Positions 1 to 64,000 of a stretch of DNA of 64,000 nucleotides are shown piece after piece (position 1 is the stretch's first letter; each line of letters starts with the position of its first letter). The DNA lies in the NCBI GenBank assembly GCA_965644265.1, contig OZ286474.1:59148001-59212000 (forward strand), read 5' to 3'. Below the pieces are notes generated by a model, which saw only the letters and a program-made list of their open reading frames with translations, did no database searches and had not been told where the DNA came from. The position numbers and the translations under genes are program-made. The DNA is from Glycera tridactyla. Lineage: Eukaryota.

Positions 1-2690
1 ATACCATCGAGGTTGTATCTTAGTGACACAAAACCGCGATACTCTTGTTGACCACATCTTCCAGGTGACTGGTTCATTTGGCGGTATCAAAGACGGGACG
101 ACGCTGAATTTCTGCTGATATACTAGTTAAGTGAGATTTGAGTAGATTGAAGAGCGTCAGTGGACGTCGAAACATTCCTCTGATGTCTGGGAAGAAGTGT
201 TCACTGTATTCGAACATGCCGTCAAGAATCACTATGATTGTATGTTGAAGTTGTACTGGTCCAGTAGAAAAGCCTGACCCTCATAAATTATTATTGACTT
301 TCTGTCTGCTTGATTGCGTGCCCGCTTACGTGTCCGTCTGTCTGTCAGTCTGTCCGTCTGTCTGTCTATCTGATTATCTGCCTGCCAGTCAGCCTGCCTG
401 TCTGTCTGTCTGTCTGCCTGCCTGCCTGCCTACCTGCATGTACGTCTATCTGTCTGCATGTCTGCCTATCTGTCTGTCTGTCTGTCTATAGTACACACGG
501 TCAAAATCATGTCAAGATGTCAGATGAGATGGTTGGAACGAGAATTTATCAGAATGAAACTGTGTTTCATAATTTACATTTTCAGAAATCATCCGATTTT
601 TTATGAATTTGGACCTGGGATCTCCAGCCCGCGAAGGAGCAAGCTGTCTTGTACGCTGAGCTATGTGGATTATGCACGCCGTCAGACATGATAGAGACTC
701 AATCTTGCTGCTCATGGACTGAGACTACCTGTTTCATCTTCATTGATATAAATCAGTAGTACAAATAGTAACGTGACAAATCGAATCGCATTTTGGATCA
801 GGCAATATTTATACTCAAAAACTTTGCATATTTACCCCCAATAAGGATATTTCTTTGTTAATGCACTTGGCGACAATCATTATCACTGCATGATCATGGA
901 GTCGCTTGGGATATACATTCTCACCGATATGTGATATAGGTACCTAATTATCGAAGTGAAATGTGGTATGAATAGTCTTACCAAGGCTGGGTACACATGA
1001 ATCTGTATGTAGTCCGTAAATATTGTCGTGTTTGTATTGTCCCGTGCTTGACTCATTATCTGGGCACTTTTTGCAGCTTATAGTATTTATGCGTTGAATC
1101 TCGTGAAAGCATATTCTATTAATTATCCAAATGGATCGATCTGTTGGTAGAAAACCTCAGCTCTAAATTCATAAATGTCTTTCTAGAATCGCAGGTTCCG
1201 AAAGCATCTGAAATTCCGGTCTGTCTTGAGGAACGCATGATTCAGCACCCATGATTTTATGAATTCTTACATTCTGTCATGGACCTGAAAGGAGGAATCT
1301 TGAATGACCCAATCCATGCCCTTTTCGGGAGTGACTCAATATAGACCATGTATGGGACAACATTTGAGCTCAATCAAGCAACAATATCTAACACCTCTGC
1401 TACTGGGCGCCACAGCTTGTGGTTTTGGTTTTCCTGGAATCACCACAGTTCTTGCTCCTGATCGCGGCCACAGAGAGGGGTCGGAGTATATTCATGCGGA
1501 TACTCATCACACCCGTGCATGTCAAGCTTTTAATTGACATATTATGATTATGATCCGTGTGTTGGCGGAGATTACAAACCTTATAATGTAGGCCCTATCA
1601 TGATTACACTCTGAATTCAATGTTCGCATTTCACACCACCTATGTGAATACCACCGCCTGGGATATGAAACATCTATTAGCGCTTGAACAATGCTTTGTC
1701 TAGCAAACATGGCTGGAGCCGCCATTCGGTTTTCACCCCAATTGCTCACTCTCCAGCTAAATGTATTGTGAGAAGAATTCAATTTCGTCATCAGTTTCAA
1801 ACCAAGGGAATATGCTGTTGCATATTTTCAATTCACTCACTCCTAGAGATTGTGGAAAACTTAAAGAGACATATCATCCCGAGGCAATATTCTTTTGGAT
1901 AATTTACACTGTTGAATCCATTGAATTACTCCGGTATTTGCTGGTATGAATGACAGATAATTTGAAATAGCCAGCTCGTCAGGCTAATACGTATGCATTC
2001 TATGGATTTCGAGATCAAGATTTATGGAACATATTTTGTGTGTGATGGGATGATAATATACGTATCGGTCGTGAGATATACACATAATTTCGTCCCAACT
2101 GCGATAATCTTGCGTTCGTCACACACTTGCTCAACGTAGTACATAATTTTGTCATCTAGTGATGCTCATGTGTTTTCAGCAGGTCGTTTGATTGTCAGTA
2201 TTAGATAGAGTAATTGAAGGGATTTGTGTTGAGTCAATAATGGAACATGCTGCAGTGGGTGGGATTGCCTACAGGTGGTAGACAAATAAAGATATTGTTT
2301 ACTGAGTCTATATCATTATTCCACAAATCTCATTGATCCAGTCATATAAACCTCATAAAAGGACGAATGTGCACGCACACGTGAGCTTCAACCGAGTTAT
2401 GATCCAATTCACAGAAAAAATGCTGTTATATTGATAATGACGATTGAAATAGCAGTAAAATGGGGACGATCGTAGTTGAGGATATACTTATGATGGTTGC
2501 AATTTCATATTGAGATGGAGGAAAATTGAGGCCGAGGACGGAGGTTGAGATGAAAATGAAGATGGGCATGAGGATGATTATGATAATAATAATGATAATT
2601 ATAATTATAGCAATGACAATATCAACGGAGATGACATTGAGCGCTGGCACGGGGAATATTTCCCCGGCACCAGTCACATTTGCAACCCAC

Positions 2691-2982
2691 CTCTATGGCA
2701 ATGTATGATAACCTTCCTGGGCTGTTCACAAGCTGGGGCTCCCATATTCTCCTTGGCGTGTGTATCCGACTGTACAAGCTCGGCCAGAAAGCTGATGTAG
2801 CCGATGGCTAACCGCAGTGTATCCACCTTGGACAGTCTCTTCTCGTAGGGTAGAGTAGGGATGTGGGCTCGTAGCCCCTCGAATGCCTCATTGATGGACT
2901 GCATTCGCTTCCGCTCCCTCTGATTAGCCGCCTGGCGCTGATGAACCTGTTGTGTGCCACATTTCCTTTTCCGCCGCCGAAC
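2691..2982 (-). CDS. Ptf1a: Ptf1a (pancreas transcription factor 1a, class A bHLH), coding exon 2 containing the whole bHLH
   Basis: Translates [70 protein letters not shown]...[11 protein letters not shown]. This matches the Ptf1a bHLH and the Ptf1a-typical KVIICHRG motif. Acceptor ctgcag|GTT at 2982 (phase 0); donor AGAG|gtgggt at 2691 (phase 1). The MMTLLQ start in the ORF track is intronic. Confidence 0.95.
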
Positions 2983-5177
2983 CTGCAGCAATGTCATCAA
3001 TTGAAAATTAATTTATTTGCAATTAGCCATTTTTCTGCATTGTTGATTCGCGAGATGAGCTTGTTGTGAGATTAGGTTTTTATTCAGTGATTCTGGAAGT
3101 GCATTCGGAAACAACCTCAAAGAAGACGTGAAAAAGAGTTTCCTTCTTGATTGAGTCCGGAATATTGAAACTCTACAATTGATTGTCTTGCTACTCATTC
3201 CTTTAATTACGAAATTATCCTGATATTGTTCATAATTCTTTGAATCACGCTGTACAATATATATAGATACTTTGTGATATGGTAATGTGAGCTCCATGTA
3301 AGTTAACAGGTGTCATAATTTATTGATAGAATTAAGACTATTATAATCGACAGAGTAATCATTATTATGGGGTAATTTCATGATGCCCTATGAATTCCCC
3401 ATGAAAGAAAGAGTTCCCAAATGTATGCATACATAGATGCTTATTTTAGAGTAAACGCGCGAAAGTGTTCTAGTCATTCGTGCCCATGATTCACGATCAG
3501 GTTGATTTGGGTTGTAATCGATGCCTTGTGCCAAACCATGGGATTATATATGTCATATGTTTCAAATCTCGGAGCCCAATGCATTTTCCCCCTATAAGCA
3601 TCATATCATGCAGCCTAGACACTGAATATATGAAACCTTATATGGTGTATCTGACTATGTTATTGGCTGACGATTGACACTCAATTCTGCTAGCATGTCT
3701 TCCAAATAAGGTGCGGGATTCGAGACTTTGTGAGAGCCAAAGTGACCCAGACCTAGTGTGCCTACTACACGGTTTATGCATAGTGACAATATTGAGACAA
3801 TCAACGCCCGCCACGTTCAGTTGAGACGACTTCGCATCCAAAATAAGGTAAAGCTTAGTGGGGTAGAATCGATGTGAGAAGTGACCTGATGATATTGCTT
3901 TATTAATTGGCTCAAAATAGTATGAAAGAAGTTGTGCTCACTTCGGACTCCTAGACCAATATCTATCGAGGATAAGACGACTGATGATATAACACTTAGG
4001 GATGGATGGATATGTATATTTTCAGTGTAAAATGGACGCGACCCAAGTAAATTGCCACATCTTCATATTCAATTACAGACATTCAATATGCAAATGTAGT
4101 AACGGATATACACAGCTGGTCAGATATTTGTTACAATTATAAATGGATGAATATATATGTACATCCATTTTTCGGCCAAGCAGCAATTTTGGCTAAGGCA
4201 GTAATTAATTTTCGGCGAAATGATTGGCGCGTCAGCCAGAGGTATTGTGAGATGATTTCAACTTCACATTTACGATCCATTGGTATGTATCAACCGACAC
4301 CTGAGAATCTTTTTCACAGTCTTCTAATATCACAAAACACAGATTTCTCATGACTACATGAACTACATAAGGTGATATAGACCCTGTCTTCATCAGTTTC
4401 AGTCTAACTCCTTTCAGCGAGCTCGGCTGAAGACTTGTTCTTATTCTAAATGAGAAAGGTATTACCTGCTGGCAAAGTCACTAATTGCTGAGGCAAACGC
4501 ATATAATATTGAGAACAATAATATCGGTAAAGATCATGATGATCATAATAATGAAAGTGCAAATAATTAGGACATTAATGATAGTTACAATAATGATGAT
4601 GCTGATTATGATGTTGATTGTGATAATGATAATAATAATAATAATAATAATAATGACACTAATTATGATAATGATCATAATGATAATAAAAGCATAATAA
4701 TAGTAATAGTAATAATGATAATGATGATGCTGATGATCATAATGGAGAATGAGATAGCATTATTGAAGAAGGAGAAGCCCCATATTTGGGGTAACTGTCT
4801 TTAGTTTGACACTGTACTATATGTATTATATTGTACTGTAATCACTGACGAAGTGAAATAAAGTAAAATCAATCAATAATTCAAAAAAAAAAAAAGAAGA
4901 AGGAGGAGGAGGAGGAGAAGGAGGAGGAGGAGGAGGAGGAGAGAAAGAAGGAGGTGGAGAAGAATGAGAAGGAGAGAAAGAAGGAGGTGGAGGGGAAAAA
5001 AGAAATAACAAAGCGAGGGGAAAGGAGACCAATGAAAAACAGATGCCCCAAAAATTACACACAGGCTTATAAGAAATCAAATGTGCTTTTTGTATGATGA
5101 GAACCCCCCTCCATTAAAACTTATAAAAGAACCTGGCGATCTCATTACACCCTGAAAGACTATATGTAATCACCCAC

Positions 5178-5333
5178 CTTGCCTACATTCTCCTGGTCCG
5201 ACTGGGCGCCGTAGGGACTCTCGGAGCCGGATAAGCTGAGTTCGAGATCGGTAAATCCCGGAGATGGGTGGTACTGGTAATCCATGATGGGCCGCCCCAT
5301 CGCCAGCTCCATGTTCTCCATCATGTGAAACAT
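5178..5333 (-). CDS. Ptf1a: Ptf1a coding exon 1 (52 codons, missed by the ORF track)
   Basis: Open from ATG 5333: MFHMMENMELAMGRPIMDYQYHPSPGFTDLELSLSGSESPYGAQSDQENVGK. It ends at donor AAG|gtgggt (phase 0) and splices in frame to exon 2. Confidence 0.8.
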
Positions 5334-5592
5334 CGTGATGCGGAGGCTGAGGTCCCAGATGATAAGACTGATGGCTATCTATACCCGACCAATCTCACCT
5401 TCCGTAACCGGGTCCGAATATATGAATAAGTCAACAAGAATGCTTCAACTCAAAATTATGTCCTGCTCAAAATGAAATTCTGCACAAATATTGATATCCG
5501 TATGAGGTATCTTTCACTTGGGATATTTGTTTGAAATATCCAGTGAAAATGTATATTGCAATTTTCTCGCTGAAATGATACAAATATAAAAT

Positions 5593-5610
5593 CAGATGCA
5601 ATGTTTCCCA
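5593..5610 (+). promoter_or_regulatory. Candidate PTF1 (E-box + TC-box) site upstream of Ptf1a
   Basis: CAGATG-caatg-TTTCCCA, about one helical turn centre to centre, 260 nt upstream of the ATG. Confidence 0.3.
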
Positions 5611-6184
5611 ATGATGCTTACGACTACATTCAGCATCACTTTGGAAACAGTGTTGCAAGCATGGACTATGTCCTATGAAGACCTGGTGAGAGTCAATAAC
5701 AGATGATGCTAGCAGGCCTGACACGTAAACCACTCAGTCCATTGATTATATTCCACCTGGTGTGCTATGTACGATAACCAAATATAGATATTTACTCCAC
5801 GATGTATCAGGTGGTCTAGTCATCGAACTTGGAATCAGGCACAAGGATGAATCATACCAAACGGAAATTCAAAATACTGATGTTAAGAATCTGCTAAATC
5901 AATGCTTGCCAAATTACAGTGATATCAGTCTTGAACTTTTTACGTAAAAATACTTTTGTGATGATTTCCGATTTTTTCCTGTTTTTGATCTCTCATATCT
6001 GTTATTCTTTTGAATATTTCCGAGCTGTAATTCATTCCAGGAACGAGTATTTCTCTTAGGATGAAAAGATGTGTGTAGTCATTTTGATCGGCTTGCACAT
6101 TCCGTCGCTTGATTATAATCCAAATAGGTGTCAATCAGGGGATGATATTCAGTGAGTTAATTAGGTGTTAATACTGCCAGTGTT

Positions 6185-6530
6185 CACGATACTCCCGCCA
6201 TATTGTGCCATGGATGAGGAATCATTTCCGGCGAGGGCAGGCTGGCGAGTTGTGTATGAATACAGGCGGACGTGTTGCACTGCTTGCCGGATCGCAAGTA
6301 TACAAGCGATTTGTGGCGGGTGACAAGTCCTTGAGGCAGCGCTCTTTCGTCACCAACGCCAGCGCGCGCAAGCACTGCCACGTGCGTAACGGAATCAACA
6401 GCCAATCAGCAAGCGTTATTTCCGATGTCGCGTGCCACTTTCAATTTTGCCCGGATTTGCCCCGGGATAATACCGTTATCTCCTGACACGAGGGCACTAA
6501 TCATCGCGCCCGGGTGAAATATTTCACCCT
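6185..6530. promoter_or_regulatory. CpG-rich non-coding block upstream of Ptf1a (candidate enhancer or promoter)
   Basis: Locally GC/CpG-rich. Contains CACGTG, AGCCAATCAG (CCAAT box) and the perfect 18-bp palindrome GGGTGAAATATTTCACCC at 6512-6529. No convincing ORF. Confidence 0.3.
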
Positions 6531-7096
6531 AATTTGTCAGAGAATGTCAGCGATCTGCAGGGATTGATGATGGTGTTATGAGTGGGCGGAATTGTTGCGC
6601 GGGTGGTTTGCAGGGGGTAGATTTGGCAGCAAGCATGAGGCCGGCTTTGGGAGCTGGTGTCACAGCAGCAGAGTGTATGATCGATTTCAGATAGAACGAC
6701 ATGTGTTCCGGCTCCCAGCACTAGTTCAACACTAATCCAGACAAGCTATATACTTATATTCCTGATATATATTCATCCATCACCATATCATTTGAGGTGC
6801 AACTGTCTCGCGATTCTACCAGGTCAGCGTCAAAGGGAGAACAAATTATGCTGCACTTCACGCAGGATGATGATGTTTTTTATCACCATACTTTCTTGCT
6901 TTTATACCACAGATTGATCAATGTTCATAGCTCCCCGAGGCCCTCCACGTTTTGAAAGCTCCTTGACACACAATTGAACGCACAAGCACATACATACTCA
7001 TGTGTTCGAGTTCAACTCAAACTGTCCCTAACCAATAATCATATCGAGCTTTACAAACAGCAAGTTTCTGTACCGCCACTGTGCCATATTCCCCCT

Positions 7097-7565
7097 AACA
7101 GTGAATTATTTGGGATGAGTTTGGATCATTCAGTGAGACTTTTTCCGAAAATCAGAGGAAACAATGAATATCTAGCCAATTTCATAATTTTCCACCATCT
7201 GACTTGCTTGCTTTCACTCGAACCATAATGATTCAGTCATTTTCTGTCGTCCCTTCCACGAATTTATGTATTTTTGTCATGCATAGGAGGATATCTGATC
7301 AGGAGTTACTTTTGCTGTGCCACAACCTCAGTTACCTTAGTTACCAGGTCCACTCTCATTTACTCGTGAACCTTGAACAAACAATTGAAAGGACATATTT
7401 TGATCATGTACAACCTTTGTTAACATTCTGTCAATTATGGGGACACCCAAAACAAGCCTTTGGCAAGCTATTCTCCTTCCATGACACAACTTTAGTCTGT
7501 ATGCTGTCTAAAGCTTGTAAAGCCTGGCAGACTAACCTTGTGCCATGGCACAACCTTAGTTACTA
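7097..7565 (+). mobile_element. Truncated copy of non-autonomous TIR element family A (full copy at 44135-45025)
   Basis: Colinear similarity to 44135-44630, starting AACAGTGAATTATTT. Contains the palindrome TTGTGCCATGGCACAA at 7538-7553. Confidence 0.75.
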
Positions 7566-7724
7566 ATTCTTTGATCGGTTGTAAATCACTCACTCACTCA
7601 ATCAATCAATCATGCTATGGCTTTCCTGGAAATGAAAGCAACTGCAAATGTTCTTTCCGGTGAGAGGTTTGCAGAACAGTGTTGTTGTTTTCTTAGGTTT
7701 AACGGCATGTATCAACCCTTGGGC

Positions 7725-7935
7725 TATGTATACCACGTGTTCCTGGTCAATGAAAGCTAGATGTTCTCTCCATGACAGACATCTCTCTCACAAACCCTGT
7801 GCACAAGAAGAAAGGTTGTCAAGTGGAAATTGCCGACTGTTCAGACTCACCTCTACCTACTGAACATGAACTAACTGAATCTAATGATGGCATATCTAAC
7901 TATGTAACTGGCTGGAAGCTGACACCTCTTAGCAA
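7725..7935 (+). repeat. Dispersed repeat family B, unclassified
   Basis: Shared core AAAGGTTGTCAAGTGGAA..GCTGACAGTTCAGACACACCTCT. Also at 39715-39905 (reverse) and 47215-47450, with partial copies near 28285, 43030 and 43695. Confidence 0.7.
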
Positions 7936-8889
7936 TACTTTTTATAAGCAAAGCGCAGTACTTGAAACATGTAAAAGCATCATATTCGGAGACTAGGTAT
8001 GAGAGTGGTGAATGCATTGAGGCGCCTGGATCGATATGTAGCCAGCAGCGTGTCTTGATGGAAGTTAGCAGCGAGCATATGGTGGCGATCTCACGCTCAA
8101 GTTACAGCTAATCCCACTGCAAGAATTACCACAAATCATCGACATCAGCATGCACCTCTCGACTGCACTTAATTCTATCTCTCTTTCTTCAACGGAGGCC
8201 TTACTTCTTCAGTGTTGGATCAACGGTGCATTTTGAAACCATCTGAAATCTTCGAGATTCAAATAGTAACAGCAAACCAGACATATGAGCCTTTGGATCC
8301 TTGTGTCAATGTATCAGAGCATTAATAGTTATCATGAAGGGATTTATCTGATTGTCATAACGTATGTTCTGTGTGATAAATGATCGGATGTAATAATCAA
8401 ACTATATCTCTGGGTATTACTTTCATTCATCTTCATGTCACTCATCTTGCTTTATCTTCATCTGTATATATATCACCCTCGCTCACCATTGAATCGTATT
8501 TTGATGCCTGTTGTATTCGTTATTCGTCATCCTGAAGAAGAACACTGTTGTGTCTAATTGTAGTTGACAAAGGAAAATAACTTGAAACAATCATCATCGT
8601 CATCATCCCCATCATCGTCGTCGTTATCTTTATCTTCCTTATCACTCTTCGCGAAACATCTCTTTGGACCAGCTAGATACATCGTTAGTTATGCCATCAG
8701 TAGGCTATTTCTATTATATGCTGAACCGATAGCTACTTCATATGATGTCCAAATCATAAACTTCTTGTTCCATCCTCTCTTCGTCTTCCTCTCCCTTCCT
8801 GTATCAAACCAATTTCCTTCTCCTGTTTCCTCCCCTGCTCCCCCTTGCTTCTTCTTCGACATCTATTTCCTCTCCTTTGTCTTCCTTAC

Positions 8890-9010
8890 TCTTCTTCTCC
8901 TGTTGTTTCCTTCTCGTTCTTCTTCTTCTTCTTCTTCTTCTTCTTCTTCTCCTTCTTCTCCTTCTCCTTCTTTTTCTTCTTCTTCTCCTTCTTCTTTTTT
9001 ATTGCCTCGA
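8890..9010. repeat. (TCT)n microsatellite
   Basis: Direct inspection; it explains the poly-S/F/L ORFs at 8564-9311. Confidence 0.9.
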
Positions 9011-10239
9011 TTTTCCTTCTCTTATTCCTCGCCACCTTCGTTCCCTACAACTTCGTATTCGTTTGTCAGTTGCCGATCACATTATCTTCCTGGTTGTTGT
9101 TAGCATTCAAGCAAAGTTTCTGGAAATAATTCGTGATAGGTTCTCAAAGGTGTTTGAACGCCCCCCCCTGTGGTCCATACATATTTTCCCGTCCATGTAT
9201 ATTTTCTTCTGTCTACGAGGTCCGTCCACCTGTCCGTCCATAAATATGTCCACCTGTTTCAATCCCCCTCGCATTCTTACTGTCCGTGAATGCACAAGTA
9301 TGGCGGTCTAGTCGATCAAATGATTGATTTGATGATTGATCGTTTGAATAATTGATTGTCCATTTGACTGATTGGTTGGATGACAGCGTGTATCAAGCCT
9401 GAGGAATATGTAGAGCATGCGTTTTTTCCTCAATCAATGAAAATGAAAACACCACGCAAGTTGTAACCCGACTTGATTCATGAAAACAATTGAAACTCTT
9501 CCTAGATTGCCTAAGTACAATCCGGGTAGTTTGAGATTGATTGATTGAAGTTCAATTGCACGTATCTACCTGAAGCTTTATGAATACCACGTTGAATGGC
9601 CTATGCAATTGGTTCTGCTCTCTGCAGGCATGACCCACGAATCCTGAATGCAACATGATGGGAAACCAGAAACTGTGTCGAGTAAGAGGATCTGATAATC
9701 CAGATATACCTCCTCACACATACCAATCAAATGAATAACCCAATGATGACACAAAGAGATCTTGTTCGGAAGCATTTTCGAAGGCGATAAAACAAATAAA
9801 TAATACATATACAGAGAAATAGACATATACATGGACACATATATACAGTTAGGAGAGGGGTGCTGGGATGAGAAATACACACTGCTTGCCAGCAGCTACC
9901 ATCAATTTTCATTTCTGCTACACATGACATAATGGCAAGAGTTTTTGGAACTCCCAACCATGTCACAGAATAAATGATATAGACGGCCAGAGCTCGTCAT
10001 CAAAAACCACACTTGCTTTAAGGTAAATGCACCTTAGATGATTCGGTGAGATCGGTTCTATTTGGGATTGAGGGCTGAGTGTGTGATGGGTGGCGGAGAG
10101 AAGTGTAAGTGGAGATGCGAGTCAAGGAGATTGGGTTGGAAATGGCAAGACTCAACAATCAATATGCACTGAGAAAGTTTCCATCGCCCACCATATGTTG
10201 CTCTCGCGTGGAGATGATGGCCACCGAGATGGGGATGCA

Positions 10240-11370
10240 GAAACCGCTGCTGCTGCTGCTGCTGCTACTGATGATCCTGCCACCGCTTCAATGAACATTG
10301 ATGTTGTGTCCCAAGATACCATATTTGATTGCTGCAAAAACTCAGACCGAATTTCACTTTTCATTCACAGCAGATATGACATTCTACAGCTACTGCTTCG
10401 GTTGCTATCGCTGGTGCTGGTGCTAGTACTGGTCTTGATAATGGTGTTGTTGTTCTTGTCGTTAGTGATGATGGTGGTGCTGCTACTGTCACTGTTACTG
10501 CTGCTGCTGCCGCTGCTACTGTTACTGATGATCCAGCCACTACTTCAATGAACATTGACGTCGTTTTCTAAGATGCCATATTTAATTGCTGCTAAAACCC
10601 AGATCTTTCAAATACTATTTACAGCAGAGATGACATGCTACAGCTACAGCTGCTGTTGTTGTTCTTGTCGTTGATGATGCTGGTAGTGGTGGAGGTGGTG
10701 GGGGAACTGCTGATAATGTTGTTGCTGCTGTTGGTTTTGTTATCACCATTGCTGCTGCTGCTGCTGATGATTATGATGATCATGATAATGATGATGCCGT
10801 TGCTGTTGCCACCGATGATGATACTGCTGAAGCATCTGCAGCTTTTGCTGCTGATTCCGTTACTGTTACTAATGATCCAGCGTTCGCTCCAATGAGAATT
10901 TATGTCATCTCCTCAGATATCACATTTGATTGATGCGAAGCAAAGTGATTGCCAAATTCACATTTCATTTCATGATTTATTCATTGTAGACATGACATGC
11001 TACAGCTACTGCTTCTGTCGCTAATGCTGATTATTTTGCTAGTCTTGACATCGATGTTTTTTTGTTGCTGTTGTCGTCGATATTGATGATATTGATGGTG
11101 GTGATGCTACTCCTGCTGATGATATTGTTGCTGATGTTGATGTTGATGGTGCTGCTGCCACTGCCGATGATGCCGCTGCCGCCGCTGCTGCTGCTGATGA
11201 TGATGCCGTCACAGTCTTCTGTTGTTGCTGATGTTGATAATACTGATGATGCTACTGATACCATTGCTGCTGCTGCTGATGCTGATGATGATGATGTTGC
11301 CGAAGATGCTCGAACCAACTTTATCACCGGTGACGATGTTATCCTTTACTAAATCATGTTTGATTGCTGA
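10240..11370. repeat. Composite tandem repeat: ~110-bp core alternating with (GCT/GAT)n tracts
   Basis: Core CTTCAATGAACATTGA..GATACCATATTTGATTGCTG..GACAT(T/G)CTACAGCTAC recurs near 10285, 10543 and 10888, with a partial copy near 11335. Confidence 0.75.
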
Positions 11371-14300
11371 AAGAAGGAGCCAATGGCAAACACAAATACC
11401 ATTTCAACTGTCTATCTGTCTGTCTGCCTACCTACCTACCTGTCTCCCTTCCCCTTGCCCTTCTCTCACCGCCCTACCTCCCCCCTCTTGCAAGCAGCAG
11501 AGTAAAGAGAGAAGAAATTCAAAGATTCATGATTCAATCCGCACTAGTAGTGGCTCGCAGCTGGATGATTGGCAATGGCAGAATGTACAGAGGACATCAC
11601 AGGGGGTTAAATGTCTGTGCCTATGTTTCTTTTGCGGTTGGCATCTGGGAAGAAAGCCAATCCACTTGAAAACAATGTACAATAAAGTGACCCCTAGTGA
11701 CATTCGCATCTTCCGAGCTGTTACCTCCCACTCAATAGGATGCTGCACGGCTGAACAATCACCATGACGATTAGCTGGCTTTCATGAGCTGAATGTTGCC
11801 AACAGGTGTCACTTACTTGCGGCCGTTTGTCTGCTAGATGGTGAGACGTCACACTTGATGTCCAGCATCTTGGTCATCCTTTCTAAAGGAACGCAGCAGG
11901 GATGCGGAATAAGGATGCAGAGGAGGGGATGAAAGATACTTGAATTATAAACGTGGTATATGGCATGGGAAGAATCAAAGAAGGAGGCGAAGGTTCTCAT
12001 CACTCTGACAAGGGTGAACTAGTGGTACTAGTTCGATGAATATCATTCATCATTTATCTCTTATCAGACCCGTGCAAAAAGCCTATAATCTCAAAACGTA
12101 CAGAAAATACCCTCCAAAACATTCGGAACCCCCTCGCCAAAAATGATGATGATAAGATATATTAATTATAATGATGACATCCTCGACGACGATTATGATG
12201 ATGATGATGAGGAGGAGGAGGTGACTGACTACCACTTTCGACCTCAGATATGCTGAATTATGAAATGGAAACTGTCGTTGACTGATTAAGATATAAATTC
12301 CTAATTATAAATGTCAGTAAAACAAAATGTACCTTTGGGACGACTTTTCAGTTGAGGAAAGTGAATAAAAATTCAATTCACATGACGTGATATCATTATT
12401 GAGCAATATTTTGGTGTATCTATTCGGTACCAAATGGTAATGATAATCAATCCACATTTCTCATTCTGTGGTTATGTTAATGGTAGAGTGAACACTATCT
12501 TGAATGCTCCCACCCGACCATGTAAATTGTCTGGGTATCTCGATATAGCCCAGAGGGTCTAGGGGAACGTAGGCATTTCACTCATATTTCTGAGTTTGGA
12601 CGCTTTTCACAAGGCAACTTGGAGCATCATTTTCCCTTAAATCGGCAAGAGGATGGAACTCACTCCTCGTGTGAGCTCATTTCGAAACATTTTGTGAAGA
12701 AATACCCCTTTTTCTCAGACTTTAGGGAGCAGATGCGCCTAATTATGGAAATCATGGATGGATCCCTGTTGAAGATGACCCAAAGAAGTTGTCAGTACTA
12801 CTAACCCTCGAATACATTTCCAAGCACTCTACCATATTGAATGGCAATATTCAGTCAGCAGATGCCATGAAACATGAGTAATCATCAGGTTTTACCGGCG
12901 ATGATGCGCTTTTCAGTGATAACAAGTTTGGGCAGTTTTGAGTCTCCCTGCTTCCGAATCACGAATTGACACGAACCTTCTGTCAAATTTTTAATATTCC
13001 TACATATTATGTAACGTAAATGCAATTACCCTATACTTAAGCTCTGTCAGAAGAGACCATTTTGATGCGTAGATGCTTGTGCTTCCTCCGTGAAAAGAGC
13101 ATTCAGAGATGGTTTGACTCTGGAGATTACATGCAAGATGCATTAGCTGACACATGCAGGGGCGACTCGCTGGCGAGAGGATGTAATATTTGAAGCTGAA
13201 CCCAGCCGAGATGCGAGTCAATATTGTCTCACCTCCTCCACATAAAGGTAATTAGCGGATCCCTACTTGTAAGCCGGGCAATACTGTTCAAGGTCAGGTT
13301 CAACATCATAAATATTGATGTGATGCTGAATGGGGATGCTCCAGTGTCCTCCAGGACATAGGTGTCCTTTGCCTGTATAAATTTAGTTATAGATGAGAAT
13401 GCTTGTAACACTGGGAAATACGAGAGGCCATTTAACCCAGAAAGCCTTCAACATGCATCTCCCTTTTTCTGAAAAAGGCAATAATATCTCAATCATATTT
13501 ACTCGAAAATATCGTCTATGTCTTATCCCACATTTTTTAAGGAAGACGAAGTGAATCTTACATTCTAGAACCACCTGGAAGCAACGTTAGGGTCATTATC
13601 CAGAAATATCGAGATAATAACATGCTTGCTATCAGTGACAAATAATGCCATAATCAGCATACGCAGTGATGCAATTCGTTTGGCAGTCTGTTCACTATAA
13701 ATAATATATTACCCAAGAGAATCAATATATATATAAATCTGTTAGAAAGTGGCATTTTTCACCCATGATAACATGAGCGACACTTGCAAATCCTCTCCTC
13801 AGATTTGGAGAGATAGGAGAAATACCCTTAGCAGTTCATCTATGAATTCTCTTCAGAATCAGACAAATATTTGTGAGATTTCTTTCTCTGATTGGTTACA
13901 ATAGTATGGTCGATGATAATGTCATGAAACTACCCACATCTTCAGTTTGGTTGTCAACAAGTGTACTACTCATCATCGATATCTGCTTTTGTTGGATGTG
14001 CCATCACATGCATAAGTAGAAAGCATTGCCGAACGTCAGCTCTTGTTCCCACTGTCCTCATAAATTTTGATGTAGTTTATTATATATGGATTGATGACAG
14101 AAACTGCAAAATAAAATCGAAGTCAGTATCCATTATACAATGTGATATCTCCTGGTGATTGATAATTCATATCATTTGACATGTCACATCTAGGCATGCC
14201 GAATGGATTCATTACATTATGATGTTCCCTTGGACCACCCAGAGAGCTAGTTGAATGCAGTCGCTCTTGTCCTCCACTTTGACAGGACTCATCATCCACT

Positions 14301-15499
14301 TTTTTGGACATTTGCGCAGATCTGTGTGATATGTACATCTCATATTGTATGCACCTTTTGGCACGAATCCTCTCACTGCCATAGCAACAGGTTTGAAGAG
14401 ATGGCAGCCAACACAATTCCAGGTTGGAGATATATAGACATGAGACATTCAAAATGAGGGATGGAGTCATAAACTTCATTTGAAACTATGGGATACATAT
14501 TGTTTATCCAACCTGGTTGAATGATGTGCTGTTAACCCGTGTTGTGGATTGTAGACCTTTCGGGGAGTTGAACTAGGTTTGAATCGGAACAGGCCTGCTA
14601 AGGAATGTAATTGTAAATTCAATAAGGATACTGGACTGAACATGACCACATTTACAATTTCATTACTGACCAAAACATTGCCATCATCGCCCTTTTTGCA
14701 TTATGCTGTTCGCAATGCCATTTTTACTAATGATACAATCCTAAGCGAATAATTCAGGTTCAAGAAATGTGATCACCATAATTCATTAGATCGAGCTGCC
14801 TCATGTGATACATTAGTTTCATTTAATGAATATGTACTGTATGGCGGTATGGAATGAATGGCTATTAAGGGAGACGATTACCGCATTAGTTCTAAGATAT
14901 GAGCTGTATGGTACTTTGCTGATGGGCGAGTTGGCCAGCAAATACCAGTGACAAACCATTCGCGACCCCTATAGGTTGCACCATTGATATATCGAAACGA
15001 GGGGGAATTAGTATGGATATCCCATGGATATGTATCTCATGGGTTTGACTGTTATTGTGGTATAAACTATACGATCTACCCTGACCTCATAGCGTCAGAT
15101 GTAGGATTGTATAATAGAAATGATGAGCAATGGAAACAGCAGCTGCTACACACATGTTGGAATATAGATCCACACCTTCGTCATCAGTCAATACCCTGGT
15201 CACTGACATATGATGCATCGATTTCCTCTTGGTCTCATGGTCCAATCTATAGACATTCTCATACGTACAATTCATGTCATTCGACATAAAATGATGATAG
15301 GAAAGGATAACCTGACCAGTATGGGATATAGGTACAATAAAACCTGCTATAATGTAATCCTGTCCACTGTGAAATCCTGTCTACAGTGAAAAGAAAAATC
15401 TGGCCCGTGACTTCCTACTATAGACAGGTTTTACTGTATAATGATGGATAGACAGTCAGGCGGAAAGACGAAGAGACATACAGAAAGCTATACCGAGCC

Positions 15500-16270
15500 A
15501 CACAAATAGTCATACTGTACAGGACGATGAAAAGGTGGAGGGAAAATGGATAGATAGACAGGTAAATGGCTGGATAGAGGCATAAATGATTGGATGGTAA
15601 GATGGNNNNNNNNNNNNNNNNNNNNNNNNNNNNNNNNNNNNNNNNNNNNNNNNNNNNNNNNNNNNNNNNNNNNNNNNNNNNNNNNNNNNNNNNNNNNNNN
15701 NNNNNNNNNNNNNNNNNNNNNNNNNNNNNNNNNNNNNNNNNNNNNNNNNNNNNNAGTGGGTAGATCGATACATAAATGGACGGATGGATGGGTGGACGCG
15801 TGAATAGATACATCGATAGACAGATGAATGGATGGATGTGTGGAAGGGCGAATGAGTGGGTGGATGAATGCAGGGATGGGTGAATGGGTGGATGGATGGA
15901 TGGATGGATGGGTTAAGGGATGGATGGGTGCATGCATGCATGCATGGATGGAGGGGGAGCGGATGGGATGGTGGATAGGTAGAAGCGATGGACAGACAGA
16001 CGGACAGATAAACAGAAAAAATGAATGGACTGATAGATTGGGTGAATGATGGGTGAATGGATGAATGAAATTAATGGATGGATGAGTGGATGGATGCTTG
16101 ATCAAGTGATGCATAGCTGGACATGATGGATGGAACGACAGTCAGGCAGAGAGGCATTTAGAGAGACATTTAGCTAGTCAGAGAAATATAAAGATAAGTA
16201 GATGATCAGTGTGTAGATGGATGCGAGGATAGAGGGATGGGTGGAAGAATGAATTGATCAATTAATGGAA
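15500..16270. repeat. (TGGA/GATA)n microsatellite field with N-gap at 15606-15754
   Basis: Direct inspection. Confidence 0.9.
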
Positions 16271-16970
16271 GGGCTTCATAAGGCTTCATAATCGTTATTA
16301 ATGGATATGAGCTAAGACAACTCATTTCCACACCATCCAGGTATACAGAAAACATATAATGCAACCCAAAATACAGAGTACTCACATATATTTAACTACG
16401 TATAAATTACAAGACAGTACATATTCAAAAGCGACATATTACAAAGGGTGGCTAGTGAGTGCTGTCTTGGCTTACTAGAGTGCATGCTGGAGTCAGTATC
16501 ATATCAAGGCATATGGAGCACTTCATGGCCTCGACACGCTGGTGCTGCCACCCCGTGTTAATCAGCGACACTGAAGCTTCCGCAGTCGCGGTCATCTCAT
16601 TGCCTGGGAGGCACCCCAACATCGAGCACTCGCAGTACTACGTAGGAGCTCCACGCTCATCCATGTTGATTCTCATTACGCCGTGTATCTGCCAAGTGAT
16701 GCCCCTGAGTCGGCACCCTGAGTAGGCACCCTGAGTATCTTTCCGCTGGGGCACAGAGGGAGGATTCTTTAATGGCACCCCGTGGCCTATTGCACTGGCG
16801 TTTTGATATAGCCAAGATGGCGACGTTGAAGAAACAACCAACCAATCCCCGAAGAGAGGGTTGCTGCTGGTTATCTTGTTAGCATCATCCAAATCACTTT
16901 TCTATCATTTGCCAGTAACTTAGCAAGCTATAAGATTGGAGTCGCCTGGCAACAGATACTGCTTGATATA

Positions 16971-17070
16971 CAGTCGAATCTGCTCAAGAGACCACCTCTC
17001 TATGAAGGCCACTGCCAATAAATGCCACTCTGATGCGACCGAAGGTGGCCTTCATGGACATGTTCGACTG
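16971..17070. mobile_element. MITE family C (Tc1/pogo-like: CAGT TIRs, TA target), short copy
   Basis: TA|CAGTCGAATCTG ... ATGTTCGACTG|CA with internal GACCACCTCTCTAT units. Confidence 0.7.
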
Positions 17071-20000
17071 CATATTTGTACCGATTCCTTGTCTGAGAGA
17101 TGTTGGCGAATGACATTGTTAATGAAATATATTCAGTTCGCAATTATCCACCAGATTCCGCTATCAGGCTGAAGTGTTGACAAGCGCCATCTTGTGATTG
17201 TATCGCATCTGATGATAGTGCTATCCAGGTCATGTTGACCGGCTGGCCTAATCTTGATTTCACGAACCAAATATGATTTACAAATATCCGTATAGAACAA
17301 CTCAGTGGTACGCCTTGGAATCATATATGAACATAGGTTCATATGAAGTCGTATCACATGCAGTCATGTCACCTGCTGAAGAGATACTGGGAATTTCAAT
17401 TTAGGAGAGATTCGGCACTGACATGGCGAGTCACACGTGTTGCCTTTCATCCAGTGTTGACGGATGTTTTATTAATGAATGCGTGTCTGTTTGACTTTCA
17501 TGAATATTAACTCGAACAAAGACGTTATCCCCGCAGCTAGCTGCATCTGAGCATCCGCCCAAGAATGTGAGCATGTCTTCATTTCCTCACGCATTTGGGC
17601 GTCAGATTGATGGATGGAGAGAAATAAGGAAAGGTAGATAGAAGGATAGACGGATATGGTTGGATTGGAATGGATGGATGAATATATAGATAGATGGGTT
17701 GACAGCTTGANNNNNNNNNNNNNNNNNNNNNNNNNNNNNNNNNNNNNNNNNNNNNNNNNNNNNNNNNNNNNNNNNNNNNNNNNNNNNNNNNNNNNNNNNN
17801 NNNNNNNNNNNNNNNNNNNNNNNNNNNNNNNNNNNNNNNNNNNNNNNNNNNNNNNNNNNNNNNNNNNNNNNNNNNNNNNNNNNNNNNNNNNNNNNNNNNN
17901 NNNNNNNNNNNNNNNNNNNNNNNNNNNNNNNNNNNNNNNNNGCAGATGGACGGACCGATGGACGGTGATAGATAGGACTTCCGAGGAGAGAAATCATGTA
18001 TGGCCTCATCTCATCCCCTCTTGATTATCCTATCAACATATCGCATGCAGCGTTGAAACAATGCATAAATGCACAAAAGGCTTGCATGTACATCGTTCAT
18101 CATGTTTTGTGCGTGGGTGTGTATTTTGTTTGTTTGTTTGTTTGTTTGTTTGTGTGTGTGTGTGTGTGTGTATCTGTACAGAAGGAAACAGGCTGTAAGC
18201 ATGTTTTTGTAGGGAGAGCAAAGGAATAGACGAAATCATCAACAGTCATAATGAGGGACTTCGGAATAGTCGTACATTGCCGGGAAGTCTCACATGATAC
18301 AGGTATGAACGATAGAAGTACTGTACATTATGAAAGAATCTAACATGAAACAGGCAAGAAAACCAACTAAAGATCTGAACAAATACAGACAGAGTTGATG
18401 GGCCTGGTCAATTACAGGGTCCTTACTTTCCCTGATGATACCCACATATCTAACTTGAAACAAGCGAAATATGTTCCCACGGAGGGACAGGTGGACAGAT
18501 GGAGGGACAGACAGAGAGATGGACAGACGAAACCTACAGACACTTGCGTCATCACATAGACTCGCCATGGACAGTGCATAGCATGGCTCCTAGAAAGAGG
18601 AGAATATTGGATCTGGATGATGGACATCGATAGATAATGAGGTGTATAGGGAGGATGGCATTTTTTCTGAGAAAAAAATTAAGAGAAAATAGAAACATTC
18701 ATGACATCATCTATACTTGATCAGAGTTGGAAAAGAAACTACTTTACTGGTAAATTGTATAGATGAGTATACGCTGAACGGATTATAGACACTAATAAAT
18801 GAATGAATGACTATCTTTATCGACGTTTAGCAAGTGGTTTGATAAAAATGATATCCGAAAGCACCATTTTGATTATTGAGAGTGGTACCGATGACCGTGA
18901 AAAGAGATCTGGTGAAGGTAATCCCAATTCTGGGCAAGGTTTGTCATGTTTTTTTTCTGTTCTTTTTTTGGACCTAGATGTAGCCGGCTGCCGGATGTCA
19001 AAGATTCGACCTGAATGACCTTGAGACGATCCATCAGGTGGTGACATTCATCGATTAAACTCCTCATTAACATTCCTGCCTGACCTCCGACAATTATTTG
19101 CTTGCACCAATATTGACTCCTGTGAAATGGGCGCTGTCGACTCTTGACATAAGCGTTTTTTTAATCACCGAAAATGCTTCGCGACAGCCTGGACAGTAGG
19201 AGAAGAGCTTGCTCATTTTTCCATTACAAAGGGCCGAATATCTGATTTGAACAGATTTCTGTCAATATTCCAATTCCAAATGTTGGCATTGATAGACTAT
19301 TAGGCAAATATATTGTACCATTAACCTACAGAAGTAGCACCTTAGATGGGTCTTGGGTATGAGGGGCGAGGTCCTACCTAGCATGTGATCAACATAATTC
19401 TTTTGGCGGATCAAAGTCCCTGTTTTCTTCATATACAACATACTCGATACACCTTGCATATGCTAATCGTGTGTTTCCCGGCATTGCTAGATGACACATC
19501 ATTTGCGACCAGCACCAAGATTCCAGAACTACCAGCTTAAGATTCACAGAAAGTGATATATCTGTATCAATAACACCACTGCAAGAATCTAATTAGGAGT
19601 TTGATTCTTGAACATGATTATATTGCGCTCCGATGTGTTCAGCTTGCTAATATGTTTTGATTCCACATGTTCAGCACCCTAGTGATTAATATCGAACATG
19701 CTTGGGACCTTGTTCAGCAGGATAGTATATCGATATTAGACATGCTCAGAAACATGACTACAGTAGCTTATTGCCTTGGTCGGGCAAAGAGTCCAGCTAG
19801 GGTACGTAGTGATCACCCCATTCATTGCTATTCCATTGAAGTGCCTTCTTATCTATTCTATGGTGGCTGGAATGATAGTGAAATACAGTCGAAGGCCACC
19901 TTCGATCGCATCAAAAAGTGACCTTTGTTGGCAGATGGTCTTGATAGAGAGGTAATTTACTGTTAGAGATACTATCAGGTTCGCAACTCATGGTGACCTT

Positions 20001-20514
20001 CATAAGCAGGTGGTCTTTATAGAGAGGTGGTCTCTCGGGCAGGGTATGAATAGTATCTTGAATGCTATGAGAGGCTCTTTATGGAATTTGCCGTTGTGGC
20101 AGGTCTTGCAAGTAATCCGTAGAGGGGCCATTCATTTATGAATTATCTCCCAGTGCTGGATTGAGTCAAGTACCTCATGAATATGTCATGACGGATTGTG
20201 AACCTCGTTTCTTTCTTCAATAAGATTTTTTTGAGCGCCTTATCGTGGACATCCATCATTGTGACAGATGTGGATATCAATGGTCGAGTGGTCAGTACTT
20301 GGCAAACCACGTTGGTCGGCTAGCCGCTGGTCATATTGACATTCATAATGGATGATTTTATAATCATCCCCACGTCAGTTGAAATGACAGCACTTCACCA
20401 CACAGTTATGTCCAAACTGTTTTGCTTTTGTTCACCCTTTCAGTATCATATCTGCTTTTCATTGCTACAAGGAAGAGAATATGGGTTGATGGACAGACGG
20501 ATTAACGCAGTGAG

Positions 20515-21000
20515 TGAGTGAGTGAGTGAGTGAGTGAGTGAGTGAGTGAGTGAGTGAGTGAGTGAGTGAGTGAGTGAGTGACTAACGCAGACAGACAGAT
20601 CGACAGACAGTCAGACACAGATAATCTGACGACAGACAGACAAACAGACCGAACGGCAGACAGACAGACAGTTGGACAGACAGATAGATGAATGGGTAGA
20701 CGGTTGGATAGACCTTCGGATAGACGGGTGGACAGATGGATAGATAGACGGATGAATAGATGGATAGATGGTAGAATGAATTAATTAAAGGATAGATAGA
20801 TGTATAGAGGGGTGGATGGATGGATGAATGGATGAATGGATGGACTGATGGATATATCGATGAATGGATGATTAGATAGATGGGAGAATAGATGGTTAGA
20901 TAGATGGATAGATGAGGGAATAGATAGAAGGATGTGTGGATTTGCTGGATGCAGGAATGAATAGATGGGTGGATAGATGGATGGATGGATAGAGGAATAA
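20515..21000. repeat. (GAGT)n followed by (GACA/GATG)n microsatellites
   Basis: Direct inspection. Confidence 0.9.
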
Positions 21001-22340
21001 ATCCATGGATGAACGGATTGGGGAATCGAATAGCCGAGGGGCGAAACAATGGAAATACCATATGGGACATGGAAAACATCTGAAATACACGCGAATGTGC
21101 GGTAGGTATGGAGGTGAAACAATATTGACAATGATGTATGACACCGCAATCACAGCTGCACTTCACTTACAAATCATGTTTTCAGAGGAGTGAAATTGTA
21201 TATGCCCCTCAGCCCTGACACCTCCAACCAATCGCGAGGTGTGTTCTTTGACCTCAAAAGAGCCTTTGACAGCATATACGGTTTCAAACCACAATATGAC
21301 AGCACCGGGTTCCGCATAATGATTTACCAGTGACAAAGAGGGACAGGCGCTGATATATTCAGAACAACGTGTTTCAACGCCTAGACAAATAGGATGTCTT
21401 GTCTTGTGTGTTGTTTTATTCAATTTGCCTTATTGTACACGGAATCATTCGCATTTATTATTACTCCGCTAGTACTAAGGTGGCGCTTTTTTCATGTGAT
21501 GTTTACCCAGCGAGCATGGCCCTGCACTCGATATTGAAGACAAATAGTGAAAACACACACTTGTGTATGAGCCCTCAGCAGACCTACAGCGAACCTCTCT
21601 TCACCTCAACCAATCGTCTTTCTAAACAAAACATTTGAATTCTGTTCCGAAACAAAGTGATATTTCCATATTTCCAAATAGGACCATGGGTATTACATGT
21701 TATTTCACATGTAAGCCAGTGGAGTACAAGATTTGACATGAGTATACTCACACTTGTCTAATCATCTGTCCACTGGATTTTTTCTCCTGATGAGGTCTAT
21801 CAACAATGCGGCACTTGATGGATTGATTAAAGTTCAATAATATGTACTAAGCAGAAGGATTTTTTGTATGCGAGGCAGGTCTCTACCTCAACTGTACCAG
21901 TAATAGCATATCCTTATGGGTTGCACCTTCTGTTTGGTGTAGGTGTGTTGATGTATAGGTGATGCACTTAACGCAATAGTTTCAGTATCACACAGCATGC
22001 AGGCCATTTTTTGAACAAACCACTAACACAATGTACATTCAAGTGTGGCAATTTATTTTGAAATGTGCCTCTAGGCACACCAGGCACAAATGCCGTCCAC
22101 CAACCGTACCTAGGGCACATTCAAAAATTACTAGACCGAAGTCGGATGAAGGTCACTTCAGCCCCTTGTGAAAGCGACCAGCAGAGGTCTATAGACCTAC
22201 TAATTAGCCTAATCGAATTTGGAGAAATTCTTGATCCTTCTAATTAAAAATTCACCCATTGCAAATGGGTACAAGATTAGGCTAATGCACTTAACTACCT
22301 TAATGAATATCCGAGGATGCTAATATAATTTTCATAACAA

Positions 22341-22346
22341 TTTATT
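22341..22346 (-). terminator. Candidate poly(A) signal AATAAA of the YR retrotransposon transcript
   Basis: About 220 nt after the YR stop codon, 4 nt beyond the terminal motif at 22351-22360, followed by U-rich sequence. Confidence 0.5.
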
Positions 22347-22562
22347 CAGTAGTGGGATACACAAAAACATTCATACACAATTCGCGTTACAAAAATTCGT
22401 GTAGTCAGGTCGTGCCTTTGGCTTGCATAATAGTGACCTTCGTTGACGCTTGAAAAGAGGCACCGTCATGGTCAGCACTTCGTCACTTGAAAAGAGCACT
22501 TGTATTTGGGATCATGAAAAGAAGCAGCTGCCAGCTGACCCCCTTGCGAAGCCAGCTGGGCC

Positions 22563-23540
22563 TTACAGACGGACTGCCTGAGGCCTTACATAAGACCTAA
22601 AGGCTGACGAATTCCATCGACCCTTTTGACGAATTTGCTCATCAGAAAACCCTTCACAAACCCAATCACTGCACCTACCTATTCGAAAAGAGTGACTTGA
22701 CAAATGGTGCCTCCTTCCAAGCGTCAGATCGCCTATCTTCTTCAACCAATCGTTCACAAACCGGGGAGATACCGGCTGACCTTCTCTGAGAAACAGTGGG
22801 CCTGGAATCAAAGATCTTACTTTCAAATACCTCTCCATATTTAATACAGGACATGCGAAATCATGAGGAATACTGTTTAGGATGAATTGTCTAGACCCTT
22901 TGGAAAACTTGTAAGACCTTATGGTAAGCTTGAAAGCCTTGGTAACTCCGTAAGTCGTAGCTCGTTGTAAGTCATCCAACTGGATGCAGTGATCATTAGC
23001 ATTTGATTTAGTATATTCCAAAACCCTCAAGCAAGCGGCGTAGGCCCATGAAAACATAGTACATAGCAATATACCGTCATACGAGTACCCTAAAAGATTG
23101 AAGGTGCATTCCAGCATTTTTAACAGAACCGATTTGGAAACTGGAGAGCGAAAATCGCATGATTTCCTGTTCTTCACAATGCCCCCTATCATTCTAGTAA
23201 CCAAGTAATGTTTGCATGAATCTCCCAAATCTCTAACTTTCAAACCATGAGATAAAGCAGAAAGTTTGGATTTTATGGTCGTGGCTTTTAACCCTGTGGA
23301 ATACAGGTATGCTACGTATAGGCATACCGAGGCATGTGAAAAATCGATGCCTTCCGACTTTACAAAAGCAGAAAAGTCATCCCAAACCTTGGAATAGGAC
23401 TTAGCAGTAGACTTCGCAAAAGACTCGTCTACCAACTCTTTCACCAGATTGCCGAGGTCCTGGGATCGTAGGCTTCCGGAATAGCCACCGGGTGTATCGC
23501 TAACCCCGCTTGTCTGCATTGCTCCTGTGAAAATTGGCAT
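22563..23540 (-). CDS. Tyrosine recombinase (phage-integrase family) of the retrotransposon
   Basis: 325 aa with LRVLE (catalytic R), SHSFRIG (H-x-x-R) and GRWNSSAFRSY (W/Y nucleophile region). N-terminal SAM-like region (STAKSY..W..F). Overlaps the end of the RNase H ORF. Confidence 0.93.
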   Translation of the reverse strand: MPIFTGAMQTSGVSDTPGGYSGSLRSQDLGNLVKELVDESFAKSTAKSYSKVWDDFSAFVKSEGIDFSHASVCLYVAYLYSTGLKATTIKSKLSALSHGLKVRDLGDSCKHYLVTRMIGGIVKNRKSCDFRSPVSKSVLLKMLECTFNLLGYSYDGILLCTMFSWAYAACLRVLEYTKSNANDHCIQLDDLQRATTYGVTKAFKLTIRSYKFSKGSRQFILNSIPHDFACPVLNMERYLKVRSLIPGPLFLREGQPVSPRFVNDWLKKIGDLTLGRRHHLSSHSFRIGRCSDWVCEGFSDEQIRQKGRWNSSAFRSYVRPQAVRL

Positions 23541-25222
23541 CTTGAAATCTTATCTGGGATCAAATTGTCCTCTCCTGGGACATGTATGGCCTCAAATTCG
23601 ATATCATTGAGTAGGGAAAATAACATTACATGCCTCATGAGGCGCATGAGGTCCTCATTTCGTGCAGATCGTTTATTGATAACCTCGACGACCGCCATGT
23701 TATCGCAGAAAAACAGCACTTTTCTATGCCTCAGAGCTAGACGAAAAACAACCAGAGCTGTCAGAATAGGGAAAAATTCAAGGTATGCTATATTCTTCTG
23801 ACACCAATCCCCTTGATACTGTAGGTAATACCACAAATTGCGAAAAACCACACCTGCGCCGTTCTTACATGCGTCAGAATGAATGTGCTCCGGTGCCTGC
23901 CGGCGCAACGTGATATCTTTGAGAAAAGAGTAACCGTTATACTCTGAAAGGAAAGATTGCCACATAATCAGATCCTTTTCTAACTGAAGGGAAAAACAAA
24001 CTAAATGAGAGGTGTCAGTGAGGCCTAAGGTTGCGTCTATGAGGCCTCTGGTGAAGGATTTCCCTGCTGGTATAAGGGAGGTACACCAACTCAATTTACC
24101 TATAAGTGATCTGAGCACTCCGAACAAACATTGTTTAGCATGGAGGATGTCCGACACTTGCTTCAAATATTTCTCAAGCTTGTCAGCCGGCACTCTGGCG
24201 AAACCCTGCCGTACGTCTATCTCAATTCCCAGGAATGTAATTTTCTGTTTCGGATTTTCCGTTTTACGAGGACACAACGGTATTCCAGCTTTCAAGCAAA
24301 AATCCTGGAAAGCTGTTAAATCCTGTAGGCATTTATCGTAGCCATCTGCTACGAAGCAGAAGTCGTCTAGCATGTGTGAGGCGTGTGTAATGCCCAATTT
24401 GTTTTGACAGACCCACTGAAGCGCCGTAGCAAATCTCTCGAAGATCCTGCAGGAGGACCTCCCTCCCATTGCTAAGCATCTGTTTATGTAAAATTCATGT
24501 CCCAGCCTAAGTCCCATGAGGTGGAACTGATCAGGTTTGATGGGAATAATTCTAAAAGCGGATTTAATATCCGTCTTACTAAGATATGCCGTTTTGCCTA
24601 TCGATATCACAAAACCTATGACTGTTTGAACCGAAGCGTACTTCACAGAAGCAGCGGAATCTGGGATATGATAGTTCACAGACAATGAGTTGTACGGCGC
24701 GGAGAGGTTATGTATGAGGCGAAACTTTCCTACTTCGCGCTTCGGGACTATCGAAAGAGGGGATACTTGGATATTATTAAACGGCGGTTCTGCAAAAGGA
24801 CCTACAATCCTTCCTAGTTCTATTTCCTCCGCTATTAGAATCTTGGTTTCCTTAAAATGTTCCTGAACTGAAGGAGAATTCCTGCCCCTATAGGCAGGTG
24901 AAATTCCTTGAAAACCTATGCAAAAACCGTTACTGAAACCATCGATTAGGTAATCAACCTCACCTGCATCATAGCTGTACAACTCATGTCTGAGAAATTG
25001 GTGATTTACTGGTGTCGCCACCTCCTGAAGCCTTTTTCTTATTGCCGAGCTGAGGTGATCCTCCGCTATTTGACCTGCACATATACAAAGGGTGAGAACC
25101 AGCGCAAGTTGGACACGTGTGCTTAAAGGAACAGCTGGGGAACAGACATCTTTTACCCTGAGCATGGTAAAAATTGCAATATCCCTTTTTAATACGTGGT
25201 CCTGACTGCTTCCCTGTATCAT
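23441..25222 (-). CDS. Reverse transcriptase - RNase H (DIRS type)
   Basis: 593 aa with SPLSIVPK, KFRLIHNLS, KTDIKSAFR, CLAMG and MLDDF (RT), and SDAC, IAYLEFFP, FCDNMAVV and HVPGEDNLIPDKISR (RNase H). No methyltransferase domain follows. Confidence 0.95.
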   Translation of the reverse strand: MIQGSSQDHVLKRDIAIFTMLRVKDVCSPAVPLSTRVQLALVLTLCICAGQIAEDHLSSAIRKRLQEVATPVNHQFLRHELYSYDAGEVDYLIDGFSNGFCIGFQGISPAYRGRNSPSVQEHFKETKILIAEEIELGRIVGPFAEPPFNNIQVSPLSIVPKREVGKFRLIHNLSAPYNSLSVNYHIPDSAASVKYASVQTVIGFVISIGKTAYLSKTDIKSAFRIIPIKPDQFHLMGLRLGHEFYINRCLAMGGRSSCRIFERFATALQWVCQNKLGITHASHMLDDFCFVADGYDKCLQDLTAFQDFCLKAGIPLCPRKTENPKQKITFLGIEIDVRQGFARVPADKLEKYLKQVSDILHAKQCLFGVLRSLIGKLSWCTSLIPAGKSFTRGLIDATLGLTDTSHLVCFSLQLEKDLIMWQSFLSEYNGYSFLKDITLRRQAPEHIHSDACKNGAGVVFRNLWYYLQYQGDWCQKNIAYLEFFPILTALVVFRLALRHRKVLFFCDNMAVVEVINKRSARNEDLMRLMRHVMLFSLLNDIEFEAIHVPGEDNLIPDKISRCQFSQEQCRQAGLAIHPVAIPEAYDPRTSAIW

Positions 25223-26942
25223 TCTTGCCTGGGTTGAAACTGCCTGCTTTTAAAGCCTTCTGATGAAGCACGAGGTGAAAAGTTGACCAGGGAAACGGCT
25301 TCACCATTTGGGAACGGAGTACTCTGAAATTCCTGTCATAGAACATGAAATTACCACCGTTATTGTCCAATTCCCTTATCTCATGAACATAAATGAGTAG
25401 GTCGCAACCTTCCCTCGCTCGTTGTTGAGCATTTTTGAAGGGGTGAGCGTTGTAGATAGCCTGAAAGACTAGAAATGCCTGTTCCCACTCTGAAATAGAT
25501 CTAATGGACTTTTTCTTTTTAGAGAGAACGAACTCCCCAGATTTCCCATCTACTTTATAGTGCTTATTCAATAGTTCTGTCGGCTGTAAAAGCTCTTCTA
25601 ACTCAATATATTTGTCCTGCCATATTGATATTCGGGTGTCTAAGTCCACATTGAACCCTATTGGTAGACCCGCCGAAATTATATTTCGAGGGCTTGGATC
25701 ACACAATATATCCGATTCATTTATCGATCTGAAATCAGGAAGACTACGGAAAGGAGACAATGCCGTACATTCATCAGCACTATCTCCTGTATCTCTGATC
25801 CCTTGTAGTCTGGCACCGTCTGCTAAGCGAGCCGTGCCATGATCGTCATGGCTGGCTACACCCCGCCGTAACAAATTCAACCTGTGGTACATGGACATGT
25901 CAATTTCATCATCGCCTGCCGTGACGGTAAGCGGAGGCACACTATGCGGGTCAGAACTGACTGCCGCGAACACATTGTTTGGGTTGAAATTGACACGGCC
26001 ACCCTCACCACGGGTTGAAGACAAACGCCCCGCATGTAAACTATTGTTGTTGTGACCTAAGCCTAACCGTTCGTCTCTGTCATTGAAGTTAAGTCTCGTT
26101 GTCTGTCCGTCCGCCGTCCCTGCCGTCTGTCTTGTTTGATTCGAACTGCCTGTAAAATTAATACTGTGGCACACTGGCCTGCTACGGCCACTGTACTGTC
26201 TTTCATCTTTATCCGAACTACCTAAGACTGTGTTCGACATGAAGAGTAAACGGTCGTTACCTTGCAAAGAATGTCCGCCGTTACTTTGTGAGGCAGCTTC
26301 TGTCGGTCGCCCTCCGATGCCAGTCCCAGTACCGAGACCGTCGATTCTGGCCTGCATGCTCAGCATGATGTTGGACAAGTCCGAAATCTGCCGTGTTGCC
26401 ATTGCTATGGTTGATCTGAAGTCTGACCTGAGTTCGTTTATCGCAGCCAGCCTGGTTGTATCGCCGTGCTCCGACACGTGGTCGTTACTTGCAGAGCCTG
26501 TCGCTCCTAGGGTACTTCCGCTATTCCGCATGCGCAAATCACACGGCACCGGAGAAGGCGACCCACCAATGCCTCCTCCTACGTGCCTATTTCAAATATT
26601 GCAAGCATTGTCTGATGAACGTTGTAACCTATCCAAACGTTGGCCCAGACCACCGTTTCGGGGTTCACAGACTGAACCCTCAACGTTCATAGGGTGACAA
26701 TTGCCAACTGAATTGGGAGGCGGTTGACCACACGGGATTTGACTTCCAAATCCGAAAGCACCCACCTGAGCAGGGCCAGACGCCCTCGAATCCGTGCCGT
26801 TCAGCAAATCCGAAAATGGATCACGACCGCTCCCATTACATGTCAGCGGCCTAAAATCCTCGTCACCCGATGGTCCTCCCAGCGCTGCCGGCTTCCTTTT
26901 CGCGCCGTTACCATTGTCTTCCAAAATGCTCCTTTTCGCCAT
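24984..26942 (-). CDS. Gag-like ORF (~652 codons) with one in-frame TGA at 26592-26594
   Basis: Track ORFs 26592-26942 and 24984-26549 are in the same frame, separated by a single TGA (..ACNI*NRHVGGGIGGSPSPV..). The C-terminus has the DIRS gag motifs EWEQAFLVF and YDRNFR and a Cys/His finger, CNFYH..C..PSCSFKHTCPTCAGSHPLYMC. Confidence 0.85.
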
Positions 26943-27094
26943 CTGTAATCATGATTTTTATCCCAGAACAGTATTTTGTCACAATATGTCACTGAATGTC
27001 CGTCACAACAACCATAGAAAATTATAAATTAGCTGTTAACCTCTAACAACAACAAAGAAAAACAACAACAATAACGTATCCCACTTTCAACTGT

Positions 27095-27847
27095 CTAGAA
27101 CAACGGATTGAGCCCTCGAACCACTCTGCCGAGTCCTGGTACACAGTCCAGCACTGCCTGCCTGAGTTCAAGACGATATTTCCTTGAATAACGTGAGTTT
27201 GGTTTTGGATGAATACCATCCCTACTCCACCTTAGAATGGTTCGAGGAGCAATGTCCAACAATGATCCAAACCCTCTGGTATCATGATAAACCAAACCCG
27301 GCATATGCAGACAGCAGTTTTCCACTTGTGCATTAAATACACGAGCCCTAGGCCTGAAGGCCACAGGCGAAACGAGCCTGTCCAGGCAAGACATGATGTC
27401 AATCATTTTGATGTCATGCTGCGTACGCAGGTTTACAGCTATCTCACATAAGTCTACTGCCAAAGTCCGTGGATCATTGTTGGGTTTCACCAAATCATTG
27501 GACCCTAAGTCCAAAACCACTACATCAGGGACTAATTCGCTAGCGAAGCCTAACTCCTCCAAAATCCCGTGATTGTCTGGATAGTCCTTCAGAAAAGTGC
27601 AAGACCTCAAGTGAACGGCCTGGAATGTATCTGAAAGATTCAGTAGCCTAGCGTACACCTCTGCTCTAGTCATGTTCCCCACCTCTATCTCATGTCCAAA
27701 CCTCCCTTCCTGGATGATAGTATCCAAGTCGTCCTTCTGGTGTTGAACAAAAGAATGTCCCAAAATTAGTCCTACCGGTTTCCGACCTAACCATTGTTCT
27801 ATTGGAACATACGGCGACTTCGCCTGCCAATGCGCCATGCCTATCAT
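27095..27847 (-). CDS. SGNH/GDSL hydrolase (esterase-like), 250 aa from the first ATG
   Basis: Block I GHSF, block III LDLGSND and block V DGIH are present, so the catalytic S, D and H are intact. Confidence 0.85.
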   Translation of the reverse strand: MIGMAHWQAKSPYVPIEQWLGRKPVGLILGHSFVQHQKDDLDTIIQEGRFGHEIEVGNMTRAEVYARLLNLSDTFQAVHLRSCTFLKDYPDNHGILEELGFASELVPDVVVLDLGSNDLVKPNNDPRTLAVDLCEIAVNLRTQHDIKMIDIMSCLDRLVSPVAFRPRARVFNAQVENCCLHMPGLVYHDTRGFGSLLDIAPRTILRWSRDGIHPKPNSRYSRKYRLELRQAVLDCVPGLGRVVRGLNPLF

Positions 27848-27899
27848 TGAAATGGGAGACCCGAAACAGAACAAAGGCTACCTTAGAACGGTCAGTTGA

Positions 27900-27936
27900 A
27901 AGTGGGCCGAGGCCACGTGTGTTCACGCCTTTTATA
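27900..27936 (-). promoter_or_regulatory. TATA box and initiator-like start of the retrotransposon transcript
   Basis: TATAAAA at 27936-27930, CACGTG in between, and a YYANWYY match (CCACTTT) with the A at 27903. Confidence 0.55.
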
Positions 27937-29074
27937 CCTGCTATCAACACGCCCTCTAACAGATCTATATATGAGCAGAAAAATTCAGAATTAGCATTCA
28001 AGTATAACAAATACAAGGTCATGATACTATAAAGAGCTGTGTCTGTCCGAACCTAAAAACTAAATTATATTTATGAAATGAACGGCGTATTCCTGTAATA
28101 GCGTGACATCTGTAGGAAAGCGCCGTGTCATTCCTCAAAAATTACTTCCTATCCTGGCCATCCAAAAAACTCATTTATTCAGCAATAAATTAATATTATT
28201 CTACTTTTGAAAGTTTGCAGTTCCGACCTTCACAGACCCCACCTTCACAAAACCTGAATGCAAAATGATGAGGAACCATAGAGGTTGTCAAGTGGAAGGT
28301 GCTGGAAAATCAGACACACCTCGATGATATCATCATGATTTCTGTGACTTTTAAGGAGAATGGTGAATATTTTGTGAGATACAGGTCTTACTAGAACTAT
28401 CCATTTTTTACGAGTATGCTGCATGGAGTCTTTTGAATGTTGCCGCAGTCCCGAAGTGAACCATTTAAACATGTTGCAGTAAAAAAAAAAAGAGCGTGTC
28501 TGTTAGCAATTATTCCCACTACAAGATGGTATGGGGGATGATGACACAAGCATGCGTGATGAATACATGCTACGATGAGTACCACGTGAGTTTCATCATG
28601 AAAGAAATACATAATGCGGCGGAACCTGTAGTAAACAACCACTTTCTTAGGCGATCACTTTCTGGTTTCCTGATGGAGTAATTCTCACTATGATATTTGT
28701 GTGATAGGCAGCCAGCTGTCTTCAGCAACCAGTTGTTTTGGTTTCCCAAGAGTGTCTTCTTGATACATAGAAACACCTGAAATTGTGAGCTCGGCCCAAC
28801 CACCCTCAAGATCACCATTCCTACCACAGTCAACCGCAGCAGCAGCAGCAGCAGCAACATCAGCAGCAGTATCATCACCACTAGAAGGCAGGTATCAATG
28901 TCAAAGCGTCTCAAAATCCGTTCTGGTGCCCAGGAATGAACCTAATGTCACATGCAATTACATGGACATCATGATAACGCCGACCGCATGAATACTACAT
29001 GAAACAATTTTCCATCTTGTTCCCTGAATTTTATGCCATTCTCGTTCTAATACAATGATAACAAAGACAACAAC

Positions 29075-29347
29075 AACAACAACAACAACAGCGATGATGA
29101 CGACGACGACGACGACGACTGCTACTACCATTACCCTTGCTACAGCTTCTGTTGCTATTACTGCAACTACTGCTACTGCTATTGCAACTACTGCTACTAC
29201 TATTACAACTACTGCTACTACTATTGCAACTTTTGCTGCTCCTATTACTGCTACTACTGCTACTACTGCGGTGACCACCACCACCATCCCTCACCACTAC
29301 CAGTACCGGTAGCACCAACAATACCGTCAATGCTACTGCTGCTGCTG

Positions 29348-29378
<31 letters not shown>

Positions 29379-29416
29379 ATTTACTTTTACTTCACTGCTA
29401 CTGCTGCTACTACTAT

Positions 29417-29460
<44 letters not shown>

Positions 29461-29510
29461 GTAGTAGTAGATGTAGTAGTGGTAGTAGTATTACTGCTGA
29501 TTCTAATACC
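29075..29510. repeat. (ACA/ACG/ACT/GCT)n trinucleotide field
   Basis: Direct inspection; it explains the poly-T/V/S ORFs. Confidence 0.9.
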
Positions 29511-30790
29511 ACTACCACTGAAATGCATCTCCACTGATTCTAGACTTTCAATATGATAGAGAGTGGCAGTAGGGCAAAGATTGATATCTGGATTAGTGTC
29601 TGATGAATTTGATATAAGCGGTTGAGGAGTTCTTAATAAACCTGCCATTGGCGCAGCTGCTTCACAGTTGTACTATTAAACCTCACATGTGTATGAACAA
29701 TTATGGGATAACGACGCCGGTCACGTGACCACCGGTATGGACACACAAACTGACCAGCACGCTGGACACACAACTGACCACGTGCGTCATTCATGAGTTT
29801 ACACTGGACAATTATTTACTTTTTCACCTCACTGATTGACCTGTAATGAAGCTTGATGAGGAGGGGAATTAGAGAGGGTTGTGAAGCTGATGTATGCATG
29901 CGGCCAACTTTGCTGGGTGTCAGGGTGGAAGCAAGGTAAGACCTCCTACAGAGGCAGATGTTGACCAAGGCGCACGAAAATGAATGAAAAAAAAACACCA
30001 TGGAGAAATCAAACCTCACCCAACTCACATTTTATTCTACATTATCCCCCCCCCCCGTATTGTCTGTCTGACTGCCTGTCCAGTTGTCTGCCTGCCTGCC
30101 TGCCTGTCGCCCCATCCTCAATCCTTCTCGCACTTTCCGTCATTTGTGTTTTGTCTTCCCCATACTCACAATCCTCCTCCCCTTCCCTGGTTCTACCCCC
30201 CCCCCATTGTACCCATCCTCCGTGCTGTAACCTGCATCCTGCATCCTCCATCCTCCATCCTCCGGGGAAAGTGAAAAATACGGTCCCCTGTTTTCGAGCA
30301 CCTGTCGAATGTAAGAAAACGGTCCTATAGTTACTATTTATTGATAAATATGTCAGCAATGTGTTTCTATCAATATAATTCCTATTAGGTGACGACGAAG
30401 TGTAGCATCTTTCCATAAAATTAATATTTTCTGTCTTTCCAACTGATTTAAAAGCCGTATCAAAAGGGGAAAAATCCCCCGGGGATAGCCTGTCATGACA
30501 AGAGTGTAGCATCATTTGTTTCTACTTTGATTTCCAACAAAAACGAACTCAACCTCCAAAACAATCAATATTCAACAATAAAATCAACTAATTTCGCTAA
30601 TCAAATACCTGATTTGACTTGTCTGGTCGTTTTAGTGACTAAAAATCGCTAATAAATGTGTCACAAGCACCTGCTTCGTGGTGGCTGCCATTTTTGTTGT
30701 GAGCGTATTAATACGACAGTTGCCTGTGATGAGGCCAGAAGCGCTCCACCAGTGCAGTCCCACAGCAGGTACTACTTCATATGTTTTAAC

Positions 30791-30877
30791 ATGTCAGCTT
30801 CTTGCTCCATGAGTGAATCCCTCCATCCATGCAGTCCCACTGCCATTGAATCATCAAGGAAATGCAGCAAAAAACAG
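30791..30877 (+). CDS. Merlin cargo gene, shared first coding exon (inferred)
   Basis: ATG 30791, MSASCSMSESLHPCSPTAIESSRKCSKKQ, then the strong donor CAG|gtaagt (phase 0). Confidence 0.55.
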
Positions 30878-30970
30878 GTAAGTGAGCCAGCTGTGTGCTC
30901 TCTAGCTGAGAAGGTTGGAAATGCTTGCCGCCAAGTTCTGAAAGTGAAATCACCAGATCTTCCCCAACAG

Positions 30971-31004
30971 AATACTGGTAAACTGCAGGATTCCACATCT
31001 GAAG
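30971..31004 (+). CDS. Merlin cargo gene, 34-nt cassette exon of isoform B (inferred)
   Basis: Acceptor tcttccccaacag|, donor GAAG|gtgagt; phase 0 in, phase 1 out. Confidence 0.5.
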
Positions 31005-31359
31005 GTGAGTTAATGTTATTTTAAGTGTTATTGGAAGTGATATATTAAAACATAGATTAAAATAGGGTAAAGACTTGAAATAGAAACTTAATAAATAATG
31101 CTCAATTGGAGTTTTTTTGGGGTTGAGGTTTTATTCATCACTCACTGTGTTGTTGGTACTGTTGATAGCATCTCAATGACATGTTTCAGTCACATTTTGT
31201 ATGCCAATTAATGTTATTTAATCAGCTCTAATTAAGTAAATCACTCATGAAATACATTATTTCAACAAGATTGAAGTCCTCCCATGGATGAATAACATTG
31301 GAAAATATGCAGGAAAATCTCAAATTAGACAGTTACCAGTAATTTCTTTTCTTTTCCAG

Positions 31360-31779
31360 ATAAAAAAGGAGGAACCGTCCCACTCCACTAGTCAATTTCA
31401 AGCCTACGTCAACACAGGTATGCCTACCTCTGGTGAAAAGAAACGCGATTTGTGGGCTGACATCCAAAGTATAGTTGGCAAAGGGAAGGACATGCCGAAC
31501 TGCATCAGCATCTTATTCTTCAAAAAATACCTCAAGCACTGGGACAGGGTGATGCTTGCAGCATTCACGTATTGGAATGGTTTAAATCCTGAAATAATGA
31601 TGGAGTGGGTGCGCCTAAATCAACAGTGCCATGACGTTTCTGGAGAGAAAGAGCTGGAGAGTCTCATCGATGCATACAACAAGGGGAAACACTACAACAT
31701 GTATTCATTTTCCATGATAAACCAGCGCTGGGAATATTTTGATGGCCGAGTACGCATTCCCTACCATAACAGAAACTGA
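31360..31779 (+). CDS. Merlin cargo isoform A terminal exon; helical domain resembling primase PriL-CTD/PriX
   Basis: Strong acceptor ttcttttcttttccag|ATA (phase 0). Encodes MPNCISILFFKKYLKHWDRVMLAAFTYWNGLNPEIMMEW..YNMYSFSMINQRWEYFDG. The domain assignment is by eye only. Confidence 0.65.
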   Translation: MKKEEPSHSTSQFQAYVNTGMPTSGEKKRDLWADIQSIVGKGKDMPNCISILFFKKYLKHWDRVMLAAFTYWNGLNPEIMMEWVRLNQQCHDVSGEKELESLIDAYNKGKHYNMYSFSMINQRWEYFDGRVRIPYHNRN

Positions 31780-31808
31780 AGTAAGTTCTTTTTTTCTCTT
31801 TTTTTCAG

Positions 31809-32392
31809 ATCCCGACATGTCTCGGATGCTATCTGAGGTGTTCTCAGTACCGATCGTGAGGACCCACTATAATGCCAGCTTTCCCGGGGCCAAAATCCAT
31901 CATGCCATAACAGAGGACAGGAAAATGTATCGGCCATTAACTCTTCAGACAGGCCTGGGACAGTGCTGCTACTCGAACACATGCCGGCGAGGATTTGCAA
32001 ATATGCCATTGAATTTGTTGAATTGTGAGCCACAGCGCTACGTAGATGGGATGTCGGCTGGAATGAATTATGAAGGCTGTTGCCAGAGCTGTGGGAACCC
32101 CATTCCTAGCCATGCTTCTTATCGATTTCTCAGTGTGGATGTTGTTCAGTGGGTCAGAAATTACCTAAAAACGGACGGTGATTGGCGGCAGGTGCACGGC
32201 GAGGGAGAAGTAACACAAATGTTCTACTTGTATATTGCAAAAAAACAACAAAGGATCAAGAGCAAACCAATCAGGAAGAACTTGATAAATGTATTGATAA
32301 TCCACCCAATGCACAACAGTTACCGGTTCCACCACCAGACATTCACATATCCCCCCACAACTCCAATGTGTATTCTTTCCTTGAACATATAA
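31809..32392 (+). CDS. Merlin cargo isoform B terminal exon; Cys-rich protein of unknown function
   Basis: Acceptor tttttctctttttttcag| in phase 1 restores the long frame DPDMSRMLSEV..CCYSNTC..CCQSC.. A likely -1 continuation follows from the A7 run at 32239-32245. Confidence 0.5.
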
Positions 32393-33671
32393 TGAAAGAG
32401 AGTGAACATGAACTTGATTTAGACATTATTGGCAAAACTAATTTCATTTGCAAATGCACGCCAAGTGAGGATAAGTCATCTGAGCCATCAACAGAACCTG
32501 TATATGATGTAAAAACAGCNNNNNNNNNNNNNNNNNNNNNNNNNNNNNNNNNNNNNNNNNNNNNNNNNNNNNNNNNNNNNNNNNNNNNNNNNNNNNNNNN
32601 NNNNNNNNNNNNNNNNNNNNNNNNNNNNNNNNNNNNNNNNNNNNNNNNNNNNNNNNNNNNNNNNNNNNNNNNNNNNNNNNNNNNNNNNNNNNNNNNNNNN
32701 NNNNNNNNNNNNNNNNNNNNNNNNNNNNNNNNNNNNNNNNNNNNNNNNNNNNNNNNNNNNNNNNNNNNNNNNNNNNNNNNNNNNNTAAGAGTGAGTGAGT
32801 GAGTGGGTGAGTGGGTGGGTGAGTGAGTGGGTGATTGAGTATGAGTNNNNNNNNNNNNNNNNNNNNNNNNNNNNNNNNNNNNNNNNNNNNNNNNNNNNNN
32901 NNNNNNNNNNNNNNNNNNNNNNNNNNNNNNNNNNNNNNNNNNNNNNNNNNNNNNNNNNNNNNNNNNNNNNNNNNNNNNNNNNNNNNNNNNNNNNNNNNNN
33001 NNNNNNNNNNNNNNNNNNNNNNNNNNNNNNNNNNNNNNNNNNNNNNNNNNNNNNNNNNNNNNNNNNNNNNNNNNNNNNNNNNNNNNNNNNNNNNNNNNNN
33101 NNNNNNNNNNNNNNNNNNNNNNNNNNNNNNNNNNNNNNNNNNNNNNNNNNNNNNNNNNNNNNNNNNNNNNNNNNNNNNNNGAGCGAGTGAGCGAGGGTGC
33201 AATGATAATATCATTCTCATTCAGTTTTGCAACGTCCATCATGACCGGGTTTACTTCACTTGAATTAATGGGGAACAAAAATATTGGGTGGGTAGATGCC
33301 ATTGGATGGAGTCATATATTTATAGAGGAGAATTATTCAGTTCGGCAAAGTCATAAATGGCCGGGTTTACTTAACAATTTATCTTCACCAGCATATCTTC
33401 CCATGTGCGATTGTGGTTGGGTGGGTGGTGAATGGGGGAGGGATGGCGATCTAGGGCTTCGTTAATGCAATGTGCTTAGGCATCGGGTTTACTTAGTGTT
33501 TTTTCTGTACATTTCAACCAATGAAATCAACTGGAATAAAATCAATGACATCACTTACCTAATCAATGGAAACATCTCTTTTTGCAGTTTGTTGTTCTTC
33601 TGTAATCTTTACTTTCAGCTTCCTTCTTTGGGTTACGGTATAAAAATAAATGTATCTATTGCACGAGCATC

Positions 33672-34622
33672 CTAATGGAAACGGGCCTGCGGCATAGCCT
33701 GACGCATTGCCACGTCCACCTGCTCATTGCCGCAAGGGTAGTAATGGGCCATTATGTTGACCAGCTTGGCGAAAATGTCCTCGCGTTTCGCGTTTCACCT
33801 GAACGTGACTTCATCCAAGTATGCTGGGAGCCTCTCTGTTCTCACACCATGCATCGACTTGAAAATGCACTTCAAGTTTCCCCAACAACCCTCGATGGAC
33901 TGCGTGTGCGTACCATCTTCAGGGTCAACGTAGTTGTCCGAGTGGTTGACAGTTTGGTGAACGTACTGGTTTTCGTGTTGGCCCAAGCGAGCATAGGCTG
34001 CCCACTGGTCAGAGTATATTGTCGTCCTTGGAACAATGTGCCGAACGATGTGGCTGACGAGCTCCTCCCTTGTGCGGTTAGGAACTATGGCAAGAACCAC
34101 CTTCTTCGTAGTTCGGGAGAGCATGCCAAACACCCACGGAGAATCAGCCATCGCTCTACCCCTGTTGTATTTACGCTTCCCACGCCAAAGGGACTCGTCG
34201 ATTTCAACGATTTCGCCAGGTCCACCGAGTTGGACTGGGTGATCCAGCATCCACCGAGACATACAGTCACGAAACAGATTGTACCAGTCCATGATGGACT
34301 TCTCACACATGTGACTCCCAATCATTTTCGCAGCATCCACAATTTGAACTTGTAGAGAGAATAAATAAAGTACCATGAGAAGTGTCTGTAAATCAAGTTT
34401 TTGCTTCTCGAAGAAGCTGCCAGTACGTATGGATTTTCTGCCTCTGCACTGTGGGCACTTCCAGGTAAACCCATCTGCTTGCCTTTGCTCATACTTCTGC
34501 TGGCGCATCCACACATTACAAACATCACATACCTGTCCTTCTCTTAATAGGCCATTCTCTCGCATGAAAACTATAGAGTTTTCCTTCGATGCAGTAATAA
34601 TCCCGATTTGGAAGATATCCAT
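33672..34622 (-). pseudogene. Merlin DDE transposase (316 codons) with one premature TGA at 33795-33797
   Basis: N-terminal C-x2-C..C-x2-C finger, then SIRTGSFFE, VEIDES, KYNRGR, WVFG, IYSDQWAAY, VNHSDNYVDP..HTQSIEGCW and YLDE. The frame continues past the TGA (FR*NAKREDIFAKLVNIMAHYYP..) to TAG at 33672. Confidence 0.92.
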
Positions 34623-37600
34623 TGCGAAAGTGCCACGCCCACTTATACCTCGATCCTCGACCGCGTGTGAGTATTTTCGAATTTTCGCGCCCTTAGCAAC
34701 CTCGGCGGTCACGTGACCGGCCGCTATAGCATCGTTTCATAGCATCACCGCAAAAATCATCTCAGAGACGTTTCTAACTCATTATTTTGGTATAAATCGT
34801 TTTAAAACGTTTATATAACGTTAATTGCTCGCTAGGGTGCAACTAGTAACGTGTATTTATATCGTAAATCGAAAACGAAATGCGAACTATATCGTACCGA
34901 CTTCTCGCGCAAGATCACGTTTTTAGCGAGGTAGTGATTCGGTTAGCTATTTCAACATTGTTTTTGCAACAAACGCTTCAAAATAGTCTTTATACCCCGA
35001 ACTTTTCTCCATTTTGTCTAATTAGATCAGAAAAATCATCGAGGAATGTTTTTATAACGTTTCTACACAGATATTCAATGATTTCTCAGGGAACTCTTTG
35101 AGATCCGCGCAAGCGCACGTATTTAGAACCGGAAGTGAACAGGTAAGCAATGGCGGCCACAACAACGAGAGATGCGAGTTGCGATCCCGTGACAGTTTAC
35201 ATGAAATGAGGTAAGATGACAGGTTTTCAACATCTTTCGTGCAGTTTTCCATGTTAGTTTCAATATTCACTCTCTCATGATGTTCTTATATGATCGTGCC
35301 AACGCTGATTTCGTTTGAAATTCGTAGATACAATTGTTGCTACACTTTGACATCTCTCACTTTATAGACTACCAAACCGGGGGATTTTTCCCCCAGATAC
35401 GGCTTCTAAATCAGTATTCCTATCGTTAATATTGAAAGATGCTACACTTTGCCGTGCCCTATAGAAACAGAATTAATTATTACAAATAAATAACACCAAG
35501 AAATGATTTTTTGGATTGTTTTTATAGGTGCTGTCAACCTCCGAAAAAAGGGGACCGTATTTTTCACTTTCCCCCATCCTCCACCTTCCATCATGCATCA
35601 TGCATCAGGCATCTATCNNNNNNNNNNNNNNNNNNNNNNNNNNNNNNNNNNNNNNNNNNNNNNNNNNNNNNNNNNNNNNNNNNNNNNNNNNNNNNNNNNN
35701 NNNNNNNNNNNNNNNNNNNNNNNNNNNNNNNNNNNNNNNNNNNNNNNNNNNNNNNNNNNNNNNNNNNNNNNNNNNNNNNNNNNNNNNNNNNNNNNNNNNN
35801 NNNNNNNNNNNNNNNNNNNNNNNNNNNNNNNNNNNNNNNNNNNNNNNNNNNNNNNNNNNNNNNNNNNNNGAAGGTAGCAAAACGCCAAATACAACAACAT
35901 CTGAAACAAGGGCAATAGAACAGAAGGAGAAGCAGCAGCAGCGGACACACATCAGTAGCCATCCCGTGACCCATACTGGGGTCATCGAGCTATTTCAAGG
36001 TGCTACTTAGGACTGGTGACTGACCAGCAGTTGTCTACGCACCCCATCATTATCAGCACCCTGGTATCGACCACCTGGCATTCAACTTGTGTGCACATCA
36101 CTTCCGTGTTTCAAAGTCATGCAATGACTCTGATGAGTGCCTCATATCCTCACTGGGTACATCATTATCTGGGACCTCTAACATGATTTTTGTGTATTGA
36201 ACATTGAGTACATCCAAACTGGATTCAGAATTATTCTATTGTACCAATGGCTAGGCAATGAGTAGGGTTCCTATTGAGATAGGTGAAGAAGTTCGATATG
36301 GTCGACCATCCAATACCGGGCACATTCTCATGTTTATTTCAGTCCATGCTTCTTGAACAAGGGGCGCCTCGGTTGAGAGGAGATTGAGTGGAACTCTGCT
36401 TTGCACATTTTGAATGGGTACTTTGGATAGAGGAGTGGCATTGGTGGGAATTGTGGAGTGCTTAGCTTATGCAGTCACTTTTGAGATGTTAGTGGTATAA
36501 TCTTCATAGGGTTTTAAAAGGCTCAAGCATCGTCTTTCACGGAATATCAAGGTGAAGTCTGATAAATCTGTCAAAGATATCGCACAGTAAATCATAGCAT
36601 TAATACTTTCACCACATATCAGGCTACCACTCACATGATATCTTGATTATCAGGATATCATGTATGTATGAACTTTGTGTTGCAATGTCACAGATTGGTT
36701 TTCGAACCTTTTACAGCCTATTCAATGATTAGTAAGGGTTACTGTACTCATACAAGGTCACATATCTGGGCCTCATGTGACATTACGCCTAGTTAAGTTG
36801 CATCCTTATGGAGCCACCTATAAGGGTCCTTTCTCTGAACAGGCTCCTATTGTGTTTCATGTATGTTTGAAACAGGTTCAATCATGGTAGGATGAAAATG
36901 TTATCTTCAAAATCACTCATCGACTAAATTAGCAAATATTGAAAATCGGAATATTTGAGTTGACTTGATCCTGACTTGGGCCACTTGATGCCTTTATTTA
37001 GTGCCAGATCACGACCGTGGCATTTCGCTGGCGTGGCCTGACTCTGTCTGCAGGGATAATATCATGCTGAACGCCCGCCTCCTCCCCTTGCTCATCCACT
37101 TCATCCTCCTGCTCTCCCTACTCTCTGTCTCTGTCTCTCTGTCTCTGTCTCTCTCTTTCCGTCTCTCCATCTCCGTCTCTGTCTCCGCCTCCGCCCCCGC
37201 GTCTGCCTGCCTGCCTGTCTTTCTGTCTTTCTATCTTCTTTCTCCATCCATCCATCCATTCATCCATCCATTCATCCATCAATCTATTTATCCTAACCGT
37301 GATCAACCCTAAAAGAATTTCCAAAGGCCACACAAAAGTTGGAACGCCCATTTATCGAATCACATTGCGACCATCCTATTCTACAGGGAAAAACAAACTC
37401 ATTAAAGAATCAAAACCCGGAGTTAAAATTAGGGGTATCATTGTTGAACCAGTCTATGAGAGCAGGATGCTTTGTCGTGCCCCACGTAGCCCGAGGACAA
37501 GATAATGGGGGGGGGGGGGCAGAAAGTGAAAGAAGCTGATAGTTCATACACACCTCCTACTACATAACGATGACTGGGTGGAAACGGATATATGTTACAA

Positions 37601-39573
37601 GTACCGTACATGACAATGACAATGCTGGTGAAAACAGGACGTCACCTGAGACAGAGAAATACACTGGATTCAGGGAGTACTTATGAACTATCTACTTCAG
37701 GTTTCACAATAAGTAATGATATCCAGCATCCAATGTACAACTCTATCCAGTAGACCAAGTTGCTCTGAATCGGTCTACATTCACAACCGGAAAGTGTCTC
37801 TGATCTCCGCTTGTTAGGAGGACATGCGAAACTGTCGAATTTAATATTGTTCATCTTTCACATGTACAGACTGTGTCATATATGTATAATTCTGTAATTG
37901 TTCGATTCTCCCACTTTTGGAGATACACTTCAGAATAGGATTTAAGAGGCCTTTATGACGCCTTATTGCACAGGAACATTACCGGGGTAGTTTGTCGATC
38001 AGGCGTGTACATTCTAAGGCCAATTGGCAGGAAGATTGACGTAGAGAAGAGAAGGGGTGGTGCCAAAGGCCACAAACATGTGTCATGCTCACTATAGGTG
38101 GTCATCTAGAGAGACCCGAGACTATTTCTCTGCTCATTATTCAGGGATAATGTTGAGGATCTCACCACGTATTATGTTAGTGATTATTTTCAACTTTCAC
38201 AGGATGCGGGGTTACTTTGGATTTCTCTTCATTTTCCGATGCTCCCCCATTGGTCATGGCATGGTGTGATCCCTGTTTTTGTTATGTAAGTGCTGGTAGG
38301 ATTCTACACTCGTCGGATGTACCAGGTATCTGAACAATCTGAATATAAGTCATCGTATTCGAATATCACTTGAATGCGTTCGCTGCATAATAGAATCACC
38401 CCTGTCCTTCGTATGGAGCAGGGGATTGCTCGGCCAGCAGTGCCTCATTTCATCAGCATTTTCAGTTGTCCGGTCTGATATAAGCCAAGAAGATTGAAAG
38501 GATGTTAAATCCAAACAAACAAACAAACAAACAAAAGAGCAAACAAGCATTTCCCACAACTAATCAACACTCATTATGCTCTTTCAGTATGCAGCCGAAG
38601 ACACCCTATGGATATCTTGGATGGGTCGCCATTACAGCGATTTGAATAGACAATATAACCTTTCTACAAAGACCACACACAAAAACACCTCTAAGGGAGT
38701 TTGTTAACTGCTGCCTTCACAGAGAGATTATTTCTTGTAGAACCATGACCAGGGACATCGCTCAGAATGGTCTTTCAAGTGCAGCTGGCTTCTAATATTT
38801 TGAGATTTGAACGTTTCATTCAGACTCTCGGGAGTGAGGTCGAAGACCATATTTTTCCATATGGACCAGTGGTGATGTCTCAAGTTGTTTGAAGTGTACA
38901 TAGGGAATGCAATTGGCTACCAAACTCTGCAGTGGCCCCCGGCATTAGAAAGGGTATTATCACACTCTATGTACCACACGAGTAACGGTAAATAAAGGTG
39001 TCAGATCAGTTCATGCTATCTGGCCATCATCGGAGCAATTATTGTGTAAGATTTCAGATTCCCCATTCAATTCTTCATCAGGTGAAATCGGAAGCGGGAA
39101 ACGCTCGCATTCGGCGCAAGTCAACTGGCGGCCTGTGTCGATTACAACGTGTCACGTGACTTTTGTTGACATTTGAAGACGCCCTCAAGCGGTGGATACT
39201 CGTAATTTGAAATGGACATGTGATCCGTCGCGCGCTCGTACCTGGTTGGAAAGTGACAAGCATGCTGATATTTCATGCAGCATTGTCAATAAAGTGCGCG
39301 AGGTGAACAAAACCAACCGAGTTGAACATTTTTGTCGAATTAACCGCCATACTGTATAGAGATTGACCCCGCTTGAGCTGCTATTTCCAACAATCTACGT
39401 ACAGAATAGGGAATGCATCTCGATTCAGTACTTTCGATGCTATTTTGTTGTCATTTTTTCACGCACTCATTCAACCCAACAACCAAGACAACTGTGAAAA
39501 CCAGCCGATGTGTTTGGATACGACATGACATCTTGACCAACATCTATTGTGAACATGTGATCAGGTTTATGTA

Positions 39574-39703
39574 CAGTCGAATCTACTCCAAAGTCCACCT
39601 CTCTATAAAGGTCAACAGTGAATGACCTCCATATAAAGATCACCCCCTATAAAGGCCACCTTTCGATGTGAGCGAGACCGGTCTTTTTAGAGAGGTTCGA
39701 CTA
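39574..39703. mobile_element. MITE family C copy
   Basis: TA|CAGTCGAATCT ... AGAGGTTCGACTA|TA. Confidence 0.7.
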
Positions 39704-40129
39704 TATTCTGTGCTTGAGTGTCAGCTTCCAGTCAGTTGCATAGTTAGATATGTCATGATTAGGTTCAGTGCGTTCATGTTGGATTGGCAGAGGTATGTCC
39801 GAACTGTCAGCTACTTCCACCTGATAACCTTTCAGGTTCCCATCATCTCGTGTCCAGGGTTTGTGAGAGTGATATCTGCAGGGTGGAGAACATCTAGCTT
39901 CCACTGACCGCGAACAGACGACTCACATAATCCTCTGTTTTGATACATGTCGTTAAACCTCGAGCGAACAACAATCACAGTCGAGTCGGTGCTGAGTATG
40001 CCACCATGTCCTTAATACTTTCTTATAAAGTTGGTAATTTCTTATATACTCTAAAAGGTTCATCATATATACAGTTACAGAGACTGGTCAATTTCAAGTG
40101 CATTTGCACCATGTATGACGACATGGTGA

Positions 40130-40322
40130 CATTGATGATGATGGTGCTGATGAGATGGTTGTGGTTGGGATGAGAATGGTGATGGTAATGATCGTGATGG
40201 TGATGATAGGTGCTGGTACTACTGCTGCTCCGACTCTGGTTCTGGTTCTAGATCTGTTTCTGCTGCTGCTGCTGCAGTTGTTGTTGCTGCTACTGCTATC
40301 GATTCTGGTTCTGGTTCTAGTT

Positions 40323-40379
<57 letters not shown>

Positions 40380-40430
40380 ATGATGATGACCAACAATAAC
40401 GACGAAGATGACGATTACAACAACGACGAC
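40130..40430. repeat. (GAT/GCT/AAC)n microsatellite field
   Basis: Direct inspection. Confidence 0.9.
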
Positions 40431-43400
40431 CACACCGTTGAAACCCGATAAATCATTCAATAAAAAAACAGTACATCACCACCTCTATGATGGGCCATCT
40501 CCAATACCTGAGCGAGACACTAGTAATAGTCTTCGATTATTTCAATAATTTCTCCCTAATTGAATGTTCGCACCCGACGGAAACAAAGGCAATTCATCCA
40601 TGACACATCGCACGTGACCGTCATGTGACTCAGCTGACCTCTTCACTGACCTTGAAATTGACCTTGTGGACGATGATCGGTGTGACCCTCCTCTTTGAAG
40701 GTCATATTAGTGATGGTCAATATTGAGATGGGCGTTGTAGGTTCGCCTTCTACTCTAGTCCTGGTCCGACATATTTTCTTCCTGAAGGGAAATTTGAAAA
40801 AAATAAGCAGAAGATTTTTTTTAAAAATAGATTTGTTTGTCCTATACATGTCTGGACTAGGTTTTAGAACCGAACATAACTCCAGTTTCGGATAACCTTG
40901 CCTGGGTTTGGTTAACCTCTACTCAGTAGATCAATCAATCGATCAATCAATCACCCCCATCTCGACGAAAGAATGTATAATGTATAGGTAATTCAATTAG
41001 TGCTTCACTGATAACCATGAGACCGGCGCTGACAACAGTAAATGTGCAAATTTTATAAATGACTCAATTCGAGACAAACGTTTTGAAATAGGTGTCTCCT
41101 CCTCCACCAAGTATTGAATATGTAGTCAAAGATGCTCGAGAGATCTCCTCTATACAAAAGCCACCACCCTACAAAGTTCACTCTGAACTGAGACCATGAT
41201 AGGATTTTCATTTTCGACAGTAAACAATCCCTTCGCAAATGCCAGCTCTCTACAAATGCTACTCTTATGCGCCCACGGTGATCTTTGTGGAGAGACATAA
41301 CTATATCAATCAGGAGGAAGAGGGTGGGAGATGTAGGGGAACAGCCGATGNNNNNNNNNNNNNNNNNNNNNNNNNNNNNNNNNNNNNNNNNNNNNNNNNN
41401 NNNNNNNNNNNNNNNNNNNNNNNNNNNNNNNNNNNNNNNNNNNNNNNNNNNNNNNNNNNNNNNNNNNNNNNNNNNNNNNNNNNNNNNNNNNNNNNNNNNN
41501 NNNNNNNNNNNNNNNNNNNNNNNNNNNNNNNNNNNNNNNNNNNNCCAATAGACGGGCAGAAAAATTGACAGGCAAACAGACAAATGGACAGATAGACAGA
41601 CAGTGGGACATATATATCATTCATGATTAGCTGGTATAGCGTTATATTCAACAACCATGAATATCCTGACAGCGGAGGCTGGCTAATTATATAATTGGAC
41701 GTAGACATATTGTTGTCATTACGGAAGCCTAGCCGCATATTAACCACAATAATTACATGCTCACGTGGCCACAATTAAGTGCTACATGCATATAACAGGC
41801 TATATACCGTTAAGTTCGAAACTGACATGACATGACATTTCTTCACCAATCGCCGGAAATAAGTGGTACTTCCGGTTGAAACTCTCCGACTGGGTCTGAT
41901 GACATCTCCAACAAATGGAAATATGATGTAGTTCAGTGGTATATTTGACTTGAGATGGCCAAAGTTGACGATTTTACCATTTCTACTGCGAACGCGACAA
42001 CCGAAACCCTATAAGTTCACCTACGATTCATGAGTATCATTGTCTGCAAATTTGTAATATAAGTTTGATGAGATTTAGACAAATACTCTACTATGGCATG
42101 CAGAATTTCGTGGATTAGGTCCACCGATAGCCGGACGTTTTCCAGAAGACAATCATAGCATTGAAAATCTGATTAATTTAGAAATTGTGGAAATAGCTCG
42201 AAAACATACTTGTTACTTCTGGATTTGACATACTTCCGCGGCCGTCATTTTATGCGTCATTATTCATGCATGAACTGCAGCATGTTGGAACAAAACCAGG
42301 TAGAATAATGCTGCCATGGTTATAATGATATAATGGTGTGGTTAAAAAGGCAGGGCACGGTGAAATGATTAGACATGCATGTCCCCCTTCCCGACCTGTT
42401 GAAATTGTCCGGGTATTTTTCCTTGGTTTATTTTATTGTTTAGCGCTGGAAACTTCAAGCCAACCTATACCCAGTGACGCACTCCTGGGAGATACGTCGC
42501 TTTATACTGGAGAATTGTAGTAAAATGTGATTAAATGGGAAATTCAAAAGTGATTGCTCCAGGCAAGTGGTTGCTCAATACAGATTCAACTGTACGTCGA
42601 TTCCACCCGGGACAAGCGGTTATGGATGTAATTGTCGTGTCAGAGATGAAATATGGTTTCGATCTAATTCGTTGCTGATTTCAACACCTGTTGACATTAT
42701 ATATTTGTTGTTTCTTGGGTGCATGGATTATCTTTTATCGCAGTATAGTGTATCATTCCATCTTGAAAAAATGGCTATTCGTGCTGCGCTCACTGGATAT
42801 AGCATGTACTACCCAAACACTCATACAATTGATGATAATATATATAATGATATCTTGGGAATGTGAAATCAAATGGCCATGAGTTATTCGGATTAATTAT
42901 TGGGTGATGAATAGATGGATTGACTAATTGATTGGACACAAATCTCCCCGAAACATTATATATGCTGTATGTTCCTGATTCGAGAGAATAAATCCCCTGT
43001 CCCCTGGCAGTCATCATTCACAAGTCCTGAACATAAGATGACGAGGAATCCGAAAAGTTGTCAAGTGGAAGTAGCTGTTTGCTTGGAAACACATACATCC
43101 ACTTAGAGATTAGAGAATAGAAATAGGATAGTTGAAGTCGTACAGAAAATACTATTTGCCGGATCAGTTCAGGAGATTGCATGGATGGTTCTTTCAAAGC
43201 TCTTTTGCAAGAGGGAATCGTCAGCGAGAAAGCTTCCGGTGGTAGAGGTGATTTCCGAGGTTTGATGCTGGCCAGGAAACATGCCATGTCAACCTATTCA
43301 TACCGGTAACCTGCTCTTGTCACGAATCGAGATCGGGTCACGTGACGTTTGTCGCCATGGACAATGTCTATTTGCTCATTTCGCATGTCCCATGCAAGCG

Positions 43401-44134
43401 ACATGCATCGGCAAAATCATCCCCCCACCCCTACACTTGCCACTAACGAGCATCTGTGAGGGCCTAGCAATTCGGTCCAGCAACGGATATTCAGAAATGT
43501 CACAAATGTTTCCTCAAATCCTATGATTCTCGAGGTAACACATACACATTTAGAGTGAGCCAGCACTAGTGAAGCAAACTCAAACACTATATCATGACCG
43601 TAATGCTGACTGCTAATATTATGTATGCAATATGTTTCTGATCTACGGAGGCCACCGATGCAACAATCACACAGAACCTGCAATGATGATATGAAAATAG
43701 AAAGGTTGTCAAATGAGAGCAGCTGTCAGTTCAGACACACCTCTAGCGATTAAAAGAAACACACAAAAGTCTCGATTGGTTATATTTTAAAGTCATGCAC
43801 TAATCCAAGCTAGTCTGTGAGCAATGTGTTTCATGATCTATCAAAGCTGGATGTTCTGTCCCCCTGCAGGCATCACTCAACCAAACCCTGAGCATGGCGT
43901 TCATTTCAGATTCCGATGCTGCAGATTTTCAGACTGTTACATAGTCCGATATGCTATTGATGGGTTTGTCAATCATTGGGTGTGTCTGAATGTCGGCGAC
44001 TTCCACTTGAAAGTCTTTTTCATTCCCCACCATTACGTTGCCAGGATATGTGTTAGGGATGACAGCAGGGGTGAGAACATCCAGCATTCATGGATCAATC
44101 GATCGATCAATCAATCGATCAATCAATTAATCAA

Positions 44135-45025
44135 AACAGTGAATTATTTAGGATGAGACTCAATCATTCAGTGGGACTTTTTCGGAAAATCGGTGGAAAC
44201 AATGAATATTTAGCCAATTTCATAATATTTAACTACATGACTTGCTTGCCTCTACTCGAAGCCATGCTAATTTGGTTGTGTTCTGTTGCTCGTCTTACAA
44301 ATTTAAATATTTTTGTCATGCATTAGGAGTTCAAGGATATCTGATCAAGAATTATTTCCTATGGACTAACCTTGTGCCGTGGCACAACCTTAGTTACCAG
44401 GTCCGCTATCTTTTGGTCGTAAATCTTGAACAAGCAACTGGAAGGACATATTCTATTAGGTACAACCTTTGTTAACTTTCTGTCAATCATGTGTACACCC
44501 AAGACAGGTTTTTGGCAAACAATTCTTTTTCCATGACACAATATTAGCCTGTATGCTGTCAATAGCTTGTAAGGTTGGGACAAGTGCTTGGCAGACTAAC
44601 CTTGTGCCATGGCACGACCTTAGGTACTATCTCTTCAATTGCTCGTAAACCCAGGACAAGCATTAGAAAGACTTTTATTCCTTGATTTAATGGTTTCAAA
44701 CATTCTCTTCATTGTTTGTAGACCCTAAACATGCTCCCGAGAGACGAATCTTGAATAATATGCTGCTGATTATCTTTAAAATGTGGATGAGACTAACCTT
44801 GTGCCATGGCACAACCTTAATCTATATATTGACTACAATTTGTAGAATCTGGACACAATTTGGATAGACAAAGCTTGTGCCATCGCAGTAATCAGATGTG
44901 GATAATTTGGAAACCCTTGATAGGCTTTTGAATGGGTAACCTTGCAGAAGGTTTTTCAGATTTTGCTGGAATCCAGAAAAAAGTCTCATCCAATGATTCA
45001 GTCTCATCCTAGATAATTCGCTGTT
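44135..45025. mobile_element. Non-autonomous TIR element family A, full-length copy (~890 bp)
   Basis: ~50-bp imperfect TIRs (AACAGTGAATTATTTAGGATGAGACT.. and the reverse complement of ..AGTCTCATCCTAGATAATTCGCTGTT). Three internal GACTAACCTTGTGCCATGGCACAACCTTA units. Inserted in (AATC)n. No ORF; TSD not resolved. Confidence 0.8.
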
Positions 45026-45035
45026 TCGATCAATT

Positions 45036-45082
<47 letters not shown>

Positions 45083-46703
45083 TAATTGATCGATCAGTTC
45101 TGCCCGCGGTTTCATGGCCCTCATAAGTCTGGAACACAAGATACACATAAGTCGATGGTTCTATACATGCCATCGATGCCAAACCAACCAACTAACCGAC
45201 GATCGACCTGATGCGATAAGCGTTTTCAGTGACAATCAGTATAGACACTCTGAGAACCACGTCTATAACCGAGTAATTTGAAGGTGCCGCTTTCGTTCCA
45301 CTTGTCTAGCTAAAGCCTCAATTTCGCGGTCCTTTGCATCGTTACTAAGAGAGAGAAATTATCGAAGATTCGAAAACATTTCACGTTTATTGTCATCAAT
45401 TTGGAATTAGATGAAATCACACAGAAACTATAGTTGCTCCACTGCCGGAGTCCCAATCTCTACCGAAATCCTCACATTGTGTTTACAAGCCTCAAAGAGT
45501 CAATAGCAATGTACCTGATTTGGAGATAAGTTTGAACAGTTTGAGAGGCAGCAAAGGACAGTGAATAGTTTGAACATACATCTTGTGGATATATTGCCTG
45601 TTCTCGTGTTTCCAAATATGTGCAGGATGTGACCATTTCCAGCAATACAGGTCTGGAGTCTAATCAATATCATTCCAATATTCAAATCATCACCGCATAT
45701 TAGAAGATGTGGGGAAGGTGATATAGGGCGTAGTCCAGCAAATTGAGGTTGATAAAATCCGGATTCCACCGTGTGCCTTAATCACTGAGTATAATACTAT
45801 CAGGTGTGGCAGTTATCTCATATACTGGGTGTGATATGTGAGATGGGGATGATCAATTGCAATGTATATTTTCCATAAAATGATGTGTTAAAAGAGCACA
45901 TTCACATCCCTTCTGCGTCCGTGCATGTGCACTTGAGCTACCCTCCTCTACCCTCCTCTTTGCTCCATTCTCTCCTTCTCTTTTGCACCTGCTTTCTCTA
46001 CTACAGATCCTCCTCACTCTCCACAACCCCCCTCTCGCTGCCTGTCCGATTCCGCCTGTCTCTCTTACTTCCCCTCTCACCAACTCTTCACTTTTCCTCT
46101 CCCCTACTGTCTCTCTCAGCCAGCATACCTGTGATAGAACCATATAATGAGGATTCGAATATTTGACATCTCAGCTAGTTCAATATGTATATGATACCAC
46201 ATCCATTTTGCTCCGCATGATGACAAGCTGTATACCTTCATATTAATCATGGTCCACTGAGTCAGAATGAATGACCGGGGAAGCCAGGACTCAAAGAGCA
46301 ATCAGCACCCATGACCTTCGACATTTAGAATGGGTACAGACATATTTTGAATTGCATCCCAGTGCCCAGAAAAATGACATCCCTGAAGGTCAGTCGATTG
46401 TCACATATAGACCATTTCACTAGTGTACGTTTCACTATCGGAGTTAGAGACACTGCTCTCTGATGCTGCAGTGTTCTCAATGAGAGAACAGTACACATTT
46501 TTGCCGTGGATACACCTAGACTCCAATGAACTAGACTTCTGGATGCATGCCATTCCACTCGCATGTTGGCTTCACATACTATTGTGGTGACAATGTATAG
46601 TGACAAGTCTTTTCAAATCAATATTGTATCTTGATTTTGTGGCTGAATTAGGAACAATCGGATATGGAAAATTCAGTGCATAGATGAACCTGGCATAAAT
46701 GTA

Positions 46704-46880
46704 CAGTCGGACCTGCTCTAAAGACCACCTCTCTATAAAGACCACCTCTCTATGAAGACCACCTGGGCTGCGACCGTGGTAGTATTTTCAACAGTAAATG
46801 ACCTCTCTATAAAGACCACCTGCACACAAAGACCGCTTTTTGGTGCGACCGAAGGCGGTCTTTATAGACAGGTTCGACTG
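46704..46880. mobile_element. MITE family C, best-preserved copy (177 bp)
   Basis: TA|CAGTCGGACCTG ... CAGGTTCGACTG|TA; TA TSD and CAGT ends typical of Tc1/pogo derivatives. Confidence 0.85.
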
Positions 46881-48699
46881 TATATTGAATGCTGATAATT
46901 AGGATATTTCCCTGATCGTCCTCCTTCCACTATCACTGCAAGTCTTCTGAATTGAGAATTGGCAAATCAAACTACAAAATGAAATGTTCCTGTAGTGTGT
47001 GCGTGATTCACTGTGTTCCCGTGTACGGAGGTATCTTGCTCGTCTGTGGCCTGGTTATTATTATTATCGTTAAGTATCAGTGGCTGTATCATTGACCATG
47101 CAAATAGTAGAGTCAAGACAGAGAGACAGACCTAGTGAGAAAGTGAGAGAGAACCTCAAAGAATGGAGTAGATACGATAGGGTGTTGTGAAAGGAAGAGT
47201 ATGGTTGAGTGAGACAAGAGGGATGTTTGCTTGAGATTTGACAACATGTATCAACCCTAGGATTATGTATGCCATGTGTTCCTGGTTGATGAAAGCTACA
47301 TGTTCTTTCCCTTGCGGATATCTCTCTCACAAATCCTGAACACAAGATAACGGGGAACCTGAAAGGTTGTCAAATGGAATTAGCTGACAGTTCAGACACA
47401 CCTCTACCTACTCAACATGAACAAACTGAATCTGATGATGGCATATCTAGAGTGAGTGAATGAGTTAGTGGGTGAGATGGAGAAGGTTGAGACAAAGGCA
47501 GGGCAGAGAGAGCTGATAGCGGGCTTCTATATAGGGTGAGATGGCTTTTCTACTGTCCATCCTATCTGCTGGAGCTACAGCGACTTTGAAGATCAGAAAA
47601 CTGTGCATACCAAACCCGGGACATTTAAACTGATTTCCGGTGAAATATAATGCACGGCAGAATAGCCTACCATGAAAATCAGAGGAATACTGTCATCCCG
47701 TTGTTACCTGGCTGTGTGCTTTCAGAATAGATATCCATTCGGAGAATACCATACATATCCTCATTATTTATCTTCATGTGGAGAATATATCTACAGTCTT
47801 ATATGACCCAGCCCTGGTCGAAGAGAAGTTGAACATTCATCAATCAATCAATCAATCAATCAATCATTTGATCAATCATTCAATCGATCAATCAATTTAT
47901 CGATCGACCATGTTTTCAGCCAAAATCTTAGTCACGTTTTACCTTATACGTAATCGAAATTCTTTATTTTGCCATGTAATGGATGACGGAGAACTACTGA
48001 TTCTTGAGCTTACCAGAAGATGTCACGTATTATAATGTATCTCCCTGTGGCCGATTGGAAATGTCTAAAGTGAACACTATATGTCATCAGTTCGCATGAT
48101 AAGTCACCCCAACACCGCTATTATCTACCGACACCACCATCGCATGACACCTTAACCTCTCCCCCTATTAACACCAGAACCTTCAAAATACGGACTATTA
48201 CATAGACCTTCCTTAATATGCAGTGAAATAACATCCTTCATGTGGACAATTCACAACCTTTACCAGGGATGACTTGAGATGGGGATTGAATAGGAATTTT
48301 TCACCTCAAACTTTGATAAGAGAGAGTATACGATATAGGTGGGTATTTCTATGAGTTGTGAGATTCAAGTGGTCAGGCAGTGTTCATTTCTATGTTGGAT
48401 GTCGAATTCTGCGCATTCAGCCTGCAATGTGTTGCATGCTACTGTAATAATTGTATACGTCCGTTATATATTGATGCATGATGGTTGACAGGATAACGGG
48501 ACATTCATAATTGATGGAGACGATCGTAGATGCTGCCAGCAGTCAGGAGCCAGTCTGAATGTCAACATATTGGGACACAGCCAATGGAAGCACAACAAAT
48601 TTGAACCCCGAAAATGACACTATTTGACGATAGTGACGTAAACGTTGACGGGACGACGGTGTCTAAGACGATTGCATCGTAAACAATGATTAATAGTAA

Positions 48700-48960
48700 T
48701 AATGCATTGTACTAGTGCTAGTGCTAGTGTTAGTACTGATGCTAGTGCTGTGGTTTTCATCCTTTCCCATAATGATGTTGGCGTAGCTGCTTCTACTGCC
48801 ACTGGTGAGGATGATGATGATGCTGATGAGGATGAAGATGACGATGACGATAACAATAACGATGAGGATGAAGATGATGACGATGAGGATGACGATGAGA
48901 ATGAGGATGGCGATGAGGATGAGGATGACGATGAAGGTGAGAATGAGGATGACGATCGAT
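48700..48960. repeat. (GAT/GAC/GAG)n microsatellite
   Basis: Direct inspection; it explains the poly-D/E ORF. Confidence 0.9.
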
Positions 48961-50939
48961 ACGAGACATCATGTGGCGGTGTAAGATTCCGGAATTAGTT
49001 TTATGTCCGTGTGAAGTGTAGGAAAATGGTGAGAAGAGGGTAACTTGAAATATGAATGGGAAGGGGGGGGGGGGGGGCGGGGCAGGACAAGACTCTACGA
49101 TACTCTCAACCACATACGATATTCATCCGAGTGTCGGGATTTGATTATTGATTCCTGCTTGACTTTGCCACCATTTAGTTTGAAGCGCTATGAATGTATA
49201 GACATATCACATGTATGGTGACATGGCTAACACTGCCATCAAATATGAAAATGATGACAAGAAATTGTTCGACAGACGAGACAATTGTATGCTGTAGTAC
49301 CTACGTGATGGGGGTGTAAAACTCTGTATACTTGTTCACGATGATATCATTTTGCTATCTGGTGGGAGATACTTGAGGAGTTATTAGTATCACTCTTTGA
49401 GTTTAGGCGAGATTAGAATTCAGTTCCAAATATACCCAGCAAAACATCTCACTATATAGACACGAGGTGGCACTTGCGGTAAGGTGACTCACTTTCTGTA
49501 GCTATCATCAGCATACAAATTTCTGTGAATGTGAGATACAATTCCAAATACTTTTTTTGGCAATCATTATGAAATATTCAAATTCGATAACTCATCCTTT
49601 TCATCAAATGTGATGAGTTGATGAAATACAGTTAGTGGATAATCAGTTGATTCAGCCCCTGTTTCACTAAGATAGGATTGTTAAAAATCTATGCTCATGT
49701 ACTAATCACTGGCTTTCATGTGTTTGACTAATATGCATGCTTGATTGATCTGTGTCATAAATTATGATTGAATTAGTTGATCAGTCACCAAGCAGATAAA
49801 GATGATCCCTCCTTTCATTTAGTTGCCACTAGGTGTCCCTCCAACCAATAGGCACCTCACTGAATGGCTGTTATTGTCCATGTTTCTGACATTTTTCAGT
49901 CGCTCCGTATCTTGACCAGACCTCACTTCTTGAGAATATGGATCCGTCATCTAGGCGATAACATGAAGGTTGGTCTATCATCCATCCCAAGTATAGCTCA
50001 CAGTAGGCGACCGTTCATCTGGAATCTCACCATAGTGATCACTTCAACTCTCTCCACAACCATATTCACCTGCCGGTTGGCTGGTGCAGGCGCAATAGGA
50101 GACAGCTGTCACTCATCCCAACCTGTGAGCCACCATTGTGGTTGACTCCTGGGAAGAAATCGTTTATTGCCGTGATTTCAATGCAATTATGAAAGCTAAT
50201 ATCATGTCGCCCGTCTCATTTTTATTCCGGACCTCTTCAATCCCACATTTCTAAATGATTCCATCAATATCTGTGTCCATTGATATTTACCAGAAATGAG
50301 CGTCAAAATATTTCATGTCCAATAGAAATTTCTCGTGAATATGGGGTTTTATTAAAGCATATTCAAGTTACAACTCAATCACAGCTGAAATCGATTGGCT
50401 GTTGTGTGGATGAGGATGAAATGCGATGTGGAGTTCAGAAGGTTTGGGAGATGGCGCTTCTCGTGTCGCCCTCTCACAATAGATGTCGCTCGCATTGCTA
50501 AGTGCCGCAAGATGTCATTGGCCGCAAGCCAGATAAGATGCTATCGGGCCGTATTCCGACTTCACCTCTGTGACCTCGCGTCGCAATTACAAATCGAAAC
50601 GGGATCGGTCACATGATGGGCACAGTCCTTAGGGTTTCTGGATGCATATTAATATTCACATTTTATGTTCGGATTTTTCTGATGAGGTGACGTCTTCTGT
50701 AATATATGTGTTTCTCGCGTGAGAGTGTAAAAAGACACGAGGCATAAACATGACGTGAGCACGTCGGCAGTAGCCCAGACCAACAGGGATATTATTAGCA
50801 AGGCGTCCTCTGGCTGACAGTTGGATAACTGATGTAGCGCTCGCAATGGTTCTATTTCCGATATTATGATATTGGAACAAGGACTCGTTGGTACGAATGA
50901 AGAGAGGTGACGTGGAAAAGCAGTGGCGATGGAGAATTA

Positions 50940-51550
50940 CAAAAAGAGTAGAAAAGAAGATCAACGAAATGAAAAAGAAGACGAAGTAGAAAGTAAAGAA
51001 AAGGAAGAAGAAGAAGAAGAAGAAGAAGAAGAAGAAGAAGATGATGAAATAGAAGAAAAGGGTAGAGAGGGTGAGGAACAGTGAAGAAAAGAAAGTGAAT
51101 AATTGAAGGAGAAGCAGCAGCTGAATAGATCACAAGATAGAAGACAGTGAAGAGATTAAAAAAAGAAGGAGAAGAGGGAGAAGAAGAAGACGAAAAAGAA
51201 GAAGGAGAAGAAGGGAAGGGGGAGAAAAGGGGAATGAAGGTGAACGAAAAATTGTGGCAAAGACGGAGAGGTGAATAAAGACGAAAAAAGATGAGAATCN
51301 NNNNNNNNNNNNNNNNNNNNNNNNNNNNNNNNNNNNNNNNNNNNNNNNNNNNNNNNNNNNNNNNNNNNNNNNNNNNNNNNNNNNNNNNNNNNNNNNNNNN
51401 NNNNNNNNNNNNNNNNNNNNNNNNNNNNNNNNNNNNNNNNNNNNNNNNNNNNNNNNNNNNNNNNNNNNNNNNNNNGGGAGCAGATGGAAGAGGAGGCGGA
51501 GGGGGGGGGGAGAAGGAGGAAGAGGGGGAAGAGGAAGGAGAAGTAGGAGG
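50940..51550. repeat. (GAA/GGA)n purine tract with N-gap at 51300-51475
   Basis: Direct inspection. Confidence 0.9.
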
Positions 51551-51794
51551 GGATTTATTATTCTCATCGCTCCATGTCGGCAATTATAGTATATGACAAC
51601 TTACGCGAAGTAAAAGCAACAATTCAATAAGGAGAACTATTTGAAACAAACACGAATTGGAATTAGAAACTGATAGCATGGTGAATACAACAGAGAACAA
51701 GAATCCAAACTTCCGGGTGACAATCTTCAGGAAATGTCAGACAAAAATCAAGTGTGCTCATCATTTACAGTTAATGATGATGTGCCGTGCGATG

Positions 51795-51990
51795 ACAGCC
51801 CTCACGTGACTGACATCTTTGCGGGAGTTTCCGGGCACGTGTGTGAGTTGCGCATGCGCGAGGAAATACGGTAAAACACGAGAGGAGAGGACGAGAGTTG
51901 GCAAGACGGACACAGGACCCGTTTCATCAAGATGGCATCAGCCTCAGAGCATGGTGGAAACAAGTATGACAATTTCGAGAGGTGTTATTG
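51795..51990 (+). promoter_or_regulatory. Candidate housekeeping-type promoter and first exon of an unidentified gene
   Basis: CACGTGAC, TGCGCATGCGC (NRF1-type, 51849-51859) and AAGATGGC with ATG at 51932 (MASASEHGGNK), followed by donor-like gtatga. Downstream exons were not assembled. Confidence 0.3.
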
Positions 51991-54968
51991 TAGTGAAACG
52001 AGCGTTAGCCCATTCATAATTCTACATCTTTTGTGTTTCATTGGGTTTCAAGCGATTTTATGAGGACTAATGTGGCTAAGAGGATGTAATGTCACGTGGC
52101 TGAAGGATCCTGTGTCATTGTGCACCATAACCATTCAGAAAATACTGAGTTCAATGTTGTACTTGAACCATGATTGGGATCTCTACAAGGGATTAGCGAA
52201 TACGCACTGTAATTATAAGCACCATACACTTGGAGCTATTCTAAGCATACACCCATCCGGTGGGAAAAAGTGACTACATAGGGCAGATGGCTTGAGGCAG
52301 GTGAATTATAGTGAAAAAAACCTCCGCGGGAAATTCAAAAGTGGCTGCTTAGTGCAGGTGGCTGCTTAGTACAGTGGTTGCTCAGAACATGACAGACTGT
52401 ATATGGTATCTATTTCATGCAATGCTACCAAAACAACTTTACATTTTTTACTTTTCATTTGGGCCCCAGGAGGATTGTTGAATGACCCCACCCGTGCTCA
52501 TTGCATGGGTGTCTCAATATAGTCCAGGTGGTGCTCACGGGCCAAACAAACAATTACCAACAGATCACCCTAATCGATGGGAACGACTTATTCATCTATG
52601 GCCGATGATTTTTGTCTCAGACCTCCATTGATACATTTTTGAATAAAAGAGAATATGTCTGATGCATTGCTCAGTTCACTCGATGTAGTCGTCCAGGTGA
52701 TAGTGGAAGACACATCTGTTTTGCTGTGATTACTGTCAATTCGTCAAATCAATTCACACTCAGGTGAGGTTTCTACCAACAATCGATCCAGTTCCAAGTA
52801 GTCACCCTTATGTTGGGCTGCTTAGAACAGGTGGCTGCTTGGGGCAGATCAATCACAGTGTAGAGTACCCGCTGTGTAGAGTAGCTGCCTAGGACAGCTT
52901 AGACTTTATATAGCACTTGCAGAGTGTTCTGTGGTTCTGCATCGTGACTGGATCGACCATTGGTTATTCGAGGGAATAGACTGGCCATTTTGTTGGGTAT
53001 ATGTGTTGATATGATTCGGGCGCCATTTGACAGGCATATGATGTTTGTCGGGAAGGAGGGGCACATATATTTTAGGAAGAAAGTTTCAGGTACCTTGACT
53101 CATTGTAGTTTCCAAATATGACGACATACTCTGGACCCTTTATCCCACCGAAGTATTCAGCAAGCTCCTGTCTCAATAAGCCACTACCTGATTCCCCGCC
53201 AGACAATCTTTCACTATAATTCACCTTTACTTGGCATCATATCAACACATTTGTAGTGTTTACGTAGTTTCGCTGCATCATTCCTGCGCTCATCGTTGAA
53301 TTAAGTCTGAATTAACGATTCTCGAGTTTGATTCTGAACAATGGTCTTCCTCTCTATTCAATAGTATTGGTGTCCCTCTCACTGTGTTCTTGGCACGTGA
53401 ATACACACCAGTTAAGGAATACCATGTTTTGTATCGATTCTTGTAAAAAATGACCCATTAATCGACACATTCAGCTGACACGCCTATGAAGAGTGCGATG
53501 TGTCCCACTCCAGAACATGCATGCCAGGCCGGTTTTCTGCTGTTTCAGTTAGAAAGAATAGAAAGGTACAGCTAGGTCCACTTAACTGGCCACTGTCCAG
53601 TGTCTAGACCTCACTTAATTGCTGCTCGAGTGGAGATCGGTAACAATACTTTGATAGGTTCAGGATGCCAGTGTCAACACGCCCGACCTCTACAACCACG
53701 CATGCGTGAACAATCTCATGTCAAGCATGCGCGCCAGGTGTGCTGCAAAATGCTCGACTAAGATGTCCCGCACTGTCGAATGCGTTTTAGTGGACACTGC
53801 ATGACACCCGAATTACTGCTGAGAGGTACAGTCCAGTCGCTGGCTATTTTGATCTATTGACATGGGGTGGTAGTAGTGATAGAAGTAGTTGTAGTAGTAG
53901 TAGCTTTGGCAGTAGTAGTAGTAGTAGTGGGTGTAGAATTAGTGGTATCAGTAGTATTACTGGTATCAGTGTGAAACCGTACAAAAATGCAGCAGAAGCA
54001 GCAGCAGTGGTATTAGCAGCTGTGGTGGTAAGACTAGTGCTGGCGGTAGTAGTGATAGATGTAGTAATCATAGAGAAAGTAGTCATAGTATAAGCAGCAG
54101 TTGTAGCAGCAATAACAGTAGAAGTAATAGTGGTGGTAGTGATAAGTTTCTTTATTCCTGTGACAAAGGGTATAACAGTGATATAAACAATGACAAATGA
54201 ATATATCAACATAGTTTCAATTGGCTAAAATCATTTCTAGGTATCAGATTGTTCTTGCATGTATCAAGTGATGGAAGGAGCAAAAGAAGAAGACGAAGAA
54301 TCAATAAAATGGTGGCAGCCACATCATCTGCGCAAAATGGGTGCAAACAAGTATTGCGTTGCTTTGACCATGTCAACAACAGGGAGGGAAAAAAAGAAAA
54401 CATGAAGAAGAATATGAAGTAGTGGAATGACGGGTTGGGGAAAAAAGTAGCCTTCAATTAACTCAAACTCTTGGAATCTATGCAACACAGAGATGACTTG
54501 AATCATGCTGTGGAAATGAAATTTCACATAAGGGTTGGATGAATGGATTGATGTTTGTCGGAAGTCTGCATACAGGGCTGGCATTCATTAAGGTGTGGCT
54601 AGTGACAGACTCGATCCACAGGGGCAGTCATTGAGGGAATGCAATGAAAAGCGTCTGCGTCAAGTCTGATGTGGCTAACGACAGCCACCATCACTTAAAA
54701 AAATCCCTTCTTCCCCAGAAAATGCATACGTCCCCAAAACCTATTAGACTTGTTGATGATCCCGTCCATGAATGTCTTTCATTAGGAAATGCTATGAAAT
54801 GTATCCCAAAAAACAATCAGGGTGATCACAAGCCCTAGCCATTGTTGGCATTCTTTAGGCTTTGAAAAGGCACCTTCGGAATTCTATTTCTGAGCGACAA
54901 ACTGTCACAGACAGGGTATTCCTTACCATGAGTGCCTTCTCACAAATGGCAATAACTCCATGGGTGCA

Positions 54969-55015
<47 letters not shown>

Positions 55016-55204
55016 CACATGCACACACATAAGTAAGCGTATGGGGTGAGGAGAGAAGTGGACAAAATCAACGCCACTGGCAACAGAATAGTTGTATAGA
55101 TCTTGCGTAACAGAAGTATGAACAACAGAAGTTTGTCATTCATGGAAGAGCTTACAATACAATGGAAGCAGAGCCGAGAGAAGTGTAGTTCATCTCATGG
55201 AGGT

Positions 55205-55550
55205 GTTACACAATACCGTCAGAGTTAATGGGCCATAATATGCGACAAAATGCAGTGAGGGCTACAACTCCTACAAAACAGAACCCTGACAATAGGCATT
55301 GCAGCACGTGATGATGGTCATGCTGTGAAAGGCAATAATTTATCGAAAAAAATCTAGTAATGAAACCCTGACAATGTACACTGCAGCATGTGATGATACT
55401 CATTTTCCGGACGTTTGATGGAAATCACATGTGAATTGAATGAGGAGTTGTGCAGCCAAGAAAGTGTAACGGACAGACGAACTGACAGAATGATGGGCTG
55501 ACGGATGGCCACCATTTCTAGATCCCTACACCTTTCGGCGAGAGAAAAAA
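55205..55550 (+). mobile_element. Helentron-associated (HINE/pearl-like) non-autonomous element
   Basis: Two ~80-bp core repeats (ACCCTGACAAT..TGCAGCA.GTGATGAT), an (ACGG/ACAG)n tract, a short 3' stem-loop and an A-run. Confidence 0.4.
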
Positions 55551-55559
55551 CCTTTTCTC

Positions 55560-56390
55560 CAAAAAACAGTAGGGAACATTGGAGACCCCATACATGGTGG
55601 CAAATCATGGGGCGGAGGGGGGGGGGGGTGCAACGAGAAGCATCTGTGTCAAGTCTGGTGTTGCTAGAGACCGGTATAGCATCACTTGCAAAATCAATTT
55701 CTGAAAATGCTTATTTGTCCCTAAAATCATTCAAAGCTTGTTGGAAGGGGACATTTTATCAACAAGTTCCATCAGGCTTGTCAGAATACCGCATCCATGG
55801 CCAGCATTGGTTCCGGGATGCCATGAGAGTGATCTGTGTCAAGGTTGGTGTCGCTAGGGACAGCCACAATCTTTGGAACAATGCATCTCTGGAAATACAA
55901 TTTGTCTCGAAAATCAATCAGGCTTGTCAGGAGACCCCATCCATGGCTGACATTCATCAGAGAATGATGTGGTATGTATCTGTGTCAATGAGAAAGCTAG
56001 GAATTGCATCATTATACAAAAGTGCCTCATGGGCAAAATGCAATCGCAGGTGATCAAGATACCTTTGAAGAATCGAACCCAAACTGGACATAAATTTCTT
56101 GGATCACAAGAAATCATCCCCTGATGGCAAAGTTGCATCTTTCAACAATTTATCATCTCGGAATGACCAAGCAGGACACAGGGACGTTGCCCTGATGGCG
56201 GCTAGATACATAAGTGAATGTATTGAAGCATATACATGTCAAGTTTCATGGGGCTAGGCTCCCATTATACTGAGCAAATGGACTTTCACCATGAACCTAA
56301 CATGACTTGCAGCTGTCAACGCCGACGCTGACGCCGACGCTGGGGTAACAGCAAAACACCCTGGCCTTCGCTGAGACGAGGTGAAGAGAA
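55560..56390 (+). mobile_element. Second HINE-like element with tandem core repeats
   Basis: Three ATCTGTGTCAA..GCTAG units, a (GACGCC)n microsatellite and a 3' stem-loop CACCCTGGCCTTCG..GAGGTG at 56357-56383. Confidence 0.45.
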
Positions 56391-57689
56391 GCAGTAAAAG
56401 AAAGATAAAAAGAAGAAAAAAGAGAAATGAGCAGAGGAGGAAGAAGAAGAAGAAGCAGGAGAAAATAGAAGAGAAAGAAATAAGAAAGAAGAACATGGAG
56501 TTGATGACGATGACGATGCAGTGACGATGACAAAGGCGATGGGGACCACGACGACGATGATGACGAAATCATTTTTGAGAACCCAGAAAAACATTACAAC
56601 GTCATTACTATGAAATTTTAACGTCGATATATGGCGGCTCATCAGACTGCAGTGGACCACTGAGTGACCAAAGGACAGGGACTGACTGGGCCAACAACTA
56701 AATCCCCCAGTTGACCGAGTCAATGGTCAAAGTGGTGGAATAAAGCTACGCTTGAAGTGTCGATGTCCATTTTGTATTTTGGATGTCAAGCGAGAGATCA
56801 GAGGCTCGGGATGAGTGGATCACTTGACCATCTGTTGTCTGTTTCATGATTGACAGCCACTCGTGTCGATATCAGCTCCACGTGACCACAATACGCCTGG
56901 ATAAAAGATGACCCAGTTTTAATCCGGGATTGATCCGACATCACAGAGAAGATGCGCACGCCACTCTTCAACACCTAGCATCCCCCACTGTCCTCCCCCA
57001 TTACGAAATCGAGAAGTGTGCCCCCCCCCCCCCCCCTCCGTCACGAATATCCTGGGATTGAGGTAGGGGCGATATCTTCCCGCTCTCTATCCTTTATAAA
57101 CCTCACTTTTACAGGCAAATTATAGTAGTCACTATGTCAAATTACATCGAGCGTGGTTCGCCAAATATCCCCCAACACCCTCGTGTTGTAAGTGCTAACA
57201 TAGACATATAAAACGCGAATGATGAAATCGAAACTGAAGCTGGCAAAAAACCTGGTAGTAGGTACACCAACTGGACAGTCAGATCTACTTTCGAAAAAAA
57301 AACAGATAGAAAAAAAAAACACTCGGTTGCTGAGCGACCATAGACCTTTCAAGGTGAGACTACATATGTTCGCTCAAAAAAGGAAAATGATACGCAGATA
57401 GAAGATTTTGGGATCTTTTTCCGGAACAGGTGTGACTCGTTCGGATACGCGTCATCATAACTGAGACAGAATCGATCGCGATTTTATTGGTCCCTGGTTG
57501 CCTAGCGACAAGGGAGTGGCATAGGATATATCTTGAGAGAAATTGGGAGTACGAGTTTGTTTCAATCAATCATGAATTATTTTCACATTGCAAAAAATGT
57601 TTTCCCATCAGGCAGAATATATCATAATCTCATACCTCTCCGATCACATAATTGATTGATTGAACATTTTTTAACGTCCTCTCGACATC

Positions 57690-58000
57690 ACACGGGTCAT
57701 TTCGGACTGAAGAATACTATCGAAAGATCAAGGACATGAATTCAGTCGGAAATACTGCCTGGAAATGGTTTACTGCCATTTCCATCAACATAGATGTCTT
57801 TCAAGGTAGACATCCTTAGACTAATCTATTTTTTTTAACGTTGGTGGATCATTATAGGCCCACGATCCCTATCCAAGTATAGGTACCTTCAGTTGTATTC
57901 ATCACCTCGATTACCATGTGGTATTCAACACCTGTGTGACAAAAGCTCATTGGCCTCAATCACCTTTCGGGAAAACATCATCCACAAATGTGTGTTTGCC
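57690..58000 (+). mobile_element. Possible decayed non-LTR retrotransposon RT fragment
   Basis: Broken frame containing ..ISINIDVFQG.. (resembles the RT GVFQGD motif), with stops and frameshifts. Confidence 0.25.
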
Positions 58001-58439
58001 CATTAGAGATTTGGACCCCGCCCATGCACCGGCCACTAACTGGTCAACAACCTCAGTAAGTAGCACGCTTTGATCATTTAGGATCGAGGGAAGGTGTAGC
58101 GCGAGAGAAAAAACACACTTTGATCCTCATAAAAACACAATCGGCTCGAAGAAAGGATCGGAGGACCATGTGCACACGCTTAGGCGTACCATGTGGTTGG
58201 GGTTTGCGCGCGCTCTTGTTGACTCGGAAAAGCTTGGCGTCAACACATTAAGATGTTTTGTTCACTCCTACGGTAAACATCTTCACATATTGTTTTTATC
58301 GACACGCGCCATTGCGTGGAATTTTCTATGTTTATGTTTCGTAGTTCCGATTTTCATTGCTTCCCCAGTGCTACACTGGTGCTGTTTCTGATCTTCCTAC
58401 TGACGCTCTCCTTGTTCCTGAGTTGTACCCAAGCTGTCG

Positions 58440-59110
58440 TCGCCGCCACACTACCGCTGTCACTGCCACTGCCACCCACATCACCACCATCACCAGAACC
58501 ACAACTGCTACCGTCGCCGACACCAACAGGACCACCACCACCAACAACACAAGCAATTTAAACATCAACAACAACGCCACCATCATCATCACCTCCAATA
58601 TGGACAGCCCCACCACCATAAACTACCACCACCACTACCACTACCACTACCACTACCACTACCACTACCACTACCACTACCATCACCACCACCTCCACCA
58701 CCACAACCACAACCTTTTTGTCCTTCACCTTCTCATCCACGACCTTCCTCTTTCCATCTCCTCCTTTTTCATCCTTTTTCATCTCCCCTTTCTTCCCATA
58801 CTTCCTCTTCTTTCTGTTCTTCTTGCACCATCAAAACCACCACCATCACCATCACCATCGCAAACACCACCATCAATACCAATGACAGTAGCAGCAACAA
58901 AAACAACAACGCAACCACTACCATCACCTCTAATATTAACAGCACCACCACCATCACTACCAACGCCACATCTGAAACCACCATCACCACCTCATCTTTT
59001 TCACCTCCTTTTCGCCATCTCTCCTTCTCCCGCATTCTTCTATTTCCCCCACTCCTCCTCCTTCTTATTTATCTCCTTCTTCTTCTTCATCTTCTTCTCC
59101 TTCTTTAGTC
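58440..59110. repeat. (CAC/TAC/TCT)n low-complexity field
   Basis: Direct inspection; it explains the 264-aa HY/P-rich ORF. Confidence 0.9.
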
Positions 59111-61575
59111 TTTTCCTAATAATGATCATTTTATATGTTATAAAATGGTGAAAAGTCAGTAGAAGTTCATCTCCTACGTCACAATCCTTTTCCGGTGCGC
59201 ATTACTACTCTGATTCGGTTTCCATACATGCCTACCACAATGAATGACTCTCCAATGAGAGAAGTGTAAGGTGTTACAACTACTGAAAGTACTTCCACCA
59301 GTGGAAGCTTCCTGCTGAAATTGTAAGAAGGCGACTTTTTCACTTGCTGCTTTTCTCACACAAGCACAATAATTGATACAAGTTTCCGTAAGAGCCCCGA
59401 TGTTATAGTGACTTCATCACCACTGAATCTTGCAAATGCCAGAGATGCAATCGCCGAAAGCAACAGTCCTTGGAGGGGCGGAAGTGAGACAGGCCATCCA
59501 TGATAACTGCACATTTATGACCGGTATCATGGTTGCACAATGGCTCCAGGAGCACTTCATCACTACCTGGCCTGGAGGGCTGGACATCATCTAATATGTT
59601 TGTTGAAGATGGCTGAGATTAATGAGTGATATTTGATTCACGTGCGCGACCACTTCACACAATCCCTATCTAATCTGACCATAAAGAGATAATCTCCCAT
59701 CAGAGCCTCCCATGGATGACAATATTTACCCCTCTTTCCTTTGATCTCGCCCCTAATGGCCGTTCTTTATTTGGGGAGGATTATTTTGTATTTACACTCC
59801 ACTGACTCGCGCATGCTTGGCCCTTCTGAGTTGATACCGAAAATAATCAGTCTGGCGCTAAATTGGTTGATTTGAATGCCCTCCATCTCATCGGATATTG
59901 AGTGTGGGACCAACATATGTTGAATACTGCCATTGAGACGCCAGGACACCACACATCCACTAAACCACAAGAAAACATCAGTAACAACCATGTAGCTACC
60001 ATTCTCGTATCAATTGATATTTAACAATGCCACGGGCCCTCGTGCTAAGAGTAGGCCGAACTAGATCCTGAAATATTTCTATGTTTATTTGTTGCCGTGT
60101 ATAGAACTCTGAACAAAGAATTTTGCATTTTGTATCTTGGTTGAATGGTACTGGTTCAGAGGACCGGTATCGATTCTTAATGGGCTCCTGTGTCAGTTAA
60201 TGGCATTGGTCGTTCTCTGGTCAACTGTACAAAGCTGGTCGATTGTACAGGCAATCCTGTCAGTACATGCAGTCAAGCGAAGACACCAAAGTGCATGCCT
60301 ATTACAGGTTCGGGCACGGGTGAATCACTTTGAAAATACTCTGGTGGGAAGAATGATAGAATGACAAATTCTTGTTTCAGTCTGGCAGGGTGTAGCATAC
60401 ATCATGTAAAGAAGCACATTTTCACACCTGGAGTAATACCATCATATAGCTGAACTTGGCGACGACCAGTTCAACATATAAGTTCAGTGATGAATCTGCA
60501 TGTATGTAATATGTAGCATATGCACTGGTTCCTGGTAAAGCTTCCTATCAACTGGCACAAATGTCAATGACCCATGCCAAAACCTGGTGGTCGAAGGAAA
60601 CCCAGAAAACTCGAGATACTTGGATAAAATGTTTGCATCAATGAATACTGAATATTAAATCTAAGTCTGATATCCAGAGTGCTGCGAATAACAATGAGCG
60701 AGTCAGTGGACAAGCTGGACCCCAAAATCCAGTAACTGAAGAGGTTCAACCTGATGTTTTGGTGATCCAACCAAACCAGCTCATGCTAATTTGGTAATAA
60801 ATTTGGTGGTAAGGTTGGGCTAGTATTCTTTTGGTTTTTGTGATCACATGAAGAAGTGGGTGGTCGTGGACCACTAGCGAACTGCTCATGTCCAGCACTC
60901 ATCCTGCGCACCTCTGATGAATATGATGCGCCCTGTTTTTGTCACATCAACAGGAAACACATTCTGTATACATGATATAGGTATTTTTCGGAAGTCCGCT
61001 TCAACTTCATCATGCCATTCGATCGTTTTGCGCCTAGTATCCCAAAAATAGTAATGACTGCAGACCGAATGTTTAATGAATAACGGAGTGGACAGAACGA
61101 CATTCTCTCACCATCTTCAACCGAAACAAACAATAAGCATCACGTGACTTCAATCTGTCCTCATCAACACTTTGATGTGCTTCCAAACCGCCATCGTCGG
61201 CGATAAGTTAAGATGGGATTATTGGCTGGTAACCCGATTAAACTGAAGCGGCATGGAATATTATCTGTGAGGAATCATCCGTTATGGCGACAGAACACTT
61301 GTGTTAATCCGCCAGAGACTGGCGGCGGCCATATGCACGCCCTCTTGTCTGTTAAATCGCCCTATTATCACCCAACTCTCGCCGCCGACAATGTCAACAC
61401 ACCAGCACTGTCTAAAGCCCTCATTGCTGATTGCTTTATTTTTATTCTGTGACTTTCCGCTTTTCTATATCCGGCCACTGCGGCACCCAAGCAACGAAAA
61501 TGTGTCCTCGATGATATATTTAGGAAATGACCCATTCCTCCAGTCGCGTATAATATAGCGTGGGTTATGGCCTCA

Positions 61576-61700
61576 CAGACTGACTGACTGACTGACTGAC
61601 TGACTGACTGACTGACTGATTGACTGACTGACTGACTAACTGACTGACTCACTGAGTCACTGACTGGCTGGCTGGCTGACTGGCTGGCTTACTGACTGAG
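61576..61700. repeat. (CTGA)n microsatellite
   Basis: Direct inspection. Confidence 0.9.
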
Positions 61701-62795
61701 CTGTGACCATAGCATTTCCTACAGTGATCTACCTCTCTACAAAGGCCACCTTTATACAGAGATCACTTTCTGATGTATAAGAGGGAGGTCTGTGTTCACA
61801 GATTTGACTAATTACGTGATTTGGATTTGAATTAGGACACAATGATCATCGTTTATATGTCTCTCTTTTACCCAGCTGCCCGCGGGACATTCGTCACCAA
61901 GATAAAGACGAGCCGTTGAATGCGCGACCGTCACTGATCCTAGAATAGAATATGTGGTTGACGTCTCCTCAGCGTAGATGACGTTCAAGTACCGCCATTA
62001 CGTCACACGGGACGGGACCATTTCACCAAACCCGTGAGAGAAAACATACTTGGTTGATACGATTTCCAACAATTTTGTGAAACAAGACCCAGATTAAAAA
62101 CACATATTGAAGTGGTCCCGATGCTGGGACATTGTGACGTCACTAATTTGCTTACGTCACACGTTGAATAGTCGTGAAAGGCCAGATCGTGACTGTAAAC
62201 TACCAAATAACAAAGCACCATGCACCAGTTGACTCTAGCCACCAGCTATTCCTCGCATCTCAGGCAGGTATCTATCCGCCAAGTGGTTGCATAATGAAGA
62301 AGACTATATGAGATGACGGGTCAAGGGTAAATTACATCTAATTTGCTGTGCAGAAGCGCAGAGTACCCTCTGGACATTGACGAATTCCCATGACGTCCCA
62401 ATATGAGGCTTGAAGACGTCAGCAATGTATTAGAGGGAGGTGAAGCATCCCCATCGTTTTCATCTCCATCAAGTTATAGAAATATACATGAAGTGAAAGC
62501 AGGCATACTGCATCATGCAACAATCTCACAACCACATCTTTCTACATGATCCCTGTTCAGGTCGATAGTATACACAAGAAAGCGCACAACCAACTCTACC
62601 AACACCACCTCATTACACTGACACCGATACCACCACCACCACCACCACCACAGCCACCACCACCACCACCACCGCCACCTAGACCACCACCATACGCCAC
62701 CATGCGCCTCCTACAACACCATCTAAACACAACCACCTACACACCACCTACACCATCAAGGAGAATTGAACACACAGTGCCATGTATAAATCTAC

Positions 62796-62985
62796 ACATA
62801 GTCACACATCATTTCTTTCAGTTTTCTACAAAGTCTTGACTATTGCCGAAAAAATTAGTCATTGGCAGCCCACAGTACACCCACCACCTCTTATAGTCAC
62901 ACATCCTTCCTTTCAGGTTCCTACGAAAAAATATTGCCGAAAAAATTAGTCGTTGACAGTCCACAGGACACCCCTGCACCACCTC
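62796..62985. repeat. Tandem duplication of a ~95-bp unit
   Basis: ATAGTCACACATC..TATTGCCGAAAAAATTAGTC..CACCACCTCT occurs twice in tandem. Confidence 0.75.
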
Positions 62986-64000
62986 TTCAATGACCACTGA
63001 CTCTCATCTCTGGATGCACGCCACGTGTGCTACACTGTATTACATGTCCTCTTGACCAGACTCCAGTATCACCATTGAGCAAGATTTGACGTTATCTAAT
63101 TTATGAGTCAGCAACAGAGGATGCTGGTGAGAACAAGGAGCGATCTGGTGGAGTCGGTCCATTCAGACACAGAAGCACCCTTGTCATGAGGATGTGGTCA
63201 GGCTCAGCTTTACAACTCCGATATTGGATTGAACCACTCACTGAAATCAAGTGGCTGCAGCCATGGCATACTCCACAACTGCCAGTAGTAGGGACTGGAG
63301 CAAGCAGAAGAGTATGACCGACATCATCGTCNNNNNNNNNNNNNNNNNNNNNNNNNNNNNNNNNNNNNNNNNNNNNNNNNNNNNNNNNNNNNNNNNNNNN
63401 NNNNNNNNNNNNNNNNNNNNNNNNNNNNNNNNNNNNNNNNNNNNNNNNNNNNNNNNNNNNNNNNNNNNNNNNNNNNNNNNNNNNNNNNNNNNNATAACAA
63501 CAACAACCCAGTCCCTGCCACCATCCATGTAACCACCATCACCACTATCACCACAACAGCAACCAATAACAGCAACAACATCACAATCACCACCACCCCA
63601 GCCCGCAATACCACATCACCGGCACCACAATCACCGTCTGTAATTCAACATGTACAGCCTATGCCTCCAAATCAGCCGGAAGCATAAGACCAATACAGCA
63701 GGATACACACCAGCATTCACGCGATCGGTACTATGTATAATATCACACACAGTATTCACTCGAAGGACATTGCCAGCAATAACGGGCACGATATACAATT
63801 CAGAGTACTAGCAAGTCATGGCGGTATAGAAGTCATACACATACCAAAGAATACCAACTGAGCGATTACACTCCTATATTTCATTACTGAACAAGTGCAT
63901 GAAATCATCAATTCAGTTTGTGCCCTCTATACACATCTCATACATTATGGACTTGGAAATGATGGGTTGAATTTTGGCCTTGTATATTGTCCTTTATTCC

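What the first reader, a model, noticed from the sequence alone, without database searches (positions are those of the whole stretch)
22351..27906. YR retrotransposon with no terminal repeats but an internal 18-nt complement of its own circle junction
Seen: right end R = CAGTTGAAAGTGGG (27893-27906), left end L = AGTGGGATAC (22351-22360), internal M = GTATCCCACTTTCAACTG (27076-27093). The reverse complement of M (CAGTTGAA-AGTGGG-ATAC) is exactly R joined to L through the shared 6-bp core AGTGGG, i.e. the junction of a circle closed between the ends. R sits at the predicted transcription start, L abuts the AATAAA, and M lies 1 nt after the SGNH stop. Established: DIRS1-type elements use an internal complementary region near the 3' end together with ITRs; Ngaro elements use split direct repeats; YR crossover cores are 6-8 bp. 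Inference: a distinct end architecture in which a 5'-proximal splint aligns both ends of the RNA or cDNA for circularisation, with YR integration at AGTGGG.
Basis: partly seen in the sequence, partly recalled or inferred. Interest (0 to 1): 0.88.

Follow-up and report, generated by a model that had tools for sequence, protein, structure and literature searches.

The report
Ngaro retrotransposon with conserved leader helix

Summary
At least ten sibling copies (86-94% identical) share sequence from window 21859 to 28200, with unrelated flanks beyond. That is about 490 bp past L and 294 bp past R.

Six siblings carry a 1,042-bp short unit after the coding unit, giving the split direct repeats (A1-int-B1-A2-x-B2) of Ngaro elements. 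The window copy has only A-int-B, which is why it seemed to lack terminal repeats. Insertion junctions overlap by ATT/NTT in a T-run, not at AGTGGG. No genomic copy carries the predicted L/R junction.

M, however, is real. R and M form a 14-bp complement that encloses the SGNH gene. It is kept through three compensatory double changes in two diverged families here. It recurs with three unrelated sequences at the same positions in relatives from other assemblies. M-L pairing is weak: one compensatory change and no counterpart elsewhere.

My best reading is an RNA-level helix that ties the predicted transcript 5' end to the gag leader. A role in priming or strand transfer is inferred, not shown.

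The parts
21859..28200 (-). Whole element copy (6,342 bp), a single 'long unit' A-int-B without the 3' short unit
   Evidence: Limits of homology with at least 10 sibling copies whose flanks are unrelated. No second copy of A or B anywhere in the window.
27883..28200 (-). Repeat A (5' split direct repeat, 318 bp), carrying TATA, initiator and R
   Evidence: Repeated as A2 in the short unit of L002, L003, L005, L006, L009 and L010.
27928..27936 (-). TATAAAAGG box, 33 nt upstream of the A of CCACTTT
   Evidence: Sequence. Conserved in all families of this genome. Promoter function is inferred.
27893..27906 (-). R: sense CCCACTTTCAACTG, the 5' arm of the conserved helix. It ends 10 nt before the end of repeat A and overlaps an initiator-like motif.
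   Evidence: Invariant in about 30 copies. Covaries with M in families C17 and C10.
27095..27847 (-). SGNH/GDSL hydrolase ORF (first in-frame ATG at 27847, stop at 27095-27097)
   Evidence: PF13472, E 4e-7. Homologous to ORF1 of L043 and L046, E 4e-16 and 4e-22. ATG.
27076..27093 (-). M: sense CAGTTGAAAGTGGGATAC, the 3' arm of the helix. It starts 1 nt after the SGNH stop and lies 133 nt before the gag ATG.
   Evidence: R-M is the closing helix in both the MFE and centroid fold of the 5' 867 nt.
24984..26948 (-). gag-like frame (ATG at 26942), interrupted in this copy by one in-frame stop at 26592-26594
   Evidence: Several siblings have an uninterrupted frame of 652-654 aa. No Pfam hit.
23441..25249 (-). 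Reverse transcriptase / RNase H frame
   Evidence: PF00078, E 3e-11, and PF13456. 141 homologues at 33-52% identity.
22563..23549 (-). Tyrosine recombinase frame
   Evidence: E 2e-32 to the L047 protein that carries PF00589. C-terminal HSFRIGR...GRW...Y motif. Weak SAM-like N-domain hits.
21859..22544 (-). Repeat B (3' split direct repeat, 686 bp), carrying L, UGUA motifs and AATAAA
   Evidence: Repeated as B2 in the short units of sibling copies.
22351..22360 (-). L: sense GTATCCCACT, 185 nt inside repeat B and 4 nt before AATAAA (22341-22346). It shares CCCACT with R.
   Evidence: CCCACT before AATAAA is conserved in this genome's families. It has no counterpart in other species.

Best explanation
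The stretch is a minus-strand copy of a Ngaro-type (split-direct-repeat) tyrosine-recombinase retrotransposon. Its gene order is A - SGNH - gag - RT/RNase H - YR - B, and its DNA ends are at window 28200 (5') and 21859 (3').

Complete family members continue with a short unit A2 - x (41 nt) - B2. The window copy lacks it, most simply through recombination between B1 and B2. Integration is by YR crossover in a 3-nt ATT/NTT overlap inside the T-run that forms the B|A circle junction.

M is not a complement of the DNA circle junction. It is the 3' arm of a conserved long-range helix whose 5' arm is R, and the helix closes off the leader plus the whole SGNH ORF. This brings the 5' end of the RNA next to the gag leader.

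Shown: the anatomy, the repeats, the ends, and the conservation and covariation of R-M.

Inferred: that the pairing acts in the sense RNA, and that it serves replication. I put about 0.4 on a replication role. That could be the 5' end used as a Tf1-like self-primer on M, or capture of the 5' end for strand transfer. A translational role, letting ribosomes bypass SGNH to reach gag, is the main alternative at about 0.3.
For: Ends and repeats:
- Searches give 11 near-full copies collinear over 21859-28200.
- One search shows alignment breaking at those two points, with unrelated flanks.
- Searches show the short unit A-x-B in six copies. One search shows intra-copy repeats identical at 683 of 685 positions, while copies differ from each other by 6-13%.
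- One search finds no second A or B in the window.
- One search shows ATT at both junctions in most insertions.
- One search finds the L/R junction pattern nowhere in the genome.

Domains.

The same architecture (SDRs with a spacer, SGNH before gag) appears in other assemblies.

R-M helix:
- It is invariant in the main family.
- Compensatory changes occur at R8/M7 in C17 and at R7/M8 and R11/M4 in C10. Chance is about 0.07 and 0.03 respectively.
- Three of the one-sided changes give G.U in the sense strand.
- Unrelated 13-, 11- and 11-bp complements sit at the same two positions in L043/44, L046 and L053/54, with 0, 0 and 1 of 300 shuffles reaching them.
- L046 adds a second helix across an asymmetric internal loop.
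- R-M closes the domain in both the MFE and the centroid fold.

Literature:
- Ngaro is defined by SDRs, lacks a methyltransferase, and sometimes has an SGNH ORF (PMC9210276).
- DIRS ends carry trinucleotides (PMC7192593, PMC9210276).
- The minus-strand primer of DIRS-order elements is unknown (PMC7192593).
- Hairpin self-priming has been postulated for DIRS (PMC3601003).
Against: - No RNA data: the transcription start at R and the poly(A) site after L rest only on TATA, initiator and AATAAA motifs.
- The helix was not detectable in six more distant relatives (L042, L047, L049, L050, L051, L055), so it is a feature of a subclade.
- Simple self-priming at M would give daughter circles of one long unit without x-B2. 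Yet the short unit is co-inherited with near-identical repeats. Priming at M therefore cannot be the whole story.
- R overlaps the core promoter and M abuts a stop codon, so part of their conservation could have other causes.
- Each diverged family is represented by one or two decayed copies.
Confidence: 0.7

Rival explanations
1. The element runs from R to L without terminal repeats. M is a splint complementary to the circle junction of RNA or cDNA, and the YR integrates at the core AGTGGG.
For: The arithmetic of the three motifs is exact. M-L keeps 9-10 bp in five families of this genome, with one compensatory change: M A>T paired with L T>A. R is at the predicted start and L lies beside AATAAA.
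Against: Every full copy extends 294 bp beyond R and 490 bp beyond L, to common ends with unrelated flanks. Split direct repeats are present in six copies. Junction overlaps are ATT/NTT. No L/R junction exists in the genome. L has no analogue in other species although R-M does. A circle closed at L/R would lose the promoter.
Confidence: 0.04
2. The R-M helix is real and acts in RNA, but in translation rather than replication. It closes off the SGNH ORF so that ribosomes shunt or reinitiate to reach gag, in the manner of the pararetrovirus leader hairpin.
For: M sits within -2 to +20 nt of the ORF1 stop in every version. The helix encloses exactly the leader plus ORF1. gag lies downstream of a 750-nt ORF and needs some way to be translated.
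Against: In this genome R lies at the predicted cap-proximal end, leaving no room for ribosome loading upstream of the helix. No short upstream ORF of the kind shunting uses is present. There is no expression data.
Confidence: 0.3
3. R and M are DNA-level inverted repeats. They would be binding sites for the YR or another protein, or relic terminal inverted repeats of a cassette that brought in the SGNH gene. In that case the two copies co-vary because one protein reads both.
For: The inverted repeats flank one gene precisely. Co-variation of two inverted copies is also what protein-recognised repeats show.
Against: The SGNH segment is never inverted or missing in any copy. There is no target-site duplication around it. 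One-sided changes are mostly G.U in the sense strand. L046 continues the pairing across an asymmetric internal loop, which fits a folded strand and not two identical sites. R also occurs in the short unit without any partner.
Confidence: 0.1
4. There is no pairing function. R is conserved as a core promoter, M as context of the stop codon and gag leader, and the complementarity is coincidence.
For: 17% of shuffles contain some 14-mer inverted repeat. R overlaps an initiator-like motif.
Against: Three compensatory double changes. Three further unrelated complementary pairs sit at the same positions in other assemblies, at 0-1 of 300 shuffles each.
Confidence: 0.04

Closest known systems
Ngaro elements (order DIRS), e.g. 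zebrafish DrNgaro and Xenopus DIRS-53_XT, as described in PMC9210276
   Same: RT/RNase H plus tyrosine recombinase. Split direct repeats A1 ... B1 A2 B2 that are near-identical within a copy. No methyltransferase. An extra SGNH hydrolase ORF. Overlapping frames.
   Different: The SGNH ORF lies before gag, directly behind repeat A, instead of after the YR. A spacer x (41 nt here, 41-355 nt in relatives) with a C-rich box separates A2 from B2. A covarying helix brackets the SGNH ORF. I found no mention of such a helix in the papers I read.
DIRS-1 internal complementary region (ICR)
   Same: An internal sequence complementary to two other parts of the element. The ICR is essential for completing retrotransposition after first-strand synthesis (PMC7192593).
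   Different: The DIRS-1 ICR (88 nt) is complementary to the outer DNA termini of inverted repeats and sits near the 3' end. M (14-18 nt) is complementary to internal sites at the predicted transcript ends and sits 5'-proximal. The element has direct, not inverted, repeats. In SDR elements the B1|A2 junction already supplies the circle-junction template.
Self-priming of Tf1/chromovirus-type LTR retrotransposons (cited in PMC3601003)
   Same: A sequence just upstream of gag is complementary to the first 11-14 nt of the predicted transcript.
   Different: Here about 800 nt, including a whole ORF, lie in the loop. Cleavage and priming are untested. The element has no LTRs and no DDE integrase.
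Pararetrovirus leader hairpin used for ribosome shunting (from my own knowledge of CaMV)
   Same: Long-range pairing closes off several hundred nucleotides between the 5' end and the first essential ORF.
   Different: The enclosed region here is a conserved protein-coding gene. No short upstream ORF is evident.

Membership tests
Ngaro-like YR retrotransposons | Reverse transcriptase with RNase H, plus a tyrosine recombinase in place of a DDE integrase | tested here: met
   PF00078 and PF13456 on 23441-25222. The YR frame matches the PF00589-bearing L047 protein at E 2e-32 and has the HxxR...W...Y tail.
Ngaro-like YR retrotransposons | Split direct repeats A1 - internal - B1 A2 B2, with the internal repeats downstream of the YR | tested here: met
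   Met for the family: six sibling copies have A-int-B-A-x-B. Also met in relatives L042, L047, L049 and L050. The window copy itself has only A-int-B.
Ngaro-like YR retrotransposons | No methyltransferase domain | tested here: met
   No such Pfam hit in any of the five frames at E up to 0.01.
Ngaro-like YR retrotransposons | RT and YR fall inside the Ngaro clade in a phylogeny with reference elements | not tested
   No named reference Ngaro, DIRS or PAT sequences were obtainable through the tools. Homologues returned carry no family names.
DIRS1-like elements | Inverted terminal repeats | tested here: not met
   No inverted repeat joins the two ends. The ends are direct-repeat parts A and B.
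DIRS1-like elements | ICR complementary to the outer DNA termini | tested here: not met
   M is complementary to sites 294 and 490 bp inside the true ends.
Tf1-type self-priming retroelements (mechanism, not family) | A primer-binding site complementary to the first nucleotides of the transcript | tested here: inconclusive
   Complementarity to the predicted start is present and covaries. The start itself is only predicted from TATA and initiator motifs, and no RNA run was available.
Tf1-type self-priming retroelements (mechanism, not family) | RNase H cleavage of the 5' end and its extension as primer | not testable with these tools
   This needs analysis of cDNA 5' ends.

The most novel reading that the evidence does not exclude
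The R-M helix is the long-sought minus-strand initiation device of a clade of Ngaro elements. The capped 5' end of the RNA folds back over the SGNH gene onto M and, after RNase H cleavage, primes cDNA synthesis. This would make it a self-priming site in a tyrosine-recombinase retrotransposon.
Probability: 0.2. Interest if true: 0.75.

Novelty: new variant of a known kind. Interest (0 to 1): 0.5.

Why it matters
How DIRS-order retrotransposons start and complete reverse transcription is still open. The primer is unknown, and only the DIRS-1 ICR has been tested experimentally (PMC7192593).

A short helix that covaries across families and species is a concrete, mutable candidate cis-element for that process, or for expressing gag behind an upstream gene. 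It sits between the predicted transcript start and the gag leader.

The case also shows that a copy which has lost its 3' short unit can pass for a 'repeat-less' YR element. Termini therefore need to be set from several copies.

Tried and rejected
- **L/R junction search.** A genome-wide pattern search for the predicted L/R junction in sense context found only the M sites.
- **RNA evidence.** The only run found was a low-coverage DNA run holding 8% of the words. Laying it showed scattered contigs and nothing about starts, ends or joints.
- **SGNH homologue search.** The search with the SGNH protein gave nothing at E 1e-8. The tool is word-limited, so this says little.
- **R-M helix in more distant relatives.** Nothing rose above shuffles in L042, L047, L049, L050, L051 or L055, whether by exact, G.U-tolerant or duplex-energy scans.
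- **Splicing of the SGNH region.** I considered a donor near AAG|GTAGCC and an acceptor at the TAG before M. I rejected it because families with a TGA stop have no AG there, and the A|x boundary does not fit a splice.
- **Spacer x as an exon or hairpin.** An ORF crosses it, but the ORF starts upstream of the predicted transcription start. The short-unit RNA folds no better than shuffles, z +0.9.
- **Spacer x as a piece of the internal region.** Only the last 10 nt recur at the int|B boundary.
Full report
**1. The observation**

R, CAGTTGAAAGTGGG, is at 27893-27906. L, AGTGGGATAC, is at 22351-22360. M, GTATCCCACTTTCAACTG, is at 27076-27093. The reverse complement of M is R joined to L over AGTGGG.

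The coding strand is the minus strand. Its frames are:
- a GDSL/SGNH hydrolase (27847-27095; PF13472);
- a gag-like frame (26948-24984) with no Pfam hit;
- RT with an RNase H-like part (25249-23441; PF00078, PF13456);
- a tyrosine recombinase (23549-22563).

The recombinase frame aligns at E 2e-32 with a relative that carries PF00589. It ends in HSFRIGR...GRW...Y.

On the sense strand, R reads CCCACTTTCAACTG. It lies about 30 nt after TATAAAAGG and contains an initiator-like CCACTTT. M starts 1 nt after the SGNH stop. L reads GTATCCCACT and lies 4 nt before AATAAA.

In one copy the coincidence is modest. 17% of shuffles hold some 14-mer inverted repeat, while the L 10-mer appears in 11 of 2000 shuffles.

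**2. The true ends and the repeats**

A search of the window's own genome returned 11 near-full copies (86-94% identical) that are collinear from window 21859 to about 28200. It also returned many fragments and diverged families.

Aligning the borders of ten copies shows homology stopping at exactly these two points, with unrelated flanks. R and L are therefore 294 and 490 bp inside the element.

Six copies (L002, L003, L005, L006, L009, L010) carry an extra 1,042-bp unit 3' of the coding unit on the sense strand. It consists of the 318-bp block 27883-28200 (A), a conserved 41-nt spacer x, and the 686-bp block 21859-22544 (B). On the sense strand this reads A1-int-B1-A2-x-B2, the split direct repeats that define Ngaro and PAT elements (PMC9210276, PMC4157794).

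Within a copy the repeated parts are almost identical (683 of 685 positions), while copies differ from each other by 6-13%. The two units of a copy are therefore inherited together. One locus has three short units in tandem.

The window copy and three others consist of A-int-B only, and no second A or B exists in the window. Recombination between B1 and B2 would produce this form. That route is an inference.

The B|A junction in tandem copies reads ...TTAATATTTTTTGTATGC... Insertion borders keep TTAAT-ATT on one side and, mostly, ATT-TTTTG on the other. This is a 3-nt ATT/NTT overlap with no target duplication. It agrees with the trinucleotide ends reported for DIRS-order elements (PMC7192593, PMC9210276).

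No place in the genome carries the L/R junction in sense context.

**3. M is nevertheless not noise**

R and M are invariant in about 30 aligned copies, and in families only about 70% identical overall.

In more diverged families of this genome the two arms change together:
- Family C17 has R8 T>C with M7 A>G.
- Family C10 (65% identical) has R7 T>C with M8 A>G, and R11 A>G with M4 T>C. It keeps 11 consecutive pairs that begin directly after its TGA stop.

A simple permutation gives about 0.07 and 0.03 for these by chance. Three further one-sided changes give G.U in the sense strand.

Relatives fetched from other assemblies (RT 37-50% identical) all have the hydrolase ORF before gag. Several show the same A1...B1-A2-x-B2 layout.

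In three of these families a leader motif is complementary to a motif at the ORF1 stop, and the sequences are unrelated to ours:
- L043/44: TCGGTCTTGATTC with GAATCAAGACCGA, 13 bp, overlapping the stop, 0 of 300 shuffles.
- L046: ACACTCGGGCT with AGCCCGAGTGT, 11 bp, 0 of 300 shuffles. A second 7-bp helix follows across an asymmetric loop.
- L053/54: ATACTGAAATT with AATTTCAGTAT, 11 bp, starting right after TAG, 1 of 300 shuffles.

ORF1 of L043 and L046 is homologous to the window's hydrolase. In L046, as here, R lies 10-14 nt before the end of repeat A.

Folding the RNA from R to just past M puts R-M as the closing helix in both the MFE and the centroid structure.

Six more distant relatives show nothing above shuffles. 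L045 has M-like and R-like arms as a local hairpin after ORF1, but its 5' end is missing from the contig. The helix is therefore a feature of a subclade.

**4. M-L**

CCCACT a few nucleotides before AATAAA is conserved in this genome's families. Pairing with M keeps 9-10 bp in five of them, with one compensatory change: main family M ..GGGATAC with L GTATCCC..; other families M ..GGGATT. with L .AATCCC... In C29 and C10 only 6-7 bp remain.

No counterpart exists in the other species, even where R-M is clear. The flank of L also carries UGUA motifs typical of poly(A) sites. I treat M-L as possible but unproven.

**5. Mechanism**

Shown: the anatomy, the ends, the repeats and the covarying R-M complementarity.

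Inferred from TATA, initiator and AATAAA motifs: transcripts start at R, and they end either after L in B1 (mRNA) or, by read-through, after L in B2. Only the read-through RNA contains the promoter-bearing region between the poly(A) site and the start.

Inferred from the literature on SDR elements: cDNA is closed into a circle carrying the B|A junction, and the YR crosses it with a T-rich target.

For R-M, the G.U pattern and the looped second helix favour pairing in the sense RNA. Its geometry matches the self-priming site of Tf1-type elements: the 5' end of the RNA pairs with a site just upstream of gag. Hairpin priming has been postulated for DIRS (PMC3601003), and the primer is unknown (PMC7192593).

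A caveat applies. Priming only at M, with transfer to the tail of A2, would give circles of one long unit. That matches copies like this window's, but it does not transmit x-B2, which is evidently co-inherited. M therefore cannot be the sole initiation site, or additional template switches are needed.

A translational role is the main alternative, in which ribosomes bypass the hydrolase ORF to reach gag. DNA-level inverted repeats are less likely: the segment is never inverted or lost, and R also stands alone in the short unit.

**6. Comparison and novelty**

By its defining features the family is Ngaro-like. It has RT/RNase H plus a YR, split direct repeats, no methyltransferase and an SGNH ORF. 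I did not run a phylogeny with named references.

It differs from described SGNH-bearing Ngaro elements in three ways. The hydrolase ORF lies before gag rather than after the YR (PMC9210276). A spacer separates A2 from B2. A helix brackets the hydrolase ORF.

It is not DIRS1-like, because it has no inverted terminal repeats and no ICR complementary to its termini.

What remains is a new, testable cis-element in a known kind of element.

**7. State of this copy**

The gag frame of the window copy has one in-frame stop, at 26592-26594. Several siblings have all four frames open. I built no consensus and repaired no frame.

An earlier scan note on the same stretch (s1-322478) read the promoter and poly(A) signal as lying outside the unit, in a possible docking site. 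The sibling copies show that both belong to the element's own A and B repeats.

Noticed in passing
L002:1147-1187 (spacer x). Also L038:8111-8135, L042:10353-10393, L046:120-173, L047:11453-11807, L049:10311-10373, L050:10542-10602: The spacer between A2 and B2 of the short unit always begins, directly after the end of A, with a C-rich box of the form CCNCCNCCNCCCC. This holds across families and species, although the rest of the spacer varies from 41 to 355 nt. It sits where a minus-strand primer site would sit, but no partner sequence was found.
   Followed up: partly
window 22540-22560 (int|B boundary) and L002:1140-1160 (x|B boundary): A purine run (sense CAAGGGGGTC) lies exactly at the start of repeat B in both the long and the short unit, and it is duplicated by 8 nt in the short unit. 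It resembles a polypurine tract that would define the start of B.
   Followed up: no
L006:1-1506, L029, L030 (G000:C11:13728691-13730780): Three identical short units (A-x-B) stand in tandem 3' of one long unit. This could come from unequal crossing-over or from repeated template switching.
   Followed up: no
L045:960-1030: In the closest foreign relative (RT 49% identical), an M-like arm and an R-like arm form a local hairpin right after the ORF1 stop. The contig lacks the 5' leader, so a long-range partner could not be checked.
   Followed up: partly
L053 (metagenome scaffold, 6,914 bp) and L046: L053 is circularly permuted (gag-RT-YR-B-A-SGNH-gag). L046 reads as [short unit][long unit], the opposite order to this genome. 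These could reflect tandem copies, circles or assembly paths through repeats.
   Followed up: no
window 20500-21040 and 28830-29520: Long (AGTG)n and (GATG/GACA)n microsatellites lie 0.8 kb from one end of the element. Trinucleotide (CAG, CTA) repeat tracts with imperfect palindromes lie 0.6 kb from the other end.
   Followed up: no
window 27269-27282 and 27470-27483: A second exact 14-mer inverted repeat (sense CCAACAATGATCCA and its complement) lies inside the SGNH ORF. Its conservation was not checked.
   Followed up: no

What the first reader, a model, noticed from the sequence alone, without database searches (positions are those of the whole stretch)
30264..35574. Merlin transposon with a convergent, spliced accessory gene
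Matching TIRs and TSD show the plus-strand cargo (about 30791-32520+) moved with the element. Established: described Merlin elements generally encode only the transposase. Two convergent units driven from the ends recall MuDR (mudrA/mudrB). The cargo has long open frames and strong splice sites, so it is not obviously decayed host DNA. Novelty is unverified without a database search.
Basis: partly seen in the sequence, partly recalled or inferred. Interest (0 to 1): 0.78.

Follow-up and report, generated by a model that had tools for sequence, protein, structure and literature searches.

The report
Merlin transposon with two extra genes
This is a recently inserted Merlin-type jumping gene that carries, besides its transposase, a small conserved protein gene that also sits next to Merlin transposases in a dozen other genome and metagenome lineages (named ones are molluscs), a companion I found in no paper on this superfamily.

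Summary
The element at 30264-35574 is real. It has 33-nt inverted ends starting GGGG, an 8-bp target duplication (CATCCTCC) and a minus-strand IS1595/Merlin DDE transposase. That transposase has one in-frame TGA where relatives have Trp.

The plus-strand "cargo" is not one spliced gene. It is two adjacent genes.

Gene A (31420-31779, 119 aa, intact) belongs to an unnamed family of small basic proteins with 211 cluster representatives and no Pfam, PHROG or PDB sequence match. Its stop codon is the family's natural end. AlphaFold gives a very confident fold (pLDDT 95.7) with no PDB analogue. The only fold matches are uncharacterized ORFs of CRESS-DNA viruses.

In 12 other lineages a Merlin transposase lies 0.05-4.6 kb from the A homologue. 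This held for all 7 lineages with long contigs. In one of them A lies inside mapped GGG-type inverted ends. Gene order and orientation vary. A and transposase distances co-vary (Mantel r 0.80, p 2e-4).

Gene B (31817-32392, continuing in another frame into the gap) has a homologue directly after A in one other contig. Here it is broken by a likely 1-nt frameshift and then lost in the assembly gap.

Best reading: a multi-gene Merlin lineage whose small protein is a transposition accessory factor. The function is inferred, not shown.

The parts
30256..30263 (.). left target-site duplication CATCCTCC
   Evidence: read; identical to 35575-35582; lies in CATCC-type low-complexity DNA
30264..30296 (+). 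left terminal inverted repeat, starts 5'-GGGG
   Evidence: I1: 33 nt, 97% complementary to 35542-35574
30399..30513 (+). left subterminal region with two copies of AGTGTAGCATC (30399-30409, 30503-30513), about 135 and 239 nt from the end; candidate protein-binding sites
   Evidence: four copies, placed symmetrically at both ends in inverted orientation; I2, I3, I15, I17; further subterminal inverted repeats I4, I6
30656..31024 (+).
   Evidence: no Pfam match; no tblastn match in any fetched locus
31420..31779 (+). gene A: intact 119-aa small basic protein of a conserved unnamed family (an alternative ATG at 31288 would give 163 aa); TGA at 31777-31779 is the natural stop
   Evidence: 211 representatives at E<=1e-3, best 42% identity; alignments; pLDDT 95.7
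31817..32392 (+). gene B, first frame (191 codons from ATG 31817 to TAA 32390-32392); conserved C-terminal block RKNxxNVLxxHPxHNxYRFxHxTFxY
   Evidence: 29% identity over about 190 aa, E 2e-13 / 2e-16, to the ORF directly after the A homologue in L027
32341..32519 (+). gene B continuation in another frame (frame C), open into the gap; implies a 1-nt frameshift near the C6 run 32351-32356
   Evidence: collinear weak match (E 1e-3, includes KTxFxCKC) to the continuation of the L027 ORF
32520..33180 (.). two assembly gaps (32520-32785, 32847-33180) around a 61-nt (GAGT)n island; content unknown and not inferred
33219..33497 (.). three tandem copies of a unit of about 118 nt between cargo and transposase
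   Evidence: D3
33672..34622 (-). Merlin/IS1595 DDE transposase, 316 codons, N-terminal CxxC...CxxC, DDE triad present; in-frame TGA at 33795-33797 where relatives have Trp
   Evidence: PF12762, E 3e-26; 131 relatives, best 44% identity; alignment: the stop falls on the W of the RW motif
35336..35448 (-). right subterminal copies of AGTGTAGCATC (35336-35346 with 1 mismatch, 35438-35448), about 228 and 126 nt from the end
35542..35574 (-). right terminal inverted repeat
   Evidence: I1
35575..35582 (.). right target-site duplication CATCCTCC
   Evidence: read

Best explanation
A Merlin-superfamily cut-and-paste DNA transposon of about 5.3 kb, including about 600 unread bases, inserted fairly recently into low-complexity DNA of an unidentified metazoan genome. 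It belongs to a multi-gene kind of Merlin that I did not find described in any paper I could search. Besides the DDE transposase (minus strand) it carries two plus-strand genes. Gene A is a 119-aa basic, mostly helical protein of a widespread but unnamed family that is a recurrent companion of Merlin transposases. Gene B is a larger, fast-evolving protein found next to A in a few lineages. Shown: the element's anatomy; A's family, confident fold and repeated physical linkage to Merlin transposases, once inside mapped inverted ends; co-variation of A and transposase divergence. Inferred: A is a transposition accessory factor, most likely a DNA- or transposase-binding subunit acting at the element's ends. 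The four symmetric subterminal AGTGTAGCATC motifs are candidate sites. This would be analogous in role to the second protein of PIF/Harbinger elements. This particular copy is probably no longer autonomous: the transposase has a nonsense codon that cuts off 40 residues, B is frameshifted, and A is intact.
For: TIR, TSD and GG ends. Transposase: PF12762 E 3e-26; DDE triad and Trp-to-stop. A family: 211 representatives at E<=1e-3, 38 at E<=1e-10, all short (about 110-180 aa) and ending where the window ORF ends. AlphaFold pLDDT 95.7, pTM 0.86 from a 71-sequence alignment, which implies a conserved, constrained fold. Family median pI 9.4, net charge +5. Linkage: a Merlin transposase lies 0.05-4.6 kb from the A homologue in L006/7, L011 (Mytilus coruscus), L012 (Batillaria attramentaria), L013, L014/15, L020, L023, L028, L033, L041, L042 and L043-46. 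That covers 7 of 7 lineages whose contig is at least 28 kb. In L014 the left end (GGGGATGACTTCC...) and an imperfect inverted copy about 6.4 kb away enclose a B-like ORF, A and the transposase. A-versus-transposase pairwise distances: Pearson 0.80, Spearman 0.54, Mantel p 2e-4. B: homologue directly after A in L027 and a distant B-like ORF directly before A in L015/L014. Symmetric subterminal motifs.
Against: No function was tested; DNA binding is inferred only from charge, size and analogy. The fold has no PDB analogue, so structure gives no functional assignment. The window's A has Met at a position that is Trp in 99% of the family, and differs at several other conserved positions. The closest transposase relative found (P0001, 44% identity) sits in a 2.1-kb element present in 4 near-identical copies that carries no A. 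A is therefore not needed in cis by every Merlin. Twenty-one of the 25 metagenome-scan contigs with an A homologue (1.1-7.5 kb) show no transposase on the contig, as do L008-L010 (2.0-2.3 kb). Order and orientation of A relative to the transposase are not conserved. No second copy exists in the window, and the host genome was not available, so mobility of this exact three-gene unit rests on one TIR/TSD pair in low-complexity DNA. The Mantel result can partly reflect shared host phylogeny and a few close pairs.
Confidence: 0.72

Rival explanations
1. One spliced accessory gene (exons at about 30791-30877, 30906-31004, 31360-31780 and 31809-32520+) is transcribed from the left end, convergent with the transposase, as in MuDR's mudrA/mudrB.
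For: GT...AG pairs with good consensus exist at the stated places. The frames are open. A and B are only 37 nt apart on one strand, so a common transcript is possible.
Against: The A frame ends with an in-frame TGA before the proposed donor, and family members end at the same place. The 28-nt 'intron' is very short for a metazoan intron (own knowledge). With the first 28-nt 'intron' removed, 'exon 2' has an in-frame stop (read). B has its own ATG and its own homologue, which also follows a stop-terminated A in L027. Homologues of A were called as stand-alone ORFs of 110-180 aa. The transposase is not MULE-type.
Confidence: 0.07
2. A is a real Merlin gene, but it is a regulator or host-interaction factor rather than a transposition cofactor. 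Examples are a transposition inhibitor or an anti-silencing protein like VANC of VANDAL elements.
For: An A-less Merlin with 4 near-identical copies exists, so the transposase may suffice for movement. The order and orientation of A are free. The fold is unrelated to known DNA-binding folds in the PDB. The only fold matches are in CRESS-DNA viruses, where small accessory proteins often target the host (own knowledge).
Against: Nothing tested here separates this reading from a cofactor role. The basic charge and the co-variation with the transposase fit both.
Confidence: 0.2
3. The cargo is captured host DNA (transduplication, as in Pack-MULEs), or another element nested inside a Merlin, with no role for the element.
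For: This copy is unusually long for a Merlin. It contains a microsatellite, tandem repeats and gaps. B is broken. The scaffold could join parts of different copies across the gaps.
Against: The same small protein lies next to Merlin transposases in 12 other lineages, including molluscs and marine metagenomes, and inside mapped ends in L014. The A-B pair recurs in L027. There is no Pfam domain of any host gene or other transposon, and no internal TIR pair around A-B.
Confidence: 0.03

Closest known systems
Merlin superfamily of eukaryotic DNA transposons (Feschotte 2004; survey in PMC8101967), related to bacterial IS1016/IS1595
   Same: DDE_Tnp_IS1595 transposase with N-terminal CxxC pairs; TIRs starting 5'-GG; 8-bp TSD (defining features as quoted).
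   Different: The related bacterial IS1595 family is stated to carry a single transposase gene (PMC8101967), and five literature searches found no Merlin with a second gene. This element carries two more genes and is 5.3 kb. Gene A recurs with Merlin transposases in 12 other lineages.
PIF/Harbinger elements (transposase plus a Myb/SANT-like DNA-binding protein)
   Same: Two-protein DNA transposon whose second, small protein is needed with the transposase (own knowledge). Variable relative orientation of the two genes. This is the best functional analogy for A.
   Different: A has no Myb/SANT or any Pfam domain. The transposase superfamily is different. A's role is untested.
MuDR of maize (mudrA / mudrB, convergent)
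   Same: In this one copy, two transcription units point inward from the two ends.
   Different: The transposase is not MULE-type. The convergent layout is not conserved in relatives. There is no sequence relation.
Uncharacterized small ORFs of CRESS-DNA viruses (BFVD models A0A345MQ97, A0A345MY62, A0A7D4X0G2, A0A8A4XAY6)
   Same: The only fold matches of A: TM 0.56-0.69, Foldseek probability 1.00, E 5e-4 to 9e-3, similar size of 116-178 aa.
   Different: 15-22% identity. Those proteins have no known function. No sequence-level link was shown. No A homologue was confirmed in IMG/VR viral contigs with the one peptide pattern used.

Membership tests
Merlin superfamily | Transposase with the DDE_Tnp_IS1595 catalytic domain and an intact D-D-E triad | tested here: met
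   PF12762 E 3e-26, 92.6 bits against a cut-off of 27. D, D and E fall in the EIDES, YSDQW and QSIEG blocks that align with relatives. One nonsense codon lies downstream of the triad.
Merlin superfamily | 8- or 9-bp target-site duplication | tested here: met
   8-bp CATCCTCC on both sides. Caveat: the flanks are low-complexity.
Merlin superfamily | Terminal inverted repeats of 24-462 bp with terminal 5'-GG-3' | tested here: met
   33-nt TIR starting GGGG; criterion as quoted from PMC8101967.
Merlin superfamily | Single gene (transposase only), as stated for the related IS1595 family and usual for described Merlins | tested here: not met
   Two further genes with homologues elsewhere. This is a usual trait rather than a defining one, so membership stands.
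MuDR/MULE two-gene elements | MURA-type (MULE) transposase, long TIRs, 9-bp TSD | tested here: not met
   The transposase is IS1595-type. TIR is 33 nt and TSD 8 bp.
PIF/Harbinger two-gene elements | PIF/IS5-type DDE transposase plus a Myb/SANT-like second protein, 3-bp TSD | tested here: not met
   No such domains in any ORF; TSD is 8 bp.
Gene A protein family (unnamed) | Protein of about 110-180 aa with the LWxDIQDIIG...WP...R...F..VNGLNP...EW...YEYLDG pattern, ending a few residues after the last block | tested here: met
   phmmer E down to 2.8e-22; alignments A1 and A2. The window protein keeps G20, P26, R43, F49, N53, G54, L55, P57, W63 and G109 but has M for the 99%-conserved W25.
Gene A protein family (unnamed) | Located within a few kb of a Merlin transposase, inside the element's ends | tested here: met
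   In the window A lies 1.9 kb (including gaps) from the transposase and inside the TIRs. The same linkage holds in 12 other lineages, and A lies inside mapped ends in L014.
Functional accessory factor of transposition | Binds element ends or the transposase and changes transposition frequency | not testable with these tools
   Needs binding and transposition assays.

The most novel reading that the evidence does not exclude
Gene A defines a previously unrecognized, ancient multi-component branch of Merlin transposons. Its product would be an obligatory end-binding or transposase-loading subunit with a fold absent from the PDB and shared only with orphan ORFs of CRESS-DNA viruses, pointing to gene exchange between small eukaryotic DNA viruses and cut-and-paste transposons.
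Probability: 0.25. Interest if true: 0.8.

Novelty: new variant of a known kind. Interest (0 to 1): 0.6.

Why it matters
Merlin is treated as one of the simplest eukaryotic transposon superfamilies, with one gene inherited from bacterial IS1016/IS1595-type insertion sequences.

A conserved second protein that co-diverges with the transposase across molluscs, marine-plankton metagenomes and other samples whose organisms I could not name would change that picture. Part of the superfamily would then be a two- or three-component system, like PIF/Harbinger, CACTA or MuDR.

It would also give an unnamed protein family (211 or more sequence clusters, no Pfam entry) a genomic context and a testable role. 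The very confident predicted fold has no solved counterpart and has look-alikes only among orphan CRESS-DNA virus ORFs. That makes a small, tractable target for structural and biochemical work.

For genome annotation, stand-alone 'hypothetical proteins' such as KAK7490672.1 (Batillaria) would be recognized as transposon genes.

Tried and rejected
- **Word-index searches, A and B:** both blank. For A this was a sensitivity failure, because the full HMMER scan found 211 relatives. B was never given a full scan, since only one job was allowed.
- **Family and structure-sequence libraries:** Pfam on all pieces, on 71 family members and on neighbouring ORFs gave nothing. So did PHROGs and a PDB sequence profile. 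One member's weak DNA_primase_lrg hit (E 0.015), and weak BFVD matches to a viral PriL and a PriCT-1 domain (TM about 0.4), were judged too weak to use.
- **Foldseek against the PDB for A:** no match (best E 1.6).
- **AlphaFold of B from a 3-sequence alignment:** pLDDT 39.6, so no fold search was run on it.
- **Is A a detached piece of the transposase?** Rejected by hhalign, probability 0.25%.
- **Closest transposase relatives (P0001, P0002):** checked for cargo; none.
- **Second copy in the window:** none.
- **IMG/VR viral contigs:** no confirmed A homologue with the one pattern used.
- **The search for related loci:** three calls failed because the alignment had no conserved stretch.
- **dN/dS between close copies:** 0-1 differences per gene. 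The loci were fetched by exact protein identity, so the comparison is biased and uninformative.
- **52-nt inverted repeat in L013 (8183-8234 / 19104-19154):** not accepted as element ends, because the termini do not match and do not start with GG.
- **T. cruzi hit P0151:** a translated tandem repeat, dismissed.
- **Left out on purpose:** I did not read or infer the gap letters.
Full report
**Observation**

The ends are 33-nt inverted repeats, 97% complementary, with the first 26 nt perfect, and they start 5'-GGGG (I1). They are flanked by identical 8-mers, CATCCTCC, at 30256-30263 and 35575-35582.

The flanks are CATCC-type low-complexity DNA (D4, 87). An 8-mer match is therefore less improbable here than in unique DNA. 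Even so, the TIRs, the TSD length and the transposase type agree with each other.

Inside each end lie further inverted subterminal repeats (I2, I3, I4, I6). They include four copies of AGTGTAGCATC, placed symmetrically about 130 and 235 nt from each end in inverted orientation. No second copy of the element exists in the window.

**Gaps, tested first**

The plus-strand frame C is open up to the last letter before the gap at 32520. The 61 letters between the two gaps (32786-32846) are a (GAGT)n microsatellite with a stop in each of the three plus frames (read).

After the second gap come three tandem units of about 118 nt (D3) and then the 3' end of the transposase gene. Continuity and frame across 32520-33180 cannot be established. 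I did not infer or look up the unread letters. The matching TSDs are the only evidence that the two halves belong to one insertion.

**Transposase**

The minus-strand ORF runs from ATG 34622 to TAG 33672-33674. It matches PF12762 (DDE_Tnp_IS1595) at E 3e-26 and has 131 relatives in the word search. The best is only 44% identical. Named relatives come from Mytilus, Rhopilema, Rotaria, Hydra and an aphid.

The CxxC...CxxC N-terminus and the D, D and E blocks align with relatives. There is one in-frame TGA at 33795-33797. It falls exactly on the Trp of the conserved RW motif of four of the relatives aligned. It is therefore a nonsense change that removes the last 40 residues.

All tested features that define Merlin are met: domain, 8-bp TSD and GG-initiated TIR (criteria as quoted from PMC8101967).

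**Gene A**

The exhaustive HMMER scan found 211 cluster representatives at E<=1e-3, of which 38 are at E<=1e-10 and the best is 42% identical.

Almost all are short proteins of about 110-180 aa. They start 10-25 residues before a conserved LWxDIQDIIG block and end a few residues after a YEYLDG block. The window ORF from ATG 31420 to TGA 31777-31779 (119 aa) matches this from end to end. The TGA is thus the family's normal stop, not a break.

None of the 71 members tested has a Pfam domain. The five proteins tested against PHROGs gave no match, and the family profile has no PDB sequence relative. The few named members are 'hypothetical' or 'unnamed' proteins of Batillaria attramentaria and Mytilus coruscus.

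AlphaFold with the 71-sequence alignment gives pLDDT 95.7 and pTM 0.86: five helices followed by a beta hairpin. Foldseek finds no PDB analogue (best E 1.6). In BFVD it finds uncharacterized ORFs of CRESS-DNA viruses (TM 0.56-0.69, probability 1.00, E 5e-4 to 9e-3).

The family is basic, with median pI 9.4 and net charge +5. It is unrelated to the transposase itself (hhalign probability 0.25%). The window's A keeps most conserved residues but has Met at the 99%-conserved Trp25.

**Linkage to Merlin**

I fetched the genomic surroundings of A homologues and searched them with Merlin transposases. In every lineage whose contig is at least 28 kb, a Merlin transposase lies 0.05-4.6 kb from A. These are L006/7, L011 (Mytilus coruscus), L012 (Batillaria), L013, L014/15, L041 and L042, so 7 of 7. 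In L013, L014 and L042 the neighbouring called gene carries PF12762.

The same holds in marine-metagenome contigs L043-46 and in 4 of 25 short JGI metagenome contigs: L020, L023, L028 and L033. The other 21 JGI contigs are 1.1-7.5 kb and show no transposase on the contig.

In L014 the copy boundary is defined by comparison with L015. It starts GGGGATGACTTCC, and an imperfect inverted copy lies about 6.4 kb away. Between them are a B-like ORF, A and the transposase. The 8-mer TTACCTTC flanks the left end in L015 and the right end in L014.

| Layout | Lineages |
|---|---|
| A upstream of the transposase, same strand | 6 |
| Transposase upstream of A, same strand | 2 |
| Divergent | 4 |
| Convergent | the window only |

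Pairwise divergence of A correlates with that of its neighbouring transposase: Pearson 0.80, Spearman 0.54, Mantel p 2e-4 over 13 pairs of genes. Shared host ancestry may contribute to this.

The closest transposase relative (P0001, 44% identity) sits in a 2.1-kb element with four 99.6%-identical copies and no A. A is therefore not carried by all Merlins.

**Gene B**

The next frame, from ATG 31817 (37 nt after A's stop) to TAA 32390-32392, had no Pfam hit and no word-search hit. It does match, at 29% identity over about 190 residues (E 2e-13 by tblastn, 2e-16 pairwise), the ORF that directly follows the A homologue in metagenome contig L027. A strongly conserved block, RKNxxNVLxxHPxHNxYRFxHxTFxY, lies near the end of the window frame.

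In L027 that ORF continues for more than 460 codons. Its next stretch matches the window's frame C weakly but collinearly (E 1e-3, including KTxFxCKC). The window's B therefore most likely continues in frame C after a 1-nt shift near the C6 run at 32351-32356, and then runs into the gap. Whether the shift is a mutation or a homopolymer read error cannot be told.

A distant B-like ORF (sharing the CC...C...F motif and the C-terminal block) lies directly upstream of A in L015/L014. Other A-carrying Merlins have no B. AlphaFold on B failed (pLDDT 39.6), so no fold search was made.

The proposed 28-nt intron at 31781-31808 starts after A's stop codon, so it cannot fuse A to B. Removing the proposed 28-nt intron at 30878-30905 puts a stop into 'exon 2' (read). 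The frame 30656-31021 is open only if that stretch is retained.

From the donor at 31004/31005, the strong acceptor at 31359/31360 is out of frame with A. Only a weaker acceptor at 31339/31340 is in frame. The upstream frame has no homologue in any fetched locus.

I searched each piece separately by reference. The upstream exons remain unverified, and transcript data are needed.

**Mechanism**

Shown:
- A is a conserved, structurally constrained small basic protein.
- A lies next to Merlin transposases in 12 other lineages and inside the inverted ends in the two elements where ends could be mapped.
- Its divergence tracks that of the neighbouring transposase.

Inferred: A is an accessory factor of transposition. 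Most likely it binds the element's ends or subterminal repeats, or the transposase, as the second protein of PIF/Harbinger does.

A regulatory or host-directed role, such as inhibition or anti-silencing, is a live rival. It fits the existence of A-less active-looking Merlins and the free gene order. Capture of host DNA or a nested foreign element is very unlikely given the recurrence across lineages.

This copy is probably non-autonomous. It has a nonsense codon in the transposase and a broken B, yet it is young, with 97% TIRs and an intact TSD.

**Comparison and novelty**

It is a member of Merlin by every tested defining feature. It differs from described Merlins in gene content. The widest survey in the library (PMC8101967) states that the related bacterial IS1595 family has a single transposase gene. 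It mentions none of the ORF-related terms I searched for. Five literature searches found no report of a second Merlin gene.

Repbase and Dfam entries could not be consulted, so an informal earlier notice cannot be excluded. I rate it a new variant of a known kind.

**Limits**

- The host genome and other copies of this family were not available. The window's own proteins are absent from the protein collection.
- B never received an exhaustive search.
- No expression or functional data exist.
- No contig looked human, and nothing in this work touched toxins or animal viruses.

Noticed in passing
window 22566-27877, minus strand: A retroelement lies 2.4 kb upstream of the Merlin. It has a reverse-transcriptase ORF (RVT_1, E 3e-11), an ORF that looks like a tyrosine recombinase by eye (no Pfam hit), and an ORF with a weak GDSL/SGNH-hydrolase match (E 4e-7, below the Pfam cut-off). 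From my own knowledge this combination recalls Ngaro/DIRS-type elements.
   Followed up: partly
window 2677-3012, minus strand: An exon encodes a basic helix-loop-helix domain (PF00010, E 2.5e-22) that looks PTF1A-like by eye. It indicates a metazoan host. The species was not identified.
   Followed up: partly
L013 8353-9917; L014 10838-12428; L006 5600-7100 and 8600-9800; window 33219-33497: A-carrying Merlin elements in several genomes contain long internal arrays of tandem or inverted repeats between their genes. The window copy has three units of about 118 nt. Their role is unknown.
   Followed up: no
protein P0125 (241 aa, Logan assembly): One family member carries two tandem A domains in a single ORF.
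   Followed up: no
protein P0151 (Trypanosoma cruzi, 873 aa): This hit at E 1e-11, with 11 matched stretches, is a translated tandem repeat that matches only the FTxW..NPE..W segment of A. I judged it spurious.
   Followed up: yes
L014 15246-15290 and L015 7470-7490: The 8-mer TTACCTTC flanks the left end of the element in L015 and the right end in L014, while L014's own left flank differs. This suggests a chimeric assembly or recombination between two copies.
   Followed up: partly
L018 2280-3956: In this metagenome contig the A homologue at the contig edge is followed by LTR-retroelement protease and reverse-transcriptase pieces. This is probably a nested insertion.
   Followed up: partly
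window, whole: Tetranucleotide and trinucleotide microsatellites are very dense across the window (GGAT, GAGT, CTGT, GACT, CAAT families), and there are eight assembly gaps of 149-334 N.
   Followed up: no

Follow-up and report, generated by a model that had tools for sequence, protein, structure and literature searches.

Two conserved accessory genes in a Merlin transposon clade of Glycera tridactyla, one with a predicted fold resembling primase large-subunit domains

What does a small protein with a likeness to the primase large subunit do inside an animal transposon? The question arose from a 64-kb stretch of Glycera tridactyla DNA (hereafter the window; contig OZ286474.1, positions 59,148,001–59,212,000), in which an initial annotation, made from the sequence alone, described positions 31360–31779 as a cargo protein (A). 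We found that this region lies within an element of 5,311 bp (30264–35574) bounded by TIRs and a TSD, and these boundaries, together with a PF12762 transposase, confirm that A is cargo. The parts of the element are as follows.

30256..30263: left TSD copy, 8-bp CATCCTCC, the same letters standing on both sides of the element
30264..30296, + strand: left TIR, 33 bp, starting GGGG, 97 % complementary to the right TIR
30386..30525: left subterminal patches, inverted repeats of patches at 35324–35461
31339..31419, + strand: region preceding A, with a pyrimidine tract and acceptor-like AG (31358–31359), a stretch at 31360–31417 and a donor-like GT (31418–31419)
31420..31779, + strand: gene A, intact, likely 119 aa, predicted PriL-CTD/PriX-like helical fold
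31781..31808, + strand: A–B spacer, 28 nt, from a donor-like GTAAGT just past the A stop to an acceptor-like AG immediately ahead of B
31817..32519, + strand: gene B, Cys/His-rich, with a frameshift near 32350 in the window copy
33672..34622, − strand: transposase, Merlin/IS1595-type DDE, 316 codons, N-terminal CxxC..CxxC
35542..35574, − strand: right TIR, partner of the left TIR
35575..35582: right TSD copy, 8-bp CATCCTCC

Reading from 34622 on the reverse strand, the transposase ORF matched PF12762 (DDE_Tnp_IS1595; E 2.6e-26, 92.9 bits against a cut-off of 27), and in the window copy it contains an in-frame stop at codon 276 (33795–33797). Those passages of PMC8101967 that define Merlin list an IS1595-type transposase, 5′-GG TIRs and TSDs of 8 or 9 bp; by its transposase, GG TIRs and 8-bp TSD, the element carrying A is a member of this superfamily. 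It shares these marks, as well as internal tandem repeats, with the IS1016/IS1595-related Merlin elements, and GG termini were seen across the families of bounded relatives. It differs from plain Merlin elements in that its clade adds two conserved genes on the strand opposite the transposase, and also in size, as elements bearing A and B span 3.5–8 kb whereas plain Merlin elements bounded in the same genome measure ∼2 kb. The transposase, by the criteria for Merlin the only conserved gene, is here accompanied by A and B, which are both conserved and selected; this makes the element a Merlin variant that is still a member. To our knowledge, Merlin elements have been described as transposase-only. 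The portions of PMC8101967 that concern additional reading frames mention just one overlapping ORF, judged to be due to chance. A full-text literature search, covering listings and the starts of abstracts, returned no report of accessory genes in Merlin elements; such elements could be listed in Repbase or in the supplements of PMC8101967. We also observed a GGTCACGTGACC palindrome both just upstream of the transposase (34698–34721) and at 29710–29734, 550 bp beyond the left end of the element.

In order to establish how A is distributed, we searched the 2.0-Gb assembly and obtained 101 genomic matches, most at 30–45 % identity, of which 40 picked for diversity were examined. This neighbourhood comparison of A homologues, which the initial annotation had proposed, placed B directly behind A on the same strand at 39 of the 40 loci and a convergent transposase after the pair at 33 (six had none within 9.9 kb and one had an upstream fragment only). 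Perfect 8-bp TSDs flanked 17 of the 19 copies of these Merlin relatives whose ends were set, and four more genome copies matched the cargo arm at 97–99 %. As a control, 20 loci with less closely related Merlin transposases were examined: 19 were without A or B within 9.9 kb, and the remaining one (44 % identity) had B. Furthermore, in a midpoint-rooted tree of 42 transposase matches of at least 200 aa, with long branches flagged, the 23 A/B-bearing rows formed one side of a branch with support of 100/98 and the 19 others fell outside. For A, dN/dS was 0.07–0.13 in seven of 13 pairs and 0.23–0.26 in two close pairs, whilst dS was saturated in four. It is virtually certain that A and B travel together in TIR/TSD-bounded Merlin elements of a single transposase clade, and that they do so under purifying selection.

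These selection data contradict, and make extremely improbable, the reading of A as a host PRIM2 fragment carried passively after Pack-type capture and of no use to the element. The host does own an ordinary PRIM2 on C1 and, in addition, a divergent, intron-containing PRIM2-like gene (G000:C40:63663413-63666283; L095, L098–L100) from which such a fragment might have come, but dN/dS stays at 0.07–0.13 across families with saturated silent sites, and comparison with 120 PRIM2 proteins gave no significant sequence match (best E 0.13). Among the best matches of the host PRIM2 exon, those with a name were mostly molluscan. Relatives of A are also too widespread for this reading, the A profile having retrieved 782 library proteins beyond its own genome at E ≤ 0.001. 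Together with the genomic matches and the dN/dS values, this number shows the open frame of A to be no product of chance. Among 30 of these relatives that were looked up, one came from Mytilus coruscus and some clusters were multi-copy on megabase contigs; a quick tree of 50 A rows was mostly unresolved and says little on transfer. Within the assembly, three degraded A matches with identical scores, ∼9–10 kb apart (G000:C29:6607109-6626288), suggest tandem duplication.

Distances among A, B and the transposase were correlated (Spearman 0.65–0.89). In three pairs (L036/L045, L039/L042 and L048/L069), however, near-identical transposases are accompanied by A and B genes that have diverged strongly, and the A+B arm of one locus (L038) groups apart from its own transposase, which suggests, from sequence comparison, that the arm may be exchanged as a unit between transposase lineages. 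The layout of the two genes would suit a common transcript. Of 17 loci, 12 had a donor-like motif within 25 nt before the A ATG and 12 had one within 28 nt past the A stop, compared with 11 of 563 background windows; an acceptor-like AG followed the post-A motif at 25–60 nt, just before the B ATG. One subfamily has no such spacer layout, its B start lying only 1–2 nt beyond the A stop. We infer that A and B are likely made from one transcript via alternative splicing or stop–start coupling. Additionally, one of 183 proteins scanned, P0109, carries A and B in a single chain (B profile E 5.9e-30). Two further arrangements were seen: in P0002 the A domain is present twice in tandem, and at L052:2785-4452 A and B share a reading frame in one genomic copy, which looks like a chance frameshift because the sibling L069 keeps them separate.

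In four sibling copies B is 278 aa long, its tail being unreadable in the window copy. It has ten invariant residues (C50, C51, C56, C89, C92, H163, N167, H173, C212 and C214) and a long acidic, low-complexity tail, and is a probable zinc protein; a structure search gave no clear fold match and no match to a primase fold, a result that would be compatible with a catalytic partner of A supplied by the host. We consider it rather unlikely that A and B form an anti-silencing or regulatory pair, in which A would sit on the subterminal repeats or on RNA and B would recruit or block chromatin factors, such that the transposase stays expressed. Plant Mutator elements, with their accessory anti-silencing proteins, offer a precedent, and the patches of subterminal inverted repeats near either end, the swapping of A+B arms between transposase lineages and the tail of B are all consistent with such a role; the fold neighbours of A, however, bind phosphates and single-stranded nucleic acid irrespective of sequence, and A is conserved although TIR sequences vary between families.

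The open frame of A lies on the forward strand between a splice-acceptor-like site at 31359 and the stop at 31777–31779. With the product starting at the ATG at 31420, and the starts of relatives falling at the equivalent Met, a protein of 119 aa is likely. The initial annotation had aligned by eye a peptide that corresponds to residues 25–63 with an FPPC-type pattern of the PriL C-terminal domain (PriL-CTD). Part of this alignment stands: R43, F49 and G54-L55 are in ungapped register with the PriL invariant Arg (50/50), Phe and Gly-Leu. The Cys of ‘MPNC’, in contrast, occurs in fewer than 10 of 97 family rows, where the consensus is W-P-x-x-I-R, and is not a family feature. Conserved positions comprise W/P26, H40, R43 (90 of 97 rows), F49 (96), N53-G54 (82 for G54), L55 (86) and W63, and the median net charge of the family is +5. 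As had been noted, the window protein has only two Cys (positions 28 and 70), and the doubt cast earlier on a 4Fe-4S cluster was justified, no alignment column exceeding 28 Cys in 97 rows. The four Fe-S cysteines of the primase domain are absent from the family, the first-ligand position being Cys in fewer than 10 of the 97.

The structure model of A had a pLDDT of 87.8. A comparison of the predicted structure with PriL-CTD and PriX, proposed with the initial annotation, gave a mixed outcome: in a fold search of 48,161 chains, 14 of the top 50 matches were PriL-CTD, photolyase/cryptochrome, the pRN1 helix bundle or PriX, but unrelated helical domains tied in Z. In a smaller comparison this group filled the top 10 of 146; its members are known to be related, as parts of PMC2852410 and PMC5862659 describe. 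Atlas neighbours of A carry PF04104 (17 % of members), PriX (52 %) and PriCT_1 (63 %), and the PriL-CTD profile scored at least 5 bits in 12 of 97 A members, compared with none of 97 reversed sequences, two of 485 shuffled sequences and none of 72 other element proteins. Homology scores to the primase group were all below significance: at the PF04104 cut-off the window protein had no match and the best family member reached E 0.015 (1/97), whilst PriX (PF18689) listed no A member in sets of 28 and 97 and had no match in the genome. It is unlikely, though these scores and the ties in Z would be expected under it, that A is a real and selected gene whose primase likeness is a chance match between small helical bundles, with a function unrelated to primase chemistry; the match lists repeatedly contain four members, under separate names, of a single known fold group, the functional Arg is in register with PriL, and the Atlas features lead to the same three Pfam families. 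The fold of A as modelled is probably related to PriL-CTD, PriX and PriCT, and the likeness first proposed is partly supported, by predicted fold and residue register if not by homology scores.

R43 aligns with the initiation arginine of PriL/PRIM2 (human R306, yeast R355), the aligned PriL Arg showing the yeast R355 spacing to P334, F361, K363, I365 and L367. According to the relevant sections of PMC5700102, yeast R355 superposes on PriX R72, which is needed for ATP binding and initiation. At the position of yeast K363, A has Tyr or Phe, the conserved Lys being lost, and of the PriX D70-R72-R74 site one Arg is kept, with an aromatic residue at −2 and an aliphatic one at +2 (placed via the PriL sequence register only). 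Relative to PRIM2/p58C (PF04104), A shares the initiation Arg but is without the Fe-S cysteines, the C-terminal subdomain, the N-terminal domain and the conserved Lys, falls under the Pfam cut-off, and resides in an element without the catalytic subunit. PriX works in a complex with PriS and PriL, whereas A is a separate protein, encoded next to a DDE transposase, and has no PF18689 match. In plasmid and viral primases with PriCT/helix-bundle domains, PriCT is fused to the primase domain; A is not fused.

Among viral predicted structures, the best matches of A were two uncharacterized CRESS DNA virus ORFs of similar length, A0A345MQ97 and A0A345MY62 (E 3.8e-4 and 1.4e-3, TM 0.64–0.65, 16–22 % identity), the better one superposing with an rmsd of 2.3 over 88 columns (TM 0.65, E 3.8e-4). 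Four of the top 11 matches were named rows, all from CRESS viruses, and an archaeal-virus primase large subunit ranked 12th (E 0.37); in predicted structure, CRESS virus proteins are nearer to A than is any cellular primase. No B-like match was found among viral structure models, and sequence searches recovered no viral A locus.

These matches bear on the quite unlikely reading that A replaces the C-terminal domain of host PRIM2, holding the initiating NTP and recruiting host primase/Pol alpha for a partly replicative transposition. The initiation Arg is retained, an initiation subunit that stands alone and has no Fe-S cluster is already known in PriX, the nearest folds belong to ssDNA viruses that must prime a second strand, and archaeal primase is involved in break repair, as parts of PMC12019639 report. 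Against it, the 119 aa of A include no evident PriS-binding part, conserved counterparts of PriX D70 and R74 are missing by sequence register, and TIRs with 8-bp TSDs suit ordinary cut-and-paste. An extension of this idea, which we regard as distinctly improbable, is that the clade took a primase-initiation module from CRESS viruses and uses it to bring the primase/Pol alpha of the host to element DNA, so that a DDE transposon became a self-primed copying element; if so, the same module would explain second-strand priming in some ssDNA viruses.

We instead tentatively favour a role for A in gripping DNA ends, as a selected accessory gene specifying an Fe-S-free, stand-alone domain of PriL-CTD/PriX type that would act via Arg43 during transposition. 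Arg43, located where the central helix begins, would bind phosphate as do human R306, yeast R355 and PriX R72, so that A could grip the phosphate-bearing or single-stranded DNA ends left by the transposase. A would act together with B, and the two might aid excision, integration or donor repair. Since the element revealed no catalytic domain of a primase, A presumably could not prime alone. By holding transposon or donor ends, A may perhaps raise transposition success or copy-restoring repair, a benefit that we offer with similar caution.

One Merlin clade carries a pair of accessory genes that are old, under selection and related to proteins in many further data sets. In the sections of PMC9587614 dealing with Kolobok, a transposase subclade is likewise defined by an accessory gene, and the accessories named are KolX, a His-Me nuclease, a DEDDh exonuclease and RecQ, several of them DNA-processing. 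Kolobok differs in transposase superfamily and TSD, and neither A nor B matched its accessory families in Pfam or fold searches. The same search of listings and abstract starts yielded nothing on PriX-like proteins encoded by eukaryotic transposons. The predicted fold of A has so far been tied to primases and photolyases, and is shared by unnamed ssDNA-virus proteins. Should A bind DNA ends or the initiating nucleotide, it would link DDE transposition with priming or repair, extend the PriL-CTD/PriX group by a new, stand-alone animal protein, and offer a way into a family of CRESS-virus proteins that lacks annotation. With near-identical intact sibling copies at hand, the system could be tested in cultured cells.

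Elsewhere in the window, a tyrosine-recombinase retrotransposon-like element, which we take to be of DIRS/Ngaro type, occupies 22563–27847 on the reverse strand. It has four long open frames, namely a recombinase-like frame (weak Pfam match), a reverse transcriptase (PF00078, E 2.9e-11), a gag-like frame and a GDSL esterase (PF13472, E 3.8e-7).
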